NCBI RefSeq assembly: GCF_056712565.1
Contig: NZ_CM160072.1
Length of the DNA stretch: 64,000 bases
Direction: 5' to 3' (one strand)
A program made the translations under genes and the position numbers. The notes beneath the pieces are model-generated. The model was not told the DNA's origin, ran no database searches, and saw nothing but the letters and a program-made list of their open reading frames with translations. This document shows positions 1 through 64,000 of this stretch, piece after piece. How positions within the stretch are numbered: position 1 is the first letter of the stretch; each line of letters begins with the position of its first letter.

Positions 1-206
1 CACTGTCATGGAGCACTATCGACCGTATGGAGCGCGCAGGGGAATTTCCTAAACGCTGGTATATCACTGACAAACGCTGCGCATGGAACCGTGACGAAGT
101 TGAGCGTTGGCTTGATGAACGTCAGGCAGCAAGCCCGGCAGAGTTCCAGGGTAAAAAACCTCCTGTTCAGCAACGTGTATATCGTCCCGTGAGCAACGCT
201 GCATGA
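1..206 (+). CDS. AlpA-family phage transcriptional regulator / excisionase-like HTH protein, 5'-partial (runs off window start)
   Basis: Frame from nt 3 translates ...LSWSTIDRMERAGEFPKRWYITDKRCAWNRDEVERWLDERQ...VSNAA, stop TGA at 204-206. The GEFPK...W...DEVE.WL pattern is typical of AlpA-type regulators of P4-like elements. Not in the ORF track because the start lies outside the window. Confidence 0.5.
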   Translation, partial: LSWSTIDRMERAGEFPKRWYITDKRCAWNRDEVERWLDERQAASPAEFQGKKPPVQQRVYRPVSNAA

Positions 207-315
207 GTGCGCTGCTAAGGCACTGGAGCAAATGGTCAGGATGGTACTTATTCCTGGCCTCTGTTTCAGCATGGCTTTATCTGCTGGCATTAATTTTCAG
301 AGAGGGTTGGATTAA

Positions 316-615
316 GTGAGAAAGTTAAGCCGACTTGAAAAATATCACATGAATAAGGTTTCAATGCGCAGTCCGTCAAAGATTGTCGCCGTTACTCCTG
401 CGGCGATAGAGATCGAAAAACGCGCGATTGAAAGAGAGAAAAAAGGGCAATTCCGCATTGCCGCTCACCTTTGGCTTCAGTGTATGGATGTTGCTTCTGG
501 TGATGTTGAACGTGCAAGGATCGCGGTTCGCAGGGACCAATGTATCACAAAAGGTAACGGCCTTCGCCGTGGCGACTATAGCGGCATAGGATGTTGTGGG
601 GTGGTTTATGACTAA
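316..615 (+). CDS. hypothetical protein of integrative element
   Basis: 99-aa ORF from the track, GTG at 316 preceded by AGAGGG; internal ATGs at 349 and 364 are alternative starts. No recognisable motif. Sits between the AlpA-like gene and the methyltransferase, same strand. Confidence 0.3.
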   Translation: MRKLSRLEKYHMNKVSMRSPSKIVAVTPAAIEIEKRAIEREKKGQFRIAAHLWLQCMDVASGDVERARIAVRRDQCITKGNGLRRGDYSGIGCCGVVYD

Positions 616-1258
616 GAAATACACACTAATCTATGCAGATCCACCCTGGGTATACCGGGACAAAGCCGCAGATGGTAATCGCGGTGCCGGTTTTAAATAT
701 CCGGTTATGAGTGTGCTGGATATCTGCCGCCTTCCTGTGTGGGATTTGGCCGATGAAAACTGTCTGTTGGCCATGTGGTGGGTGCCAACACAACCACTCG
801 AAGCACTAAAAGTTGTTGAAGCCTGGGGATTCCGTCTGATGACGATGAAGGGCTTCACGTGGATAAAATGTGGTAGTCGACAACCAGATAAACTGGTTAT
901 GGGTATGGGACACATGACTCGCGCCAATAGTGAAGATTGCCTGTTTGCGGTAAAGGGAAAACTACCTACGCGCATTAATGCAGGGATCGTTCAGTCATTT
1001 ACCGCACCGCGGCTTGAGCATTCAAGAAAGCCAGATATCGTTCGTGAAAAACTTGTGCAATTATTAGGCGATGTTTCTCGCATTGAACTGTTCGCCCGCC
1101 AGACGTCTCATGGCTTCGATGTTTGGGGTAATCAGTGCGAAGACCCGGCAGTGCAACTACACCCTGGATACGCGTTGGATATTGGCGGATTAACAAATGC
1201 ATTCAGCAATGCTCCGCTGTCACCAACAGACATCCAGGGGCGGGAGCGTGCTGCATGA
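608..1258 (+). CDS. MT-A70 family DNA N6-adenine methyltransferase (phage-type orphan methylase)
   Basis: Translation MTKKYTLIYADPPW... contains the DPPW catalytic motif of MT-A70 adenine methyltransferases. ATG at 608 preceded by GGGGTGG; the track ORF starts 12 nt earlier at a GTG. Confidence 0.7.
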   Translation: MTKKYTLIYADPPWVYRDKAADGNRGAGFKYPVMSVLDICRLPVWDLADENCLLAMWWVPTQPLEALKVVEAWGFRLMTMKGFTWIKCGSRQPDKLVMGMGHMTRANSEDCLFAVKGKLPTRINAGIVQSFTAPRLEHSRKPDIVREKLVQLLGDVSRIELFARQTSHGFDVWGNQCEDPAVQLHPGYALDIGGLTNAFSNAPLSPTDIQGRERAA

Positions 1259-1449
1259 ACAGGGCATCACCAGCAGATTTAAGAAAATGCCTTGAAACTG
1301 CAAACATGCTTGCACACAGCGGGATCAGGTTTGTTCCAATTCCCGCTGTCACTGATGCTGAATTTGCAACACTGTCAGCAATATTCGAAAACAAAATTGA
1401 ATCACTGGCAGCAGAAGCAGAGATGGAAGAAAATCAGCAGAACTATTAA
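1255..1449 (+). CDS. small phage-associated hypothetical protein
   Basis: ATG overlaps the methyltransferase stop (ATGA, translational coupling). 64 aa, MNRASPADLRKCLETANMLAHSGIRFVPIPAVTDAEF...; lies between the methylase and the integrase. The 104-aa track ORF (1135..1449) is a longer in-frame form overlapping the methylase. Confidence 0.4.
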   Translation: MNRASPADLRKCLETANMLAHSGIRFVPIPAVTDAEFATLSAIFENKIESLAAEAEMEENQQNY

Positions 1450-1452
1450 ACG

Positions 1453-2703
1453 TTATTCCCCCGCCATCCACTTCTCAAACTTCGACGGGGAGAACGGAAT
1501 CAGATCCGTATGCTCCCCGTCAATCCATGAATCAATCATATCGGCCCACTGCTGCAACATGTAGGCGCGCTGTCTGGCGTATTCCGCTTTGTTATATACG
1601 GCGCTCACACCTTTCTGCTCATGTGCCAGAGCCTTTTCAATCCAGTCTGAAGGATAACCAGCCTCATGCAACAACGTACTGGCTGTACGGCGCATATCGT
1701 GTACGGTGAAGCCCTGAATATGCTCACCATCTTCATTTATTATTTTCACCGTTCTGTCGATCAGAGAGTTCAGCGCGGCATTAGATAATGGCTTCCGGAA
1801 ATTGTAACGACCAGGAACCAGATATTCACTTCCACCAGCGCACATCTGCAACCCAACCAATATATCCTGTGCCTGTTTAGGCAGGTAAATAACGTGCGCC
1901 CGGCTTCCCTTCATGCGGTCTGGAGGAATTGTCCATGTCCATTTTTTAAAATCTATTTCATCCCACGTTGCATTGGTGAATTCGCCCTTACGAACCATAG
2001 TGATAAGCACCAGTTTTAAAGCCATTTTCATAGTGCCCATAGCACCAATGGCATCCAGCGTGCGGAAGAACAGGCCAATTTCTTCTGGTGTCAGTGTTCG
2101 CTCTCGTGGTTTAAATATGGCGATAGACGAAGGTTTAATGTCAGCCGCAGGATTAAACAAACCATGACCACGGTCATTGGCGTGACGGTATACGCTACTG
2201 ATGATCTCCCTGGCCTGCACTGCTGTTGCCCGGCCACCGCGTTCGACAATCCGGTCACACAAATCACGAACCATTGATGTGGTAATTTCAGCCATCATTT
2301 TATTGCCAAGAACCGGAAGTATGTCACGGTCGATCACCGCCTGTTTCATTGCGCGGGTACTGTCAGCCAGGATGACGTGTTTCATATAACTGTCGGTATG
2401 TACCGCAAACGTCTCGGCACCACGAATCTTTTTGATACCGTCACGTTTAGCCGCAGCCGGTGACTGGCCTGCTTTAAGCAGCTTCTTTGCAGCAATCAGT
2501 TCTTCTCGCGCTTCTGCCAGGCTGATACCGTCACGCCCATACTGCCCGATTACCAGTGTTTCGCGGCGACCGTTGATACGGTAGTCATAGCGAAACGAGA
2601 CCGTGCCTGACGTAAGCACAGCTACATACAGCCCGTCACGATCGGAGACCTTGTACAGTTTGTCCTGCGGCTTGAGATTTTTTAATTTTGTATCGGTAAG
2701 CAC
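1453..2703 (-). CDS. int: tyrosine-type site-specific integrase (P4-like family)
   Basis: 416 aa, N-terminus (M)LTDTKLKNLKP..., C-terminal catalytic region ...HDMRRTASTLLHEAG...KALAHEQKGVSAVYNKAEY with the R..H..R..Y signature. Start codon is GTG. Positioned at the edge of the element next to guaA. Confidence 0.85.
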   Translation of the reverse strand: MLTDTKLKNLKPQDKLYKVSDRDGLYVAVLTSGTVSFRYDYRINGRRETLVIGQYGRDGISLAEAREELIAAKKLLKAGQSPAAAKRDGIKKIRGAETFAVHTDSYMKHVILADSTRAMKQAVIDRDILPVLGNKMMAEITTSMVRDLCDRIVERGGRATAVQAREIISSVYRHANDRGHGLFNPAADIKPSSIAIFKPRERTLTPEEIGLFFRTLDAIGAMGTMKMALKLVLITMVRKGEFTNATWDEIDFKKWTWTIPPDRMKGSRAHVIYLPKQAQDILVGLQMCAGGSEYLVPGRYNFRKPLSNAALNSLIDRTVKIINEDGEHIQGFTVHDMRRTASTLLHEAGYPSDWIEKALAHEQKGVSAVYNKAEYARQRAYMLQQWADMIDSWIDGEHTDLIPFSPSKFEKWMAGE

Positions 2704-2811
2704 AATTCACCCGTATAGAAACCATTTTCATGACGGTATGAGAGTATACCTTTAAGGTAATACCGTCACCTGTACCGACGAAAAATATGGTGTAGAGTGA
2801 ATAGAAATGAA

Positions 2812-2848
2812 TACATAAAAACAAAAACCCTCTGTAAAAACAGAGGGT
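2812..2848 (-). terminator. Rho-independent terminator downstream of guaA
   Basis: Hairpin ccctctg-taaaaa-cagaggg, followed on the minus strand by TTTTTGTTTTT, about 50 nt past the guaA stop. Confidence 0.5.
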
Positions 2849-2895
2849 TAAATTAGTATCTGAATAGGAATGAGTTGCTATGAGTTAGCTGTTAA

Positions 2896-4473
2896 TCATT
2901 CCCACTCAATAGTTGCTGGTGGCTTGCCGCTGATGTCATACACCACGCGGGAAATACCATTCACTTCATTGATAATGCGGTTGGAAACGCGGCCGAGGAA
3001 GTCGTACGGCAGATGTGCCCAGTGTGCGGTCATAAAGTCGATGGTTTCGACAGCACGCAGAGAGACAACCCAGTCATACTTACGACCATCGCCCATTACG
3101 CCAACGGAACGTACTGGCAAGAAGACGGTGAACGCCTGGCTGACTTTGTCGTACAGGTCCGCTTTACGCAGTTCTTCAATGAAGATGGCGTCAGCACGGC
3201 GCAGCAGGTCACAATACTCTTTCTTCACTTCTCCCAGAACACGAACGCCAAGGCCTGGTCCCGGGAACGGGTGACGGTACAACATGTCATACGGTAGGCC
3301 CAGCTCCAGACCAATCTTACGCACTTCGTCTTTGAACAGCTCTTTCAGCGGTTCAACCAGGCCCATCTTCATCTCTTTCGGCAGGCCACCCACGTTGTGG
3401 TGAGATTTGATGACGTGTGCTTTACCGGTTGCAGAAGCAGCAGATTCGATAACGTCAGGGTAGATGGTGCCCTGCGCCAGCCACTTCACGTCTTCCAGTT
3501 TCAGCGCTTCTTCATCGAATACTTCAACGAAAACGCGACCGATAATTTTACGTTTTGCTTCCGGATCGTTTTCGCCAGCCAGCGCTGACAAGAAGCGATC
3601 TTCTGCCGGTACGTGAACAATGTTCAGACCAAAGTGATCGCCAAACATATCCAGAACCTGCTCTGCTTCGTTGAGACGCAGCAGGCCGTTGTCGACGAAT
3701 ACGCAAGTCAGGTTTTTACCGATAGCGCGGTGCAACAGCATTGCGGTAACGGAGGAATCCACGCCACCAGAGAGGCCGAGGATGACTTTATCGTCGCCCA
3801 CTTGCTCGCGGATGCGGGCTACAGCGTCGTCGATAATTTTCGCTGGCGTCCACAGGGCTTCACACTGGCAGATATCACGCACAAAACGCTCCAGCATGCG
3901 CATACCCTGGCGGGTGTGAGTCACTTCCGGGTGGAACTGTACGCCATAGAAGCGTTTTTCTTCGTTGGCCATGATGGCAAACGGGCAGCTTTCGGTGCTG
4001 GCTACGGTGACGAAGTCGGACGGGATAGCGGTAACTTTATCGCCGTGGCTCATCCAGACGTCCAGCAGCGGTTTACCATCTGCGGTCAGCGCATCTTCGA
4101 TACCGCGAACCAGTGCGCTGTCGTTTACGACTTCAACCTGCGCGTAGCCAAATTCACGTTCGTTAGAGGCTTCAACGTGACCGCCCAACTGCATTGCCAT
4201 GGTCTGCATGCCATAGCAAACGCCGAATACCGGTACGCCTGCTTCAAAGACATACTGCGGCGCACGCGGGCTGTTTTCTTCGGTGGTGCTTTCCGGGCCG
4301 CCGGAAAGAATAATGCCGCTTGGATTGAAGTCACGAATTTGTGCTTCTGTCACATCCCACGCCCACAGTTCGCAGTAAACACCCAGCTCACGCACGCGGC
4401 GCGCAACCAGTTGAGTGTACTGAGAACCGAAGTCCAGAATGAGGATGCGATGCTTATGAATGTTTTCCGTCAT
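2896..4473 (-). CDS. guaA: GMP synthase (glutamine-hydrolysing)
   Basis: 525 aa; [36 protein letters not shown]... through ...[11 protein letters not shown] start. Confidence 0.97.
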
Positions 4474-4541
4474 TGACGCTTATTCCGAGGCAAGTGAAAC
4501 AGATAATATAAATCGCCCGACATGAAGTCGGGCGAAGAGAA

Positions 4542-6008
4542 TCAGGAGCCCAGACGGTAGTTCGGGGACTCTTTAGTAATGGTCACGTCGTGAACGTGGC
4601 TTTCCTGAATGCCCGCACCGCTGATACGTACAAACTCCGCTTTAGTACGCAGTTCGTCGATAGTACCACAGCCGGTCAGGCCCATACAGGAGCGCAGGCC
4701 GCCCATCTGCTGGTGAATGATCTCTTTCAGGCGACCTTTATAGGCTACGCGGCCTTCGATACCTTCCGGCACCAGTTTGTCGGCAGCGTTGTCGCTCTGG
4801 AAGTAACGGTCAGAAGAACCTTTGGACATCGCGCCCAGGGAACCCATACCACGGTAAGATTTGTAAGAACGGCCCTGGTAGAGTTCGATTTCACCCGGAG
4901 ATTCTTCAGTACCTGCCAGCATGGAACCTACCATCACCGCGCTTGCGCCAGCGGCGATAGCTTTAGCGATATCGCCTGAGAAACGGATACCGCCGTCAGC
5001 GATAACCGGAATGCCGGTACCTTCCAGGGCTTCTACTGCATCAGCAACGGCGGTGATCTGCGGAACACCGACACCAGTCACGATACGCGTCGTACAGATA
5101 GAACCAGGGCCGATACCCACTTTAACGGCACTGCAACCGGCTTCTGCCAGCGCGCGGGCACCTGCAGCAGTTGCCACGTTGCCGCCGATGATTTGCAGGT
5201 CAGGATATTTAGCGCGAGTTTCACGGATACGCTGCAGAACACCTTCAGAGTGACCGTGAGAGGAGTCGATCAGCAGAACGTCAACGCCTGCGGCAACCAG
5301 CGCATCAACACGCTCTTCGTTACCAGCGCCCGCGCCAACCGCTGCACCTACACGCAGACGGCCTTGTTCGTCTTTACACGCGTTCGGTTTACGTTCCGCT
5401 TTCTGGAAGTCCTTCACAGTGATCATGCCGATCAGGTGGAATTCATCATCAACCACCAGCGCTTTTTCAACGCGTTTTTCGTGCATTTTTGCCAGCACCA
5501 CTTCACGGGCTTCGCCTTCACGCACGGTTACCAGACGCTCTTTCGGCGTCATGTAAACGCTAACCGGCTGGCTCAAGTCGGTCACAAAACGCACGTCACG
5601 ACCGGTGATAATGCCGACCAGTTCGTTTTCTTCGGTAACAACCGGGTAGCCAGCAAAGCCGTTACGCTCGGTCAGTTCTTTCACTTCACGCAGCGTCGTG
5701 GTTGGCAGTACGGTCTGTGGATCAGTCACCACGCCAGATTCGTGTTTTTTCACACGGCGAACTTCTTCTGCCTGGCGTTCAATGGACATGTTTTTGTGGA
5801 TAAAGCCGATACCGCCTTCCTGAGCCAGAGCAATAGCCAGGCGCGCTTCCGTTACGGTATCCATTGCTGCGGAAAGCATAGGGATATTCAGACGAATAGT
5901 TTTCGTCAGCTGGGTGCTGAGGTCAGCAGTATTCGGCAGAACGGTAGAATGAGCAGGAACGAGGAGAACGTCGTCAAACGTCAGAGCTTCTTTAGCGATA
6001 CGTAGCAT
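4542..6008 (-). CDS. guaB: IMP dehydrogenase
   Basis: Translation from [18 protein letters not shown]... (488 aa) with CBS pair and catalytic [11 protein letters not shown] loop. The track ORF extends 23 codons upstream; the ATG at 6006-6008 is taken as the start. Confidence 0.95.
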
Positions 6009-7544
<1,536 letters not shown>

Positions 7545-7546
<2 letters not shown>

Positions 7547-7578
7547 ACCGGATAAGAGGCGCCAGCATCGCATCCGGC
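7545..7578. repeat. REP (repetitive extragenic palindrome) element just after xseA
   Basis: ccggataagaggcgccagcatcgcatccgg: imperfect palindrome of the GCCGGATG...CTTATCCGG REP type. Confidence 0.5.
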
Positions 7579-7614
7579 AATAGCTCCCAGGCTACGCCAG
7601 ATCCGCCATGCTGG

Positions 7615-10170
7615 TTACTGGAAGCAGGTCACCAGACCCGGTTTATTTATTAGCGTGATACTACAATCCTGCGCTCCAGTACCTTCGTCCATCCCACACT
7701 GTTGAGAGGACAAATAAGGAAAACTGGGTGAAGACGGCCATCCCAGTGAATTAAAAACAGTATGCAACAACTCTAATTCATTGTATGTCGGTGCATTTTC
7801 TATGCTGCCACACTGCCTTGCGATATCCCATTTACTGGCATCAATGATATGTGCAGAAGCCCAGTTTTCGTAGTTAATAATCGGTGAGGATACGGGATTA
7901 GCCCCGGACGGCAATTCCGTCGTTAACAACGGTCGATGTAGCGATTTACTATTCACCACTACCGTGTCTGCCATATGTCCCCAAAAGTGCGCCGATGAAA
8001 CATTTGGGCTGGTTGGCACCGTAAAAATAGCATCCAGCGTGTCTGTCGCGGAAGCGTAATTAGCCAGAGTAACCGTCAGTGGCATTTTATAACCAGGGGT
8101 ATTATCCTGGCGGAGCGTAAAACTTGCCGTCCCATCCGCGCCTGTCATGCCACTAATGGTATTACCGCTTTCACTCAGCGTAACAGCCGAACCTGATAAC
8201 GGCTGAACGACGAGATCGTCCATCGCCACTACATTGCCATACAACGTTGCCCCAGCGTTACGCGGCGATGCCTCACCACGTTTCAAAGTAAATTCAACAT
8301 TCGGCACCGTATTCCCGGCGCTGTCTTTCACCGTCACGGTAACGGACATGGCTTCGCCTTTTTTCACTTTCGCCGCCTGAGTGGCTGCATCAAACGCTGT
8401 TGAGGTAAGTGTGACGCTGGAAACCGTTGAACGCGCGTTAGCCAGGCAAGGCTGAAATGATTTTGTTGAACCCGTATACAGCGTGCCATTTCTCAAATCA
8501 ACCGACTGGTCTTTACCATCGGCGGATTTATCCTCTGCCCACCAGGTGTAATACGCAGGCCAGCCAGTTTCAGTGACAAACGTGTTATTCGGATAACGCG
8601 CAGACAACGAACTTAAATCATTGAATAGTGGCTGCCTTGCTACTTCACAAGGGCTCACACTCGCATCTGATTTCTGTGTTGGGGTAAAGTACGGCCAGTC
8701 TTCATTATTGTTATTGATCTTGCCGACGCCAGAAGTCGATGTCAGTTCACTCCACAATTTCGGGCGTTCAAATACCGCACCATTCACTGCCGTCAAGGTT
8801 GCTGGCATATGCCCCCAGTAGTTAGCCTTCGCAGAATCCGGGCTGGTCACTACCGTGAATATCAGGTCCTGATTAGCCGTAACCTGCGGATTTCGCGCCA
8901 ATGAAGCTGTAAACGGCGTTACCAGACCAACGGTGTTATTTTGGGTAACGTTGAACGTTATCGTGCCATCACTGCCGGTGAAGCCGCTCCATGCCGACGT
9001 ATTCTGGTTGAAGGAGATACGCGCCGATGTCGGGGTGACTTCATCTAAAATGAGATCATCTACGGTATTGGAGGATACAGAGATCCCTGAACGGCTTTTC
9101 GCCTGCACGCGCTTGAGCGTAACACCTTCGCCGCCAACAGGATTACCATTGGCATCTTTGATCGTCACCACGATGGGAAGCATCTCACCTTTTTTCACAG
9201 ATGACGTGGGGGTACCACCATTGCTGGCAGTTCGGCCCTCATCATAGGCAGTCGATGACAGCGTAAGGCTTGCTGGTGCCGAATGTGGCTGCGTCAGACA
9301 GAGCATTAAAGCGTATCCATTAATAGTCGTCGTCGATTGTCCCGTTTTCAAATTAATGACGCCGTAATACCACGTCAACGCGTCAGTGGTGCTCATTTCA
9401 TAAGTCCACCAATTTCCACTTCCGGCAGTTATAGGCAACCCCAAATCTGTCAGTATTGTCCCGCCTGGATGATCATTATATAGCCCCTGTAACTCATTGA
9501 GACGCGGCTGATACTCAACCGGGCAATCCGGCGTAACTTTATTGGTATAAAAAAGGTATGACCACGACTCATTATTATTACTTACCGAGGACCCCAAGGT
9601 CGCTTCTGCTGCCAGTAGCGGTCGTTTAAAGGTCACCCCCGCCCTACTGGTAAACGTGTCGGGCATATGACCCCAGTATTTTGCTTTCGGTGAGTTCGGA
9701 CTGGTTATCACAGTGAAAATAACATCCATCGTGGCACTTTTTGTGGTGTCGCGCATCAATGTTGCAGTGAGCGGAGTTGCCAGCCCATAAGTCTCGTTTT
9801 GCGTCACATCAAAAGTCGCTTTACCATCACTTCCTGTCGTCAGAAGTGCCTGTGCCCCATTATTATAGAGTGACATGTTTACTCCGGCAGGGGTGACCGG
9901 CACGATAGTAAGATCATCATACGTAGAATCTAGCCTGTTTTTTGCACGATCCAACGCAGTCCCGCGTATGAGATTAAAGTTTGCGCCTGGCAACAGATTT
10001 CCTCCGCTATCCCGCACAATCACCGTCATCCGGATCGCCGTACCTTTCGCCGCCGTTGCACTAGGGCGACCATCGTTGCTGGCCGTTTTCTCCGCATCCA
10101 GTGCCGTGGAGGTCATCTCTATAGAAGCTGCCACTGCATGAGGGTTTACCAGACAGGACACAAATGCCAC
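7615..10170 (-). CDS. ratA: C-terminal segment of the giant RatA-like Ig-like repeat protein; not an independent gene (no signal peptide, frame stays open upstream to about 10308)
   Basis: 851-aa track ORF beginning at an internal GTG. It carries 3 further copies of the repeat module (KYWGHMPDTFTSRAGVTFKRPLLAAE, NYWGHMPATLTAVNGAVFERPKLWSE, HFWGHMADTVVVNSKSLHRPLL). Its frame is open for 46 more codons upstream and that extension aligns with the repeat consensus. Confidence 0.7.
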   Translation of the reverse strand: MAFVSCLVNPHAVAASIEMTSTALDAEKTASNDGRPSATAAKGTAIRMTVIVRDSGGNLLPGANFNLIRGTALDRAKNRLDSTYDDLTIVPVTPAGVNMSLYNNGAQALLTTGSDGKATFDVTQNETYGLATPLTATLMRDTTKSATMDVIFTVITSPNSPKAKYWGHMPDTFTSRAGVTFKRPLLAAEATLGSSVSNNNESWSYLFYTNKVTPDCPVEYQPRLNELQGLYNDHPGGTILTDLGLPITAGSGNWWTYEMSTTDALTWYYGVINLKTGQSTTTINGYALMLCLTQPHSAPASLTLSSTAYDEGRTASNGGTPTSSVKKGEMLPIVVTIKDANGNPVGGEGVTLKRVQAKSRSGISVSSNTVDDLILDEVTPTSARISFNQNTSAWSGFTGSDGTITFNVTQNNTVGLVTPFTASLARNPQVTANQDLIFTVVTSPDSAKANYWGHMPATLTAVNGAVFERPKLWSELTSTSGVGKINNNNEDWPYFTPTQKSDASVSPCEVARQPLFNDLSSLSARYPNNTFVTETGWPAYYTWWAEDKSADGKDQSVDLRNGTLYTGSTKSFQPCLANARSTVSSVTLTSTAFDAATQAAKVKKGEAMSVTVTVKDSAGNTVPNVEFTLKRGEASPRNAGATLYGNVVAMDDLVVQPLSGSAVTLSESGNTISGMTGADGTASFTLRQDNTPGYKMPLTVTLANYASATDTLDAIFTVPTSPNVSSAHFWGHMADTVVVNSKSLHRPLLTTELPSGANPVSSPIINYENWASAHIIDASKWDIARQCGSIENAPTYNELELLHTVFNSLGWPSSPSFPYLSSQQCGMDEGTGAQDCSITLINKPGLVTCFQ

Positions 10171-10286
10171 GGTGTTTGATAATGCCCTGGAGCTTGATCC
10201 ATTCGATAAATTAATAGACTGATCGTACCAGACGTTCGCGTAGGCAATTTTATCGTAAGCCCACCAGGTGTTAGTCAGCGGAAGGC

Positions 10287-19481: not shown

Positions 19482-20954
19482 TTACTTACTTTTCTTGATA
19501 TGCTTCATCAGACGCTTACGTTTACGCATCTGGGTTGGCGTCAGGGTGTTACGCTTGTTCGCATACGGGTTTTCCCCTTCTTTGAACTGAATACGAATCG
19601 GCGATCCCATTACGTCCAGCGATTTGCGGAAGTAGTTCATCAGGTAACGCTTGTAGGAATCAGGCAGGTCTTTCACCTGATTGCCGTGAATCACCACAAT
19701 CGGCGGGTTATAACCCCCGGCGTGGGCGTATTTCAGCTTCACACGACGACCGCGTACCAGCGGTGGTTGGTGATCTTCAACAGCCATCGTCATGATGCGC
19801 GTCAGCATAGAGGTCCCCACACGACGGGTGGAGCTGTCATACGCTTCACGTACTGATTCAAACAAGTTACCAACACCACTGCCGTGCAAGGCAGAGATAA
19901 AGTGCACACGAGCAAAATCGATAAAGCCCAGACGGAAGTCCAGCGTCTCTTTCACCTGCTCTTTCACTTCCTGGCTCAGGCCGTCCCACTTGTTCACTAC
20001 AATCACAAGTGAGCGCCCACTATTGAGAATAAAGCCCAGCAAGGAGAGATCCTGATCGGAAATACCTTCACGCGCATCAATCACCAACATCACCACGTTG
20101 GCATCTTCAATGGCCTGCAACGTTTTGATTACCGAGAATTTCTCTACCGCATCGGTGATTTTGCCGCGTTTACGTACGCCAGCGGTGTCAATGAGCACAT
20201 ACTCACGTCCGTCGCGTTCCATTGGAATGTAGATACTGTCACGCGTCGTGCCAGGCATGTCGTAAACAACAACGCGCTCTTCACCAAGAATACGGTTAGT
20301 GAGTGTAGACTTACCTACGTTCGGGCGACCCACAATCGCCAGTTTGATCGGCAGACTTTGCGGGTCGAAGTCGTCTTCCTCTTCTTCTTCGCCGTTCTCT
20401 TCCGCTTCAAATTGCGCCCAGTATTCGGCGTCTTCGTCGACTTCTTCTTGCGGTGCGAGATCTTCCATCCACGGCAGCAGCACGTGCTCCAGCAGACTTA
20501 ATACGCCACGACCGTGAGACGCGGCGATCGGGTAGATTTCACCTAAACCAAGCGCGTAGAAATCAACCACTGCCTGATCGGGATCCAGACCGTCAGTTTT
20601 GTTTGCCACCAGGAAGGTCGGTTTTTCACGGGAGCGCAGATGTTTAGCAATCGCTTCATCCGCCGGCATCAGGCCCGAGCGCGCATCCACCATAAACAGT
20701 ACGACGTCCGCTTCTTCAATCGCCAGCAGCGACTGTTCCGCCATGCGGGTTTCTACACCGTCTTCTGTGCCATCAATCCCGCCGGTATCAATGCAGATAA
20801 ACTCACGGCCTTCAATTTCCGCACGACCGTACTTACGGTCACGAGTCAGACCCGGGAAATCCGCAACCAGCGCATCTCGGGTGCGAGTTAGACGGTTAAA
20901 TAACGTGGATTTTCCTACGTTAGGGCGCCCGACAAGCGCGACCACAGGTACCAT
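19482..20954 (-). CDS. der: Ribosome-associated GTPase Der (EngA), tandem GTP-binding domains
   Basis: Translation from [22 protein letters not shown]... with a second P-loop [13 protein letters not shown]. The track ORF has a 13-codon upstream extension; ATG at 20952-20954 with GAGG RBS is taken as the start. Confidence 0.95.
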
Positions 20955-21010
20955 GTTTAAAGCCTCATTTTTATAAATCATCAGACAACGCACGCTATAT
21001 TCGTGTCGTT

Positions 21011-21050
21011 GTTAAAAACAGGAAAACGGCCCCTGTCCAGGAGCCGTTTT
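21011..21050 (-). terminator. Hairpin plus T-run between bamB and der (possible intra-operon attenuator / terminator)
   Basis: On the minus strand: aaaacggctcctggacaggggccgtttt followed by cctgttttt. Confidence 0.35.
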
Positions 21051-21071
21051 CAAAGTGAACGACAGAGACGA

Positions 21072-22250
21072 TTAACGTGTAATAGAGTACACGGTTCCGT
21101 CTTTTGCCTGGATCAGCAGTTTGCCGTCAGCGGCAACCGGTTCAGTCTGGAAACCAGAACTATCAACTTTTTGCTGGGCAACGAAACGACCATCTTCGAC
21201 GTTAATCCAGTGCAGATAACCTTCGCTGTCACCTACCACCAGGTTGCCATTATACAGCACCGGAGAAGTCAGCAGGCGATGCAGCAGATCGCTTTGTGTC
21301 CACAGCGTAACGCCGCCATCAATGGTCAACGCCATCACCCGGTCATTTTGATCGACCAGATAGATGCGATTGCCGTCGACGATGAAATCATTCACCGAAC
21401 CCAGTTCGCGTTTCCACATAATCTGACCGCTGCGCAGATCAAGCGCCGTCAGGTTACCATTATAGGCCAGCGCGAAAACAACGCCGTTAACAACGACGGG
21501 AGTCGTGTCAACATCGCTCAGACGGTCAATTTCGGTAGAACCGGTCGCCTGGGAAATACGCTGCTGCCAAATCATCTGGCCCTGTTCCATCAGCACTGCG
21601 CTGACGCGACCATTATCGCCACCCACGACGGCCGCACCAAAAGCCGTTGCCGGCGCAGACTCGCCACGCAAAGAGAGCGAAGGCATATCGAGGTTAACTG
21701 TCCATTTGACAGCGCCGTCAGCTTCGTTCAGCGCTTGTAACTGACCGTTACTGGTGTGGATTAACACCAGACCGTCGCTGACCACCGGGCGCGAAAGTGC
21801 TTCACCCGCGACTTTAGTTTGCCATGCCACAGTACCATCGCTGGTATTCAGCGCGTAAACCTGCGCCTTTTCGGTGCCAATGTAGACATGCCCACCAGAC
21901 ACGGTCACGCCGCCAGAAAGTAATGCAGGATCTTTAGAGAACCAGCCATCTTTCTCGGCCAGGTTGACAGACCAGATTTCTTTGCCGTCATCCGCATTCA
22001 GCGCTTTTACTAAACCAGCGCGGTCCGCTGCATAGACAACGTTGTCCGCCAGTGCCGGATGAAGATTGGAATAGAAGTTGCCAATGCCGCTACCAACGGA
22101 AGTGCTCCACGCAGTAGTCGGCGTAAACTGGTTTTCAACGGTTGGCAATGGGGACATCTTTACCACATCTTCTTCGCTGTTAAACAGCGAACAGCCGCTT
22201 AAAAGGGTAACGGAAAGCAGTCCTGGCAGCAGTAATTTACGCAATTGCAT
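21072..22250 (-). CDS. bamB: Outer membrane protein assembly factor BamB (PQQ-like beta-propeller lipoprotein)
   Basis: 392 aa, MQLRKLLLPGLLSVTLLSGC lipobox, repeated propeller blades. Confidence 0.95.
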   Translation of the reverse strand: MQLRKLLLPGLLSVTLLSGCSLFNSEEDVVKMSPLPTVENQFTPTTAWSTSVGSGIGNFYSNLHPALADNVVYAADRAGLVKALNADDGKEIWSVNLAEKDGWFSKDPALLSGGVTVSGGHVYIGTEKAQVYALNTSDGTVAWQTKVAGEALSRPVVSDGLVLIHTSNGQLQALNEADGAVKWTVNLDMPSLSLRGESAPATAFGAAVVGGDNGRVSAVLMEQGQMIWQQRISQATGSTEIDRLSDVDTTPVVVNGVVFALAYNGNLTALDLRSGQIMWKRELGSVNDFIVDGNRIYLVDQNDRVMALTIDGGVTLWTQSDLLHRLLTSPVLYNGNLVVGDSEGYLHWINVEDGRFVAQQKVDSSGFQTEPVAADGKLLIQAKDGTVYSITR

Positions 22251-22260
22251 CGGGTCCCTC

Positions 22261-22881
22261 TCAGATGGACAAATTATTAATTTTCATCTGCATCATTTCG
22301 CTCAGTGCCGGGGTAACATCGCTTTTCACGCCTGCTTCCCATGCACTACGCGCACCTTGCTTATCACCTTTGCTCAGCAATGCTTCACCACGCAGGTCGG
22401 CAACAATGGCAGCCCACCCTTCACCTTTGATAGCATCAAGGGTTTTTAGCGCGGCATCAGCCTGCTTGAGCTGTACCTGAACGCGAGCAAGACGCAGATT
22501 TATCACGGCTTTGAGATTTTCATCGCTCGTGTCTGCCAGCCCCTGTTGTAACTGGGCGGCAGCTTTCTCTAGTTCATTTTTGTCAACAAATTGCTGCGCA
22601 AGTTCCAAAGAAGCCAGCGCACCATAAGTATTTTTATTTTCAGCAGCAAATTTTTCCGCCGCTGGGATGCTATCCGGTTTGCCTTCGCTCACTGCGGTAA
22701 CCGCATTTTGATAGGCAAGAGAAGCGGAGCGTGCAGAATCAACCTGATGGCTGTTCCAGTAGCGCCAGCCAATCAGTGCGCCAACGCCCAAAATCACCCC
22801 AACAGCCAGTGCTTTGCCATTTTCAGCAAAAAAGCGTTTAACCGCTTCAACCTGGTCGTTTTCGTTCTCGTAAATTTCCAC
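22261..22881 (-). CDS. yfgM: Membrane-anchored TPR-like protein YfgM
   Basis: 206 aa, (M)EIYENENDQVEAVKRFFAENGKALAVGVILGVGALIGW...; GTG start. Confidence 0.9.
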   Translation of the reverse strand: MEIYENENDQVEAVKRFFAENGKALAVGVILGVGALIGWRYWNSHQVDSARSASLAYQNAVTAVSEGKPDSIPAAEKFAAENKNTYGALASLELAQQFVDKNELEKAAAQLQQGLADTSDENLKAVINLRLARVQVQLKQADAALKTLDAIKGEGWAAIVADLRGEALLSKGDKQGARSAWEAGVKSDVTPALSEMMQMKINNLSI

Positions 22882-22898
22882 GCTGTCCTTCTCCTTCC

Positions 22899-24173
22899 TT
22901 AACCCAGTAACGTGCGCAAATGCGCGGCTACGCTATCCTGCGCAACTGCAGTTTGCTCACCAGAGCGCAAATCCTTCACTACTGCTGTGCCGTTAGCCAC
23001 TTCAGACTCACCCAGCACCACAGCAACGCGGGCACCCCATTTATCAGCACGGGCAAACTGTTTCTTAAAGTTGCCGCCGCCGTGGTTGGTCATCAGTTTC
23101 ACGCCCGGTAATTCATCACGCAGACGCTCTGCTAATGCCATAGCCGCAGATTGTGTGTCAGCACCTGAAGCCACCAGGTATATATCGACAACAGGATCGG
23201 CTTTAAATTCCGGATTAACGGCCTGAACTAACAATACAAGACGTTCGAGGCCCATCGCAAAACCGACTGCCGGTGTTGCACGACCACCCAGTTGTTCCAC
23301 CAGACCGTCATAACGACCACCTGCACACACGGTGCCCTGGGAACCGAGGCTGTTAGTCACCCACTCGAAAACGGTACGGTTATAGTAATCCAGACCGCGC
23401 ACCAGACGCTGGTTTACGGTGTAAGCGATCCCCGCGCTCTCAAGCAGTTTGCACAGACCGGCAAAGTGCTCACGAGATTCCTCGTCCAGATAATCGCCTA
23501 ATGCCGGAGCGTCGTTGAGAAGCGCCTGCACTTCCGGATTTTTTGAATCCAGTACGCGCAACGGGTTAGTGTACATGCGGCGTTTGCAGTCTTCGTCCAG
23601 CTTTTCTTTATGCTGCTCAAGGAATGCCACCAGCGCATCGCGGTAATTCGCACGAGCTTCCAGCGAACCGATAGAGTTCAGCTCAAGAGTTACGTGCTCG
23701 GAAATACCCAGCGCGCGCCACCAGCGGGCAGTGAGCATAATCAGTTCGGCGTCGATATCCGGACCTTGCAGACCGAAAACTTCGCAGCCCAACTGATGGA
23801 ACTGACGATAACGCCCTTTCTGCGGACGCTCGTGACGGAACATAGGCCCGATATACCACAGACGCTGTTCCTGATTGTACAGAAGACCATGCTCGATGCC
23901 GGCGCGTACACAGCCCGCCGTCCCTTCAGGGCGCAGAGTCAGGCTGTCGCCATTGCGATCCTCAAAGGTGTACATCTCTTTTTCAACCACGTCGGTGACT
24001 TCACCAATCGCACGTTTGAATAGCGGGGTCTGCTCTACAATCGGCAAGCGGATTTCACTGTAACCGTAGCTGCCGAGCACGTTTTTCAGTGTGCCTTCAA
24101 TGCGCTGCCAGATGGCCGTTTCGCCAGGCAGGTAATCGTTCATGCCGCGAATGGCTTGAATGTTTTTTGCCAC
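22899..24173 (-). CDS. hisS: Histidine--tRNA ligase
   Basis: 424 aa, (M)[26 protein letters not shown]...; class II aaRS motifs; GTG start. Confidence 0.95.
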
Positions 24174-24283
24174 GTTTATTCTCTTTCTGAATATAAAAAT
24201 GAACCCTCAACGCTTCCCTCAATGTTTCGGGAGCCATGCGGGTTCAATCATACACGGGAAGCGAGGCGCTTCCCATCACGTTA

Positions 24284-25402
24284 TTATTTTTCAACCTGCT
24301 GAACGTCAATTCGACGCGCTTCGTCCAGCTGACTGGCTTTCGCACGAATGCGCGCTTCCAGCTGATCGATCATATCGTTGTTGTCCAGACGGTCTTTGCG
24401 CACGCCATCTTCATAGAGGCCGCTTTTCTTGTTGCCGCCAGTGACGCCGAGTGTAGAAACCAGCGCCTCACCAGGGCCATTCACCACGCAGCCGATAATC
24501 GAAACGTCCATCGGAGTGATGATATCTTCCAGGCGTTGCTCCAGCGCGTTAACCGTACCGATAACATCAAATTCCTGACGCGAACAGGTCGGGCAGGCGA
24601 TGAAGTTGATCCCGCGCGAACGGATACGCAGCGATTTCAAAATATCGAAACCGACTTTGATCTCTTCGACCGGATCGGCCGCCAGCGATACGCGCAGCGT
24701 GTCGCCGATGCCTTCAGACAGCAGCAGACCTAAACCAATAGCGGATTTTACTGCCCCGCTACGCGCACCACCGGCTTCGGTGATCCCCAGATGCAGCGGC
24801 TGATCGATTTGTTTTGCCAGCAAACGATAAGACTCAACAGCGAGGAAGACGTCAGACGCTTTCACGCTGACTTTGAACTGATCGAAGTTCAGGCGATCGA
24901 GATGATCAACATGACGCATGGCAGATTCCAGCAACGCCTGCGGCGTCGGTTCGCCATACTTTTCTTGCAGATCTTTTTCCAACGATCCGGCATTAACGCC
25001 AATACGGATCGGAATGTTTTTATCGCGCGCACAGTCAACCACCATGCGAATACGCTCTTCATTACCGATATTGCCAGGGTTAATACGCAGACAATCGACG
25101 CCGTATTCCGCTACTTTCAGCGCAATGCGATAGTCGAAGTGGATGTCAGCCACCAGCGGCACGTTAACCTGCTGTTTGATGAGTTTGAACGCTTCTGCCG
25201 CGTCCATCGTCGGTACGGAGACACGGACGATATCAGCGCCAACACGTTCCAGCGCCTTGATTTGATTGACCGTTGCTTCGACGTCTGTCGTACGCGTATT
25301 GGTCATGGACTGTACGGCGATGGGAGCACCATCGCCAATCGGCACATTCCCAACGTAAATACGTGTTGATTTTCTACGTTGAATTGGAGCCTGGTTATGC
25401 AT
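24284..25402 (-). CDS. ispG: 4-hydroxy-3-methylbut-2-en-1-yl diphosphate synthase (IspG/GcpE)
   Basis: 372 aa, [36 protein letters not shown]...; Cys ligands CPTCSR...C....C. Confidence 0.95.
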
Positions 25403-25428
25403 GAAAAATCTCCCGCGTTACCCGTCTG

Positions 25429-26436
25429 TTACTGCGCCGGTGATTGTTCGGCATTGAGGGTCAGACGCGCAACCTGGTTAGTTCTGATAAAACGACTCAG
25501 ATCGACAGGTTTCCCTTGATACTGGATCTGTACTGCGGCTGGCGCACCAATTTTCAGTTTGTACGGTGCCTGGCCGGTTAAGTTCAAATTACCGTCTTTA
25601 CGCTGCATACCGCTAAACAGTTTTTTACCGGTAGCATCGGTGACTTCCAGCCAGCAATCGGCAGTAAAGTTCATCACCAGCGCATTCGGGTCAACCGCCG
25701 GCGTGGTCACGCCAGCCTGATCGGTTGGCAACGGCGCAGCGCCATCTGGTGTTGTTGTTGCCGCTGGTGCCGGAGTCGCAGCGGTATCAACATTTGCCTG
25801 CGAAGGTGGAACAACCGCATTCTGTTGCGGATCAACAGCTGGTGCTGGCGCAGTTACGGCAGGTGTTTGCGTGTTGGTTGCGGTGGTATCCACAGGTGAT
25901 GTCGGCGTGGTCGCCATAGCCTGATCTGTGGTTGTCGACGTATCTAACGGTACACTCTGGCTTTGATTATTATTCAGTTCCGCAGAAGATTGATCGGCCA
26001 TAGTGGTGATCTCTTCCTGCTGAGCTTTGTGGTCTTGCCACCACCAGGCACCGCTCAGGCCAATAACCACAAACAACACCAGCCAGGTGAAGGTCATCAG
26101 CCAGCCGTCACGTTTTTTGCGGCGTTTACCGAGGGAAAAACTCTGCATCGGCGCAACTTTTGCAGCCCGTAGTGGAGCCTGCTTTTCCAGCCCTGGCAGC
26201 AGTTCTTCTTCTGGAATATGTACCAGACGCGCATAAGAGCGGATATATCCGCGCAGGAATGTTGAAGCAAGATCGGCAGGTGCCTTATCTTCTTCAATGT
26301 CGCGTACCGTGGAAACCTTCAGGCAAAGTCGCTCGGCAACGGCCTGTTGACTAAGTCCTAGTTGTTCGCGAGCATTACGCAGGCGAGCGCCGGTAGTAAG
26401 TGCTTCATTTTGGTCGTGCGTGGCTTCAGTATTCAT
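25429..26436 (-). CDS. rodZ: Cytoskeleton protein RodZ (HTH plus transmembrane plus periplasmic domain)
   Basis: 335 aa; N-terminal HTH ([23 protein letters not shown]), TM segment, Pro/Thr-rich linker. Confidence 0.9.
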
Positions 26437-26671
26437 TCGCTGCAGGTACGTTTAAATGAGAATTGAGATGCCGGTGAACCATCATGCCCACCCACACCGC
26501 GAAACATCCGTTAAGTTAACCGTTATCATACAGTATAAGACCGTCTGTGTGCTCGTGACAAAGCCCACATTCGCTAAGGCTAACTTACTGTTGCATCGTT
26601 ACATACTGCCTTAAAGTCAGCAAAAACGCACCGTTAATATTGACCAGACAATTGCAACTTAATACTTCATT

Positions 26672-26714
26672 CATAAAAGATTACGCCACGGTACATAAAG
26701 TAACCGTGGCGTAA
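26672..26714 (-). terminator. Stem-loop immediately downstream of rlmN (putative terminator / attenuator)
   Basis: 12-bp perfect stem ttacgccacggt / accgtggcgtaa with a 10-nt loop, followed on the minus strand by tctttta. Confidence 0.35.
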
Positions 26715-26720
26715 TGGCTA

Positions 26721-27875
26721 TCAGACCGCTTTAATGTCGATGGCTTCACCCTGCATCCGCTTACGCAGAGTACGTTTCGTACGGTCGATAACATCGCCCG
26801 CCAACTGACCACAAGCAGCATCGATATCATCACCACGAGTTTTACGCACAATAGTGGTGAAACCGTAGCTCATCAGCACTTTTGAGAAACGGTCGATACG
26901 GCTGTTCGAACTGCGTCCATACGGCGCGCCCGGGAACGGGTTCCACGGGATCAGGTTGATCTTACACGGCGTATCTTTCAGTAGTTCCGCCAGTTGGTGC
27001 GCGTGTTCAGTGCCGTCGTTAACGTGGTCAAGCATCACGTATTCAATAGTGACTCGGCCCTGATTGGCGTTGGATTTCTCCAGATAACGGCGCACCGCCG
27101 CAAGGAACGTTTCGATATTGTACTTTTTGTTGATCGGCACAATCTCGTCACGAATTTCGTCGTTCGGCGCGTGCAGGGAAATTGCCAGCGCTACGTCGAT
27201 CATATCGCCCAGTTTATCCAGCGCCGGAACCACACCGGAAGTGGAAAGCGTGACGCGACGTTTTGACAGGCCAAAACCGAAATCATCAAGCATGATTTCC
27301 ATCGCCGGAACGACGTTGTTCAGGTTGAGCAGCGGCTCGCCCATACCCATCATCACTACGTTAGTGATTGGGCGCTGACCGGTGACTTTTGCTGCGCCGA
27401 CAATTTTCGCCGCACGCCACACCTGGCCGATAATTTCCGATACCCGCAGGTTGCGGTTAAAGCCCTGCTGGGCGGTGGAACAGAATTTACACTCCAGCGC
27501 ACACCCCACCTGCGAAGAGACGCAGAGCGTGGCACGGTCGTCTTCCGGGATATATACCGTTTCAACGCGCTGATCGCCAACGGCGATCGCCCATTTAATG
27601 GTGCCGTCAGATGAACGCTGTTCTTCAACCACTTCCGGTGCACGGATTTCCGCCACCTCTTTCAGTTTGCCGCGCAACACTTTATTGATGTCGGTCATCT
27701 CATCAAAGTTGTCGCAGCAATAGTGATACATCCACTTCATCACCTGATCGGCGCGGAAGGGTTTTTCACCTAAATCTTTAAAAAACTCCCGCATCTGCTG
27801 ACGGTTGAGATCCAGCAGGTTGATTTTTCCATCTTTCGTGGTGACGTTTTCAGGTGTGACTAATTGTTCAGACAT
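26721..27875 (-). CDS. rlmN: Dual-specificity RNA methyltransferase RlmN (radical SAM)
   Basis: 384 aa, [23 protein letters not shown]...; radical-SAM Cys cluster CALECKFC. Confidence 0.95.
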
Positions 27876-28024
27876 ATGCTATTCCGGCCTCGTTATTACA
27901 CGTTATGGCCCCTGGAGGGTTGAAAAAAGAAACGCCCCGGTGAGCGGCTGCTCGTCCGGGGGCGCTGCATTGTACAAATTCTGGCGCACGGATGCCACGT
28001 TTGCACGCGGCATTTACGAAATTA

Positions 28025-28456
28025 TTAACGGGTGCGCGGGCACACTTCGCCTTCGCCGAAGAAATAAGCGATTTCGCGAGCGGCAGATTCGACGGAATCA
28101 GAACCGTGGGTACCATTTTCGGTCAGGCTGTCAGCGTAATCAGCACGCAGAGTACCGGCCAGTGCGTTTGCCGGATTGGTCGCGCCCAGCAGATCGCGGT
28201 GACGCTGAACAGCATTTTCACCTTCCAGCACGGAAACAACGATCGGGCCAGAAGTCATGAATTCAACCAGACCATCAAAGAACGGTTTTCCATCGTGTTC
28301 AGCATAAAAGCCACGAGCCTGTTCAACGGTCAGGTGCAGCATTTTGGTGCCGACAATTTTGAACCCTGCAGCTTCAAAGCGCGCAAAGATACTACCAATC
28401 ACGTTTTTTGCTACCGCGTTCGGTTTGATGATGGAAAAAGTACGTTCAATAGCCAT
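28025..28456 (-). CDS. ndk: Nucleoside diphosphate kinase
   Basis: 143 aa, [36 protein letters not shown]...; active-site NGTHGSDS. Confidence 0.96.
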
Positions 28457-28604
28457 TTTTACCTCTGTAAATTGTTCTGTTGTTGTCTGTACCAGCGTAC
28501 GAGATGGCGCGGATTATAATGAGCAACAGGGCCGTTGACTATTGATGAAGGTAACATTTTTTTAAAATAAACCCAGTTTAAGCAACAATCAGGGACAAAA
28601 CAGA

Positions 28605-30917
28605 CTATTGCATGACAAATTTCACTGTCGCTATTTGCCCCACGTCATCCATCACCAGCAATTGATAATCGCCTTTATCCGTCAAATGCAGGGTCACGTT
28701 GCGCCCACGTTCAGTTAACGGTTCGCCATTCAGAAACCACCAGCGTTCACCTGCCCCTCCACTTGATTGCAACGGCAAAGTCGCTTCCGCTGCGCCCGGT
28801 AAACGTTTAATAATCGCGCCATCGCGCACACCTGTTAGCTGCAGCGGGAGTTGTGCATCGTGACCGTATGGCGGGCAAATTGTCGAGGCCGGTGGCAAGC
28901 GCACAGCGCGACGTTCTGATGCGGGCAGCCAGGGTTCCAGCGGTAGCGGCCAGACATTTATCATTTCTTGTCGCGCCTGAGGGCAATCAGCGGCAACACG
29001 TTTGCCGTTTTCATCCAGCCAGATGGGGAAACGAATGCCATTAATGCCTTCCTGCTCCGGCAGTAATAGAGTTGGCGGCTGGCTCCCGTCCAGCAGCCAG
29101 GTTGCCAGGCGGCGGCGACAGTTACCGTCACCTTCCGGCAAAGACTGTCCGCCCGGCCAGCAGATAACGCCACGACTTACAGAGTCAGGACGTGGGTCTT
29201 CCGGCAAATTCACACTGCGCGACAGTAAGATATTATTAACCTGATTCAACAGCGGTACGGCACTGGCAAAGCCAAACTGACCAACAACGGGCGTGCCGTC
29301 CGGTCTGCCAGTCCAGATCCCAATGACATAGCGAGCGTTAACCCCAATCGCCCAGGCATCACGATAGCCATAGCTGGTGCCCGTTTTCCATGCCAGTGGG
29401 GCGACGCGCGGCAAGGCACCATCCGGCAAGGGTTGCGCTTCATCAGCCATAATCCGGCGAATGATCCACGCAGCCCCCGACGACATTAAAGGCCGTTCAA
29501 GCAGCGGATCGTCAGGCTGTAAGCGCAATTTACCTGCCTTGCCGTGGCGAGCAAACGCGGTATAGGCCGCCGCCATATCTTCCAGTTTTGCACCAGCGCC
29601 GCCGAGAATGAGCGAAAGATTCGGCGCAGCACCGTTGGGCAGATACAACGGCAATCCAACATTGCGTAATTTTGCCGCAAACCGTTTCGGTCCATAGGCT
29701 TCCAGCACCTGCACAGCTGGTAAATTCAGCGAGCGCACCAGCGCCTCGCTCATGCTGATCGGGCCATGAAAACCGCTGTCAAAGTTGCCAGGTCGGTAAT
29801 CACCGGTGCGTCTGGGGACGTCTTGCAACAGCGATGCCGGGTGGATCAAGCCTTCATCCAGCGCCAGACCATAAACAAACGGTTTGAGCACCGATCCTGG
29901 CGATCGGATCGCATTGACCATATCAACATGACCAAAGCGTGAATCATCGTTGAGATCAACTGATCCCACCCAGCCGCGAACACGCATATCGGTATGATCA
30001 ACCACGATCATCGCCAGTGAGCTGCGCGGTGGCAATCGTCCTTTCCAGTTTTGCGCCAGTTCTTCCAGACGTCGTTGAAGACCGGCATCCAGCGTAGTAA
30101 CGATTTTGTCGCTTTTGCTTTTACCGAGCATCATGCGCGAAAACAGCGGTGCCAGTTGCGGCATTTGTCGGGGTGCCAGCCAGATGGGTTCTTCCCTTGA
30201 CTCTTTTACCCGCTCACGGGACCACACACCTTGCACGGCCATCCGTTCGAGCACTTTATTACGCGCGGCTTCGGCACGCTCCGGCCAACGATCCGGGCGA
30301 AGACGGCTGGGCGCTTGCGGCAAAACCGCCAGCATTGCCGCCTCGGAATAGCTTAAATTCGCAGGCGATTTCCCGAGGTAAGCCCAACTTGCCGCACCAA
30401 TCCCCTGCAACGTACCGCCAAACGGGGCACGGTTAAGATACAAGGTCAGAATTTCACGTTTAGACAGATGCCATTCCAGTTGCAACGCGCGCCAGAGCTG
30501 GCGAATTTTGCCGCCAAACGTTTTGGGGTGAGGATCAAGCAGGCGCGCCACCTGCATGGTGAGCGTGCTGCCGCCGGAAATGACCCGACCCGACGTGAGA
30601 TCTTGCCAGGCTGCACGCGCCACCGAGAACGGATTCACCCCCGGATGCTTCCAGAACCAGCGATCTTCATAATTGATCAGCGCTTCAAGGTAACGTGGAG
30701 AAACATCTTCGATTGTTACCGGATAACGCCAGATGCCGTCAGCATCGGCGAAACGCCAGAGTGGCGTACCATCCTGCGCCACCACCACGCGTGCAGGATT
30801 CACTTCTTGCAATGGCAGAGGCCAGAGTTTATCTGCTGCCCATGCTGCCAGAATGATGATAAAAGGCGCGGCTGCCAGCATTATCCAGCAGCCGCGTTTG
30901 GTTAACAGGCGAGGCAT
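28605..30917 (-). CDS. pbpC: Penicillin-binding protein 1C (glycosyltransferase / transpeptidase)
   Basis: 770 aa; N-terminal TM, GT51 motifs (EDRWFWKHPGVNP), transpeptidase SxxK region. Start overlaps the yfhM stop. Confidence 0.9.
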   Translation of the reverse strand: MPRLLTKRGCWIMLAAAPFIIILAAWAADKLWPLPLQEVNPARVVVAQDGTPLWRFADADGIWRYPVTIEDVSPRYLEALINYEDRWFWKHPGVNPFSVARAAWQDLTSGRVISGGSTLTMQVARLLDPHPKTFGGKIRQLWRALQLEWHLSKREILTLYLNRAPFGGTLQGIGAASWAYLGKSPANLSYSEAAMLAVLPQAPSRLRPDRWPERAEAARNKVLERMAVQGVWSRERVKESREEPIWLAPRQMPQLAPLFSRMMLGKSKSDKIVTTLDAGLQRRLEELAQNWKGRLPPRSSLAMIVVDHTDMRVRGWVGSVDLNDDSRFGHVDMVNAIRSPGSVLKPFVYGLALDEGLIHPASLLQDVPRRTGDYRPGNFDSGFHGPISMSEALVRSLNLPAVQVLEAYGPKRFAAKLRNVGLPLYLPNGAAPNLSLILGGAGAKLEDMAAAYTAFARHGKAGKLRLQPDDPLLERPLMSSGAAWIIRRIMADEAQPLPDGALPRVAPLAWKTGTSYGYRDAWAIGVNARYVIGIWTGRPDGTPVVGQFGFASAVPLLNQVNNILLSRSVNLPEDPRPDSVSRGVICWPGGQSLPEGDGNCRRRLATWLLDGSQPPTLLLPEQEGINGIRFPIWLDENGKRVAADCPQARQEMINVWPLPLEPWLPASERRAVRLPPASTICPPYGHDAQLPLQLTGVRDGAIIKRLPGAAEATLPLQSSGGAGERWWFLNGEPLTERGRNVTLHLTDKGDYQLLVMDDVGQIATVKFVMQ

Positions 30918-33900
30918 TTACGGTCTGACTATCAACAGATCGTCAGCCGCACCAGTCGCCCGCCATTGAGGAACATACATTGATTCCACCATAGGCTGCG
31001 GCACCTGATACGTTCCCGGCGTCACCGCCCGCGCCAGATACACCAGCGTTACCGGTTGATATTCATCAACGGCAACCGCCGCCACAAAGCGATCGTCACG
31101 GAACTCTATGTGCTTAATGCTCGCCTGCTGCATCTGGTTCAGCAAGTTCTGCACTTCACCACCACTTTGCTCCAGGCTGGCGCTGCCGTTCGCCAGATTC
31201 TGGTTTTCCAGTTCCAGCCCCGCAGGCAACAGATCCACGACTAACGCATCCGGTACACTGTTACTGGCTTTAACCTGCAACCACACCAGCACCAGATCGC
31301 CGCTACGTAACGAGTCCAGCGATTTGCTCTTACCGTCAGTACCCAGAATATGACGCTCAATTTGCAGCACATTGCTCGCCGGTAAAGGTGCGGATTGCGG
31401 ATAACCGCTGGCATCCACACGCAGCCATAACGGCTGATCGCCACTGTTGGTCACCTGCAAGGTGGCAAGTTGATCGCTATTCAGATTGCTGGTTTGCGCT
31501 TTCTCGCCTGTCAGCGGCTCAGCAGAGAAAGTGGTTTGCGCCTGCCATTTGCCCGGTAAATCCTGAAGAGTACGGGCAGCCAGGAACAACGCGTTACTTT
31601 CCTGCGTCGATAGCCAGCGTTCACCGAACGCCTGCTGCGAAAGTGTGTTCAACAGGGAGTACTGCTCATCGGGTAGCAGTTTGTTCTCTTCCAGCAATGA
31701 GAGCATCAACGCGCTGTCGCGCAGTGGACTACCGTAATCACCCAGCCATATCCGCTCATCACTATTACGCGGCGTTTTCAGCGCCAGCACAATCGCTTCT
31801 TCACCACGCATTGCATCACCCATGGTTTTCAGCGCAACGCCAAGTTGCAGCAGCGGTAAACCAGAAGCGGCATCTGCACGATGCTCCCAGATTTCACGCA
31901 GCGCACCCAGTGGTGCTTTTTGCTGACGGGCCAACACCAGCGCAGCGTAAGACTGTACGGCGAATTTACTGGCTTTGAGATTATCAGCGTACGGGATCGA
32001 CATCATGCCCGGATCTTGTAAATAGCGCAGCAGACGCTCATTACCCCGGTTAATGGCGTCTGTCGGCACGCTGTAACCCTGTTCGCCTGCGCGGACCAGG
32101 AAATCCATCACGTAAGCCGTCAGCCAGTACTCTTCGTCACCGTTTTTATCCCACAACGCAAAGCCGCCGTTATCACGTTGCATTTGCAGCAAACGGGAAA
32201 TGCCGATATCGACCGATGCACGGCGTTTCTCATCACTGTCGCCTTTGATGCCCAACGCCTGCAGTTGGGCTGCATTGGTATAAAGTGACGGGAACAGGCC
32301 GCTGGCGGTTTGCTCGAGACAGCCGTACGGATACGCTTTTAACTCTTTGATATAACGTGCGATGTTCAGCGGTGGTTTGCCACTCAACAACAATTGCCCT
32401 TCCAGCGTAACAGGCGAGAAGTTTTGCAATCCATCAGCCGGGAGCGCCCAGGTTTCACCAGGCTGTAACGCCGTACCGTAATTGACCGTTTGTGCCGGGA
32501 ATGCCGGACGGACGCCGATTTTCCACTGCTTATGCTGATCGGCAACGGTTTCCCCCGGTAACGCTAACCCGCTAATGGTGGCCTGAATGTCTCCATCGCC
32601 ATAACCCGGCAATGCACGCACCGGGATAAACAGCGTAGTACGCACCCCTGGCGCTAATTCAACAGGTGCGGGGGAATTACTCACCAGTTCAAGCAAGCCA
32701 CTGGCGGTCAGAGCAACATTAAGTTTTTGCGGTTTATCGGTAAGATTAGTGATATCCAGCGTCAGGCGCGAGGTATCGCCACTCGCCATAAAGCGCGGCA
32801 TGTTCAGTTCAGCAATCACCGGTGCGGCAACAATCACTTTGCTTTCGTTGCTTCCGAAGTCATCTGCCGTCCAGGCTTGCGCCATGACGCGCAATTCACC
32901 GTTAAAATCGCCAATTGGCAGTGTAACCGAGCCTTCGCCCTGTTCATTGAGCGTTACCGGCAGCGCCTGCTGCGCGACAATATTGACGTGATTGACCGGC
33001 GGTTTACCACCACGTTTCAGCTCATCACCATCGCCACCAAAACGCAGAGCTGCCAGACGCCCCTGACCTTCAATGACCTGACCGTAAATATCGTAAATGT
33101 CTGCGCCATAGCGTTTCTGACCAAAGAACGCCTGCCACGGATCTGGCGTGACGTAATCAGTAATATTCAGCACACCGCTATCAACCGCAGACACCAGCAC
33201 ATTCACCTGTTTTGGCATCTCACCATTTTTATTGCTGGCTTTAATTTTCACGGTTAATGGCTGATTGGGGCGCATTTTGGTGGGGGTTTCCAGCGCCAGA
33301 TCGAGGCGACGGTTTTCATCACCAAGCGGCAGATGCAACACCCCAACCGCGCGTTTTGGCGTCGCGGAGCGAGATTTATCGCCAGGACGTACCACCAGCG
33401 TACTTAAATACAGATCATGACGATTCCAGGTTTTATCGACCGGAATCGTCAGATCCAGCCCTTGAGCCGGAACATCAATCTCTTGCCACCACAGCGGCCC
33501 TTCACTGGACTCGACCATCGCATAACCTTTACCCGCCGTTGGCGCGGCAATATGCAACTTAATGGTATCGCCAGGGCAATAGCTGGCTTTATCCAGTTTC
33601 AGCGTGACACGGTCGGGTCGCACTGCACCACCCCCGTCGCTGTTATCCTGCCAGCTATACCCAGCCCAGAAACGCACACTACTGACCGCTTCATTCGGCG
33701 CTTTAACTTCCAGACGATAAGCGCCCCACTCTACCGGGAAACTGACCTTACCGGTTTCGTCCGCTTTCAGATCCAGAGTTTGTTCATTTTCGATCAGATC
33801 TTTTTGATCAAACTGTGACTGCCAGCCTTCATATTCCGACCAGTTCCAGTAGTAATCGCGGCGTTCGCGAATCAAGCGCACCTGCAAGCCCGACACGGCT

Positions 33901-35879
33901 TTTTTCACGCCTTGCGCATCGCTATAAACGATGTCAAAAGCGGCGTTACTACCTTCATCAACAATGGGCTGTTTCACCGTGCTGTCGGTGCGATAATCGT
34001 AAACCGATTTCGAGGCGAACTGCGGACGGATCCCTGGCAATGCATCAGCAGGCCAGATAGCCTGCTCAGCACGGCGCGTCACCGGGCGACCGCCCGATTC
34101 CAGCAAACTACCCTGGAAAATAACCTGTAATGGGGAATGTGTTTCCTTCCACTGGCTTTCTGTAGAAACTTCGCCGCGCCCTTTATCATCCAGCGTCAAC
34201 TGAACTTCATCCAGCGTGCGGGAAAGATTTTCGGCAGCTATATCGCCGAATTCAAAACCAGGTAAGGCTGACACAGCTTCACGCAGTGGGCGCAGGAAAA
34301 GTTGCCCTTGCAAAGTATTACCATTAGCAGGTGCACCATACAGGTAGTACCCCACCACGGAGAATTTCACTTCATCTTTCGGCGTTAGCGGGGTTTTCTC
34401 ACCGGTCAGATTCAGCGCCATACGCTCTGGCATAAAATCTTCGACGTGGAAATCCCACATCCGATACTGGTTATCGCCCGTGTTAGCGCGAATATGCCAC
34501 ATACCGGTTGCCGCATTGCTATCGAGTGGCCAGGTAAAGTGGTAGAGGCCATTCTCCGGCTGACTAACGACGCTCCTGAGTACCTGCCCGTCGGGTTTAA
34601 TCACGTCTAACTTGATGGGTTGATCGGGCAATGCTTTACCGTCTGCATCACGCAGCAAACCATTGAGGATGACCGTTTCACCCGGGCGATAAAGATCGCG
34701 CGGGCCAAACATGAAAAACTGTTTGCTATAGCCCGGCGCGCCAGCAATGTTAAATTCCGCTAAGTCCAGCGCCGGGAGTTTTAAATCGAGCAGCGTTGTC
34801 CGACCGTTTTTACGCGCCAGCAGTAATGCCGCGTTTTTATCATTTTCCAGCTGCACATGCCCCTGAGCGTCACTGGTTGCCTGAGTCAGAGTCTGCCCTT
34901 TCTCATTTAATAAAGAGACTTCAATTCCTTGCTGGGCCGCGCCGTTTTCCAGACTTTGGGTAAAGATATCCAGACGATTGTGATAACGGTGAGCTGAAAC
35001 GCCAATATCACTTAACGTAAACAGCGTCGCGGGATTACTGTAATCGTAACGTCCAGCCTGATTCATCACAGCCAGATACACGCCCGCCTGCTGAAGCGGT
35101 TTGATATCGCCCAGCGGCAGCAATAATTTTTCACGGGTGTTACGCGCAGGATTGAGATCAAACCGTCCGGTGTAGACCAGATCCGCCATCTGCAGCAGTT
35201 TATCTGACTGCCAGTTCGCCAGCGAATTGCGGTATTCCCACTGGCTAATGAAAGCGGGCAGTGATTCTGGTTTCACACGGAAGAAGTTAACATCGACATT
35301 GTTAACGTTAAGCGCCATTACCGGCAGCCCTTCAACGACCTTACCAGGAAGCAACGAACCACGACTGGCAAAACCGACGCTGGGTTGGATATCGCGGGTA
35401 GTTATAGTTTTTTCGTCATCTTTACTAAAGGTTGCGTTATTGAGCGCTTTGACCTCCTTGCCAATAGTGACGATCAAATCACGTTTCGGTTCGAGGTGGC
35501 GTAAACGCAGCTCTTTAAGATTATGTGACAGCTCCCAGGCACCATCCACTTTGCCGCTTTTTTTATCGACGACATGAATAACGCGTGAGAAATCCTGATC
35601 CGGGTCGAGAGGGATGGAGAACGTCAGCACCAGCGTGGCTGCGCCATCGAGTTGAACTTCAGAGAGATCCAGCAATGTCAGCGCCTTACCGGCACTCTGT
35701 TGGGCCAGTTTTTGTCGCTCCGGCGCGGAAAGTTTTGCTGAACTCACGTTTTCTGAAGAGGCCGCTTTAGTAACTTCAGAAGGCGCATCTTTTTTCACCG
35801 CTGTTGGCGCGTTATCGTTGTTGTCGCACCCTGCCAGCGCCAGCATTAGCATGCAGGCGGCTACGCGTAACTTTTTCAT
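30918..35879 (-). CDS. yfhM: Alpha-2-macroglobulin family lipoprotein (thioester-containing)
   Basis: 1653 aa; lipoprotein signal MKKLRVAACMLMLALAGC; thioester motif GCLEQ (YPYGCLEQTASG). Confidence 0.9.
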   Translation of the reverse strand: MKKLRVAACMLMLALAGCDNNDNAPTAVKKDAPSEVTKAASSENVSSAKLSAPERQKLAQQSAGKALTLLDLSEVQLDGAATLVLTFSIPLDPDQDFSRVIHVVDKKSGKVDGAWELSHNLKELRLRHLEPKRDLIVTIGKEVKALNNATFSKDDEKTITTRDIQPSVGFASRGSLLPGKVVEGLPVMALNVNNVDVNFFRVKPESLPAFISQWEYRNSLANWQSDKLLQMADLVYTGRFDLNPARNTREKLLLPLGDIKPLQQAGVYLAVMNQAGRYDYSNPATLFTLSDIGVSAHRYHNRLDIFTQSLENGAAQQGIEVSLLNEKGQTLTQATSDAQGHVQLENDKNAALLLARKNGRTTLLDLKLPALDLAEFNIAGAPGYSKQFFMFGPRDLYRPGETVILNGLLRDADGKALPDQPIKLDVIKPDGQVLRSVVSQPENGLYHFTWPLDSNAATGMWHIRANTGDNQYRMWDFHVEDFMPERMALNLTGEKTPLTPKDEVKFSVVGYYLYGAPANGNTLQGQLFLRPLREAVSALPGFEFGDIAAENLSRTLDEVQLTLDDKGRGEVSTESQWKETHSPLQVIFQGSLLESGGRPVTRRAEQAIWPADALPGIRPQFASKSVYDYRTDSTVKQPIVDEGSNAAFDIVYSDAQGVKKAVSGLQVRLIRERRDYYWNWSEYEGWQSQFDQKDLIENEQTLDLKADETGKVSFPVEWGAYRLEVKAPNEAVSSVRFWAGYSWQDNSDGGGAVRPDRVTLKLDKASYCPGDTIKLHIAAPTAGKGYAMVESSEGPLWWQEIDVPAQGLDLTIPVDKTWNRHDLYLSTLVVRPGDKSRSATPKRAVGVLHLPLGDENRRLDLALETPTKMRPNQPLTVKIKASNKNGEMPKQVNVLVSAVDSGVLNITDYVTPDPWQAFFGQKRYGADIYDIYGQVIEGQGRLAALRFGGDGDELKRGGKPPVNHVNIVAQQALPVTLNEQGEGSVTLPIGDFNGELRVMAQAWTADDFGSNESKVIVAAPVIAELNMPRFMASGDTSRLTLDITNLTDKPQKLNVALTASGLLELVSNSPAPVELAPGVRTTLFIPVRALPGYGDGDIQATISGLALPGETVADQHKQWKIGVRPAFPAQTVNYGTALQPGETWALPADGLQNFSPVTLEGQLLLSGKPPLNIARYIKELKAYPYGCLEQTASGLFPSLYTNAAQLQALGIKGDSDEKRRASVDIGISRLLQMQRDNGGFALWDKNGDEEYWLTAYVMDFLVRAGEQGYSVPTDAINRGNERLLRYLQDPGMMSIPYADNLKASKFAVQSYAALVLARQQKAPLGALREIWEHRADAASGLPLLQLGVALKTMGDAMRGEEAIVLALKTPRNSDERIWLGDYGSPLRDSALMLSLLEENKLLPDEQYSLLNTLSQQAFGERWLSTQESNALFLAARTLQDLPGKWQAQTTFSAEPLTGEKAQTSNLNSDQLATLQVTNSGDQPLWLRVDASGYPQSAPLPASNVLQIERHILGTDGKSKSLDSLRSGDLVLVWLQVKASNSVPDALVVDLLPAGLELENQNLANGSASLEQSGGEVQNLLNQMQQASIKHIEFRDDRFVAAVAVDEYQPVTLVYLARAVTPGTYQVPQPMVESMYVPQWRATGAADDLLIVRP

Positions 35880-36085
35880 TTTTCATCCCTGCCACAATGG
35901 CCCGTTAGCAACGTCGAATAATTATTATGCGTGAGAATTTACGTTATGTAATTCAGTATCACGCCCATACAATCCGAATTTTAGTGAGAATTGTGGCTCA
36001 GACAGCCAAATCAGCCTCTTTTGCTTGTCGCTTTTCACTAAACATCCGACAATTTAGCCTAACCCCGGCAAAAATGGAGATGCCT

Positions 36086-36931
36086 ATGTCCACGACATGG
36101 TTTGTAGGAGCCGACTGGCTCGCCGAACATATTGATGACCCGGAAATTCAGATTATCGATGCCCGCATGGCGTCGCCTGGACAGGAAGATCGTAACGTTG
36201 CTCAGGAGTATCTGAATGGACATATTCCAGGCGCAGTGTTTTTTGATATCGAAGCGCTTTCTGATCACACTTCCCCGCTTCCGCACATGCTGCCGCGCCC
36301 GGAAACGTTCGCCGTGGCGATGCGTGAATTAGGCGTTAACCAGGATAAGCACCTGATTGTCTATGACGAAGGTAATCTTTTCTCAGCCCCACGAGCATGG
36401 TGGATGCTGCGCACCTTTGGTGTAGAGAAAGTGTCGATTCTGGGTGGTGGACTTGCAGGCTGGCAGCGTGATGATCTGCTATTAGAGGAAGGCGCAGTAG
36501 AGCTGCCGGAAGGAGAGTTTAACGCCGCGTTTAATCCTGAAGCCGTGGTGAAAGTAACCGATGTATTATTGGCAAGCCATGAAAATACGGCGCAAATTAT
36601 TGATGCCCGCCCGGCTACACGTTTTAACGCAGAAGTTGATGAACCTCGCCCAGGTTTACGTCGCGGACATATTCCCGGTGCATTGAACGTTCCGTGGACG
36701 GAACTGGTACGTGAAGGCGAACTAAAAACGACCGATGAACTGGATGCGATATTTTTTGGTCGCGGTGTCAGCTACGACAAACCAATTATCGTCAGCTGCG
36801 GTTCTGGTGTAACAGCAGCCGTGGTTTTGTTGGCACTTGCGACGCTGGATGTGACAAACGTGAAACTGTACGACGGCGCATGGAGTGAATGGGGCGCACG
36901 GGCAGATTTACCGGTTGAGCCCGTAAAATAA
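36086..36931 (+). CDS. sseA: 3-mercaptopyruvate sulfurtransferase (tandem rhodanese domains)
   Basis: Translation from MSTTWFVGADWLAEHIDDPEIQIIDARM... with catalytic CGSGVTA. ATG at 36086 with GGAG RBS; the track ORF has a 53-codon upstream extension. Confidence 0.9.
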   Translation: MSTTWFVGADWLAEHIDDPEIQIIDARMASPGQEDRNVAQEYLNGHIPGAVFFDIEALSDHTSPLPHMLPRPETFAVAMRELGVNQDKHLIVYDEGNLFSAPRAWWMLRTFGVEKVSILGGGLAGWQRDDLLLEEGAVELPEGEFNAAFNPEAVVKVTDVLLASHENTAQIIDARPATRFNAEVDEPRPGLRRGHIPGALNVPWTELVREGELKTTDELDAIFFGRGVSYDKPIIVSCGSGVTAAVVLLALATLDVTNVKLYDGAWSEWGARADLPVEPVK

Positions 36932-36945
36932 GCTTTTTACAGGCA

Positions 36946-36978
36946 ATAAAAAACCGCCGAATCTGGCGGTTTTTTATT
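36946..36978 (+). terminator. Rho-independent terminator of sseA
   Basis: aaaaaaccgccgaatctggcggttttttatt: GC stem plus T6. Confidence 0.6.
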
Positions 36979-37109
36979 GCTGGTCTGGTTCGCGGCCTTT
37001 CCAGCAGGTTGTATTACCGTAGTAATGCAAGCGCGTCTCAGCGGACACAATACTCGCCAGTAACTCTCTTTTTGTCAAGTAAAAGAGAGTTATTATTGTT
37101 CTGTTAGTG

Positions 37110-37425
37110 TATTATCCACTGCGGCCCTTTCCGCCGTCTCGCAAGCGGGCGCTGGCTTAAGGAAAGGATGTTCCGCGACCGTTAGGGCAAGCGCGTCTCA
37201 GCGCTTGCTATCGCGGCAATATCGCCAGTGGTGCTGTCGTGATGCGGTCTTCGCATGGACCGCACAATGAAGATACGGTGCTTTTGTATCGTACTTATTG
37301 TTTCTGGTGCGCTGTTAACCGAGGTAAATAATAACCGGAGTCTCTCCGGCAACAATTTACTGGTGGTTAACAACCTTCAGAACAGCAAGTAAGCCCGAAT
37401 GCCGCCCTTTGGGGCGGCATGTTTT
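37110..37425 (+). ncRNA. ryfA: Candidate RyfA-type small RNA locus in the sseA-sseB spacer (boundaries approximate)
   Basis: About 450 bp with no ORF of 60 aa or more. Possible promoter TTGTCA-N16-TATTGT near 37073-37101. Terminates in a strong plus-strand hairpin with T-run at 37397-37425. From memory, ryfA occupies the sseA-sseB spacer in E. coli; the 5' end is a guess. Confidence 0.3.
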
Positions 37426-37426
37426 A
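37397..37426 (+). terminator. Intrinsic terminator at the 3' end of the ryfA-like locus, overlapping the sseB stop
   Basis: atgccgccc-tttg-gggcggcat followed by gtttt. Confidence 0.5.
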
Positions 37427-38200
37427 AATTATCCGGTTCTGTTTAAAGTCACGCAAAAAACCACCCCAGCGACGTTCATAGAATGGCGCAATATGTTCGG
37501 TAATAAAGTGGCTAATACCTTTTTCCCCTTTTTTCACCTGACAAATATCGATGGGTTCATCGCCAGGTAATGTATCGGTCGCTACACTTCCCGCCGCCTG
37601 AATAATTTCTTCGATATCACCATCGGCTTCAATGCCAATAAGTAAATTAGGCTGTGCCTCTTCGTTCTCTTTAATTGAACAAATAAAAGCACGCTTCACC
37701 GGCTTAATGGTTTTAAATAAGGTGGTAAGTGAATCAATCATTTGCGCTGGCGGCTCTGCGACCTCCGATAATATCAGCGATTCACCGCCTTCCAGTACTT
37801 CCTGGCTACTCAGCGGATTCCCTTCTTCACCAATCAACAAACTGATTTCACGCGGCATAAACTCTTTACCGGTTGGCAGTTTGGCATTAAGGAAGAGCGT
37901 TTCGCCAAGGGTCATCTCAAACAATGTGCGAACGGGCATTACGACAAATGCCTGTTCGTCTTCAACCGCCTGTTGAAGTGCTTCTAACGAGGTAAAAAAA
38001 GGAATGACGCTGGTGCCGTCTTCTTTTTCCCAGTGCTGTAAATCAAGCGCGCTATCTTCAACTACTGCCTCGCCCTGCGCCGCCGTACCAGGCACCCAGA
38101 CGGTGGATTCCAGTAGAGTACGGAAAAAGGCCGGGCGGTGAGCCGGTTCGGTTGCTGCTTTTTCCAGCAGGTCTTCAAGTTCGTTTTTTGTTTCGGACAT
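37424..38200 (-). CDS. sseB: Serine sensitivity enhancing protein SseB
   Basis: Translation from MSETKNELEDLLEKAATEPAHRPAFFRTL... (258 aa). The track ORF starts 3 codons upstream at GTG; ATG at 38198-38200 is used. Confidence 0.88.
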   Translation of the reverse strand: MSETKNELEDLLEKAATEPAHRPAFFRTLLESTVWVPGTAAQGEAVVEDSALDLQHWEKEDGTSVIPFFTSLEALQQAVEDEQAFVVMPVRTLFEMTLGETLFLNAKLPTGKEFMPREISLLIGEEGNPLSSQEVLEGGESLILSEVAEPPAQMIDSLTTLFKTIKPVKRAFICSIKENEEAQPNLLIGIEADGDIEEIIQAAGSVATDTLPGDEPIDICQVKKGEKGISHFITEHIAPFYERRWGGFLRDFKQNRII

Positions 38201-38235
38201 AAGAACCACAATTCATTCAACGTTCGGGGAGCAAG

Positions 38236-38335
<100 letters not shown>

Positions 38336-38341
38336 ATTAGT

Positions 38342-39625
38342 TTACGCCGTTAACAGATTAGCAATCGTGCGCACACCAAGTCCCGTAGCACCCGCAGACC
38401 ACTGTTCAACCGGCGCTTTACGGTAAGTCGCCGAGCAGTCGATATGCAGCCAGCCTTGCTGATAGTTCTCAACAAAGTGCGACAGGAAGCCCGCCGCTGT
38501 GCTCGCGCCTGCCGGATACGCCGCGCTTCCGGTGTTGTTCAGTTCGGCAAAGTTAGACGGCAATTGATTGCGGTGGAACTCCGCCAGCGGCAGACGCCAG
38601 AACGGTTCATTCTCCTGCGCGGCACTCGCCAACAAGCGACCGGCAAGCGCATCGTCAAAACTGAACAGCGCGTGATAATCATTACCCAGCGCGGTTTTCG
38701 CCGCCCCGGTGAGGGTCGCCGCATCAATGATCAGTTCCGGTTTCTGCGCACTGGCATCAATCAGGCCATCGGCCAGCACCAGACGCCCTTCGGCATCAGT
38801 GTTCATCACTTCAACTTTTTTACCGTTGCGATAGGTAATAATATCGCCCAGTTTGAACGCGTTGCCGCTGATCAGGTTATCCGCACAACAGAGGAACAGC
38901 TTCACGCGCTTGTTCAGTCCGCGCGTAATGGCAAATGCCAGCGCCCCGGTAACCGTTGCCGCGCCGCCCATGTCCGACTTCATCGAGTCCATAAACGCAG
39001 TCTGTTTGATGCTGTAGCCGCCGGAATCAAAAGTGATGCCTTTACCAACCAGGCACGCGTACACTGGAGCTTCTTTATCGCCAGTTGGGTTGTAATCCAG
39101 CGCCAGCAATACCGGAGAACGTTCTGAACCGCGCCCGACCGTGTGCAGCCCCATATAACCTTGCTCACGCAGATCTTCGCCTTTGGTGATCCGGTAAGTC
39201 ACACGATCCCCTGCGACGTTGCTGATCAGATCAACAGCACGCTGTGCCAGTTGCGATGGCCCCAGCTCTTCTGCCGGTGCGTTGATGGTGTCACGCACCC
39301 AGTCGATGATCATCAGGCGGTTATCCAGTTCCTGACGCTGGGCATCGTCCAGATCCGGCCACTCCACTTTACGTATGCCTTTCGGGGCTTTGTAACCTTG
39401 CCAGAATGCCCAGCAGCGATCCGCATCCCAGCCTTCACCGCTTAACTGAACATGCTTGATGCCCAGACCGTCAATCTTGCGCGCCGCACGCTGGATCAAC
39501 CCCAGATCGTCTGCCCCGTTCAAATGCAGGGTAATGCCATCATTATTAATGCTGTAAGTCGCTTTTTCTCCCCAACGTGCGTCGGCAGGTTGGGTCGAGA
39601 GGGTAATCTTCATCGCTTCTGTCAT
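38342..39625 (-). CDS. pepB: Peptidase B (M17 aminopeptidase)
   Basis: 427 aa, [35 protein letters not shown]...; M17 signature [12 protein letters not shown]. Confidence 0.95.
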
Positions 39626-39683
39626 TTTAGTTATCCTTATTCGTTTAACAGCAAAACGGGCTACCCCCAGGCAGCCCGTTCAT

Positions 39684-39884
39684 TTACTCGGCCTCGTCAA
39701 GCCAGACCAACAAAATCGCTTCGAGGATTTTCTCGTTGGATGCCTGCGGGTCGTCGTCGAAATCTTCCAGATCGCAAATCCACTGATGCATATCGGTGAA
39801 TCGAACCGTTTTCGGATCAAGATCGGGATACGCATCGTACAGTGCTTCGCCAATTTCGCGGCTATCCGTCCACTTAAGTCCCAT
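39684..39884 (-). CDS. iscX: Fe-S assembly protein IscX
   Basis: 66 aa, [36 protein letters not shown]... Confidence 0.9.
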
Positions 39885-39895
39885 ACTAACCTCTG

Positions 39896-40231
39896 TTAAT
39901 GCTCACGCGCATGGTTGATAGTGTAACGCGGGATTTCGACCACTAAATCTTCGTCGGTAACGCGCGCCTGGCAGCTTAAACGGCTTTCCGGCTCCAGTCC
40001 CCAGGCTTTGTCCAGCATGTCGTCTTCCTGCTCTGAGCTTTCCGGCAGCGAGTCAAAACCTTCACGAACGATGCAGTGGCAGGTGGTGCAAGCACAGGAT
40101 TTTTCACAGGCGTGTTCAATCTCGATACCGTTACGCAGCGCAACGTCGAGAATGGTTTCACCACTATTCGCTTCCAGAACAGCGCCATCAGGGCAGAGAT
40201 CCTGATGAGGCAAAATAACAATCTTTGGCAT
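39896..40231 (-). CDS. fdx: [2Fe-2S] ferredoxin of the isc cluster
   Basis: 111 aa, [53 protein letters not shown]... Confidence 0.95.
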
Positions 40232-40232
40232 A

Positions 40233-42083
40233 TTAAACCTCGTCCACGGAATGGCCTTTCAGCGCACGACGAACCGACTGGTCCATGCGGCGAGCGGCGA
40301 AATCCTGGGTTTGTTTGTCTACGTTTTTAATCGCTTGTTCGATGGCGTCAACATCATCGCCCTGCGCCACTTCACTCAGGTGAGCGGCAGCATCGTCAAT
40401 GACCTGACGCTCTGCGGCGCTTAACAGCGCGGCATCAGCAGCCAGCGCGCCGTGCAGACTTTCCAGCACACGCGCCGCTTCTACTTTTTGTTCTGCCAGC
40501 ATTCGGGCTTTTACGTCCTGCTCGGCATAGCTCATTGAGTCTTTAATCATCGAGGCGATTTCGCTGTCGGTCAGGCCATAAGAAGGTTTGACCTGAATAG
40601 ACGCCTCAACGCCGGTGGATTTCTCCATCGCCGTCACGCTCAAAAGACCGTCGGCATCGACCTGGAACGTCACGCGAATATGCGCGCCGCCAGCCGGTAG
40701 CGCCGGGATACCACGCAGTGCAAAACGCGCCAGCGAGCGGCAGTCCTGCACCAGTTCACGCTCACCCTGCATTACATGGATAGACATCGCCGTCTGACCA
40801 TCTTTAAAGGTGGTGAAATCCTGGGCGCGAGCCACCGGAATCGTGGTATTACGCGGAATCACTTTCTCCACCAGGCCGCCCATCGTTTCGAGGCCCAGCG
40901 ACAGTGGGATCACATCAAGCAGCAGCATTTCGCTGTCTGGCTTGTTACCCACCAGAATATCCGCCTGAATCGCCGCGCCAATAGCGACGACTTTATCCGG
41001 GTCGATGGAAGTCAGCGGTGGACGACCGAAAAATTCGCCTACCCGTTCACGCACCAGCGGCACGCGAGTAGAACCGCCCACCATCACCACTTCCAGCACT
41101 TCATCAGCTTCTACACCCGCGTCTTTCAGCGCGCGACGACAAGCCAGTAAGGTTCGTTTTACCAGTGGCGCGATCAGTTCATTGAATTGTTCACGGCTGA
41201 TTTCGCCCTGCCAGCCCGCAACGTTAACGGTCACGGAGTCCGCATCACTCAGCGCGATTTTGGCCGCAATGGCGGCATCCAGCAGTTCACGCTGAACGCG
41301 GTTATCGCTACGATCAGGAATGCCCGCCTGCTCGCGAATATAATCCGCCAGCAGATGGTCGAAATCATCGCCGCCGAGCGCGGAATCACCGCCGGTTGCC
41401 AGCACTTCAAACACGCCGCGACTTAAGCGCAGAATGGAAATATCAAACGTCCCGCCGCCGAGGTCATAAACGGCGATCACGCCTTCCTGACCGGAATCCA
41501 GCCCGTAGGCGATAGCCGCAGCGGTCGGTTCGTTAAGTAAGCGCAGAACATGCAACCCCGCCAGACGCGCCGCGTCTTTGGTGCCCTGACGCTGGGCATC
41601 GTCAAAGTACGCCGGAACGGTGATAACTACACCATCCAGCTCGCCTGCCAGGGCTTCAGTTGCCCGCGCCGCCAGTGCTTTGAGGATGTCCGCAGAAACG
41701 CGCACCGGGTTCAGCAGCCCCGCCGCCGTTTCAATCATCGGCAGGCCATTTTCGCTGGCCTGGAATTGATAAGGCAGATGCGGATAGCGTTGCTGGATAT
41801 CAGCCAGCGAGCGCCCCATCAGGCGTTTAACAGAACTAATGGTGTTGGCGGTGTCGAGCGCTGCGTTAGTACGCGCGTCATAACCCACCGAATGCCCTTG
41901 CTGTTGATAGTGAACAACAGATGGCAACAGGTGACGGCCTTCATGGTCAGCTAACGTTTCGGCCTGACCGCTGCGCACTGTCGCCACCAGCGAGTTGGTT
42001 GTGCCCAGGTCAATACCGGCCGCCAGACGACGCTGATGCGGCGCAGCACTCAAACCAGGTTCACTAATTTGTAATAAGGCCAT
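40233..42083 (-). CDS. hscA: Fe-S cluster chaperone HscA (Hsp70 family)
   Basis: Translation from [34 protein letters not shown]... (616 aa). ATG at 42081-42083; the track ORF has an 18-codon extension. Confidence 0.95.
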
Positions 42084-42099
42084 GTTTAGCTTCCAGAAA

Positions 42100-42615
42100 T
42101 TAAAAATCGAGCAGTTTTTCTTCGAGTTGTTCGGCACTGCTTCGCAGTTTATCGAGAAAACGCAGCTTACGCACGGTATCCGCCGCCGCGTCCCACGTCT
42201 CGTTGTCTAACTGTTCAACCATCAACTGATGGCGGGTATCAAACATCTTTTTCACACGTTTGATAAAGCTTTCCAGCCGCGCTTCATCTTTCGCCTGTTC
42301 GATCTCGTCCAGTTCTTCGCGCAGCTCCAGCTGTTCCATCAGGAACGCGGTGTCGCGCACAGTATGCTGCTCACTGGCGAGATCAAAACCGTGCAAAGAA
42401 AGCAAATATTCCGCGCGCATTAACGGATGACGCAGCGTTTGCCAGGCCTGGTTAATGGTTGCAGATTGCTGTACGGCGGCGAGTTGTTCCGCCTGGCTTC
42501 CGCTGGCGAATTTATCAGGATGATACTGACGTTGTAGATCCTGAAAACGCAGGCTCAGCGCCTGGGTATCGAGTTGATAACGGGCAGGCAAGCCAAAGAG
42601 GGTGAAGTAATCCAT
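42100..42615 (-). CDS. hscB: Co-chaperone HscB (J-domain)
   Basis: 171 aa, [36 protein letters not shown] (J-domain HPD motif). Confidence 0.95.
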
Positions 42616-42710
42616 AACATTCTCAGGGCTGCGATCCGCCGCGATAACGGCGAATCAGGTAAAACAAACCCCACGCGCAGGCGACCACGGTGGGGTTATC
42701 GGTATGCGCA

Positions 42711-43034
42711 TCAAACGTGGAAGCTTTCGCCGCAACCACACTCATCTTTGACGTTCGGGTTGGTGAATTTAAACCCTTCGTTAAGGCCTTCTTTGACGAA
42801 GTCCAGCTGCGTACCGTCCAGAAATTGCAGGCTTTTGCCATCGACCACGACTTTCACGCCTTTGTCTTCAAACACGATGTCTTCCGGCGTCGGTTCGTCA
42901 ACAAATTCCAGTACATAAGCCATACCTGAACACCCGGAGGTTCTCACGCCCAGACGCAGGCCAAACCCTTTACCGCGGTTAGCCAGAAAGGTATTTACTC
43001 GCGCTGCTGCACTGTCGCTCAGTGTAATCGACAT
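42711..43034 (-). CDS. iscA: Fe-S cluster insertion protein IscA (A-type carrier)
   Basis: 107 aa from [30 protein letters not shown]...[13 protein letters not shown] at 43032-43034. Confidence 0.95.
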
Positions 43035-43050
43035 AACCAAACCTCAACTC

Positions 43051-43437
43051 TTATTTTGCTTCACGTTTGCTTTTATAGTCCGCAATGGCGGCTTTGATCG
43101 CGTCTTCTGCCAGAATAGAACAGTGAATTTTCACCGGCGGCAGTTCAAGTTCTTCAGCAATATCGGTGTTTTTGATCGCCTGTGCTTCGTCGAGAGACTT
43201 CCCTTTCACCCATTCGGTGACCAGGGAGCTGGAAGCGATAGCGGAACCGCAGCCGTAAGTTTTAAAACGCGCGTCTTCAATGATACCTTCATCGTTGACT
43301 TTAATCTGCAACTTCATCACGTCGCCACAGGCCGGTGCACCCACCATGCCGCTGCCGACGTTCTCGTCGTTGTTGTCAAAGGAACCCACGTTACGCGGAT
43401 TCTCGTAATGGTCGATAACTTTTTCGCTGTAAGCCAT
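43051..43437 (-). CDS. iscU: Fe-S cluster scaffold IscU
   Basis: 128 aa, MAYSEKVIDHYENPRNVGSFDNNDENVGSGMVGAPACGDVMKLQI... Confidence 0.97.
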   Translation of the reverse strand: MAYSEKVIDHYENPRNVGSFDNNDENVGSGMVGAPACGDVMKLQIKVNDEGIIEDARFKTYGCGSAIASSSLVTEWVKGKSLDEAQAIKNTDIAEELELPPVKIHCSILAEDAIKAAIADYKSKREAK

Positions 43438-43464
43438 TATAAATTCTCCTGATTCCGATACCGA

Positions 43465-44679
43465 TTAATGATGAGCCCATTCGATGCTGTTCAGATCCAC
43501 GCCCTGCTTGTACATTTCCCACAGCGGAGAAAGGTCACGCAGACGACCGATGGATTTACGAACTAACTCGATGGTGTAGTCGATCTCTTCTTCAGTAGTA
43601 AAACGACCTAAAGAGAAACGGATAGAGCTATGTGCCAGCTCGTCGTTCAGCCCCAGCGCGCGCAGCACGTAGGACGGTTCGAGGCTTGCTGACGTACAGG
43701 CGGAACCTGAAGAAACCGCGAGGTCTTTCAGCGCCATAATCAGCGACTCACCTTCAACGTAGTTGAAGCTGACGTTGAGAATGTTCGGCGCACCGTGTTC
43801 CAGGTCACCGTTCAGGTAAACTTCTTCGATATCTTTGATGCCGTTCCACAGACGGTTACGCAGGCCGCGCAGACGTTCCATCTCGGTCGCCATCTCTTCT
43901 TTTGCGATGCGATAGGCTTCGCCCATACCGACGATCTGGTGAACAGGCAGAGTGCCGGAACGCATACCGCGCTCGTGACCGCCGCCATGCATTTGTGCTT
44001 CGATACGTACGCGCGGTTTACGACGCACATACAGCGCACCAATACCTTTCGGGCCATAGATTTTGTGACCGGAGAAAGACATCAGGTCAACTTTCAACTG
44101 GCTCAGGTCGATAGGCAGTTTGCCCACGCTCTGGGTTGCATCAACGTGATAGATAATGCCACGAGCACGGCACATTTCGCCGATAGCCGCGATATCCTGC
44201 ACCACGCCGATTTCGTTATTTACGTGCATGATGGAAACAAGGATGGTGTCGTCACGCATCGCTGCTTCGAGTTCTTTCAGGTCGATAATGCCATTACGCT
44301 GCGGTGCCAGGTAAGTGACTTCAAAACCTTCGCGCTCCAGCTGACGGCAGGTATCCAGTACCGCTTTATGTTCGGTTTTACTGGTGATGATGTGCTTGCC
44401 TTTTTTCTGATAAAAGTTGGCTGCACCTTTGATCGCCAGGTTGTCAGATTCGGTTGCACCAGAGGTAAAGACGATTTCACGCGGATCAGCGCCGACCAGA
44501 TCGGCAATCTGATTACGGGCGATATCTACCGCTTCTTCAGCCTGCCAGCCGAAACGGTGAGAACGGGAGGCCGGGTTACCAAAGGTTCCGTCCATCGTCA
44601 TAAACTGCATCATTTTCTCGGCAACACGCGGGTCCACCGGCGTGGTTGCGGAGTAGTCGAGATAAATCGGTAATTTCAT
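43465..44679 (-). CDS. iscS: Cysteine desulfurase IscS
   Basis: 404 aa from [26 protein letters not shown]...; PLP Lys in [12 protein letters not shown], catalytic SSGSACTS. The track ORF has an 8-codon extension. Confidence 0.97.
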
Positions 44680-44790
44680 TGCTCTATAAACTCCGTACAT
44701 CACTCAATGCAAGGAACCAGGCTACCGGCTGGATGTACGACCGTGTTTACGGAGTGTTTAGCACTCCGGCCTGATTCTGAATTCTTTTTA

Positions 44791-45279
44791 TTAAGCGCGT
44801 AACTTAACGTCGATCGCGTCTTGTGTGCGGGTGCGTGGCGCGTCGTGAGTATGCTGACGACCAGACACATCCAGCACTTCCTGGTTATTAACCAGTTCGC
44901 CTAAAGTAATGTTATTGAGAAAACCGGTAAGACGGTCGCTCAAATCACGCCACAGCGCGTGGGTCAGGCATTTATCGCCGCCCTGGCAGCCGCCTTTACC
45001 CTGACAACGGGTGGCATCTACAGATTCGTCAACGGCGCTAATCACTTCGCCAACGGCGATGCTGCTGGCATCTTTGCCTAACAGATAACCACCGCCTGGT
45101 CCACGTACGCTGGAAACCAGACCATTTTTACGCAGACGGGAAAACAGTTGTTCCAGATAAGAAAGGGAAATTCCCTGACGTTCGGAAATATCAGCCAACG
45201 GTACCGGGCCCGCTTCAGAGTTGAGCGCAACGTCAAGCATTGCGGTCACGGCATAGCGCCCTTTAGATGTCAGTCTCAT
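44791..45279 (-). CDS. iscR: Fe-S cluster regulator IscR (Rrf2 family)
   Basis: 162 aa, [55 protein letters not shown]...; cluster-ligand cysteines present. Confidence 0.95.
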
Positions 45280-45362
45280 GTCTTACTTCACCTCAAACTC
45301 GCCCCTGCCCGGGGTTTTTTATTGTAAAAGTGGGGGTATTGCATAGCAGGGTCAAGTCTGAC

Positions 45363-45412
45363 ATTCCCGAGTAAATTGGTCAACTATTTACTTGACTGAT
45401 TTAGTCGGGTAT
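45363..45412 (-). promoter_or_regulatory. Tandem IscR type-1 operator sites in the iscR promoter
   Basis: Minus strand reads AAATAGTTGACCAATTTACTCGGGAAT and ATACCCGACTAAATCAGTCAAGTA, matching my recollection of the ATASYYGACTRwwwYAGTCRRSTAT IscR motif, located about 85-135 nt upstream of the iscR ATG. Confidence 0.5.
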
Positions 45413-45455
45413 TTAACCTTCAGTGCCATTTTTTATCGTGGCGTTTGTACCTGTT

Positions 45456-45541
45456 GTCGGATGCGGTGTGAACACCTTATCCGACCTGGGATTCCGTGCA
45501 CTTACAGGCCTGATAAGACGCGTTAAGCATCGCATCAGGCA
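45456..45541. repeat. BIME / REP pair between trmJ and the iscR promoter
   Basis: gtcggatgcggtgtgaacaccttatccgac and aggcctgataagacgcgttaagcatcgcatcaggc. Confidence 0.55.
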
Positions 45542-45548
45542 ACCACTG

Positions 45549-46289
45549 TTATTCGGCCTTGTTACCTTTATTCTGCTGCTCAATAGAAGCCAGAATCCCG
45601 CGCAGGATATTCAATTCCTGGCTTTCCGGGCGTGCACGGGTAAACAGACGGCGCAATTTATTCATCACCTGCCCCGGATGGTTTTCACGGATAAAACCGG
45701 TTGCCAGCAGCGTTTGCTCCAGATGACCATAAAAACGCTCCAGATCATCGACCAGCGGATACGGCGTCTCTTCATGCTCGACCTGCTCGCCATTTTCCTG
45801 AGTTGCCAGCCAGGCCATGCGCACTTCATAGGCAATAACCTGAACCGCCATCGCCAGGTTCAGCGAACTGTATTCCGGGTTAGCCGCAATCGCGACATGA
45901 TAATGGCATTTCTGCAACTCTTCATTGGTCAAGCCGACGCGCTCGCGACCAAACACCAGCGCCACCGGGGTATTTGCCGCTTCAGCGACGCTTTTCAGAC
46001 CGCATTCGCGCGGGTCGAGCATCGGCCACGGCAGCGTGCGGGAGCGAGCGCTGGTGCCCACCACCAGACTACAACCGGCTAACGCTTCGTCGAGCGTATC
46101 GACGATGTGAGCATTACCAATCACATCGCTGGCCCCTGCTGCCAGGGCAATCGCCTGGGAGTCTGGTTTCACTAGTGGATTAACCAGCCACAGATTGGTT
46201 AATCCCATTGTTTTCATGGCACGGGCAACAGAACCCATATTGCCGGTGTGTGACGTCTCCACCAGCACAATTCGAATATTTTGCAGCAT
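45549..46289 (-). CDS. trmJ: tRNA (cytidine/uridine-2'-O)-methyltransferase TrmJ (SPOUT family)
   Basis: 246 aa, [30 protein letters not shown]... Confidence 0.9.
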
Positions 46290-46407
46290 TGTCTTTCTTC
46301 ATCTAAAGATTATTCACGCATCTTATCATAAAACGAAGACAGATGCCGATCTCGCTGCTATACTCTGCGCCGTTTTCCCGTTCTTTAACATCCAGTGAGA
46401 GAGACCG

Positions 46408-47211
46408 ATGCATCCGATGCTGAACATCGCCGTGCGCGCAGCGCGCAAGGCGGGTAATTTAATTGCCAAAAACTATGAAACCCCGGACGCTGTAGAAGCG
46501 AGCCAGAAAGGCAGTAACGATTTCGTGACCAACGTAGATAAAGCTGCCGAAGCGGTGATTATCGACACGATTCGTAAATCTTACCCACAGCACACCATCA
46601 TCACCGAAGAAAGCGGTGAACTTGAAGGTACTGATCAGGATGTTCAATGGGTTATCGATCCACTGGATGGCACTACCAACTTTATCAAACGTCTGCCGCA
46701 CTTCGCGGTATCTATCGCCGTTCGTATCAAAGGCCGCACCGAAGTTGCTGTGGTATACGATCCTATGCGTAACGAACTGTTCACCGCCACTCGCGGTCAG
46801 GGCGCACAGCTGAACGGCTACCGTCTGCGCGGCAGCACCGCTCGCGATCTCGACGGTACTATTCTGGCGACCGGCTTCCCGTTCAAAGCAAAACAGTACG
46901 CCACTACCTACATCAACATCGTCGGCAAACTGTTCAACGAATGTGCAGACTTCCGTCGTACCGGTTCTGCGGCGCTGGATCTGGCTTACGTCGCTGCGGG
47001 TCGTGTTGACGGTTTCTTTGAAATCGGTCTGCGCCCGTGGGATTTCGCGGCAGGCGAGCTGCTGGTTCGTGAAGCAGGCGGCATCGTCAGCGACTTCACC
47101 GGTGGTCATAACTATATGCTGACCGGTAACATCGTTGCTGGTAACCCGCGCGTTGTTAAAGCCATGCTGGCGAACATGCGTGACGAGTTAAGCGACGCTC
47201 TGAAGCGTTAA
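46408..47211 (+). CDS. suhB: Inositol monophosphatase SuhB
   Basis: 267 aa, MHPMLNIAVRAARKAGNLIAKNYE...; IMPase motifs DPLDGT, WDFAAG. Confidence 0.95.
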   Translation: MHPMLNIAVRAARKAGNLIAKNYETPDAVEASQKGSNDFVTNVDKAAEAVIIDTIRKSYPQHTIITEESGELEGTDQDVQWVIDPLDGTTNFIKRLPHFAVSIAVRIKGRTEVAVVYDPMRNELFTATRGQGAQLNGYRLRGSTARDLDGTILATGFPFKAKQYATTYINIVGKLFNECADFRRTGSAALDLAYVAAGRVDGFFEIGLRPWDFAAGELLVREAGGIVSDFTGGHNYMLTGNIVAGNPRVVKAMLANMRDELSDALKR

Positions 47212-47218
47212 TGACTCA

Positions 47219-47252
47219 GGCGGGTGATATCACTCACCCGCCCTCGCCTTTC
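47219..47252 (+). terminator. Stem-loop downstream of suhB (putative terminator)
   Basis: ggcgggtga-tatcac-tcacccgcc (9-bp stem) followed by ctcgcctttc. Confidence 0.35.
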
Positions 47253-47355
47253 AGGCGCTATTCCGAAATACTTCCTCACCGCTTTACTTTCTTTCGTCAC
47301 TCTCCCACCATCTTTCCCCGATTAATGGATGATAAAGAAGTCGCAAGGAAAGGTT

Positions 47356-48210
47356 ATGGCGCTGCCAGTGAACAAACGCGTTCTCAAAATTCTGTTTATT
47401 CTCTTTGTTGTTGCCTTCTGCGTTTATTTAGTGCCGCGCGTCGCCATCAACTTCTTCTATTATCCTGACGATAAAATATACGGTCCCGACCCCTGGTCGG
47501 CGGAATCCGTCGAATTTACGGCTAAGGACGGTACTCGTCTGCAAGGCTGGTTTATTCCTTCTTCGACGGGCCCTGCTGACAACGCCATCGCAACCATCAT
47601 TCATGCTCACGGCAATGCCGGAAATATGTCCGCCCACTGGCCGCTGGTCAGTTGGTTACCCGAGCGTAATTTCAACGTTTTTATGTTTGATTATCGCGGG
47701 TTTGGTAAATCAAAAGGCACGCCGTCCCAGGCCGGATTGCTGGACGATACGCAAAGTGCCATCAATGTGGTGCGCCATCGCAGTGATGTAAACCCACAAC
47801 GGCTGGTGCTGTTCGGGCAGAGTATTGGCGGGGCGAATATTCTGGATGTTATTGGTCAGGGTGATCGTGAAGGCATACGTGCGGTGATCCTCGACTCCAC
47901 CTTTGCCTCTTATGCGACCATTGCCAACCAGATGATCCCCGGCAGTGGCTACTTACTTGATGAGAGTTACAGCGGCGAAAATTACATCGCCAGCGTCAGC
48001 CCGATCCCGCTTTTACTCATTCACGGTAAAGCTGATCACGTTATCCCATGGCAGCACAGTGAAAAGTTGTATAGCCTGGCAAAAGAACCAAAACGGTTGA
48101 TCCTAATCCCGGATGGCGAACACATTGATGCTTTTTCCGATCGTCACGGCGATGTTTATCGCGAACAGATGGTGGATTTTATTCTTAGCGCGTTGAATCC
48201 GCAGAACTAA
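47356..48210 (+). CDS. yfhR: Alpha/beta-hydrolase (S9-like peptidase) YfhR
   Basis: ATG at 47356 with AGGAAAGG RBS (MALPVNKRVLKILFILFVVAF..., TM anchor, GQSIGG nucleophile elbow). An in-frame ATG 27 nt upstream (47329) is the alternative start. Confidence 0.8.
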   Translation: MALPVNKRVLKILFILFVVAFCVYLVPRVAINFFYYPDDKIYGPDPWSAESVEFTAKDGTRLQGWFIPSSTGPADNAIATIIHAHGNAGNMSAHWPLVSWLPERNFNVFMFDYRGFGKSKGTPSQAGLLDDTQSAINVVRHRSDVNPQRLVLFGQSIGGANILDVIGQGDREGIRAVILDSTFASYATIANQMIPGSGYLLDESYSGENYIASVSPIPLLLIHGKADHVIPWQHSEKLYSLAKEPKRLILIPDGEHIDAFSDRHGDVYREQMVDFILSALNPQN

Positions 48211-48400
48211 CCCATGATCGCTAGCACGATAATCATTCACAAAACCACCTTAAGACATGCTAATCCACTGGTCAGAACAGTTTAAAATGAGAAAAATTCT
48301 GTGATGCTTGCCAACATTTCTGATGATTAGCATTCCCTTCGCCATTTCCCTGAGCAAACTTTAGCTATTCTTATCAATTATGCTTATGGGAGATCTACAG

Positions 48401-49681
48401 ATGATGCCTACGCTTGCTCCACCATCTGTCCTTTCGGCTCCCCAGCGCCGCTGCCAGATCTTGCTGACGCTCTTTCAGCCGGGGTTGACCGCCACCACGG
48501 CAACTTTCAGCGAGCTTAATGGTGTGGATGATGATATTGCCAGTCTTGATATCAGCGAAACAGGACGGGAGATCCTGCGCTATCATCAACTCACACTGAC
48601 TACTGGTTATGACGGTAGCTACCGGGTTGAAGGTACAGTGCTTAACCAACGTTTGTGTTTATTTCACTGGCTACGACGTGGTTTCCGTCTGTGTCCGTCA
48701 TTTATTACCAGCCATTTCACCCCCGCCCTGAAGAGTGAACTGAAGCGGCGCGGAATTGCGCGTAACTTTTACGACGATACCAATCTACAAGCGTTAGTGA
48801 ATCTCTGCTCCCGACGGCTGCAAAAACGCTTTGAAACGCGCGATATTCATTTCCTGTGTCTGTATCTGCAATATTGTTTGCTGCAACACCACGCTGGAAT
48901 TACGCCTCAGTTTAATCCGCTCCAACGTCGCTGGGCGGAATCCTGCCTTGAATTTCAGGTAGCGCAGGAAATTGGACGCCACTGGCAGCGTCGGGCGCTC
49001 CAGCCTGTACCGCCTGATGAGCCACTGTTTATGGCATTACTTTTTTCCATGTTGCGGGTTCCCGATCCACTGCGGGATGCGCATCAGCGGGACAGGCAAC
49101 TGCGTAAGTCTATCAAACGTCTGGTAAACCACTTTCGTGAGCTGGGAAATGTTCGTTTTTATGATGAACAGGGGTTATGCGATCAGCTTTATACCCACCT
49201 CGCCCAGGCGTTAAATCGCAGTTTGTTTGCCATCGGTATTGATAACACCCTGCCGGAAGAGTTCGCCCGCCTGTATCCACGCCTGGTGCGCACCACCCGC
49301 GCGGCGCTGGCTGGATTTGAAAGTGAATACGGCGTCCATCTTTCTGATGAGGAAAGCGGTCTGGTCGCGGTGATTTTTGGTGCCTGGCTAATGCAGGAAA
49401 ACGACCTGCATGAGAAACAGATTATTCTACTGACCGGGAATGATAGCGAGCGAGAAGCGCAGATTGAGCAGCAGCTACGCGAACTAACGTTACTGCCGCT
49501 CAACATTAAACATATGTCGGTAAAGGTATTTTTGCAGACAGGCGCTCCGCGCGGCGCGGCACTGATTATTGCTCCTTATACCATGCCGTTACCGCTCTTT
49601 TCACCACCGCTGATCTATACGGACCTGACGCTGACAACACATCAACAGGAGCAGATCCGCAAAATGCTCGAATCAGCATGA
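48401..49681 (+). CDS. csiE: Stationary-phase inducible protein CsiE
   Basis: 426 aa from MMPTLAPPSVLSAPQRRCQILLTLF...; ATG at 48401 with GGGAGA RBS. The 3' end overlaps the hcaT 3' end by 9 nt (convergent). Confidence 0.85.
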   Translation: MMPTLAPPSVLSAPQRRCQILLTLFQPGLTATTATFSELNGVDDDIASLDISETGREILRYHQLTLTTGYDGSYRVEGTVLNQRLCLFHWLRRGFRLCPSFITSHFTPALKSELKRRGIARNFYDDTNLQALVNLCSRRLQKRFETRDIHFLCLYLQYCLLQHHAGITPQFNPLQRRWAESCLEFQVAQEIGRHWQRRALQPVPPDEPLFMALLFSMLRVPDPLRDAHQRDRQLRKSIKRLVNHFRELGNVRFYDEQGLCDQLYTHLAQALNRSLFAIGIDNTLPEEFARLYPRLVRTTRAALAGFESEYGVHLSDEESGLVAVIFGAWLMQENDLHEKQIILLTGNDSEREAQIEQQLRELTLLPLNIKHMSVKVFLQTGAPRGAALIIAPYTMPLPLFSPPLIYTDLTLTTHQQEQIRKMLESA

Positions 49682-50812
49682 GGGAACAACTTTCGGGCGC
49701 AAAAACATTGCCGGAAGCGCCACCAGCGCCATCACCCAGAACACGCCGTGGCCGAGATATTGATACAGGAAACCGGCGAAAACGGTCATGATGGCGATAC
49801 TGCCGCCCATCGCGACGGCAGAGTAAACCGCCTGTAAACGGATGACTTCGCTACCCTGGCGAGCAGCAATATAGCGCATGGCAGCCAGGTGGCAGACCGT
49901 GAAGGTACCGCAATGCAGAATTTGCACCACTATCAACCACGGCAACGCCGTAGTTGCTCCCATAATGCCCCAGCGCACTACGCCGCAAATCGCCGAGATC
50001 AACAGCATATCGCGTGCACTACAACGGCGGAAAAGTTTATTACTCAGCGCAAAGATAATGACTTCCGCCACCACGCCCAGCGACCACAAATACCCCACCG
50101 CCGAGGCCGAGTAGCCAGCTGCCTGCCAGTAAATGGCGCTAAAACCGTAATAGGCCGCATGTGCCCCCTGCAATAAACAAACGCAGGCCAGAAAGCGCCA
50201 GTTCTGGCGAACCAACGCCAACCACGCAGACCAGCCGGTGCTCTCCTGCTGGCGGCTTGCCCCTTGTGGCTGAATCGTCGGACGGATGAGAAAGCCGAGC
50301 AGCATGGATGCCACGCCCAACGTCAACAGCGCGAGGATCACCCGATAATCAAACATACTGACCAGTTTGCCCGTCAGCGCCGAGCCAATGACAAACGCCA
50401 CCGAGCCCCACAGTCTCACTTTGCCGTAATCAAGCGGGAACTGCTTTTGCCACGTATTCGCCAGTGCATCGGTCAACGGTACCAGCGGTGAGAAAAAGAG
50501 GTTAAAGCCAATCATCACCAGCATCAGCCACGCTACGTGCGCCCCCGCCCAGAAGGCGACAGCAAAGAGAAGTGTCAGCAGTGCCAGCACGCGCAAGGCG
50601 GAAATCAGGCGGGAAGGATCGCTGACGCGGGGCGCGATGAGCAAACTCCCGAGGAAACGGGCAACCAGACCCGCCCCCAATAACAGGCCGATGGTTTCTG
50701 GCGTTAAACCAATCCCTTTAAGCCAGACGCTCCAGAAAGGTAGAAAAATGCCGTAACTAAAAAAGTATGTGAAATAGCCGAGCGCCAACCAGCGCGTGGA
50801 TTGCAAAACCAT
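49673..50812 (-). CDS. hcaT: MFS transporter HcaT (putative 3-phenylpropionate permease)
   Basis: 379 aa, 12 predicted TM segments, MVLQSTRWLALGYFTYFFSYGIFLPFWSVWLKG... Confidence 0.85.
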   Translation of the reverse strand: MVLQSTRWLALGYFTYFFSYGIFLPFWSVWLKGIGLTPETIGLLLGAGLVARFLGSLLIAPRVSDPSRLISALRVLALLTLLFAVAFWAGAHVAWLMLVMIGFNLFFSPLVPLTDALANTWQKQFPLDYGKVRLWGSVAFVIGSALTGKLVSMFDYRVILALLTLGVASMLLGFLIRPTIQPQGASRQQESTGWSAWLALVRQNWRFLACVCLLQGAHAAYYGFSAIYWQAAGYSASAVGYLWSLGVVAEVIIFALSNKLFRRCSARDMLLISAICGVVRWGIMGATTALPWLIVVQILHCGTFTVCHLAAMRYIAARQGSEVIRLQAVYSAVAMGGSIAIMTVFAGFLYQYLGHGVFWVMALVALPAMFLRPKVVPSC

Positions 50813-51015
50813 GAGTCCCTCCCGTCAGGAGGCGTTAGTCTGAGGTTAATCGAATGTTGGTGCAAGTTGAAAAATAAGAATATTCGAGCCTGCTTCCTGA
50901 CGGTTATCCTGCATATCAGGAAATGACAAAAAAGAGCGGCCCACAACACAACATGTAAAAAAGAACGATGAAACAGGTGAAAATCGCAATTTATTGAACT
51001 GACAAACTCATGTGA

Positions 51016-51048
51016 GACGGATAAGGCGTGCATGTCGCATCCGGCAGG
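51016..51048. repeat. REP element in the hcaT-yphA spacer
   Basis: gacggataaggcgtgcatgtcgcatccggcagg. Confidence 0.5.
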
Positions 51049-51180
51049 AAACAATAAGCACATTGTCAGCCATCTGCGTTATGCCGTTATACCAGAAACG
51101 AATATCTCAACGCCTGGGCGTGGCGAGGTACCAGAGTGTGTATTACGTTTAAATCACATCATCTTGCAAAGGGATTGGTT

Positions 51181-51603
51181 ATGAACTCACTACGTTATTT
51201 TGATTTTGGCACTGCCCGCCCCGTTTTATTATTAATTGCCCGTATCGCCGTGGTCTTAATTTTCATTATTTTTGGTTTTCCCAAAATGATGGGCTTTGGC
51301 GGTACGGTCCAATATATGGCCTCGCTGGGCGCACCAATGCCGATGCTGGCAGCGATTATTGCGGTAGTTATGGAAGTGCCCGCCGCGATATTAATCGTGC
51401 TTGGCTTTTTCACCCGTCCGCTGGCGGTGCTGTTTATTTTCTACACGCTGGGTACGGCGGTGATTGGCCACCATTACTGGGATATGACCGGCGATGCGGT
51501 TGGGCCAAATATGATTAATTTCTGGAAGAATGTCAGTATCGCTGGCGCATTCCTGCTGTTGGCAATTACCGGGCCGGGGGCGATTTCTCTCGATCGGCGT
51601 TAG
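51181..51603 (+). CDS. yphA: DoxX-family inner membrane protein YphA
   Basis: 140 aa from [28 protein letters not shown]...; ATG at 51181 with AGGGATTGG RBS. The track ORF has a 15-codon extension. Confidence 0.85.
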
Positions 51604-51607
51604 GAAA

Positions 51608-51755
<148 letters not shown>

Positions 51756-51762
51756 TTATAAA

Positions 51763-52635
51763 TTACAGCAACGCAACCCGCAACGACATCTCTGAAATTG
51801 TTGATTCCCCTGGTGCAAGCGCAATGAGGTCACCACCTTCCGGACGATGATGGTCATCCGGCGCATGGCTCATCGGTTCCAGACAGAAGAAATCAAACGC
51901 ATATCCTTTATCAAACGCCGGGTCGGAAACAAAGATGAAATAACACGGTGCAGGCGGCGTCGTTTCCATGATGATGGCATAACCCTCCTGCGGCTGCTCG
52001 ATGCGGGCCTGACCATTCCATCCGGCAAAACCATTGTTTACCCACTGGCGCGGTAACGGCGCGAGCTGGTTAAAATCCAGTTCCTGCGGTAGCTGCTCGC
52101 AAAACTCACCCGCCAGCCACTGCTCCTGCTCCCGCCAGTAACAGCTCGCCTGCGCCTGAATCCGCGTTTGTGGTGACAACGGAAAATAAGGATGCCAGCC
52201 GGTACCAAATGGCAGCGTCTCTGCCCCTTTATTGGTGACAGAGAGCGTCACCGTCAGCGTATCTGCCGTTAAATGAAACGCCTGACTTACCCGATAGTGA
52301 TAAACACCGCTGCGATGTTCATACACCAGACACAAGCTATCTTCGCTGCGCGAGACACATTGCCACTGCCCCAGCCAGGCATCACCGTGTAGATAGTGCG
52401 CATCCCACTCAACATTCGGTTGTAGTTGATATTCACGTCCCTGCCAGACAAAACGATTACCGCTCACCCGGTTTGCAAACGGCACCAGCGGAAAACAAGA
52501 GGCATCGGTTGCCACACCGCTTTTTTTACCAGGACGTAGCAGCGGCGTCGTATCGCGCCAGAAGCCTTCGATTACGCCGCCCTGATCAGAAACGTCCAGC
52601 TTTAGCGGCCCGTGAGATAAGGTATAGATGGTCAT
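51763..52635 (-). CDS. yphB: Aldose 1-epimerase family protein YphB
   Basis: 290 aa, MTIYTLSHGPLKLDVSDQGGVIEGFWRD... Confidence 0.85.
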   Translation of the reverse strand: MTIYTLSHGPLKLDVSDQGGVIEGFWRDTTPLLRPGKKSGVATDASCFPLVPFANRVSGNRFVWQGREYQLQPNVEWDAHYLHGDAWLGQWQCVSRSEDSLCLVYEHRSGVYHYRVSQAFHLTADTLTVTLSVTNKGAETLPFGTGWHPYFPLSPQTRIQAQASCYWREQEQWLAGEFCEQLPQELDFNQLAPLPRQWVNNGFAGWNGQARIEQPQEGYAIIMETTPPAPCYFIFVSDPAFDKGYAFDFFCLEPMSHAPDDHHRPEGGDLIALAPGESTISEMSLRVALL

Positions 52636-52646
52636 CCGCAGACTCC

Positions 52647-53708
52647 TTAATCCGGGAAATTAATCACAACTTTCCCGCATTTGCCGCTTGCCATCAGTGC
52701 ATAAGCATCTCCCGCCTGTTCCAGCGAGAAGCGGTGGGTAATGGCATTACGCGGCCACAGTTTCCAGTCCGTTAAATCGTGGGCGCATTTTTCCATATGG
52801 AACAGACTGGTCACCCAGGAGCCGATAATCCGCCGTTGATGGTGCATCAGGTCAGCGCTAACCTCGAACTCGACTTTTCCGGTTTCACCAATGTAAACCA
52901 CGCGTCCCCAGTCAGCGGTGGATTGCAGTGCCAGTAAGCGACCTGCGGCATTACCGGAACAATCAAGCGCAACATCCGCGCCGCCGTGAGTGAGTTCGGC
53001 GATTATCTGCGGCAGACCTTCGGTGGTCGCTAAATAGCCGTGATCCATCACTCCTAACTGTTTCGCCATCGCCAGACGTTCCGGCAACATATCAACGCCG
53101 ATGATCCTTTTTGCACCGCGACCTTTCGCCAGCATCATCGCCATCATGCCGACCGGCCCCAGACCGACCACCAGTACGTTATCACTGCCGGAAACTTCGC
53201 CGCGCAAAATCCCTTCATACGCTGTACCAACGCCGCAACTGATAAACGCACCATCTTCGTAACTCAGTGCATCCGGCAGGAGGATCAGATCTTTTTCTTC
53301 CGCCAGCAGGTATTCAGCATGGCCGCCGTCACGCTGCCAGCCGTAAGCGGCTTTTCCTTCACCGGTGCAGGAGATAGGAAAACCGCGACGGCAGTTCGGG
53401 CAAAAGCCACAACCGGAAATGTGATACACCAGCACGCGGTCGCCCTCTTTAAAATGGCGACAGCCTTGCCCCATCGCCACAATCTGCCCGCACGGTTCAT
53501 GACCGTTGATAAATCCCTGGTATAACGGTTTATCGGGTGCCGCCGCCGTAGCGCGGTGCTGGTGGTAGATATAGTGGACATCGCTTCCGCAAATCCCGGA
53601 GGATTTCATTTTGATCAGTACCTGGTTAATCCCCGGCGTCGGCACCGCAACTTCCCGCAGATCGACGGTCGAATTTCCTGGTAAATAAGCTGCCAGCATC
53701 GTTTTCAT
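52647..53708 (-). CDS. yphC: Zinc-dependent alcohol/polyol dehydrogenase YphC (MDR family)
   Basis: 353 aa from MKTMLAAYLPGNSTVDLREVAV...; GICGSDVH zinc-binding signature. The track ORF has an 11-codon extension. Confidence 0.85.
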   Translation of the reverse strand: MKTMLAAYLPGNSTVDLREVAVPTPGINQVLIKMKSSGICGSDVHYIYHQHRATAAAPDKPLYQGFINGHEPCGQIVAMGQGCRHFKEGDRVLVYHISGCGFCPNCRRGFPISCTGEGKAAYGWQRDGGHAEYLLAEEKDLILLPDALSYEDGAFISCGVGTAYEGILRGEVSGSDNVLVVGLGPVGMMAMMLAKGRGAKRIIGVDMLPERLAMAKQLGVMDHGYLATTEGLPQIIAELTHGGADVALDCSGNAAGRLLALQSTADWGRVVYIGETGKVEFEVSADLMHHQRRIIGSWVTSLFHMEKCAHDLTDWKLWPRNAITHRFSLEQAGDAYALMASGKCGKVVINFPD

Positions 53709-53773
53709 AAATCCCTCATTAACAATACGATTAATTTTCATCCCTGCCGCACCTGCGCCAGGGGCGTTAAGGT

Positions 53774-54772
53774 TTAGCGTTTCGCTTTACTGCTACGCTG
53801 GGTCAGCAAGATATTCGCCAGCACCGCCACCACGATGATGACGCCGCGCACCACCTGCTGGAAAAAGGAGTTAATCCCGAGCAGCACCAGACCGTTACCG
53901 ATTAGCGTAATCACCAGTACGCCAAGCAGCGTACCGAACAACGAGCCGCGACCGCCGGAAAGCGCCGTACCGCCGACAACGACCGCGGCGATGACGTCAA
54001 ACTCCAGACCGTTTGCGGCACCTGCGTTACCGGAACCGAGGCGCGCCGCCAACAAAATGCCGGTCACCGCCGCTAATAATCCCGAAAGGGTAAAAATAAG
54101 AATGCGTACCCGACGAACGTTAATACCGCACAACTGCGCTGCAGTGGCATTACCGCCAACAGCAAAAACCGAGCGCCCGAAGGCGGTTTTGCGGCTAATG
54201 AACACAAACAGCGCAAATAACACCATCATGATCAGCGCGGATACCGGCACCCCGAGAAATTGTCCGCCCAGCCAGTCCAGCACTTCGTTTTCGTTAATTG
54301 GCACTGGCAAGGCGTTCGTCATAAACAGCCCCATTCCGCGCAGGGCGCTCCATAAACCCAGCGTGGCAACAAAACTTGGCACGTTAAACACGCCGCGCAG
54401 CACCCCGGCGAGCGTTCCCATCAGCGCACCTAACAGCAACACCAGCAGACAAGCAATCGCCAGCGGAACGTCAAATTGCAGCAAAAACGCCAGGCACACT
54501 GAAACAAAAGCCACCATCGGCCCAACGCTGACATCAATTTCACCGGAGATAATAATCAGCGTCATCGCCCAGGCGGCGATCCCAATGGTGGCGGCATCGC
54601 GCAGCACGTTCATCTGGTTATTCAATGAGATAAAGCCAGGCGCATTCAGGGAGAAGACCAGATAAAGAATGGCAATCACCACCAGCAAACCGATCTCATT
54701 AATATGGCGACTGACAAATTGTTTGAGCGAGACGCTCTTGCCCTGCGGCAATGGTAATGACGAAGCAGACAT
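53774..54772 (-). CDS. yphD: ABC transporter permease YphD (RbsC-like sugar permease)
   Basis: 332 aa, multi-TM, branched-chain/sugar-type permease sequence. Confidence 0.85.
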   Translation of the reverse strand: MSASSLPLPQGKSVSLKQFVSRHINEIGLLVVIAILYLVFSLNAPGFISLNNQMNVLRDAATIGIAAWAMTLIIISGEIDVSVGPMVAFVSVCLAFLLQFDVPLAIACLLVLLLGALMGTLAGVLRGVFNVPSFVATLGLWSALRGMGLFMTNALPVPINENEVLDWLGGQFLGVPVSALIMMVLFALFVFISRKTAFGRSVFAVGGNATAAQLCGINVRRVRILIFTLSGLLAAVTGILLAARLGSGNAGAANGLEFDVIAAVVVGGTALSGGRGSLFGTLLGVLVITLIGNGLVLLGINSFFQQVVRGVIIVVAVLANILLTQRSSKAKR

Positions 54773-54796
54773 CTTCAGGTTCCTCGGTAAAATTCA

Positions 54797-56308
54797 TCAG
54801 TGCACAGACAGAATGGCGGACATCAGCTCATCCACATTGACCGGAGAGTGAAACTCCTGCGAGAACGTACCGTGCTGTAACAACAGAATGCGGTCGCACA
54901 CCAACGGTAACTCCTCCACTTCACTGGAGATAAACACCACGCTTTTTCCTTCGGCAGCCAGCTCGCGGACAATACGGTAAATCTGCTGTTTGGCTTCGAT
55001 ATCGACGCCGCGCGTTGGCTCGTCGAGCAACAAAATCTGGCTGGCGGCATAGACCCAACGACCGATCACCACTTTTTGCTGATTGCCGCCAGAAAGCGTG
55101 CCGATGGGCGTTTCGCTACTGGCGGCCTTGACCGTCATCCGCTGCATCACCTCTTCGGTCAGGCGGCGGATGGTGGACCATTGCAGCACACCGTTGGCGC
55201 TGATTTTTTGCCGATTGGTCAGCACTGTATTTTCGTCAACGCCCAACCAGGGAATGATCCCCGCTTCTTTGCGGTTTTCTGGCGTATAGCCAATGCCGCG
55301 TTTCAGCATGTCGCCGTAATCGGGGCGCGTGATTTTCTCGCCGTTGATAACAATTTCGCCCTGTTCATACGTCTCCAGCCCAACAATCGCCTTCAGCAAT
55401 TCACTGCGCCCTGCCCCCAGCAGACCAGCAATGCCGAGCACTTCGCCACAACGTAGCGTAAAACTGATATCCTCCAGCTTGGGCTTATGGCGTAACGCAC
55501 GGACTTCCAGCACGGCTTGATCCATAATTTCCTGAGGGGCAACCGGCGCAATATCAACGTGATCGCGCCCGAGCATTAGCGACACAATATGATGCGTAGA
55601 GGTGTTTTCGAGCATCACATCGCCCGCCACCTGACCATCGCGCATAACGGTGGCACAGGAGGCAATGCGGCGAATTTCTTCCATCCGGTGGCTGACATAA
55701 ATCACCGCCACGCCCAGTGCCGACATCTTTTTCACCGCGCTGATCACCAGTTCAACTTCCGCACTGGCAAGCGAGCTGGTGGGTTCATCAAGAATGACCA
55801 CGCGCGGCTCGCCCTTCATCACCCGCGCAATTTCCACCAGTTGCTTTTGCGCCGGGCTTAGTGTTGAAACAAGTTGTTCAGGACTAACGTCAACGCCCAA
55901 CGCCTGCAAGCAACGTTGGGCGTCCTGCGCCATTTGCAGGTAATCAATCATGCCGTTGCGGCGGGGCCACTGACCGAGGCAGAGGTTTTCCGCCACTGTC
56001 AGCCCTTCCACCAGACTTAACTCCTGATAAACCGCACGAACCCCCAGTTCAGCGGCACGGCGAGTCAGCGTAGCTTCGTCACCTTCCAGTCGCGTCTCGC
56101 CAATCCAGATATCACCGCTATCCGGACGTTCGCTACCGGTCAGCATTCGAATGAGGGTCGATTTTCCCGCACCGTTTTTGCCTAACAGCGCGCGAACTTC
56201 GCCTTTATTGAGCGTGAAGTTAACGTTATCCAGCGCAACGACGCCGGGGTAACGCTTATTTCCTGCCACCACTTTTGCTACCGGGACTGCCTCTGTTGCC
56301 GTGAACAT
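54797..56308 (-). CDS. yphE: ABC transporter ATP-binding protein YphE (duplicated ATPase, RbsA-like)
   Basis: 503 aa; two Walker A sites (GKNGAGKST and a second in the C-terminal half) and the LSGGNQQKV signature. Confidence 0.9.
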   Translation of the reverse strand: MFTATEAVPVAKVVAGNKRYPGVVALDNVNFTLNKGEVRALLGKNGAGKSTLIRMLTGSERPDSGDIWIGETRLEGDEATLTRRAAELGVRAVYQELSLVEGLTVAENLCLGQWPRRNGMIDYLQMAQDAQRCLQALGVDVSPEQLVSTLSPAQKQLVEIARVMKGEPRVVILDEPTSSLASAEVELVISAVKKMSALGVAVIYVSHRMEEIRRIASCATVMRDGQVAGDVMLENTSTHHIVSLMLGRDHVDIAPVAPQEIMDQAVLEVRALRHKPKLEDISFTLRCGEVLGIAGLLGAGRSELLKAIVGLETYEQGEIVINGEKITRPDYGDMLKRGIGYTPENRKEAGIIPWLGVDENTVLTNRQKISANGVLQWSTIRRLTEEVMQRMTVKAASSETPIGTLSGGNQQKVVIGRWVYAASQILLLDEPTRGVDIEAKQQIYRIVRELAAEGKSVVFISSEVEELPLVCDRILLLQHGTFSQEFHSPVNVDELMSAILSVH

Positions 56309-56330
56309 AGGGACCTCTGCGAATCAGCGA

Positions 56331-57314
56331 TTAGGGCAGACCATCAACGTGCGTTGCCAGCCACTGTTTACCGTCTTCCGTTTTGGTATAGAGATCGATT
56401 GGCACCTGAATCACTTTTTCACCGTCGGCTTGTTTATTGATAACCTTCAATGTTTGCGCGAAAACAGCATTGCCCATTTTCTTACCGGAAATATCCACCA
56501 CCGCTTTCAGCACCTGGTTGTTTTCCAGCTCCTGAGCAATTTCAGTGGTCATATCAGAACCGAAAACAGCAATTTTTCCGGCCTGATTTTGATTACGTAC
56601 CGCTTTTACCGCGCCGAGTGTCGCTCCGCCCGATTCCCCCATAATGGCGTTGAGATCCGGCGTGGAGATAATCAGTTTTTCACCGACAGAAATCGCTTTA
56701 TCTAAAACAGTCCCTTCCTGATTAGCGACAATTTGCGCGCCGGGAACGCGGGTTTTTAATACTTCTTCAAACCCTTTACGACGTTGCACACAAACTTCAA
56801 AGGCTTCGCAATTGATGACGGCAATTTTCGGCTGGTCAATTTTGTTGGCAATAAAATAATCGGCGGCTGCGTTACCCAGTTTTTTACCAAATTCCAGCGG
56901 GTCACCAACCAGATATGCCGAGACATATTTATCGACACCCTTTTGATTAATACAGGTGTTGTAGCAAATCACCGGAATACCCGCTTCACTGGCGCGACGA
57001 ACGGTACGGCTACTGCCATTTTCAGACACTGCCGATAAAATAATGGCATCGACATTACGCTCCACGAGGGTATCAACAAAGGTACTTTCTTTCGAAATAT
57101 CGCCCTGAGCGTTAGTTTCAATTAATTGTACCTGTACTGAAGAATCTTTTGCCGCATCCTGAACGCCCTGACGCACTCCGGCGTAATATCCCTGGGTATC
57201 AAGGTATATTGCGCCAATAGTCATTTCTTTATCAGAAGCCCTGGCAAATAGTGCGCTACCCAATAGCGTAGCCATTAATAATAAATTACGGGTTCTTGTC
57301 ATTTTTTTAGGCAT
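56331..57314 (-). CDS. yphF: Periplasmic sugar-binding protein YphF
   Basis: 327 aa; signal peptide MPKKMTRTRNLLLMATLLGSALFARA; type-I periplasmic binding fold. Confidence 0.85.
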   Translation of the reverse strand: MPKKMTRTRNLLLMATLLGSALFARASDKEMTIGAIYLDTQGYYAGVRQGVQDAAKDSSVQVQLIETNAQGDISKESTFVDTLVERNVDAIILSAVSENGSSRTVRRASEAGIPVICYNTCINQKGVDKYVSAYLVGDPLEFGKKLGNAAADYFIANKIDQPKIAVINCEAFEVCVQRRKGFEEVLKTRVPGAQIVANQEGTVLDKAISVGEKLIISTPDLNAIMGESGGATLGAVKAVRNQNQAGKIAVFGSDMTTEIAQELENNQVLKAVVDISGKKMGNAVFAQTLKVINKQADGEKVIQVPIDLYTKTEDGKQWLATHVDGLP

Positions 57315-57410
57315 AGTGCCTCCTGTAGGGTTTTTATTTACAACGGCTTATTTTAATTATTTGAGCGTGAGCGGCAGCGCGTGCCGCTCAAATATTACAG
57401 TTAATAGGGT

Positions 57411-60400
57411 TTAGTGAACGTAGCTAAAAATAAAAGGCATCACGGTGGTGAATAATGCCGCTTTCGGCCAGGCTGGATTAATCGCCATCAATTCAGCGCG
57501 AGCAGATTCATAGTGCGCAACCTCCCCTAATCCCGCGGCCGCCAGCATCGCCACCATCAGGCATTTTTCTTTATGCTGCTGTTGTAAATCGCTATACAGC
57601 GACAACAAGTCAGGCTGCGAGACGGCAAAGAAATCCGCTTCGATACTGGTTTTCGCCATCTCTTTCGCCCACTGTTTCATTTCACTAAACAGTTGCTGTG
57701 CGGTGTGTTGTTCGCCCAGCAGTCGCAGCGCCATTCCTTGCCAGAAGAGATAATCAACCGGCTGATCGTTGTAATAACTGTGGATGTTAATGGTGCGATC
57801 GCCGGTCGCCGCCAGACGTAAACAACGCATCGCTTCAGTTTCATCGCCCTGCGCGTTGGCGCATACTGCCTGCCAGAACCAGATGTCGTTGTCAGTTTGC
57901 CCCGGTAAACGGCCTTCGCTTAAATTCTCCGGATAATGCAGCGCGGCATGAAGCAGTTCGCTGGCCTGCTGCGGCTCTCTGGCATCAAGATGCTGCCAGG
58001 CGCGTAATAACTGGTTGAGGATAAACTGGCTGGTGACCTTCCCTTCCCCACCTTCCCACGGGTGGAATTTGCGCGTGGCGAGAATGTCCGCCGCTTTGTC
58101 TGCCTGACCAGTGAGATGCCACAAATTGAGCAGTTCTGCGGTCATGTCGTCGCGTTTCAGCGCAATTTCCAGATTATTTTCCAGACGCGCCAGTCGTTTC
58201 TCCGGTGTGACACCGCTTAACTTATCCAGCAAATCCCGTTCGAAAAGCAGACGTGCATCCTGCGGCGCAAGCTGATAAGCATTATCAAGATAACGCGCGG
58301 CCAGCTCATAATCGTGCTGCTTATTCCACGCATGGATCGCCAACCCGCGCCAGCCGTCGGCAAACTCCGGCGACATCTCTACGCAACGCTGCCATAAGGC
58401 AATGGCTTTACCGTAGCTACGCTTGTTGTAGTAGAAGCAGGCCAGTAAATGCCGGGCAAACCAGCACTCTTCGATACTCTCCAGCGCCGCCACTTCTTCC
58501 AGCGTATTCGGGAAACGGACAAACTGCGGGAAGGCATCAATAGCTTTTACGACCAGTTCTCCGCGTTCAGCTTTTGGTAGCAAACTGGCTTGCAGGTAAA
58601 GCGGTAGCGTGCGCTGACAGTCCAGTGCGTTCAGCATATCTGCCGCCAGGGCGGGCATGCCCCAGTTAATCAGTTGCCCGGCGGTCATCAGGGCGTTAAC
58701 GTCGCGTCCCTGACAAAGACCTCGCCACTGTACGAGGGCAGATTCGCTACGACCATCGAACCAGTTCAGCCACCACAGAGTAGCGTTCAGCGGATAATCA
58801 CGCAGCAGTTTCTCGCGCTGCAAACGCGCGTTGTCCTGACGACCACTTAACACCAGTAGCAGGTTATGCAGGCAAAGCACTTCCTGATTGGTTGGGCAGG
58901 CGCGAAGACTTTGTTGGCAAAAATCCAGACCAGCGTCAAAGTTACCATTACGCGCCGCCAGCCGTGCCAGACCATAATAGCCGCCTGCTTTACTGTTGCC
59001 GCTCCAGACCGCACGCCAGAAATCCTCTTCGGCTTGTTGATATTGCCCCTGACGTTCGTAAGCACTGGCGCGAATCAAACTCGCCTGTCCGCACTGCGGA
59101 TTTTTGTTCAGCGCATGTGCGCGTTTCAGCGCCTGAGTGGCATACGCCACCGCTTGCGGGAAATCGGCACGGTTATATTCCAGCATCGCCAGCGCCAGGT
59201 TACAGCGATAATCCAGCGGATCCAGCGCCACGCCGCGCAGGTAGTAATCGAACGGTGAACGGCTCGCGTGATGATATTGCTCCAGATGTTGACCGATAAA
59301 CCAGGCTTCATCTGTACTGGTAATGTCTTGTGCTGCCAGTGGCGCTTTGGCGACGTCCGGCAACGGCAACGCTTGCGACTGATGTTCATGATAACTCAGT
59401 ACAATATTGCCGTCGGCATCGGAGAGCTCAATGGTCAGCCTTTCAGGATTGATACCGTGCAACACGCCCTGGATGGCGGTCGCTGGTGTCAGGGCCACGG
59501 CATCATCGAGCAACGCGTTGCATTTGCCGATTTCGCGGATCGCCAGGCGGTATCCGTTCAACGGAGAGATGGCATACAGCCCCCACTCAATCCCCCGCTC
59601 ACTACGCTGGAGTTTTATCACCGCATCGCGGGAGGCATTTTGCACCATGCCCAGAGAATGATAAGGCAGGAAATACTGCTCGAAACGCTTCTCCTCGTAA
59701 GCATCAAGCCAGGTAAAATCAGGCTGGTTATCGGCAAAAATACCGGTCATCAGTTCGATATACGGGCCGTTATTGTCAGTCAGGCTCTTATCCCACGCCT
59801 GGCCAAATTCACTGTGTCCCCAGCTCCACTGTTTTTTACCTGGCGCAATATGGTGGTTGGCAACGTGTAGCAAACCACCATCTTCATCGTGACACCACGC
59901 GCCAACAAAATCGTACTGTGATTTTTCAGCCATATATGAGGTTGGAACGGGCACATTTTTATAGCGAGAAATGTCCACTCCGGCGGAGTAGTCCACTTTG
60001 TAGTAAGTGCCGGTGGCGATGGGGAAAGCGGAGACGGCCCGTTTACCGTGATCAAACACCGCAGTCACATCCGGTGGGAAAACGCTCTGATGCCCTTCAC
60101 CCCCTTTCACTGCCGGGTTGGCCCACCACAAGAAATGACGCGGCGTGGCGTTGCCGTTATAGACGCGACTGGCGATTTCCAGCGCCGCCCGGTCAGGGCG
60201 CAGGGTGAAACCTGTCATCACCTGTAAACCGTGCATCGGCTCCGTTTCGCCGACCCACACCGTCTGTGCGCCGTCGTCATGGGCTTCGAGGGTGAAATCA
60301 ACGGGCATAAAGGTGGTCGGGCGATGGTGTTGCGGCCAGTTAAACTCAATCCCGCCGGAGATCCACGGCCCCAGCAGTCCCACCAGCGCCGGTTTAATGA

Positions 60401-60692
60401 CTTCATTGTGATAAACAAAATCGCGCTGTTTCACTTTATCCCACGCGCGATGCACCCGACCGCCCAGTTCCGGCAGGATCATCACTTTGATGTAGTCGTT
60501 TTCCAGCCACACCGCCTGCCAGGATTTCAGGGTTTTCTGCTCGCTCAGCGTATCGGTCACGCCGTAGGGATAAACCGCGCCGGACGATCCCTGATAAACG
60601 CGATTTTCCAGGAACATGGGATGTATATCCTGCGGCCCGGTTTCATAGGTCGGGATCTCAACGCGCTCTTGCCACACTTTTACTGGAGTCAT
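57411..60692 (-). CDS. yphG: Large TPR-containing protein YphG
   Basis: 1093 aa from MTPVKVWQERVEIPTYETGPQD...; ATG at 60690-60692 with GAGGG RBS. The track ORF has a 31-codon extension. Confidence 0.8.
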   Translation of the reverse strand: MTPVKVWQERVEIPTYETGPQDIHPMFLENRVYQGSSGAVYPYGVTDTLSEQKTLKSWQAVWLENDYIKVMILPELGGRVHRAWDKVKQRDFVYHNEVIKPALVGLLGPWISGGIEFNWPQHHRPTTFMPVDFTLEAHDDGAQTVWVGETEPMHGLQVMTGFTLRPDRAALEIASRVYNGNATPRHFLWWANPAVKGGEGHQSVFPPDVTAVFDHGKRAVSAFPIATGTYYKVDYSAGVDISRYKNVPVPTSYMAEKSQYDFVGAWCHDEDGGLLHVANHHIAPGKKQWSWGHSEFGQAWDKSLTDNNGPYIELMTGIFADNQPDFTWLDAYEEKRFEQYFLPYHSLGMVQNASRDAVIKLQRSERGIEWGLYAISPLNGYRLAIREIGKCNALLDDAVALTPATAIQGVLHGINPERLTIELSDADGNIVLSYHEHQSQALPLPDVAKAPLAAQDITSTDEAWFIGQHLEQYHHASRSPFDYYLRGVALDPLDYRCNLALAMLEYNRADFPQAVAYATQALKRAHALNKNPQCGQASLIRASAYERQGQYQQAEEDFWRAVWSGNSKAGGYYGLARLAARNGNFDAGLDFCQQSLRACPTNQEVLCLHNLLLVLSGRQDNARLQREKLLRDYPLNATLWWLNWFDGRSESALVQWRGLCQGRDVNALMTAGQLINWGMPALAADMLNALDCQRTLPLYLQASLLPKAERGELVVKAIDAFPQFVRFPNTLEEVAALESIEECWFARHLLACFYYNKRSYGKAIALWQRCVEMSPEFADGWRGLAIHAWNKQHDYELAARYLDNAYQLAPQDARLLFERDLLDKLSGVTPEKRLARLENNLEIALKRDDMTAELLNLWHLTGQADKAADILATRKFHPWEGGEGKVTSQFILNQLLRAWQHLDAREPQQASELLHAALHYPENLSEGRLPGQTDNDIWFWQAVCANAQGDETEAMRCLRLAATGDRTINIHSYYNDQPVDYLFWQGMALRLLGEQHTAQQLFSEMKQWAKEMAKTSIEADFFAVSQPDLLSLYSDLQQQHKEKCLMVAMLAAAGLGEVAHYESARAELMAINPAWPKAALFTTVMPFIFSYVH

Positions 60693-60809
60693 GGTGCCCT
60701 CAATATTAACAAGACATACTGAATTAAAAGATTTGTGGCAGTGTATTGAACAATCTGGCAATGTTTTCGCGGAATAATCACGCAATTAACTAAACAAGGT
60801 TTAGTAAAG

Positions 60810-62003
60810 ATGAGAGCCTGCATTAACAATCAACAGATTCGCCACCATAACAAATGCGTGATTCTGGAACTGCTGTACCGGCAAAAGCGCGCCAATAAAT
60901 CAACGCTGGCCCGGCTGGCGCAAATTTCGATTCCGGCGGTCAGTAATATTTTGCAGGAACTGGAAAGCGAAAAACGGGTGGTGAATATCGACGATGAAAG
61001 CCAGACGCGCGGGCATAGTAGCGGTACATGGCTGATTGCGCCGGAAGGAGACTGGACGCTGTGCCTGAACGTGACGCCCACCAGCATTGAGTGTCAGGTC
61101 GCTAATGCCTGTTTAAGTCCGAAAGGCGAATTTGAGTATTTACAGATTGATGCACCGACGCCGCAGGCGCTGCTGTCCGAAATCGAAAAATGCTGGCATC
61201 GCCACCGTAAATTGTGGCCGGACCGCACCATCAATCTGGCTCTGGCAATCCACGGTCAGGTTGATCCAGTGACCGGCGTGTCGCAAACCATGCCGCAAGC
61301 GCCGTGGGCAACACCGATTGAGGTGAAGTACCTGCTGGAAGAGAAGCTGGGCATTCGGGTAATGGTCGATAATGACTGCGTGATGCTGGCGCTGGCGGAG
61401 AAATGGCAAAATAATTCACAAGTGCGTGATTTCTGCGTAATCAACGTTGATTACGGCATTGGCTCGTCGTTCGTGATTAACGAGCAAATTTATCGCGGCA
61501 GTTTGTATGGCAGTGGACAGATTGGTCACACCATCGTTAATCCGGATGGCGTCGTCTGCGACTGCGGGCGTTATGGCTGCCTGGAAACCGTCGCCTCGTT
61601 AAGCGCATTAAAAAAACAGGCGCGGGTATGGCTAAAATCACAACCGGTTAATACTCAGCTTGATCCTGAAAAATTGACTACCGCGCAGTTAATCGCTGCC
61701 TGGCAGAGTGGAGAACCGTGGATCACCAGTTGGGTTGACCACAGTGCCAACGCCATTGGTTTGAGTCTGTATAACTTCCTCAACATCCTCAATATTAATC
61801 AGATTTGGTTGTACGGTCGCAGTTGTGCCTTTGGTGAGAACTGGCTTAATACCATTATTCGCCAGACGGGATTTAACCCGTTCGACCGCGACGAAGGACC
61901 GAGCGTGAAAGCGACACAGATTGGCTTTGGGCAATTAAGCCGCGCACAACAGGTACTGGGAATTGGCTATTTGTATGTTGAGGCGCAGTTACGGCAGATT
62001 TGA
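60810..62003 (+). CDS. yphH: ROK-family regulator / sugar kinase homologue YphH
   Basis: 397 aa; N-terminal HTH, ROK core with the C.CG..GC zinc motif (CDCGRYGCLE). Confidence 0.85.
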   Translation: MRACINNQQIRHHNKCVILELLYRQKRANKSTLARLAQISIPAVSNILQELESEKRVVNIDDESQTRGHSSGTWLIAPEGDWTLCLNVTPTSIECQVANACLSPKGEFEYLQIDAPTPQALLSEIEKCWHRHRKLWPDRTINLALAIHGQVDPVTGVSQTMPQAPWATPIEVKYLLEEKLGIRVMVDNDCVMLALAEKWQNNSQVRDFCVINVDYGIGSSFVINEQIYRGSLYGSGQIGHTIVNPDGVVCDCGRYGCLETVASLSALKKQARVWLKSQPVNTQLDPEKLTTAQLIAAWQSGEPWITSWVDHSANAIGLSLYNFLNILNINQIWLYGRSCAFGENWLNTIIRQTGFNPFDRDEGPSVKATQIGFGQLSRAQQVLGIGYLYVEAQLRQI

Positions 62004-62016
62004 TGGCGCGATAACG

Positions 62017-62047
62017 TAGAAAGGCTTCCCGAAGGAAGCCTTTTTTC
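62017..62047. terminator. Bidirectional intrinsic terminator between yphH and glyA
   Basis: gtagaaa-ggcttcc-cgaa-ggaagcc-tttttt: perfect 7-bp GC-rich stem flanked by an A-run and a T-run. Confidence 0.6.
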
Positions 62048-62066
62048 AACAGATTAACCGTTTCGC

Positions 62067-63320
62067 TTATGCGTAAACCGGGTAACGTGCGCAGATGTCG
62101 AGAACTTTACCTTTGATGCGCTCGATAACGGCTTCATCATTGATGCTGTCCAGCACGTCACACATCCAGCCAGCCAGTTCTTTCGCTTCGGCTTCTTTAA
62201 AGCCACGACGGGTAATCGCCGGAGTACCTACACGAATACCGGAAGTCACAAACGGGCTCTTCGGATCGTTCGGTACGCTGTTTTTGTTCACGGTGATGTT
62301 AGCACGGCCCAGAGCGGCGTCTGCTTCTTTACCGGTCAGGTTTTTATCAACCAGATCAACCAGGAACAGGTGGTTATCAGTACCACCAGAAACCACTTTG
62401 TAGCCACGTTCGAGGAACACTTCTACCATCGCTTTGGCGTTTTTCGCGACCTGCTGCTGGTAAGTTTTGAACTCAGGTTCCATTGCTTCTTTCAGAGCAA
62501 CCGCTTTACCGGCGATTACGTGCATCAACGGACCGCCCTGACCACCAGGGAAAACGGCAGAGTTCAGTTTTTTGTACAGCTCTTCGCTACCACCTTTCGC
62601 CAGGATCAGGCCGCCGCGCGGACCCGCCAGGGTTTTGTGAGTGGTGGTAGTAACAACGTGAGCATGAGGAACCGGGTTAGGGTAGACACCAGCGGCAACC
62701 AGGCCCGCAACGTGCGCCATATCAACGAACAGGTAAGCACCGATGCTGTCAGCGATTTCACGCATTTTCGCCCAGTCCACCACGCCGGAATATGCAGAGA
62801 AGCCACCGATAATCATTTTCGGTTTGTGTTCTTTGGCTTGTTTTTCCAGATCGGCGTAGTCGATATGACCGGTAGCATCGATACCGTAAGGAACGATGTT
62901 GTACAGTTTACCGGAGAAGTTAACCGGAGAACCGTGAGTCAGGTGACCGCCATGCGCCAGATTCATACCCAGAACGGTATCGCCTGGTTCCAGCAACGCG
63001 GTGTAGACCGCAAAGTTAGCCTGGGAGCCGGAGTGCGGCTGGACGTTAGCGTAGTCAGCGCCGAACAGTTCTTTCGCACGATCGATCGCCAGTTGTTCAA
63101 CGATATCAACATACTCGCAACCGCCGTAGTAGCGTTTGCCCGGATAACCTTCAGCATATTTGTTGGTCAGCTGAGAACCCTGCGCCTGCATTACGCGCGG
63201 GCTGGTGTAGTTTTCGGAGGCGATCAGTTCGATGTGCTCTTCCTGACGTACTTTTTCCTGCTCCATAGCCTGCCACAGTTCGGCATCATAATCGGCAATG
63301 TTCATTTCACGCTTTAACAT
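62067..63320 (-). CDS. glyA: Serine hydroxymethyltransferase
   Basis: 417 aa from [43 protein letters not shown]...; PLP site [14 protein letters not shown]. Confidence 0.97.
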
Positions 63321-63598
63321 CCGCATCTCCTGACTCAGCTAACAATAAAATTTTTGGCCTTTATAGGCGGTCCTGTTGGACAACGGCGAACAGTATAACC
63401 GAATCATTGTGCGATAACAGGTCTTGACAAAGGAATTTACGCAAACGATTACCTTCAGGCTACGCAAGGCTTTGGAGAATAAAGAGCTTGCAACCGGAAA
63501 CGGATTTCTTTTCAGGTTTGTGATGCAAATTTTTCACTTCATCACATTCTTTCTGAAAAACACCAAAGAACCATTTACATTGCAGGGCTATTTTTTAT

Positions 63599-63621
63599 AA
63601 GATGTATTTGAGATACATCAA
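63599..63621. promoter_or_regulatory. NsrR-type operator (11-1-11 inverted repeat) in the hmp promoter
   Basis: AAGATGTATTT-G-AGATACATCAA about 30 nt upstream of the hmp ATG, matching my recollection of the AAGATGYATTT-N-AAATRCATCTT NsrR consensus. Confidence 0.45.
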
Positions 63622-63648
63622 TTAAGATGCAAAAAAAAGGAAGACCAT

Positions 63649-64000
63649 ATGCTTGACGCTCAAACCATCGCTACAGTAAAAGCCACCATCCCTTTACTGG
63701 TGGAAACGGGACCAAAGTTAACCGCCCATTTCTACGACCGTATGTTTACTCATAACCCAGAACTCAAAGAAATTTTTAACATGAGTAACCAGCGTAATGG
63801 CGATCAACGTGAAGCCCTGTTTAACGCTATTGCCGCCTACGCCAGCAATATTGAAAACCTGCCTGCGCTGCTGCCAGCGGTAGAAAAAATCGCGCAGAAG
63901 CACACCAGTTTCCAGATCAAACCGGAACAGTACAACATCGTCGGTGAACACCTGTTGGCAACGCTGGACGAAATGTTCAGCCCGGGGCAGGAAGTGCTGG
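63649..64000 (+). CDS. hmp: Flavohemoglobin (NO dioxygenase), 3'-partial (runs off window end)
   Basis: [65 protein letters not shown]...: globin domain N-terminus, ATG with GGAAG RBS. Confidence 0.9.

What the first reader, a model, noticed from the sequence alone, without database searches (positions are those of the whole stretch)
49673..49681. Convergent overlap of the csiE and hcaT 3' ends
The plus-strand csiE stop lies inside the last codons of minus-strand hcaT (9-nt overlap) with no room for terminators between them, implying convergent transcripts that read into each other (possible mutual antisense interference).
Basis: seen in the sequence. Interest (0 to 1): 0.2.

Follow-up and report, generated by a model that had tools for sequence, protein, structure and literature searches.

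The report
Ordinary 9-base csiE/hcaT tail overlap
Two E. coli genes on opposite strands (csiE and hcaT) really do share their last 9 bases with no terminator between them, but this is an ordinary, already annotated and already published kind of gene junction, with no evidence that it regulates anything.

Summary
csiE (+, 48401-49681) and hcaT (-, 49673-50812) overlap by 9 nt (TCAGCATGA), with both stop codons inside the overlap. RefSeq annotates the same coordinates in this strain (E. coli ATCC 11775) and in K-12. The 61-nt junction is identical in 5054 of 5424 complete E. coli genomes.

Across 36 species of more than a dozen enterobacterial genera, csiE and hcaT are almost always tail-to-tail. 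The spacing is -14, -9, -6, -4 or 0 nt. Only three loci have a gap, and each gap holds an inserted palindromic element. So the compact junction is old, but the overlap itself drifts. The two stop codons sit in a roughly 12-nt non-conserved tail region.

No convincing intrinsic terminator, significant RNA structure or Rfam family lies at or near the junction. Read-through into the neighbour is therefore expected, probably ended by Rho. The pair is already listed among 165 convergent "excludons" of E. coli MG1655 (ExcludonFinder, NAR 2025).

Functional interference is unshown. hcaT is a notably invariant qPCR reference gene. Published dsRNA in csiE maps to its 5' half, near internal antisense start sites, not to the junction.

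Verdict: real, ordinary, already known.

The parts
48401..49681 (+). csiE coding sequence (stationary-phase-inducible protein CsiE, 426 aa); stop TGA at 49679-49681
   Evidence: ORF. NCBIfam NF008597 at 777 bits, with the profile aligned from ORF residue 8, which is the annotated start. RefSeq annotation.
49673..50812 (-). hcaT coding sequence (3-phenylpropionate MFS transporter, 379 aa); the complement of its TGA stop is at 49673-49675
   Evidence: ORF. TIGR00902 at 708 bits and NF008346 at 625 bits. RefSeq annotation.
49673..49681 (.). The 9-nt tail-to-tail overlap TCAGCATGA. The + strand reads Ser-Ala-stop and the - strand reads Ser-Cys-stop, with codons in register.
   Evidence: The 61-nt context is identical in 5054 of 5424 E. 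coli genomes.
49664..49679 (.). Small 5-bp palindrome ATGCT-cgaatc-AGCAT spanning the junction. On the - strand it is followed by only UUUG. It is too weak (2 G-C pairs) and too poorly conserved to count as a terminator.
   Evidence: Seen in the folds (z-scores 0.09 and -0.76). It is broken in E. whittamii L005 and in L006 (ATACT) and absent in Citrobacter and Salmonella.
49700..49727 (-). Weak terminator-like match (5-bp stem, 8-nt loop, then AATGTTTTTG). It lies inside hcaT, 25-50 nt upstream of the hcaT stop, so it is implausible as the hcaT terminator.
   Evidence: The scan found 11 such sites in the region against 6.4 +/- 2.8 in shuffles.
49916..50136 (+). C-rich, G-poor (C/G about 2) stretch of the untranslated csiE read-through RNA, antisense to hcaT. 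It is a candidate Rho-loading region (inferred).
   Evidence: 78-nt window C/G profile.
49309..49425 (-). C-rich, G-poor (C/G 1.9-2.1) stretch of the untranslated hcaT read-through RNA, antisense to csiE. It is a candidate Rho-loading region (inferred).
50813..50900 (-). hcaT upstream region. It is retained and 99% identical to K-12 although the neighbouring hcaR-hcaEFCBD cluster is gone, so hcaT keeps its own promoter-proximal DNA.
   Evidence: window 50600-50900 = L040 10301-10601. Published hcaT promoter and reporter data are in PMC10249474.

Best explanation
This is an ordinary compact tail-to-tail junction between two independently transcribed genes.

The conserved core of CsiE (...IRKMLE) and that of HcaT (...LRPKV) end only about 12 nt apart on the DNA. 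Each reading frame runs through a few non-conserved tail codons until it meets a stop. In Escherichia the hcaT stop (complement TCA) happens to lie to the left of the csiE stop (TGA), which gives a 9-nt overlap. Small indels and point changes move the stops around between lineages.

No dedicated terminator exists. Each RNA polymerase therefore reads past its stop into the antisense strand of the neighbour. That RNA is untranslated, so it is most likely ended within a few hundred nucleotides by Rho (C-rich, G-poor stretches start about 230-250 nt downstream on both sides). Occasional head-on collision and 3' trimming probably also contribute. The two mRNAs are therefore complementary over at least 9 nt, and probably over hundreds of nt.

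Both genes are weakly expressed, so the regulatory consequence is probably negligible.

Shown: the overlap, its annotation, its conservation and drift, and the lack of terminator or structure. Published: transcript overlap in K-12. Inferred: Rho as the terminating agent, the length of read-through, and the absence of a meaningful regulatory effect.
For: - **Overlap and frames:**. The annotation is identical in ATCC 11775 and in K-12.
- **Within the species:** the junction is present in 5424 of 5426 E. coli genomes, and identical over 61 nt in 5054 of them.
- **Across species:** in 36 species-level loci the gap is -14 in 8 loci, -9 in 11 (also -9 in the two E. coli RefSeq records L001/L002), -6 in 5, -4 in 8 and 0 in 2. 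It is +38, +89 or +186 in 3, and one locus has no hcaT in range.
- **Tail residues:** those beyond CsiE 'LE' and HcaT 'RPKV' are variable.
- **Stop movement:** a 3-nt TAA insertion alone removes the overlap in L004.
- **Gaps:** the three positive gaps are filled by strongly structured palindromic inserts (z = -4.8, -3.1, -5.5). The E. coli junction is unstructured (z = 0.09 and -0.76).
- **Terminators and RNA families:** no terminator-like site lies downstream of either stop, and no Rfam family matches.
- **Candidate Rho-loading stretches:** rut-like C>G windows are.
- **Literature:** 58-75 convergent overlaps exist in E. coli, and only 20% of the genes involved have a predicted intrinsic terminator. 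csiE-hcaT is listed in the MG1655 excludome.
- **Simulation:** with cores 12 nt apart, overlap is expected 98.9% of the time.
Against: - Thirty-two of the 35 loci with hcaT in range keep a gap of 0 or less across more than a dozen genera. This could reflect selection for the arrangement rather than mere tolerance plus deletion bias.
- The csiE-hcaT adjacency survives even where the hca catabolic operon is deleted. That hints at some linkage between the two genes.
- Rho involvement is predicted from base composition only. No 3'-end or bicyclomycin data for this locus were found.
- ExcludonFinder's authors regard such pairs as regulatory units.
Confidence: 0.72

Rival explanations
1. The junction is a functional excludon. 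It is kept terminator-free so that transcription of one gene represses the other in cis, by RNA polymerase collision and/or RNase III cleavage of the mRNA duplex. For example, sigma-S/cAMP-CRP induction of csiE in stationary phase would damp hcaT, or the reverse.
For: - csiE-hcaT is listed among the 165 convergent excludons of MG1655, detected in at least 50% of 58 RNA-seq sets.
- The compact junction and the adjacency are conserved across genera.
- Both genes have stationary-phase links. csiE's is from its name and from memory of Marschall & Hengge-Aronis 1995. For hcaT, promoter-up alleles affected long-term stationary-phase competition under oxidative stress.
- A characterised E. coli precedent exists in mscL-arfA.
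Against: - The excludon call is automatic for any two expressed genes whose CDSs overlap.
- hcaT mRNA is among the most invariant in E. coli across growth stages.
- p19-captured dsRNA in csiE maps to window 48403-49066 beside internal antisense start sites, not to the junction. No hcaT entry appears in the held tables, though these are truncated.
- In the same study, convergent 3' overlaps gave far fewer RNase III dsRNA reads than divergent ones.
- Three lineages tolerate insertion of strong hairpin elements between the genes, and two have a gap of 0.
Confidence: 0.15
2. Cryptic intrinsic terminators embedded in the coding sequences stop each transcript close to its stop codon, so the real RNA overlap is only tens of nucleotides. 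The candidates are the 5-bp ATGCT/AGCAT hairpin plus UUU for hcaT, and the 49727-49700 hairpin.
For: - The small palindrome at 49664-49679 is followed on the - strand by UUUG.
- A terminator-like match lies at 49727-49700 on the - strand.
- Literature: about 20% of genes in convergent overlaps carry a predicted intrinsic terminator inside the partner gene. TransTermHP predicted overlapping terminators for 146 of 165 E. coli excludons.
Against: - The palindrome has 5 bp, only 2 G-C pairs and 3 trailing U. Its fold energy is indistinguishable from shuffles. It is lost in E. whittamii L005 and in L006, and in all non-Escherichia loci.
- The 49727 site lies upstream of the hcaT stop, so it would produce non-stop mRNA.
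- Nothing terminator-like lies on the + strand downstream of csiE until 51384.
Confidence: 0.1
3. The overlap is an annotation or sequence artefact, and the true stops do not overlap.
For: None found. Only the csiE start differs between the raw ORF (48380) and the annotation (48401).
Against: - Stops are fixed by frames that are homology-supported to the last residues.
- The sequence is identical in thousands of independently sequenced genomes.
- Related species show the same kind of overlap with different stop codons.
Confidence: 0.02

Closest known systems
Short convergent (tail-to-tail) CDS overlaps of prokaryotic genes, explained by stop-codon mutation or drift (Lillo & Krakauer 2007, PMC2174442; Huvet & Stumpf 2014, PMC4161906)
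   Same: - Opposite strands with 3' ends overlapping by a few nt.
- Both stops lie in the overlap, in one of the three known phases (123:321).
- Usually no intrinsic terminator.
- The overlap length changes between relatives through stop movement (-14, -9, -6, -4, 0 here).
   Different: Nothing substantive. The 9-nt in-register overlap is less common than the 4-nt TTAA/CTAG-type overlap, which is what the Kosakonia, Leclercia, Cedecea and Silvania orthologues have.
Excludons: neighbouring opposite-strand genes with overlapping transcripts (concept from Listeria; E. coli map in ExcludonFinder, PMC12288877)
   Same: It is a convergent neighbouring pair whose transcripts overlap. The pair is explicitly listed in the E. 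coli MG1655 excludome.
   Different: - Antagonistic expression and RNase III processing at the overlap have not been shown for this pair.
- Indirect data point the other way: hcaT is invariant, and no junction dsRNA appears in the held p19 tables.
- Here the overlap is CDS-to-CDS, not a long UTR overlap produced by a regulated alternative promoter or terminator.
mscL-arfA convergent pair of E. coli (PMC10070815)
   Same: It is a tail-to-tail enterobacterial gene pair with complementary 3' regions and enriched co-localisation in Enterobacteriaceae.
   Different: For mscL-arfA, deleting arfA raises mscL mRNA more than 2-fold and complementation restores it. No such experiment exists for csiE-hcaT.
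Bidirectional intrinsic terminators and programmed head-on RNAP collision between convergent genes (Wang, Watters, Ju & Liu, bioRxiv 10.1101/2022.10.23.513370)
   Same: Convergent genes with closely apposed 3' ends, where head-on collisions are possible.
   Different: That mechanism requires a stem-loop element between the gene boundaries. No such element exists here.

Membership tests
Convergent overlapping gene pair (tail-to-tail CDS overlap) | Two genuine protein-coding genes on opposite strands | tested here: met
   Both proteins pass NCBIfam curated cut-offs (CsiE 777 vs 304 bits; HcaT 708 vs 699 and 625 vs 259). Orthologues occur in 36 species.
Convergent overlapping gene pair (tail-to-tail CDS overlap) | The 3' ends, stop codons included, share nucleotides | tested here: met
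   The shared stretch is 49673-49681, 9 nt.
Convergent overlapping gene pair (tail-to-tail CDS overlap) | The overlap involves non-conserved C-terminal tails and varies among relatives (stop-codon drift) | tested here: met
   Gaps of -14, -9, -6, -4 and 0, with variable tail residues beyond the conserved cores.
Excludon | Transcripts of the two neighbouring genes overlap | not testable with these tools
   No expression data were available here. Published: the pair is listed in the MG1655 excludome. It also follows logically from the CDS overlap whenever both genes are transcribed.
Excludon | Expression of one gene antagonises the other (mutually exclusive expression) | not testable with these tools
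   There is only indirect literature evidence: hcaT is invariant across growth stages, which speaks against strong antagonism.
Excludon | dsRNA or RNase III processing across the overlap region | tested here: inconclusive
   The p19 supplementary tables held here list csiE clusters only at window 48403-49066 and contain no hcaT entry. The tables were truncated when stored.
Bidirectional intrinsic terminator | G+C-rich hairpin flanked by an A-tract and a U-tract between the convergent genes | tested here: not met
   There is no intergenic space and no terminator-like site downstream of either stop. Junction folds score z = 0.09 and -0.76.
Rho-dependent terminator | Untranslated, C-rich, G-poor, weakly structured RNA (rut) downstream of the stop, and sensitivity to bicyclomycin | tested here: inconclusive
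   C/G of about 2 at 49916-50136 (+) and 49309-49425 (-). No functional data were found.

The most novel reading that the evidence does not exclude
The terminator-less csiE/hcaT junction is conserved across Enterobacteriaceae and retained even in strains that have lost the hca catabolic operon. On this reading it is a selected cis-regulatory device: entry into stationary phase (csiE induction) tunes HcaT-mediated phenylpropionate uptake through polymerase collision or duplex formation. That would link two stationary-phase and oxidative-stress functions.
Probability: 0.08. Interest if true: 0.3.

Novelty: already known. Interest (0 to 1): 0.07.

Why it matters
It matters little as a discovery. 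The overlap is in every RefSeq annotation of E. coli, and the pair is already named in a published map of overlapping transcripts.

It has two modest uses:
- **As a caution.** Deleting csiE can damage hcaT; one published Keio primer does exactly this (PMC9431181). hcaT is widely used as a qPCR reference gene, yet it has a convergent, stationary-phase-induced neighbour reading into it.
- **As an illustration.** It is a clean textbook example of how stop codons drift within a tiny spacer while a compact junction persists for a very long time.

Tried and rejected
- **Intrinsic terminators.** The consensus scan and the folds of both read-through RNAs found nothing credible.
- **The ATGCT/AGCAT palindrome.** I looked at it as a possible mini-terminator. 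I rejected it because it is weak, not conserved, and a by-product of the Met-Leu-Glu-Ser-Ala codons.
- **Inverted-repeat search at the junction**. It found only two unrelated short palindromes.
- **Rfam at a permissive E-value**. No family matched at the junction.
- **Published 3'-end and Rho data.** The Dar & Sorek supplement is not held, the ExcludonFinder supplement is not held, and a text search for csiE with Rho/terminator terms found nothing specific.
- **Artefactual start or stop.** Rejected.
- **A CRP-like site upstream of csiE** (TGTGATGCTTGCCAACA, 48300-48316). The match to the consensus is too weak to claim from sequence alone.
- **Genome-wide census of convergent gaps.** I did not run one in this strain and relied on published counts. 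The 50-kb sample has four convergent pairs, with gaps of 63, 159, -9 and 31 nt.

Full report
**What is there.** The window is 100% identical to Escherichia coli ATCC 11775 (NZ_CP033092.2) over the region tested. On the + strand an ORF ends ...CTC GAA TCA GCA TGA, with its stop at 49679-49681. On the - strand an ORF ends ...CCC TCA TGC TGA, and the complement of its stop occupies 49673-49675. The two coding sequences therefore share 49673-49681 (TCAGCATGA), 9 nt, with codons in register. Each gene's stop codon is read as a Ser codon (TCA) on the other strand.

The + ORF is CsiE (NCBIfam equivalog NF008597, 777 bits, profile 1-425 of 426). The - ORF is the 3-phenylpropionate MFS transporter HcaT (TIGR00902 at 708 bits, NF008346 at 625 bits, aligned to the last residue). 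RefSeq annotates exactly these ends in this strain and in a K-12 derivative. Only the csiE start differs: the raw ORF begins at 48380, while the annotated and profile-supported start is 48401.

**How general it is.**
- The region is present once in 5424 of 5426 complete E. coli genomes.
- A 61-nt stretch centred on the junction is identical in 5054 of them and has 1-3 mismatches in the other 370.
- A scan of one genome per species with CsiE returned 36 loci from Escherichia, Citrobacter, Salmonella (arizonae, diarizonae), Pseudenterobacter, Intestinirhabdus, Kosakonia, Leclercia, Pseudescherichia, Enterobacter, Silvania, Dryocola, Cedecea and Buttiauxella.
- In 35 of them hcaT lies convergently right behind csiE.

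Extending both frames to their stops gives these spacings:

| Gap (nt) | Loci | Where |
|---|---|---|
| -14 | 8 | Buttiauxella |
| -9 | 11 | Escherichia, the C. amalonaticus/sedlakii group, Pseudenterobacter, Intestinirhabdus |
| -6 | 5 | other Citrobacter, Salmonella |
| -4 | 8 | classical TTAA/CTAG/TTAG/CTAA type |
| 0 | 2 | L004, L020 |
| +38, +89, +186 | 3 | L023, L022, L032 |

The table counts the 36 scanned loci only. The two E. coli RefSeq records fetched separately (L001, L002) also show -9.

The conserved protein ends are CsiE ...IR-x-(M/I)LE and HcaT ...(L)RP(K/R)V. The residues beyond them are variable tails. In L004 a 3-nt TAA insertion alone converts -9 to 0. The three positive gaps consist of inserted, strongly structured palindromic elements (fold z-scores -4.8, -3.1 and -5.5). 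From memory of the consensus sequences, they look like REP/BIME-type elements (L022, L023) and an ERIC-type element (L032).

So the compact, terminator-less junction is ancient. The overlap itself is not a conserved sequence element. It is where two drifting stop codons happen to fall inside a spacer of about 12 nt.

**Chance.** I replaced the 12 nt between the conserved cores with random sequence and kept the real flanks. This gave an overlap in 98.9% of 100,000 trials, with a median overlap of 237 nt. The existence of an overlap is thus what chance gives for two genes packed this tightly. What is maintained is that both stops come immediately after the conserved cores.

Published censuses count 58 (PMC2174442) or 75 (PMC4161906) convergent overlapping pairs in E. 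coli. Only about 20% of the genes involved carry a predicted intrinsic terminator. In the 50 kb around the locus, the four convergent pairs have gaps of 63, 159, -9 and 31 nt.

**Termination and read-through.**
- The consensus scan finds no terminator-like site on the + strand between the csiE stop and 51384.
- It finds none on the - strand downstream of the hcaT stop as far as 47200.
- The only nearby match (49727-49700, - strand) is weak and lies upstream of the hcaT stop.
- Folding 220-240 nt of each read-through RNA gives energies no better than shuffles (z = -0.9 and +0.3).
- The junction itself is unstructured (z = 0.09 and -0.76).
- A 5-bp palindrome (ATGCT-cgaatc-AGCAT, 49664-49679) followed by UUUG on the - strand is too weak, and it is lost in E. 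whittamii L005, in L006 and in all other genera.
- No Rfam family matches at the junction, even at E <= 1.

Both transcripts must therefore run into the neighbour's antisense strand. That RNA is untranslated, and C-rich, G-poor windows (C/G about 2) begin about 235 nt downstream of the csiE stop (49916-50136) and about 250 nt downstream of the hcaT stop (49425-49309). I infer Rho-dependent termination a few hundred nucleotides in. This is a prediction from composition, not a measurement.

**What is already published.**
- The ExcludonFinder study (NAR 2025, PMC12288877) lists csiE-hcaT among 165 convergent "excludons" of MG1655, found in at least 50% of 58 RNA-seq data sets. It supports overlapping transcripts. 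The classification is almost automatic, though, for two expressed genes whose CDSs overlap.
- The practical consequence of the overlap has been noted too. One Keio csiE deletion primer removes the 3' end of hcaT (PMC9431181).

**Does it regulate anything?** Nothing found here shows that it does.
- hcaT was selected from microarray meta-analysis and qPCR as one of the three most invariant E. coli mRNAs across strains, temperatures and growth stages (PMC3110127). That is hard to reconcile with strong repression by a stationary-phase-induced convergent neighbour. The sigma-S/cAMP-CRP regulation of csiE is from my memory of Marschall & Hengge-Aronis 1995, not checked here.
- In the p19 dsRNA-capture study (PMC7373196), csiE does have dsRNA clusters. 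They are at U00096.2 2663548-2663955 and 2663459-2664122, associated with Thomason antisense start sites at 2663579, 2663957 and 2664156 on the - strand. Mapping two of the reported 22-mers gives an offset of 2,615,056. That places the clusters at window 48492-48899 and 48403-49066, and the start sites at 48523, 48901 and 49100.
- The documented antisense pairing in csiE thus lies next to internal antisense start sites in its 5' half. It stops about 600 nt short of the junction. hcaT does not appear in the held tables, though these are truncated.
- The same paper reports far lower dsRNA read density at convergent than at divergent overlaps.
- Three lineages tolerate hairpin elements inserted between the genes, and two have a gap of 0.

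**Verdict.** The feature is an ordinary member of a well-catalogued class and is already annotated and published for this very gene pair. The residual novel reading is that the conserved adjacency and terminator-less junction form a selected growth-phase switch. It is not excluded, but I rate it at under 10%.

Noticed in passing
window 50901-51098 (between hcaT and yphA): The hcaR-hcaEFCBD phenylpropionate catabolic cluster (5.3 kb in K-12, L040 10602-15929) is absent. It is replaced by about 198 nt of unrelated sequence containing a REP-like palindrome (about 51018-51047). hcaT survives as an intact orphan with its 88 nt of upstream DNA. The same hcaT-yphA junction is found whole in 1044 of 5426 complete E. 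coli genomes. Another strain (EC77, L002) has a different deletion that truncates hcaT and hcaE.
   Followed up: partly
window 48403-49066, with - strand start sites at 48523, 48901 and 49100: Published p19-captured dsRNA clusters and Thomason antisense start sites (K-12 coordinates, mapped here) fall inside the 5' half of csiE. Upstream of 49100(-) the window has an extended -10-like TGaTAGACT (49115-49107). csiE therefore seems to have its own internal antisense RNA, independent of hcaT.
   Followed up: partly
L022 4237-4325; L023 4237-4274; L032 4152-4337: In Dryocola, Cedecea sulfonylureivorans and Buttiauxella sp. A111, the csiE/hcaT junction has been split by inserted palindromic repeat elements. 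By memory of the consensus they are REP/BIME-like and ERIC-like. Their fold z-scores are -4.8, -3.1 and -5.5.
   Followed up: partly
L004 about 3625-3635 (CP089930.1, labelled E. coli E69, CsiE 88% identical): A 3-nt TAA insertion after the CsiE Glu codon ends csiE two codons early. It turns the 9-nt overlap into an exact abutment with a gap of 0.
   Followed up: no
window 51572-51736, both strands (between yphA and yphB): There are sub-threshold Rfam matches to naRNA4 (RF02564; 43.8, 35.8 and 29 bits against a gathering score of 59.5). These are probably REP elements in the yphA-yphB convergent spacer.
   Followed up: no
window 47218-47271, - strand (between suhB and yfhR): A sub-threshold Rfam match to Pseudomonas sRNA P26 (32.4 bits against a gathering score of 36; E = 6e-4). 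Its meaning was not examined.
   Followed up: no
window 48401-49681 (CsiE residues about 262-324): CsiE gives weak matches (E about 2e-4, about 20 bits) to the LicT and GlcT BglG-family antiterminator models. This suggests a PRD-like regulatory domain in this poorly understood protein.
   Followed up: no
L028 (uncultured Buttiauxella MAG): This is the only one of the 36 csiE loci with no hcaT detectable within 3 kb downstream. What replaces it was not examined.
   Followed up: no

Follow-up and report, generated by a model that had tools for sequence, protein, structure and literature searches.

In the E. coli chromosome studied here, the transporter gene hcaT lies next to yphA and the hcaR-hcaEFCBD cluster which separates these two genes in K-12 is absent. 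The spacer between hcaT and yphA is most probably a scar left by the loss of about 5.2 kb in an old deletion, in the form of an allele shared with E. albertii, and hcaT would have been maintained independently of the genes which were lost. Because the absence of hca throughout phylogroup B2 was published in 2009, the absence as such is already known. What is added here is the identification of a relic of hcaR at the junction, the breakpoints, the sharing of the allele with E. albertii and the evidence for the maintenance of hcaT. Unless another locus is named, positions are those of the window, the entire stretch of 64,000 nt which was analysed (assembly GCF_056712565.1, contig NZ_CM160072.1).

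Gene order at the hcaT-yphA locus

The genes and the subdivisions of the spacer are listed in Table 1. csiE and hcaT are convergent and their 3′ ends overlap by 9 bp. The order in K-12 MG1655 is hcaT-hcaR-hcaE-hcaF-hcaC-hcaB-hcaD-yphA, in agreement with the original prediction, which placed hcaR-hcaEFCBD between hcaT and yphA. In the window, the spacer between these two genes extends from 50813 to 51180 and measures 368 bp (and not 367 bp as first given). A tblastn search of all 64 kb of the window with the six K-12 proteins (E <= 1e-3) gave no homologues of HcaR, HcaE, HcaF, HcaC, HcaB or HcaD, and the entire gene set of the cluster, composed of a LysR-type activator, the alpha and beta subunits of a Rieske dioxygenase, a ferredoxin, a dihydrodiol dehydrogenase and a ferredoxin reductase, is therefore absent from it. 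The predicted absence of hcaR-hcaEFCBD from this site is thus borne out by the open reading frames, by BLAST and by tblastn of the window.

A comparison over 2.1 kb shows 100% identity of the window to E. coli ATCC 11775 / DSM 30083, and the RefSeq annotation of ATCC 11775 gives the order csiE-hcaT-yphA-yphB with no gene between. When compared to K-12 by BLAST, homology stops at 50897 and restarts at 51099. Between these endpoints there are 5,331 bp in K-12 versus 201 bp in the window and, judged against K-12 alone, the pattern resembles a replacement rather than a deletion since the 201 bp have no K-12 counterpart.

Table 1. Genes, spacer segments and REP of the csiE-hcaT-yphA region (window positions)
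Feature	Position	Strand	Basis or remark
csiE	48401..49681	+	tblastn with K-12 CsiE, 98.8% identity; ATCC 11775 annotation
hcaT	49673..50812	-	Intact 379-aa ORF; MFS transporter
hcaT 5′ UTR and putative core promoter	50813..50897	-	Nearly invariant in seven Escherichia sequences
Distal part of the old hcaT-hcaR spacer	50898..50977		Aligns with the L006 hcaT-hcaR spacer and the E. albertii spacer
REP-bearing segment, about 100 bp	50978..51078		Absent in K-12 and L006; present in E. albertii at 80%
REP (palindromic unit)	51018..51045	-	Degenerate REP consensus, 0 mismatches
hcaR 3′-end relic, TTATGCCGTTA	51079..51089	-	Exact 11-nt match to L001 10373-10383
Junction and remnant of the hcaD stop-codon region, TACCAGAAA	51090..51098	+	hca-positive alleles: ..CTG TAA CCAGGATAATTAG
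yphA upstream region, common to all alleles	51099..51180	+	96% identity to the K-12 sequence after hcaD; about 95% to E. albertii
yphA	51181..51603	+	140-aa DoxX-family membrane protein; tblastn, 97.9% identity to K-12 YphA; RefSeq annotation

Anatomy of the spacer

The impression of a replacement changes when the spacer is compared not only to the K-12 locus (L001) but also to an hca-positive Escherichia locus from outside E. coli proper (L006). The first 165 bp or so, up to about 50977, are homologous to the L006 hcaT-hcaR spacer, and the BLAST alignment ends as early as 50897 because it is K-12 which has diverged locally beyond this point. In the K-12 hcaT-hcaR spacer, about 45 nt (L001 10299-10345) are unlike the version common to L006, B2 and E. 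albertii; that of K-12 is also found in Escherichia sp. MOD1-EC7003.

At the other end of the spacer, the 11-nt relic reads, in reverse complement, (G)TA ACG GCA TAA, or ..V-T-A-stop. The matching K-12 stretch is the last 11 nt of hcaR, stop codon included, and the end of L006 hcaR is identical. The relic is followed at once by TACCAG, while hca-positive alleles read ..CTG TAA CCAGG at the end of hcaD. The last nucleotides of hcaR are thus retained and abut the remains of the hcaD stop-codon region, which supports the view of the original prediction that the spacer is a deletion scar. When the cluster is deleted in silico from K-12 and L006, the resulting sequences can be aligned across TATGCCGTTATA to the window as well as to E. 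albertii. The window has also lost 11 nt, CTAGGATAATT, at the junction compared to E. albertii, K-12 and L006. By our estimate, a 10-11-mer would occur by chance at both of the predicted boundaries with a probability of about 1e-4 to 1e-5. HcaR C-termini were compared to test whether the codons of the relic are native to hcaR; they differ between genera, and the relic is only 11-12 nt long.

Alignment of the spacer with the two K-12 junctions, as had been proposed together with the original prediction, places the deletion endpoints so that L001 10384-15613 (5,230 bp) would have been removed. Except for the 11 terminal nt, hcaR would be gone, as would hcaEFCBD in its entirety as far as the stop codon of hcaD. 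The scar would retain the old hcaT-hcaR spacer with the promoter of hcaT itself, followed by the REP-bearing segment of about 100 bp, which would either be an insertion later than the deletion or have disappeared from the hca-positive alleles, and would end with the hcaR relic and an unchanged yphA upstream region. hcaT would survive as an independent and selectively maintained transcription unit.

Age of the allele

The REP-bearing segment and the relic of the B2 spacer are orthologous to those of the E. albertii hcaT-yphA spacer. Identity to E. albertii is 95% next to hcaT (50813-50897), 81% over 50898-50977, 80% over the REP segment (50978-51074) and again 95% over the relic and the region upstream of yphA (51075-51180). 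The E. albertii spacer is 414 bp long and devoid of hca in 24 of the 24 contigs read which encode E. albertii HcaT. Its REP segment includes about 36 additional nt which, by eye, resemble a second REP. Since the same allele occurs in E. albertii at species-level divergence, the deletion would appear to be ancient rather than a recent event in B2. Recent introgression from E. albertii into B2 was considered and rejected because the B2 flanks stand at the same distance from E. albertii as those of K-12 (for hcaT, 87.5% identity in B2 and 87.4% in K-12; for yphA, 93.8% in both). From these alignments, the allele would be either about as old as the split between E. coli and E. albertii or would have crossed between lineages long ago.

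Among the Escherichia loci compared, a set without E. fergusonii, E. marmotae and E. ruysiae, the hca cluster is absent from E. albertii, E. whittamii, strain E69 and B2 and present in L006 and in non-B2 E. coli. As this distribution departs from the species tree, an old polymorphism or recombination between lineages is required whichever of the two states came first.

The opposite polarity, in which the spacer is the original state and hcaR-hcaEFCBD was inserted in an ancestor of the non-B2 E. coli and of some other Escherichia, was our first reading and we now regard it as unlikely. It takes account of the observation that hcaT lies beside yphA in E. albertii, E. whittamii, E69, many Enterobacter, Lelliottia and Leclercia and some Kluyvera, of the presence of hca genes within 10 kb of hcaT in only 12 of 80 species (if read naively), and of the orthology with E. 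albertii of a spacer segment which had seemed specific to B2. It was demoted by the continuity of the spacer with that of L006 and by the relic, since gain through recombination in the flanks does not predict that the last 11 nt of hcaR should be found at an hca-negative junction. Moreover, the hcaT-hcaR-hcaEFCBD-yphA arrangement is also found in Kluyvera and Pseudocitrobacter, where hca is as diverged as its flanks. Synonymous divergence from K-12 is 1.0 to >2 for the hca genes and 1.3-2.6 for the flanking hcaT and yphA, with all inter-genus comparisons saturated. This similarity speaks for ancestral presence and holds no indication of recent transfer; no sampled genus carries hca genes markedly closer to K-12 than the flanks, as might be expected of a recent donor.

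Frequency in E. coli and absence from phylogroup B2

The junction, counted at a query coverage of at least 80%, was found in 1,045 of the 5,426 complete genomes of E. coli searched (about 19%), with an identity of about 98.8-100% among the matches listed. Its occurrence in so many genomes shows that it is no assembly artefact. With the 5.3-kb K-12 hcaR-hcaD segment as query, hca DNA of any extent is found in 4,379 of these genomes and covers at least 80% of the segment in 4,347. Counted separately, genomes with the junction (1,045) and genomes with hca DNA (4,379) give a sum of 5,424 against a total of 5,426, as would be expected if the two alleles exclude each other.

DSM 30083 is assigned to phylogroup B2 (PMC4334874). 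In their treatment of gene content, Touchon et al. (2009; PMC2617782) report that hca is missing from all B2 strains, and the same depletion is described by Ward et al. (2016; PMC4819403) and, in the sections dealing with these genes, by Fang et al. (2018; PMC5996543) and in a pangenome study of ST131 (2022; PMC9205054). The locus and the presence/absence polymorphism in the Touchon, Fang and ST131 reports are those of the window, without difference in substance; where they deal with the cluster, these papers give gene content without an account of the junction. The absence itself, as originally predicted, therefore stands, but not as a trait of one strain. Judging from the match to the type strain together with the literature, all or nearly all strains of phylogroup B2 would carry the hca-negative allele. 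This phylogroup is that of the extraintestinal pathogenic (ExPEC), adherent-invasive (AIEC) and ST131 strains.

A recent deletion confined to B2 or to the strain, for example by recombination between REP sequences, is very improbable. Although the spacer does include a REP and recent losses of hca do exist (as in strain G5, with an IS1 at the junction), E. albertii carries the same junction, REP segment and relic at only about 80% identity in the unconstrained parts, the junction is widespread in the complete genomes at the identities given above, and the K-12 cluster lacks flanking REPs at the places where REP-REP recombination would need them. That the hca genes have moved elsewhere in the genome or to a plasmid, with retention of the pathway, is more improbable still: nothing in its support was found in the window, which is 64 kb of chromosome, hca DNA is located at one place in nearly all positive genomes (median of 1 copy per genome, maximum 2) and on a plasmid in 0 of 5,426, the separate counts for junction and hca DNA sum to 5,424 of the genomes, and the B2 genomes are reported to lack hca altogether in the gene-content data of Touchon et al. 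(PMC2617782).

Additional losses of hca in Escherichia

As the structure of the junctions shows, the hca genes have been lost independently at least two further times in Escherichia. In E. coli strain G5 (L084, NZ_CM127462.1), an IS1A is located at the deletion junction (3916-4940), and the deletion extends from hcaR through the 5′ part, or most, of yphA, leaving a yphA pseudogene. This loss is recent and independent of that in B2. In Escherichia sp. MOD1-EC7003, about 16 kb have been lost from hcaR to yphH, including nearly the whole yph operon, so that at this locus (L004 9500-10000) hcaT and a K-12-like spacer stretch are followed by part of the intergenic region between yphG and yphH, then by the end of yphH and by glyA.

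These two alleles, together with that of E. whittamii and E69, resemble the B2 allele in that hcaR-hcaD is gone while hcaT and its promoter are spared, and on the left all of these deletions end close together, no more than about 60 nt from the stop codon of hcaR. The right endpoints of G5, inside yphA with the IS1 at the junction, and of MOD1-EC7003, inside yphH, are unlike that of B2. In the E. whittamii/E69 allele, in contrast, the endpoints lie about 10 nt or less from those of B2 but the REP segment is missing. It may result from the same event as the B2 allele or from an independent one.

REP sequences in the spacer and its surroundings

The presence of a REP in the spacer, which had been predicted, is confirmed. 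The consensus pattern used, with conserved GCCGGATGCG..CGCCTTATCCG, has 4 matches in the window and 0 in 100 shuffles, the three additional copies being located at 38306, 45456 and 51611. The spacer REP is 86% complementary to that at 51610-51638 and finds matches in K-12 among the REPs between yphA and yphB and between iscR and trmJ. Its likeness to the REP/BIME sequences of E. coli lies in the consensus match, in its extragenic position between hcaT and yphA and in the further copies in the window. It differs in that it occurs singly and is somewhat degenerate, notably in the central stem (GCGACATGCACGC). The stem is weak, the minimum free energy of the fold being -10.4 kcal/mol with a z-score of -0.09 compared to shuffled sequences. 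An Rfam scan of the spacer gave a single match, with naRNA4, a family derived from REPs, which at 19 bits did not reach the threshold of 59.5. The REP is a passenger in the scar, with no sign of having caused the deletion.

In contrast to the hcaT-yphA spacer, the neighbouring yphA-yphB spacer (51604-51762; 159 bp compared to about 47 bp in K-12) is a composite of several REP units. The first of these lies at 51611-51638, another, of a different type, at about 51661-51698, and an incomplete unit at about 51744-51757. An IS1397 copy, an element which targets REPs, is inserted in the B2 strain 09A19CPO009. It was considered as a marker of the hcaT-yphA REP and rejected in this role, since it sits in the yphA-yphB spacer.

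Conservation of hcaT and its promoter

HcaT of the window is 99.7% identical to K-12 HcaT and scores above the cut-offs of two NCBIfam models (TIGR00902, 707.6 bits with a cut-off of 698.9; NF008346, 624.5 bits with a cut-off of 259). The csiE-hcaT pair occurs in essentially all of 80 Enterobacteriaceae species or loci, with HcaT proteins 81-98% identical to that of the window, and no stop codons were found inside hcaT in the 80 species. The gene is under strong purifying selection in hca-negative genomes, with a dN/dS of 0.02-0.09 between two such genomes. Among the hca-negative B2 window, E. albertii, E69 and E. whittamii, the dN/dS of the window gene against the others is 0.02-0.03, and it is 0.05-0.10 among Salmonella, Enterobacter, Klebsiella and the window, which are likewise all hca-negative; pairs in which both genomes carry hca give 0.05-0.08.

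A motif, CTTGC..N..CAGACT..GGGAGG-ATG, lies in the 70 nt preceding hcaT and is conserved in most of the 80 species, both with and without hca. Kotaka et al. (2023; PMC10249474 and its supplement) observed that evolved strains repeatedly acquired the mutation hcaT -30C>T, in the -10 region, with raised expression. This position maps to the first C of CAGACT (50842). Together with the conservation between species, it places the probable -10 hexamer at CAGACT (reverse complement of 50837-50842) and the probable -35 hexamer at TTGCAC (reverse complement of 50860-50865), with a spacing of 17 nt, both in the part spared by the deletion. A scan of the spacer for consensus promoters and terminators gave no match, the hcaT hexamers being below the threshold of the scan.

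Two further features of this region may be mentioned. An inverted repeat, CCTCC-N5-GGAGG, lies over the hcaT Shine-Dalgarno sequence (50813-50842, minus strand) in most of the 80 species and might occlude the ribosome-binding site. In addition, at 50843 (hcaT -31, coding strand) there is a T in B2, E. albertii, E69 and E. whittamii, in which hcaT is beside yphA, and a C in K-12, L006 and MOD1-EC7003, an association which involves seven non-independent sequences and may reflect linkage only. We considered this C/T difference as an up-promoter variant and set it aside: it adjoins the site of the -30C>T mutation but is one base outside the -10 hexamer and probably has little effect.

The gene is known to have its own promoter and to be dispensable for growth on 3-phenylpropionate (PMC10249474). 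In K-12, pigment formation is lower when both mhp and hcaT are lacking, while a strain without hcaT still grows on 3-phenylpropionate, and the part played by HcaT in 3-phenylpropionate uptake is only partial (PMC10249474). The original prediction left open whether hcaT is a relic or serves another substrate. The first possibility is rejected by the conservation in 80 species, the conserved promoter and the purifying selection. As for the second, the sequence comparisons support a role independent of the hca enzymes, and the maintenance of hcaT as an independent and selected transcription unit suggests that its main role does not depend on them. Its annotation as a 3-phenylpropionate transporter rests mainly on a neighbourhood found in a minority of the species which retain hcaT.

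Neighbouring regions

On the left side of the hca site (40800-50900), B2 and K-12 are about 98.1-98.6% identical, compared to about 96.0% over the yph operon (51100-62050, yphA to yphH), where identity falls to 93% in some 500-bp windows before returning to 98-100% at glyA. For yphC and yphD, identity between B2 and K-12 is 95%, about the same as to other Escherichia species (93-95%). The yph block may reflect old recombination, although genome-wide identity between phylogroups B2 and A is itself close to 96%. Farther away, between der and xseA (about 7590-19000, minus strand), the ATCC 11775 annotation includes three genes, for an intimin-like inverse autotransporter, SinH, a SinI-family protein and an adhesion-domain protein whose gene is about 8 kb long.

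Metabolic and evolutionary implications

Considering the pathway, the strain would be unable to dioxygenate 3-phenylpropionate or cinnamate. In the absence of HcaEFCD and HcaB, no 2,3-dihydroxy compounds would be produced from these two substrates to feed mhp. According to the part of Touchon et al. which concerns these operons, mouse-virulent B2 strains are also without the mhp operon, unlike the avirulent commensal B2 strain ED1a (PMC2617782).

A broader and more tentative proposal, which we hold to be possible but less probable than not, is that the presence or absence of hca is a very old polymorphism which crosses species boundaries in Escherichia. Linked to this is the idea that HcaT is one of the core transporters of Enterobacteriaceae, paired with csiE, a stationary-phase gene, and with a conserved promoter of its own, rather than a dedicated 3-phenylpropionate permease. 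One deletion allele would then be common to E. albertii and E. coli B2, and possibly to E. whittamii and E69 as well, while an equally old hca-positive allele could persist in the non-B2 E. coli and the L006 lineage. If true, this would imply long-term balancing or niche-dependent selection, or an ancient exchange of alleles.

The loss of hca is one metabolic trait which sets B2 apart from other E. coli, and the same cluster has been the target of several independent deletions in Escherichia. An ancient deletion common to E. albertii would weaken the case for tying this loss to the virulence of B2 strains.

Follow-up and report, generated by a model that had tools for sequence, protein, structure and literature searches.

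Could the inverted repeat in front of the flavohaemoprotein gene hmp be an operator of the repressor NsrR, and would its palindromic form be enough to say so? The question arises from a sequence-only reading of the stretch of DNA analysed here (64,000 nucleotides in full, hereafter the window), in which an 11-1-11 palindrome overlapping the hmp promoter was considered consistent with repression that responds to nitric oxide (NO). Our answer to the first part is that the 23-bp element is very probably (about 0.93) the NsrR operator of the hmp promoter, repressing by promoter occlusion. It should be noted that this operator is already known and that the regulation of hmp by NsrR is textbook knowledge, so the new details are confined to an ST95-type haplotype of the site and to the weak NsrR score of the site in Escherichia. 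The sequence, position, motif match, conservation and allele frequencies of the element, as well as the distribution of nsrR across E. coli, come from the present analysis; the occupancy of the orthologous promoter, its loss with an NO donor and the transcription start site are taken from the literature. From these together we infer that NsrR binds the allele present in the window, which carries a T where K-12 has a C, and that occlusion is the mode of repression.

The 23-bp element and the hmp promoter

The features of the hmp promoter region and its neighbouring genes are as follows, in coordinates of the window.

62067..63326, minus strand: glyA (serine hydroxymethyltransferase), the divergent neighbour of hmp
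63574..63579, plus strand: -35-like hexamer TTTACA, from a consensus scan; near-invariant in 78 species
63598..63603, plus strand: -10-like hexamer TAAGAT, from a consensus scan; overlapped by the left half-site; TATAAGATG is near-invariant across species
63599..63621, no strand assigned: probable NsrR operator, an 11-1-11 inverted repeat, from the motif match, the CFT073 orthologue (PMC5320621) and 78 species
63601..63607, no strand assigned: left arm GATGTAT of the perfect 7-nt core; fits the Rodionov core gATGyAT-(N5)-ATrCATc
63611, plus strand: equivalent of the K-12 hmp transcription start (the A after TTTG), from Fig. S3 of Rodionov et al. (2005)
63613..63619, no strand assigned: right arm ATACATC of the perfect 7-nt core, from an inverted-repeat scan
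63624..63634, plus strand: weak half-site-like motif AAGATGCAAAA in the 5' UTR, with the direct repeat TAAGATG; not conserved outside Escherichia
63649..64000, plus strand: 5' part of hmp (hmpA, NO-inducible flavohaemoprotein), which runs beyond the end of the window

The 23-mer AAGATGTATTTGAGATACATCAA occupies positions 63599-63621 of the window and is read as AAGATGTATTT-G-AGATACATCAA in the 11-1-11 register. Its placement directly 5' of hmp was correctly recognized from the letters alone, since the site ends 27 nt before the start codon at 63649, and RefSeq annotation on identical DNA names the downstream gene hmpA, an NO-inducible flavohaemoprotein. The palindrome was likewise given with its exact sequence and position, but its symmetry is imperfect: 8 of the 11 positions are self-complementary, with a perfect 7-nt core, GATGTAT/ATACATC, whose arms are 5 nt apart. 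Is symmetry of this degree informative? In the same register, the 64-kb window contains 121 23-mers with at least 8/11 complementarity and 11 with a perfect 7-nt core. The symmetry of the palindrome alone is therefore not above chance, and we rejected it as evidence for an operator.

The -35-like hexamer TTTACA and the -10-like hexamer TAAGAT are separated by a spacer of 18 nt in the consensus scan, and the experimentally mapped K-12 hmp start shown in Fig. S3 of Rodionov et al. (2005; PMC1274295), when carried over from K-12, corresponds to 63611, that is, position 13 of the 23-mer. Judged by its position relative to TAAGAT and 63611, the operator extends from about -12 to +11 and takes in the start as well as the -10 hexamer.

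Further repeats are found in the same region. Between glyA and hmp, at 63519-63546, there is an inverted repeat TGTGATG/CATCACA with arms 14 nt apart, lying in a block that is near-invariant across the 78 species; TGCAAATTTTTCA, within this repeat, resembles the MetR consensus. In the 5' UTR, 25 nt downstream of the left half-site, AAGATGCAAAA at 63624-63634 repeats the beginning of that half-site, and its CFT073 counterpart has been described as a single NsrR motif of low score, labelled 'hmp (19)' (PMC5320621).

Then, does the sequence of the element, rather than its symmetry, point to NsrR? A symmetrised weight matrix was built from 25 CFT073 NsrR sites with the 11-1-11 layout (Table 4 of Mehta et al., 2015; PMC5320621), with hmp omitted; despite this omission the matrix is mildly circular, because the sites had themselves been picked with a motif to which hmp contributed. 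Among all 23-mers in the 64 kb, the hmp site has the top score, 17.2 bits (the 25 reference sites themselves score between 12.3 and 32.2 bits), while first-order Markov simulations predict 0.05 matches of at least 17.2 bits per 64 kb. The scan thus bears out the NsrR-like identity for which it had been proposed as a check. In addition, the hmp site is the sole match in the window to the consensus AAGATGYATTTNAAATRCATCTT with no more than three mismatches, and 100 dinucleotide shuffles contained no such match. Consequently, the specific sequence match, unlike the symmetry, exceeds what is expected by chance. The agreement with the half-site consensus AAGATGYATTT is complete on the left (11/11) and partial on the right (8/11).

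Lower-scoring matches to the matrix were also considered and set aside. The second-best one, TTCATATATTAAATATAAATGAT at 19159-19181, falls in a gap of very high AT content, 134 nt upstream of a 735-aa open reading frame (16818-19025, minus strand). Its 13.75 bits are no more than the best score that simulated sequence reaches on average (13.6), so that it is probably a chance match. Another, at 43292-43314, is also at chance level and falls within a 128-aa open reading frame (43051-43437, minus strand), whose product we take to be IscU.

NsrR occupancy and conservation across Enterobacteriaceae

Is the site actually occupied by NsrR? For the orthologous promoters there is published evidence. 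Mehta et al. (2015; PMC5320621) list for CFT073 the sequence AAGATGCATTTGAGATACATCAA, given as the reverse complement, which is the hmp 11-1-11 NsrR site, and report an NsrR ChIP-seq peak of 3.8-fold between glyA and hmp in this strain, whose NsrR is identical to that of K-12. The modest size of the peak suggests that the hmp site is an operator of moderate affinity. In EDL933, an NO donor abolishes the NsrR ChIP signal on the hmpA promoter (PMC3887101), and in Salmonella, NsrR shifts an hmp-promoter probe in gels, the shift being weakened by NO (PMC10783083). The same hmp site had earlier been predicted, and found to be conserved in enterobacteria, by Rodionov et al. (2005; PMC1274295). These occupancy data concern the C allele of E. 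coli, plus Salmonella. The regulator gene lies outside the window; nsrR occurs at no less than 95% identity in 5425 of the 5426 complete E. coli genomes, and this near-universality in the species makes it probable that the present genome carries nsrR as well.

Conservation was followed through the family with one genome per species. Scanning with the first 117 residues of Hmp gave 80 Enterobacteriaceae loci, 78 of which had enough upstream DNA, and for each locus the best match to the NsrR matrix was taken from the 200 nt upstream of hmp. An NsrR-type 23-mer is present at the equivalent place in all 78 loci, with its first base 41-61 nt (in most loci 48-50) upstream of the hmp ATG and a score of 17-30 bits. 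These sites start with AAGATGYA, a few loci having AACATGCA instead. Column conservation averages 0.91 for the 23-mer and 0.87 for the -35 hexamer and spacer, compared with 0.62 downstream (63622-63638, up to the ribosome-binding site). However, the whole glyA-hmp intergenic region is well conserved, and therefore this footprint is supportive and not decisive alone. The Escherichia operator has the lowest NsrR score among the 78 species, 17.2 bits against 20-30 bits. With ChIP at the orthologous site in CFT073 and EDL933, the loss of signal with the NO donor and the conservation in 78 species, the NO-responsive repression of hmp suggested at the outset is supported.

The relation of the site to other operators could be summarized as follows. 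The near-perfect reference, the ytfE operator AAGATGCATTTAAAATGCATCTT, shares with hmp the 11-1-11 layout and the AAGATGYATTT half-site, but it is fully symmetric and scores 32 bits (being itself a training site of the matrix) compared with 17 bits for hmp, which departs from the ytfE symmetry at positions 14, 22 and 23. The orthologous operator of Salmonella Typhimurium, AAGATGCATTTGATATACATCAT, departs from the window site at three positions (7, 14 and 23) and reaches about 25 bits; the same 23-mer is found in four Citrobacter loci. The site of the Klebsiella or Enterobacter type is TTTAAAATACATCAT. Among other operators of the Rrf2 family, such as the IscR sites and the hmpA1 site of Streptomyces coelicolor NsrR (PDB 7B0C), the repressor is likewise a winged-helix dimer, placed over the promoter on an inverted repeat that is AT-rich and about 23 bp long, whereas the half-site sequences differ.

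Under the proposed mechanism, a dimer of the Rrf2-family protein NsrR carrying an iron-sulfur cluster would bind both 11-bp half-sites. Bound in this way, it would mask the transcription start together with the -10 hexamer; RNA polymerase would thereby be excluded and hmp kept off. Nitric oxide would then damage the cluster and release NsrR from the DNA, and the NO-detoxifying flavohaemoglobin would be produced. FNR may add anaerobic repression through TTGAGATACATCAA.

The nested FNR-like box and other explanations of the repeat

Could the element primarily belong to FNR? One further feature has to be considered here.

63608..63621, plus strand: FNR-like box TTGAGATACATCAA, in agreement with TTGAT-N4-ATCAA at 9/10 positions; contained within the right part of the NsrR site

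The box has the form TTGAG-N4-ATCAA, that is, the right 14 bp of the hmp site resemble FNR operators at 9 of 10 positions. If 63608-63621 were primarily an FNR operator serving anaerobic repression, the likeness to NsrR sites would be incidental. Binding of FNR and anaerobic repression of hmp were reportedly described by Poole in 1996 and Cruz-Ramos in 2002, as cited in later papers. An FNR site is marked at hmp in Fig. S3 of PMC1274295, where it is held to be conserved in E. coli and Salmonella only (Rodionov et al., PMC1274295), and in passages of the citing literature the anaerobic repression of hmp by FNR is treated as established. However, FNR matches with a single mismatch turn up often: the window has 6 of them, where 2.2 would be expected by chance. 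The match alone is therefore weak and not statistically distinctive. It is also restricted to certain lineages: a match of at least 9/10 at the site occurs in 11 of the 78 loci, one per species (Escherichia and some Citrobacter), yet the left half-site AAGATGYAT, a part that the FNR box does not include, hardly varies in any of the 78 species. Moreover, occupancy by NsrR is documented by ChIP. Deletion of nsrR in K-12 is said, in work by Bodenmiller and Spiro from 2006, to derepress hmp strongly under aerobic conditions, when FNR is inactive. An element that is primarily an FNR operator is accordingly improbable, and we regard FNR as an additional regulator acting on the right part of the site, alongside NsrR and not in its place.

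The bases at which the Escherichia site deviates, G14, A22 and A23, are those that create the FNR-like box. The weak NsrR score in Escherichia suggests that there may be a trade-off between NsrR and FNR sharing one site. Elsewhere in the window, a perfect FNR consensus, TTGATATTCATCAA, is found at 31056-31069 inside a 1653-aa open reading frame (30918-35879, minus strand), where it is probably due to chance.

An inverted repeat could also act as a hairpin of RNA (or single-stranded DNA) in the hmp leader, affecting the stability or translation of the mRNA. Folded as RNA, 63596-63648 indeed gives an 8-bp stem with -7.4 kcal/mol and a z-score of -3.3 against shuffles, but the mapped start (63611) lies inside the loop, so that the left arm is absent from the mRNA. 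Among the 39 distinct species variants, furthermore, the pair 7-17 is non-complementary (C/A) in 24, K-12 included, and the pair 2-22 in 29. That these pairs are so often non-complementary points to selection on the half-site sequence and not on base pairing, which leaves a hairpin with very little probability. Finally, the repeat could be an accidental palindrome of an AT-rich promoter that does not function as an operator. The abundance of comparably symmetric 23-mers would speak for this reading, but it is ruled out by the motif statistics (the top score in the window and the empty shuffles), by the equivalent placement of a site in 78 species and by the ChIP data published for the orthologous site.

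The ST95-type allele of the operator

Is the NsrR operator in the window the same as that of K-12? The window DNA is E. coli, and 5425 of the 5426 complete E. coli genomes contain its 374-nt promoter region at an identity of at least 95%. In the aligned promoter region there are two differences from K-12.

63606, plus strand: T in place of the K-12 C, from the alignment; position 7 of the half-site; minor allele of ST95-type strains, 5 nt before the start
63631..63638, plus strand: run of A8, against A7 in K-12, within the 5' UTR; linked with the T allele

The comparison with the K-12 hmp promoter, which the sequence-only reading had proposed as a check, therefore gives an operator that is orthologous but not identical, differing by C>T at 63606 and accompanied by A8 instead of A7 at 63631-63638. 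The K-12/CFT073 operator AAGATGCATTTGAGATACATCAA lies at the orthologous locus, has 22 of the 23 bases in common with the window site, stands at the same place with respect to the -10 hexamer, the start and the ATG, and shares the nested FNR-like box. It is the T at 63606 that makes the 7-nt core in the window fully symmetric, K-12 having C there. The A8 run is located upstream of the ribosome-binding site, and consequently the spacing to the ATG is unchanged.

How frequent is this version? Allele counts were obtained from the exact-match identity bands of short BLAST queries against the 5426 complete E. coli genomes. For the 61-mer 63570-63630, the T allele is exact in 133 genomes and the K-12 version in 5158; the palindrome is thus conserved in other E. 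coli hmp promoters, its absence from which had been named as the observation that would speak against the operator. The 61-mer 63600-63660, with T plus A8, is exact in 124 of the 5426, i.e. 124 of the 133 T-allele genomes. It should be noted that this second query returned T-allele genomes only, probably because the A run was masked by the low-complexity filter and no 28-nt seed for the C allele was left, and its result is used solely for the count of T plus A8, not species-wide.

The carriers of the T allele include UTI89, S88, APEC O1, IHE3034, NU14, UM146, PMV-1 and a strain named ST95-32, which, judged by the strain names, are members of phylogroup B2 and, within it, of the ST95 lineage. 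The C allele is found in CFT073, which is also B2, and this argues that T was derived within the ST95 branch. The T allele is also present in O55:H7 DEC5B and in the soil isolate VCSW8, both apparently outside ST95, which hints at recurrence or recombination. The stretch 44000-64000 of the window is 100% identical to E. coli S88, APEC O1, MS7163, SF-468 and others, most E. coli being at 95-99%, and from this 20-kb identity the window comes from an ST95-type extra-intestinal pathogenic strain. The sequence string of the T allele gave no match in a literature search of the searchable full-text collection.

A further allele, which we simply call rare (its identity-band count is 16 against 4 rows at 100%), was seen in E. 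coli NCTC10444, where L002 546-606 corresponds to 63570-63630 of the window. It has G>A at position 14 and an NsrR score of 25 bits, and its downstream half-site reads AAGATAC, not AAGATGC; O145:H28 strains are one mismatch from this form.

Would the T allele behave differently? With the weight matrix it scores 17.2 bits and the K-12 allele 18.0 bits, a decrease of 0.8 bit. Of the 50 reference half-sites, 31 have C and 16 have T at position 7. Upstream of hmp this position is mostly C across species, with T in several Citrobacter and one Leclercia, and the half-site is quoted as AAGATGTATTT, i.e. in the T form, in PMC10783083. The variant formed by C>T at 63606 and the extra A stays within the NsrR consensus and would most likely leave the mechanism unchanged. 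A more speculative possibility is that the ST95-type haplotype (T at position 7 with A8) is a functional regulatory allele that, in this extra-intestinal pathogenic lineage, shifts the expression of hmp at baseline or the NO level at which it is induced. Its effect would be exerted through an altered affinity for NsrR or through an altered behaviour of the open complex, the SNP lying between the -10 hexamer and the start, and the same T would have arisen independently in the hmp operators of Citrobacter and Leclercia. We give this whole proposal low odds because position 7 is degenerate in the consensus and the change in score is small.

As for the biology of E. coli and its relatives, the operator is the means by which NsrR would hold a costly, superoxide-generating flavohaemoglobin off until nitric oxide is present. 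A minor allele of the operator marks 133 of the 5426 E. coli genomes, and the Escherichia site is the weakest of the 78; neither alters the current understanding of how hmp is regulated.
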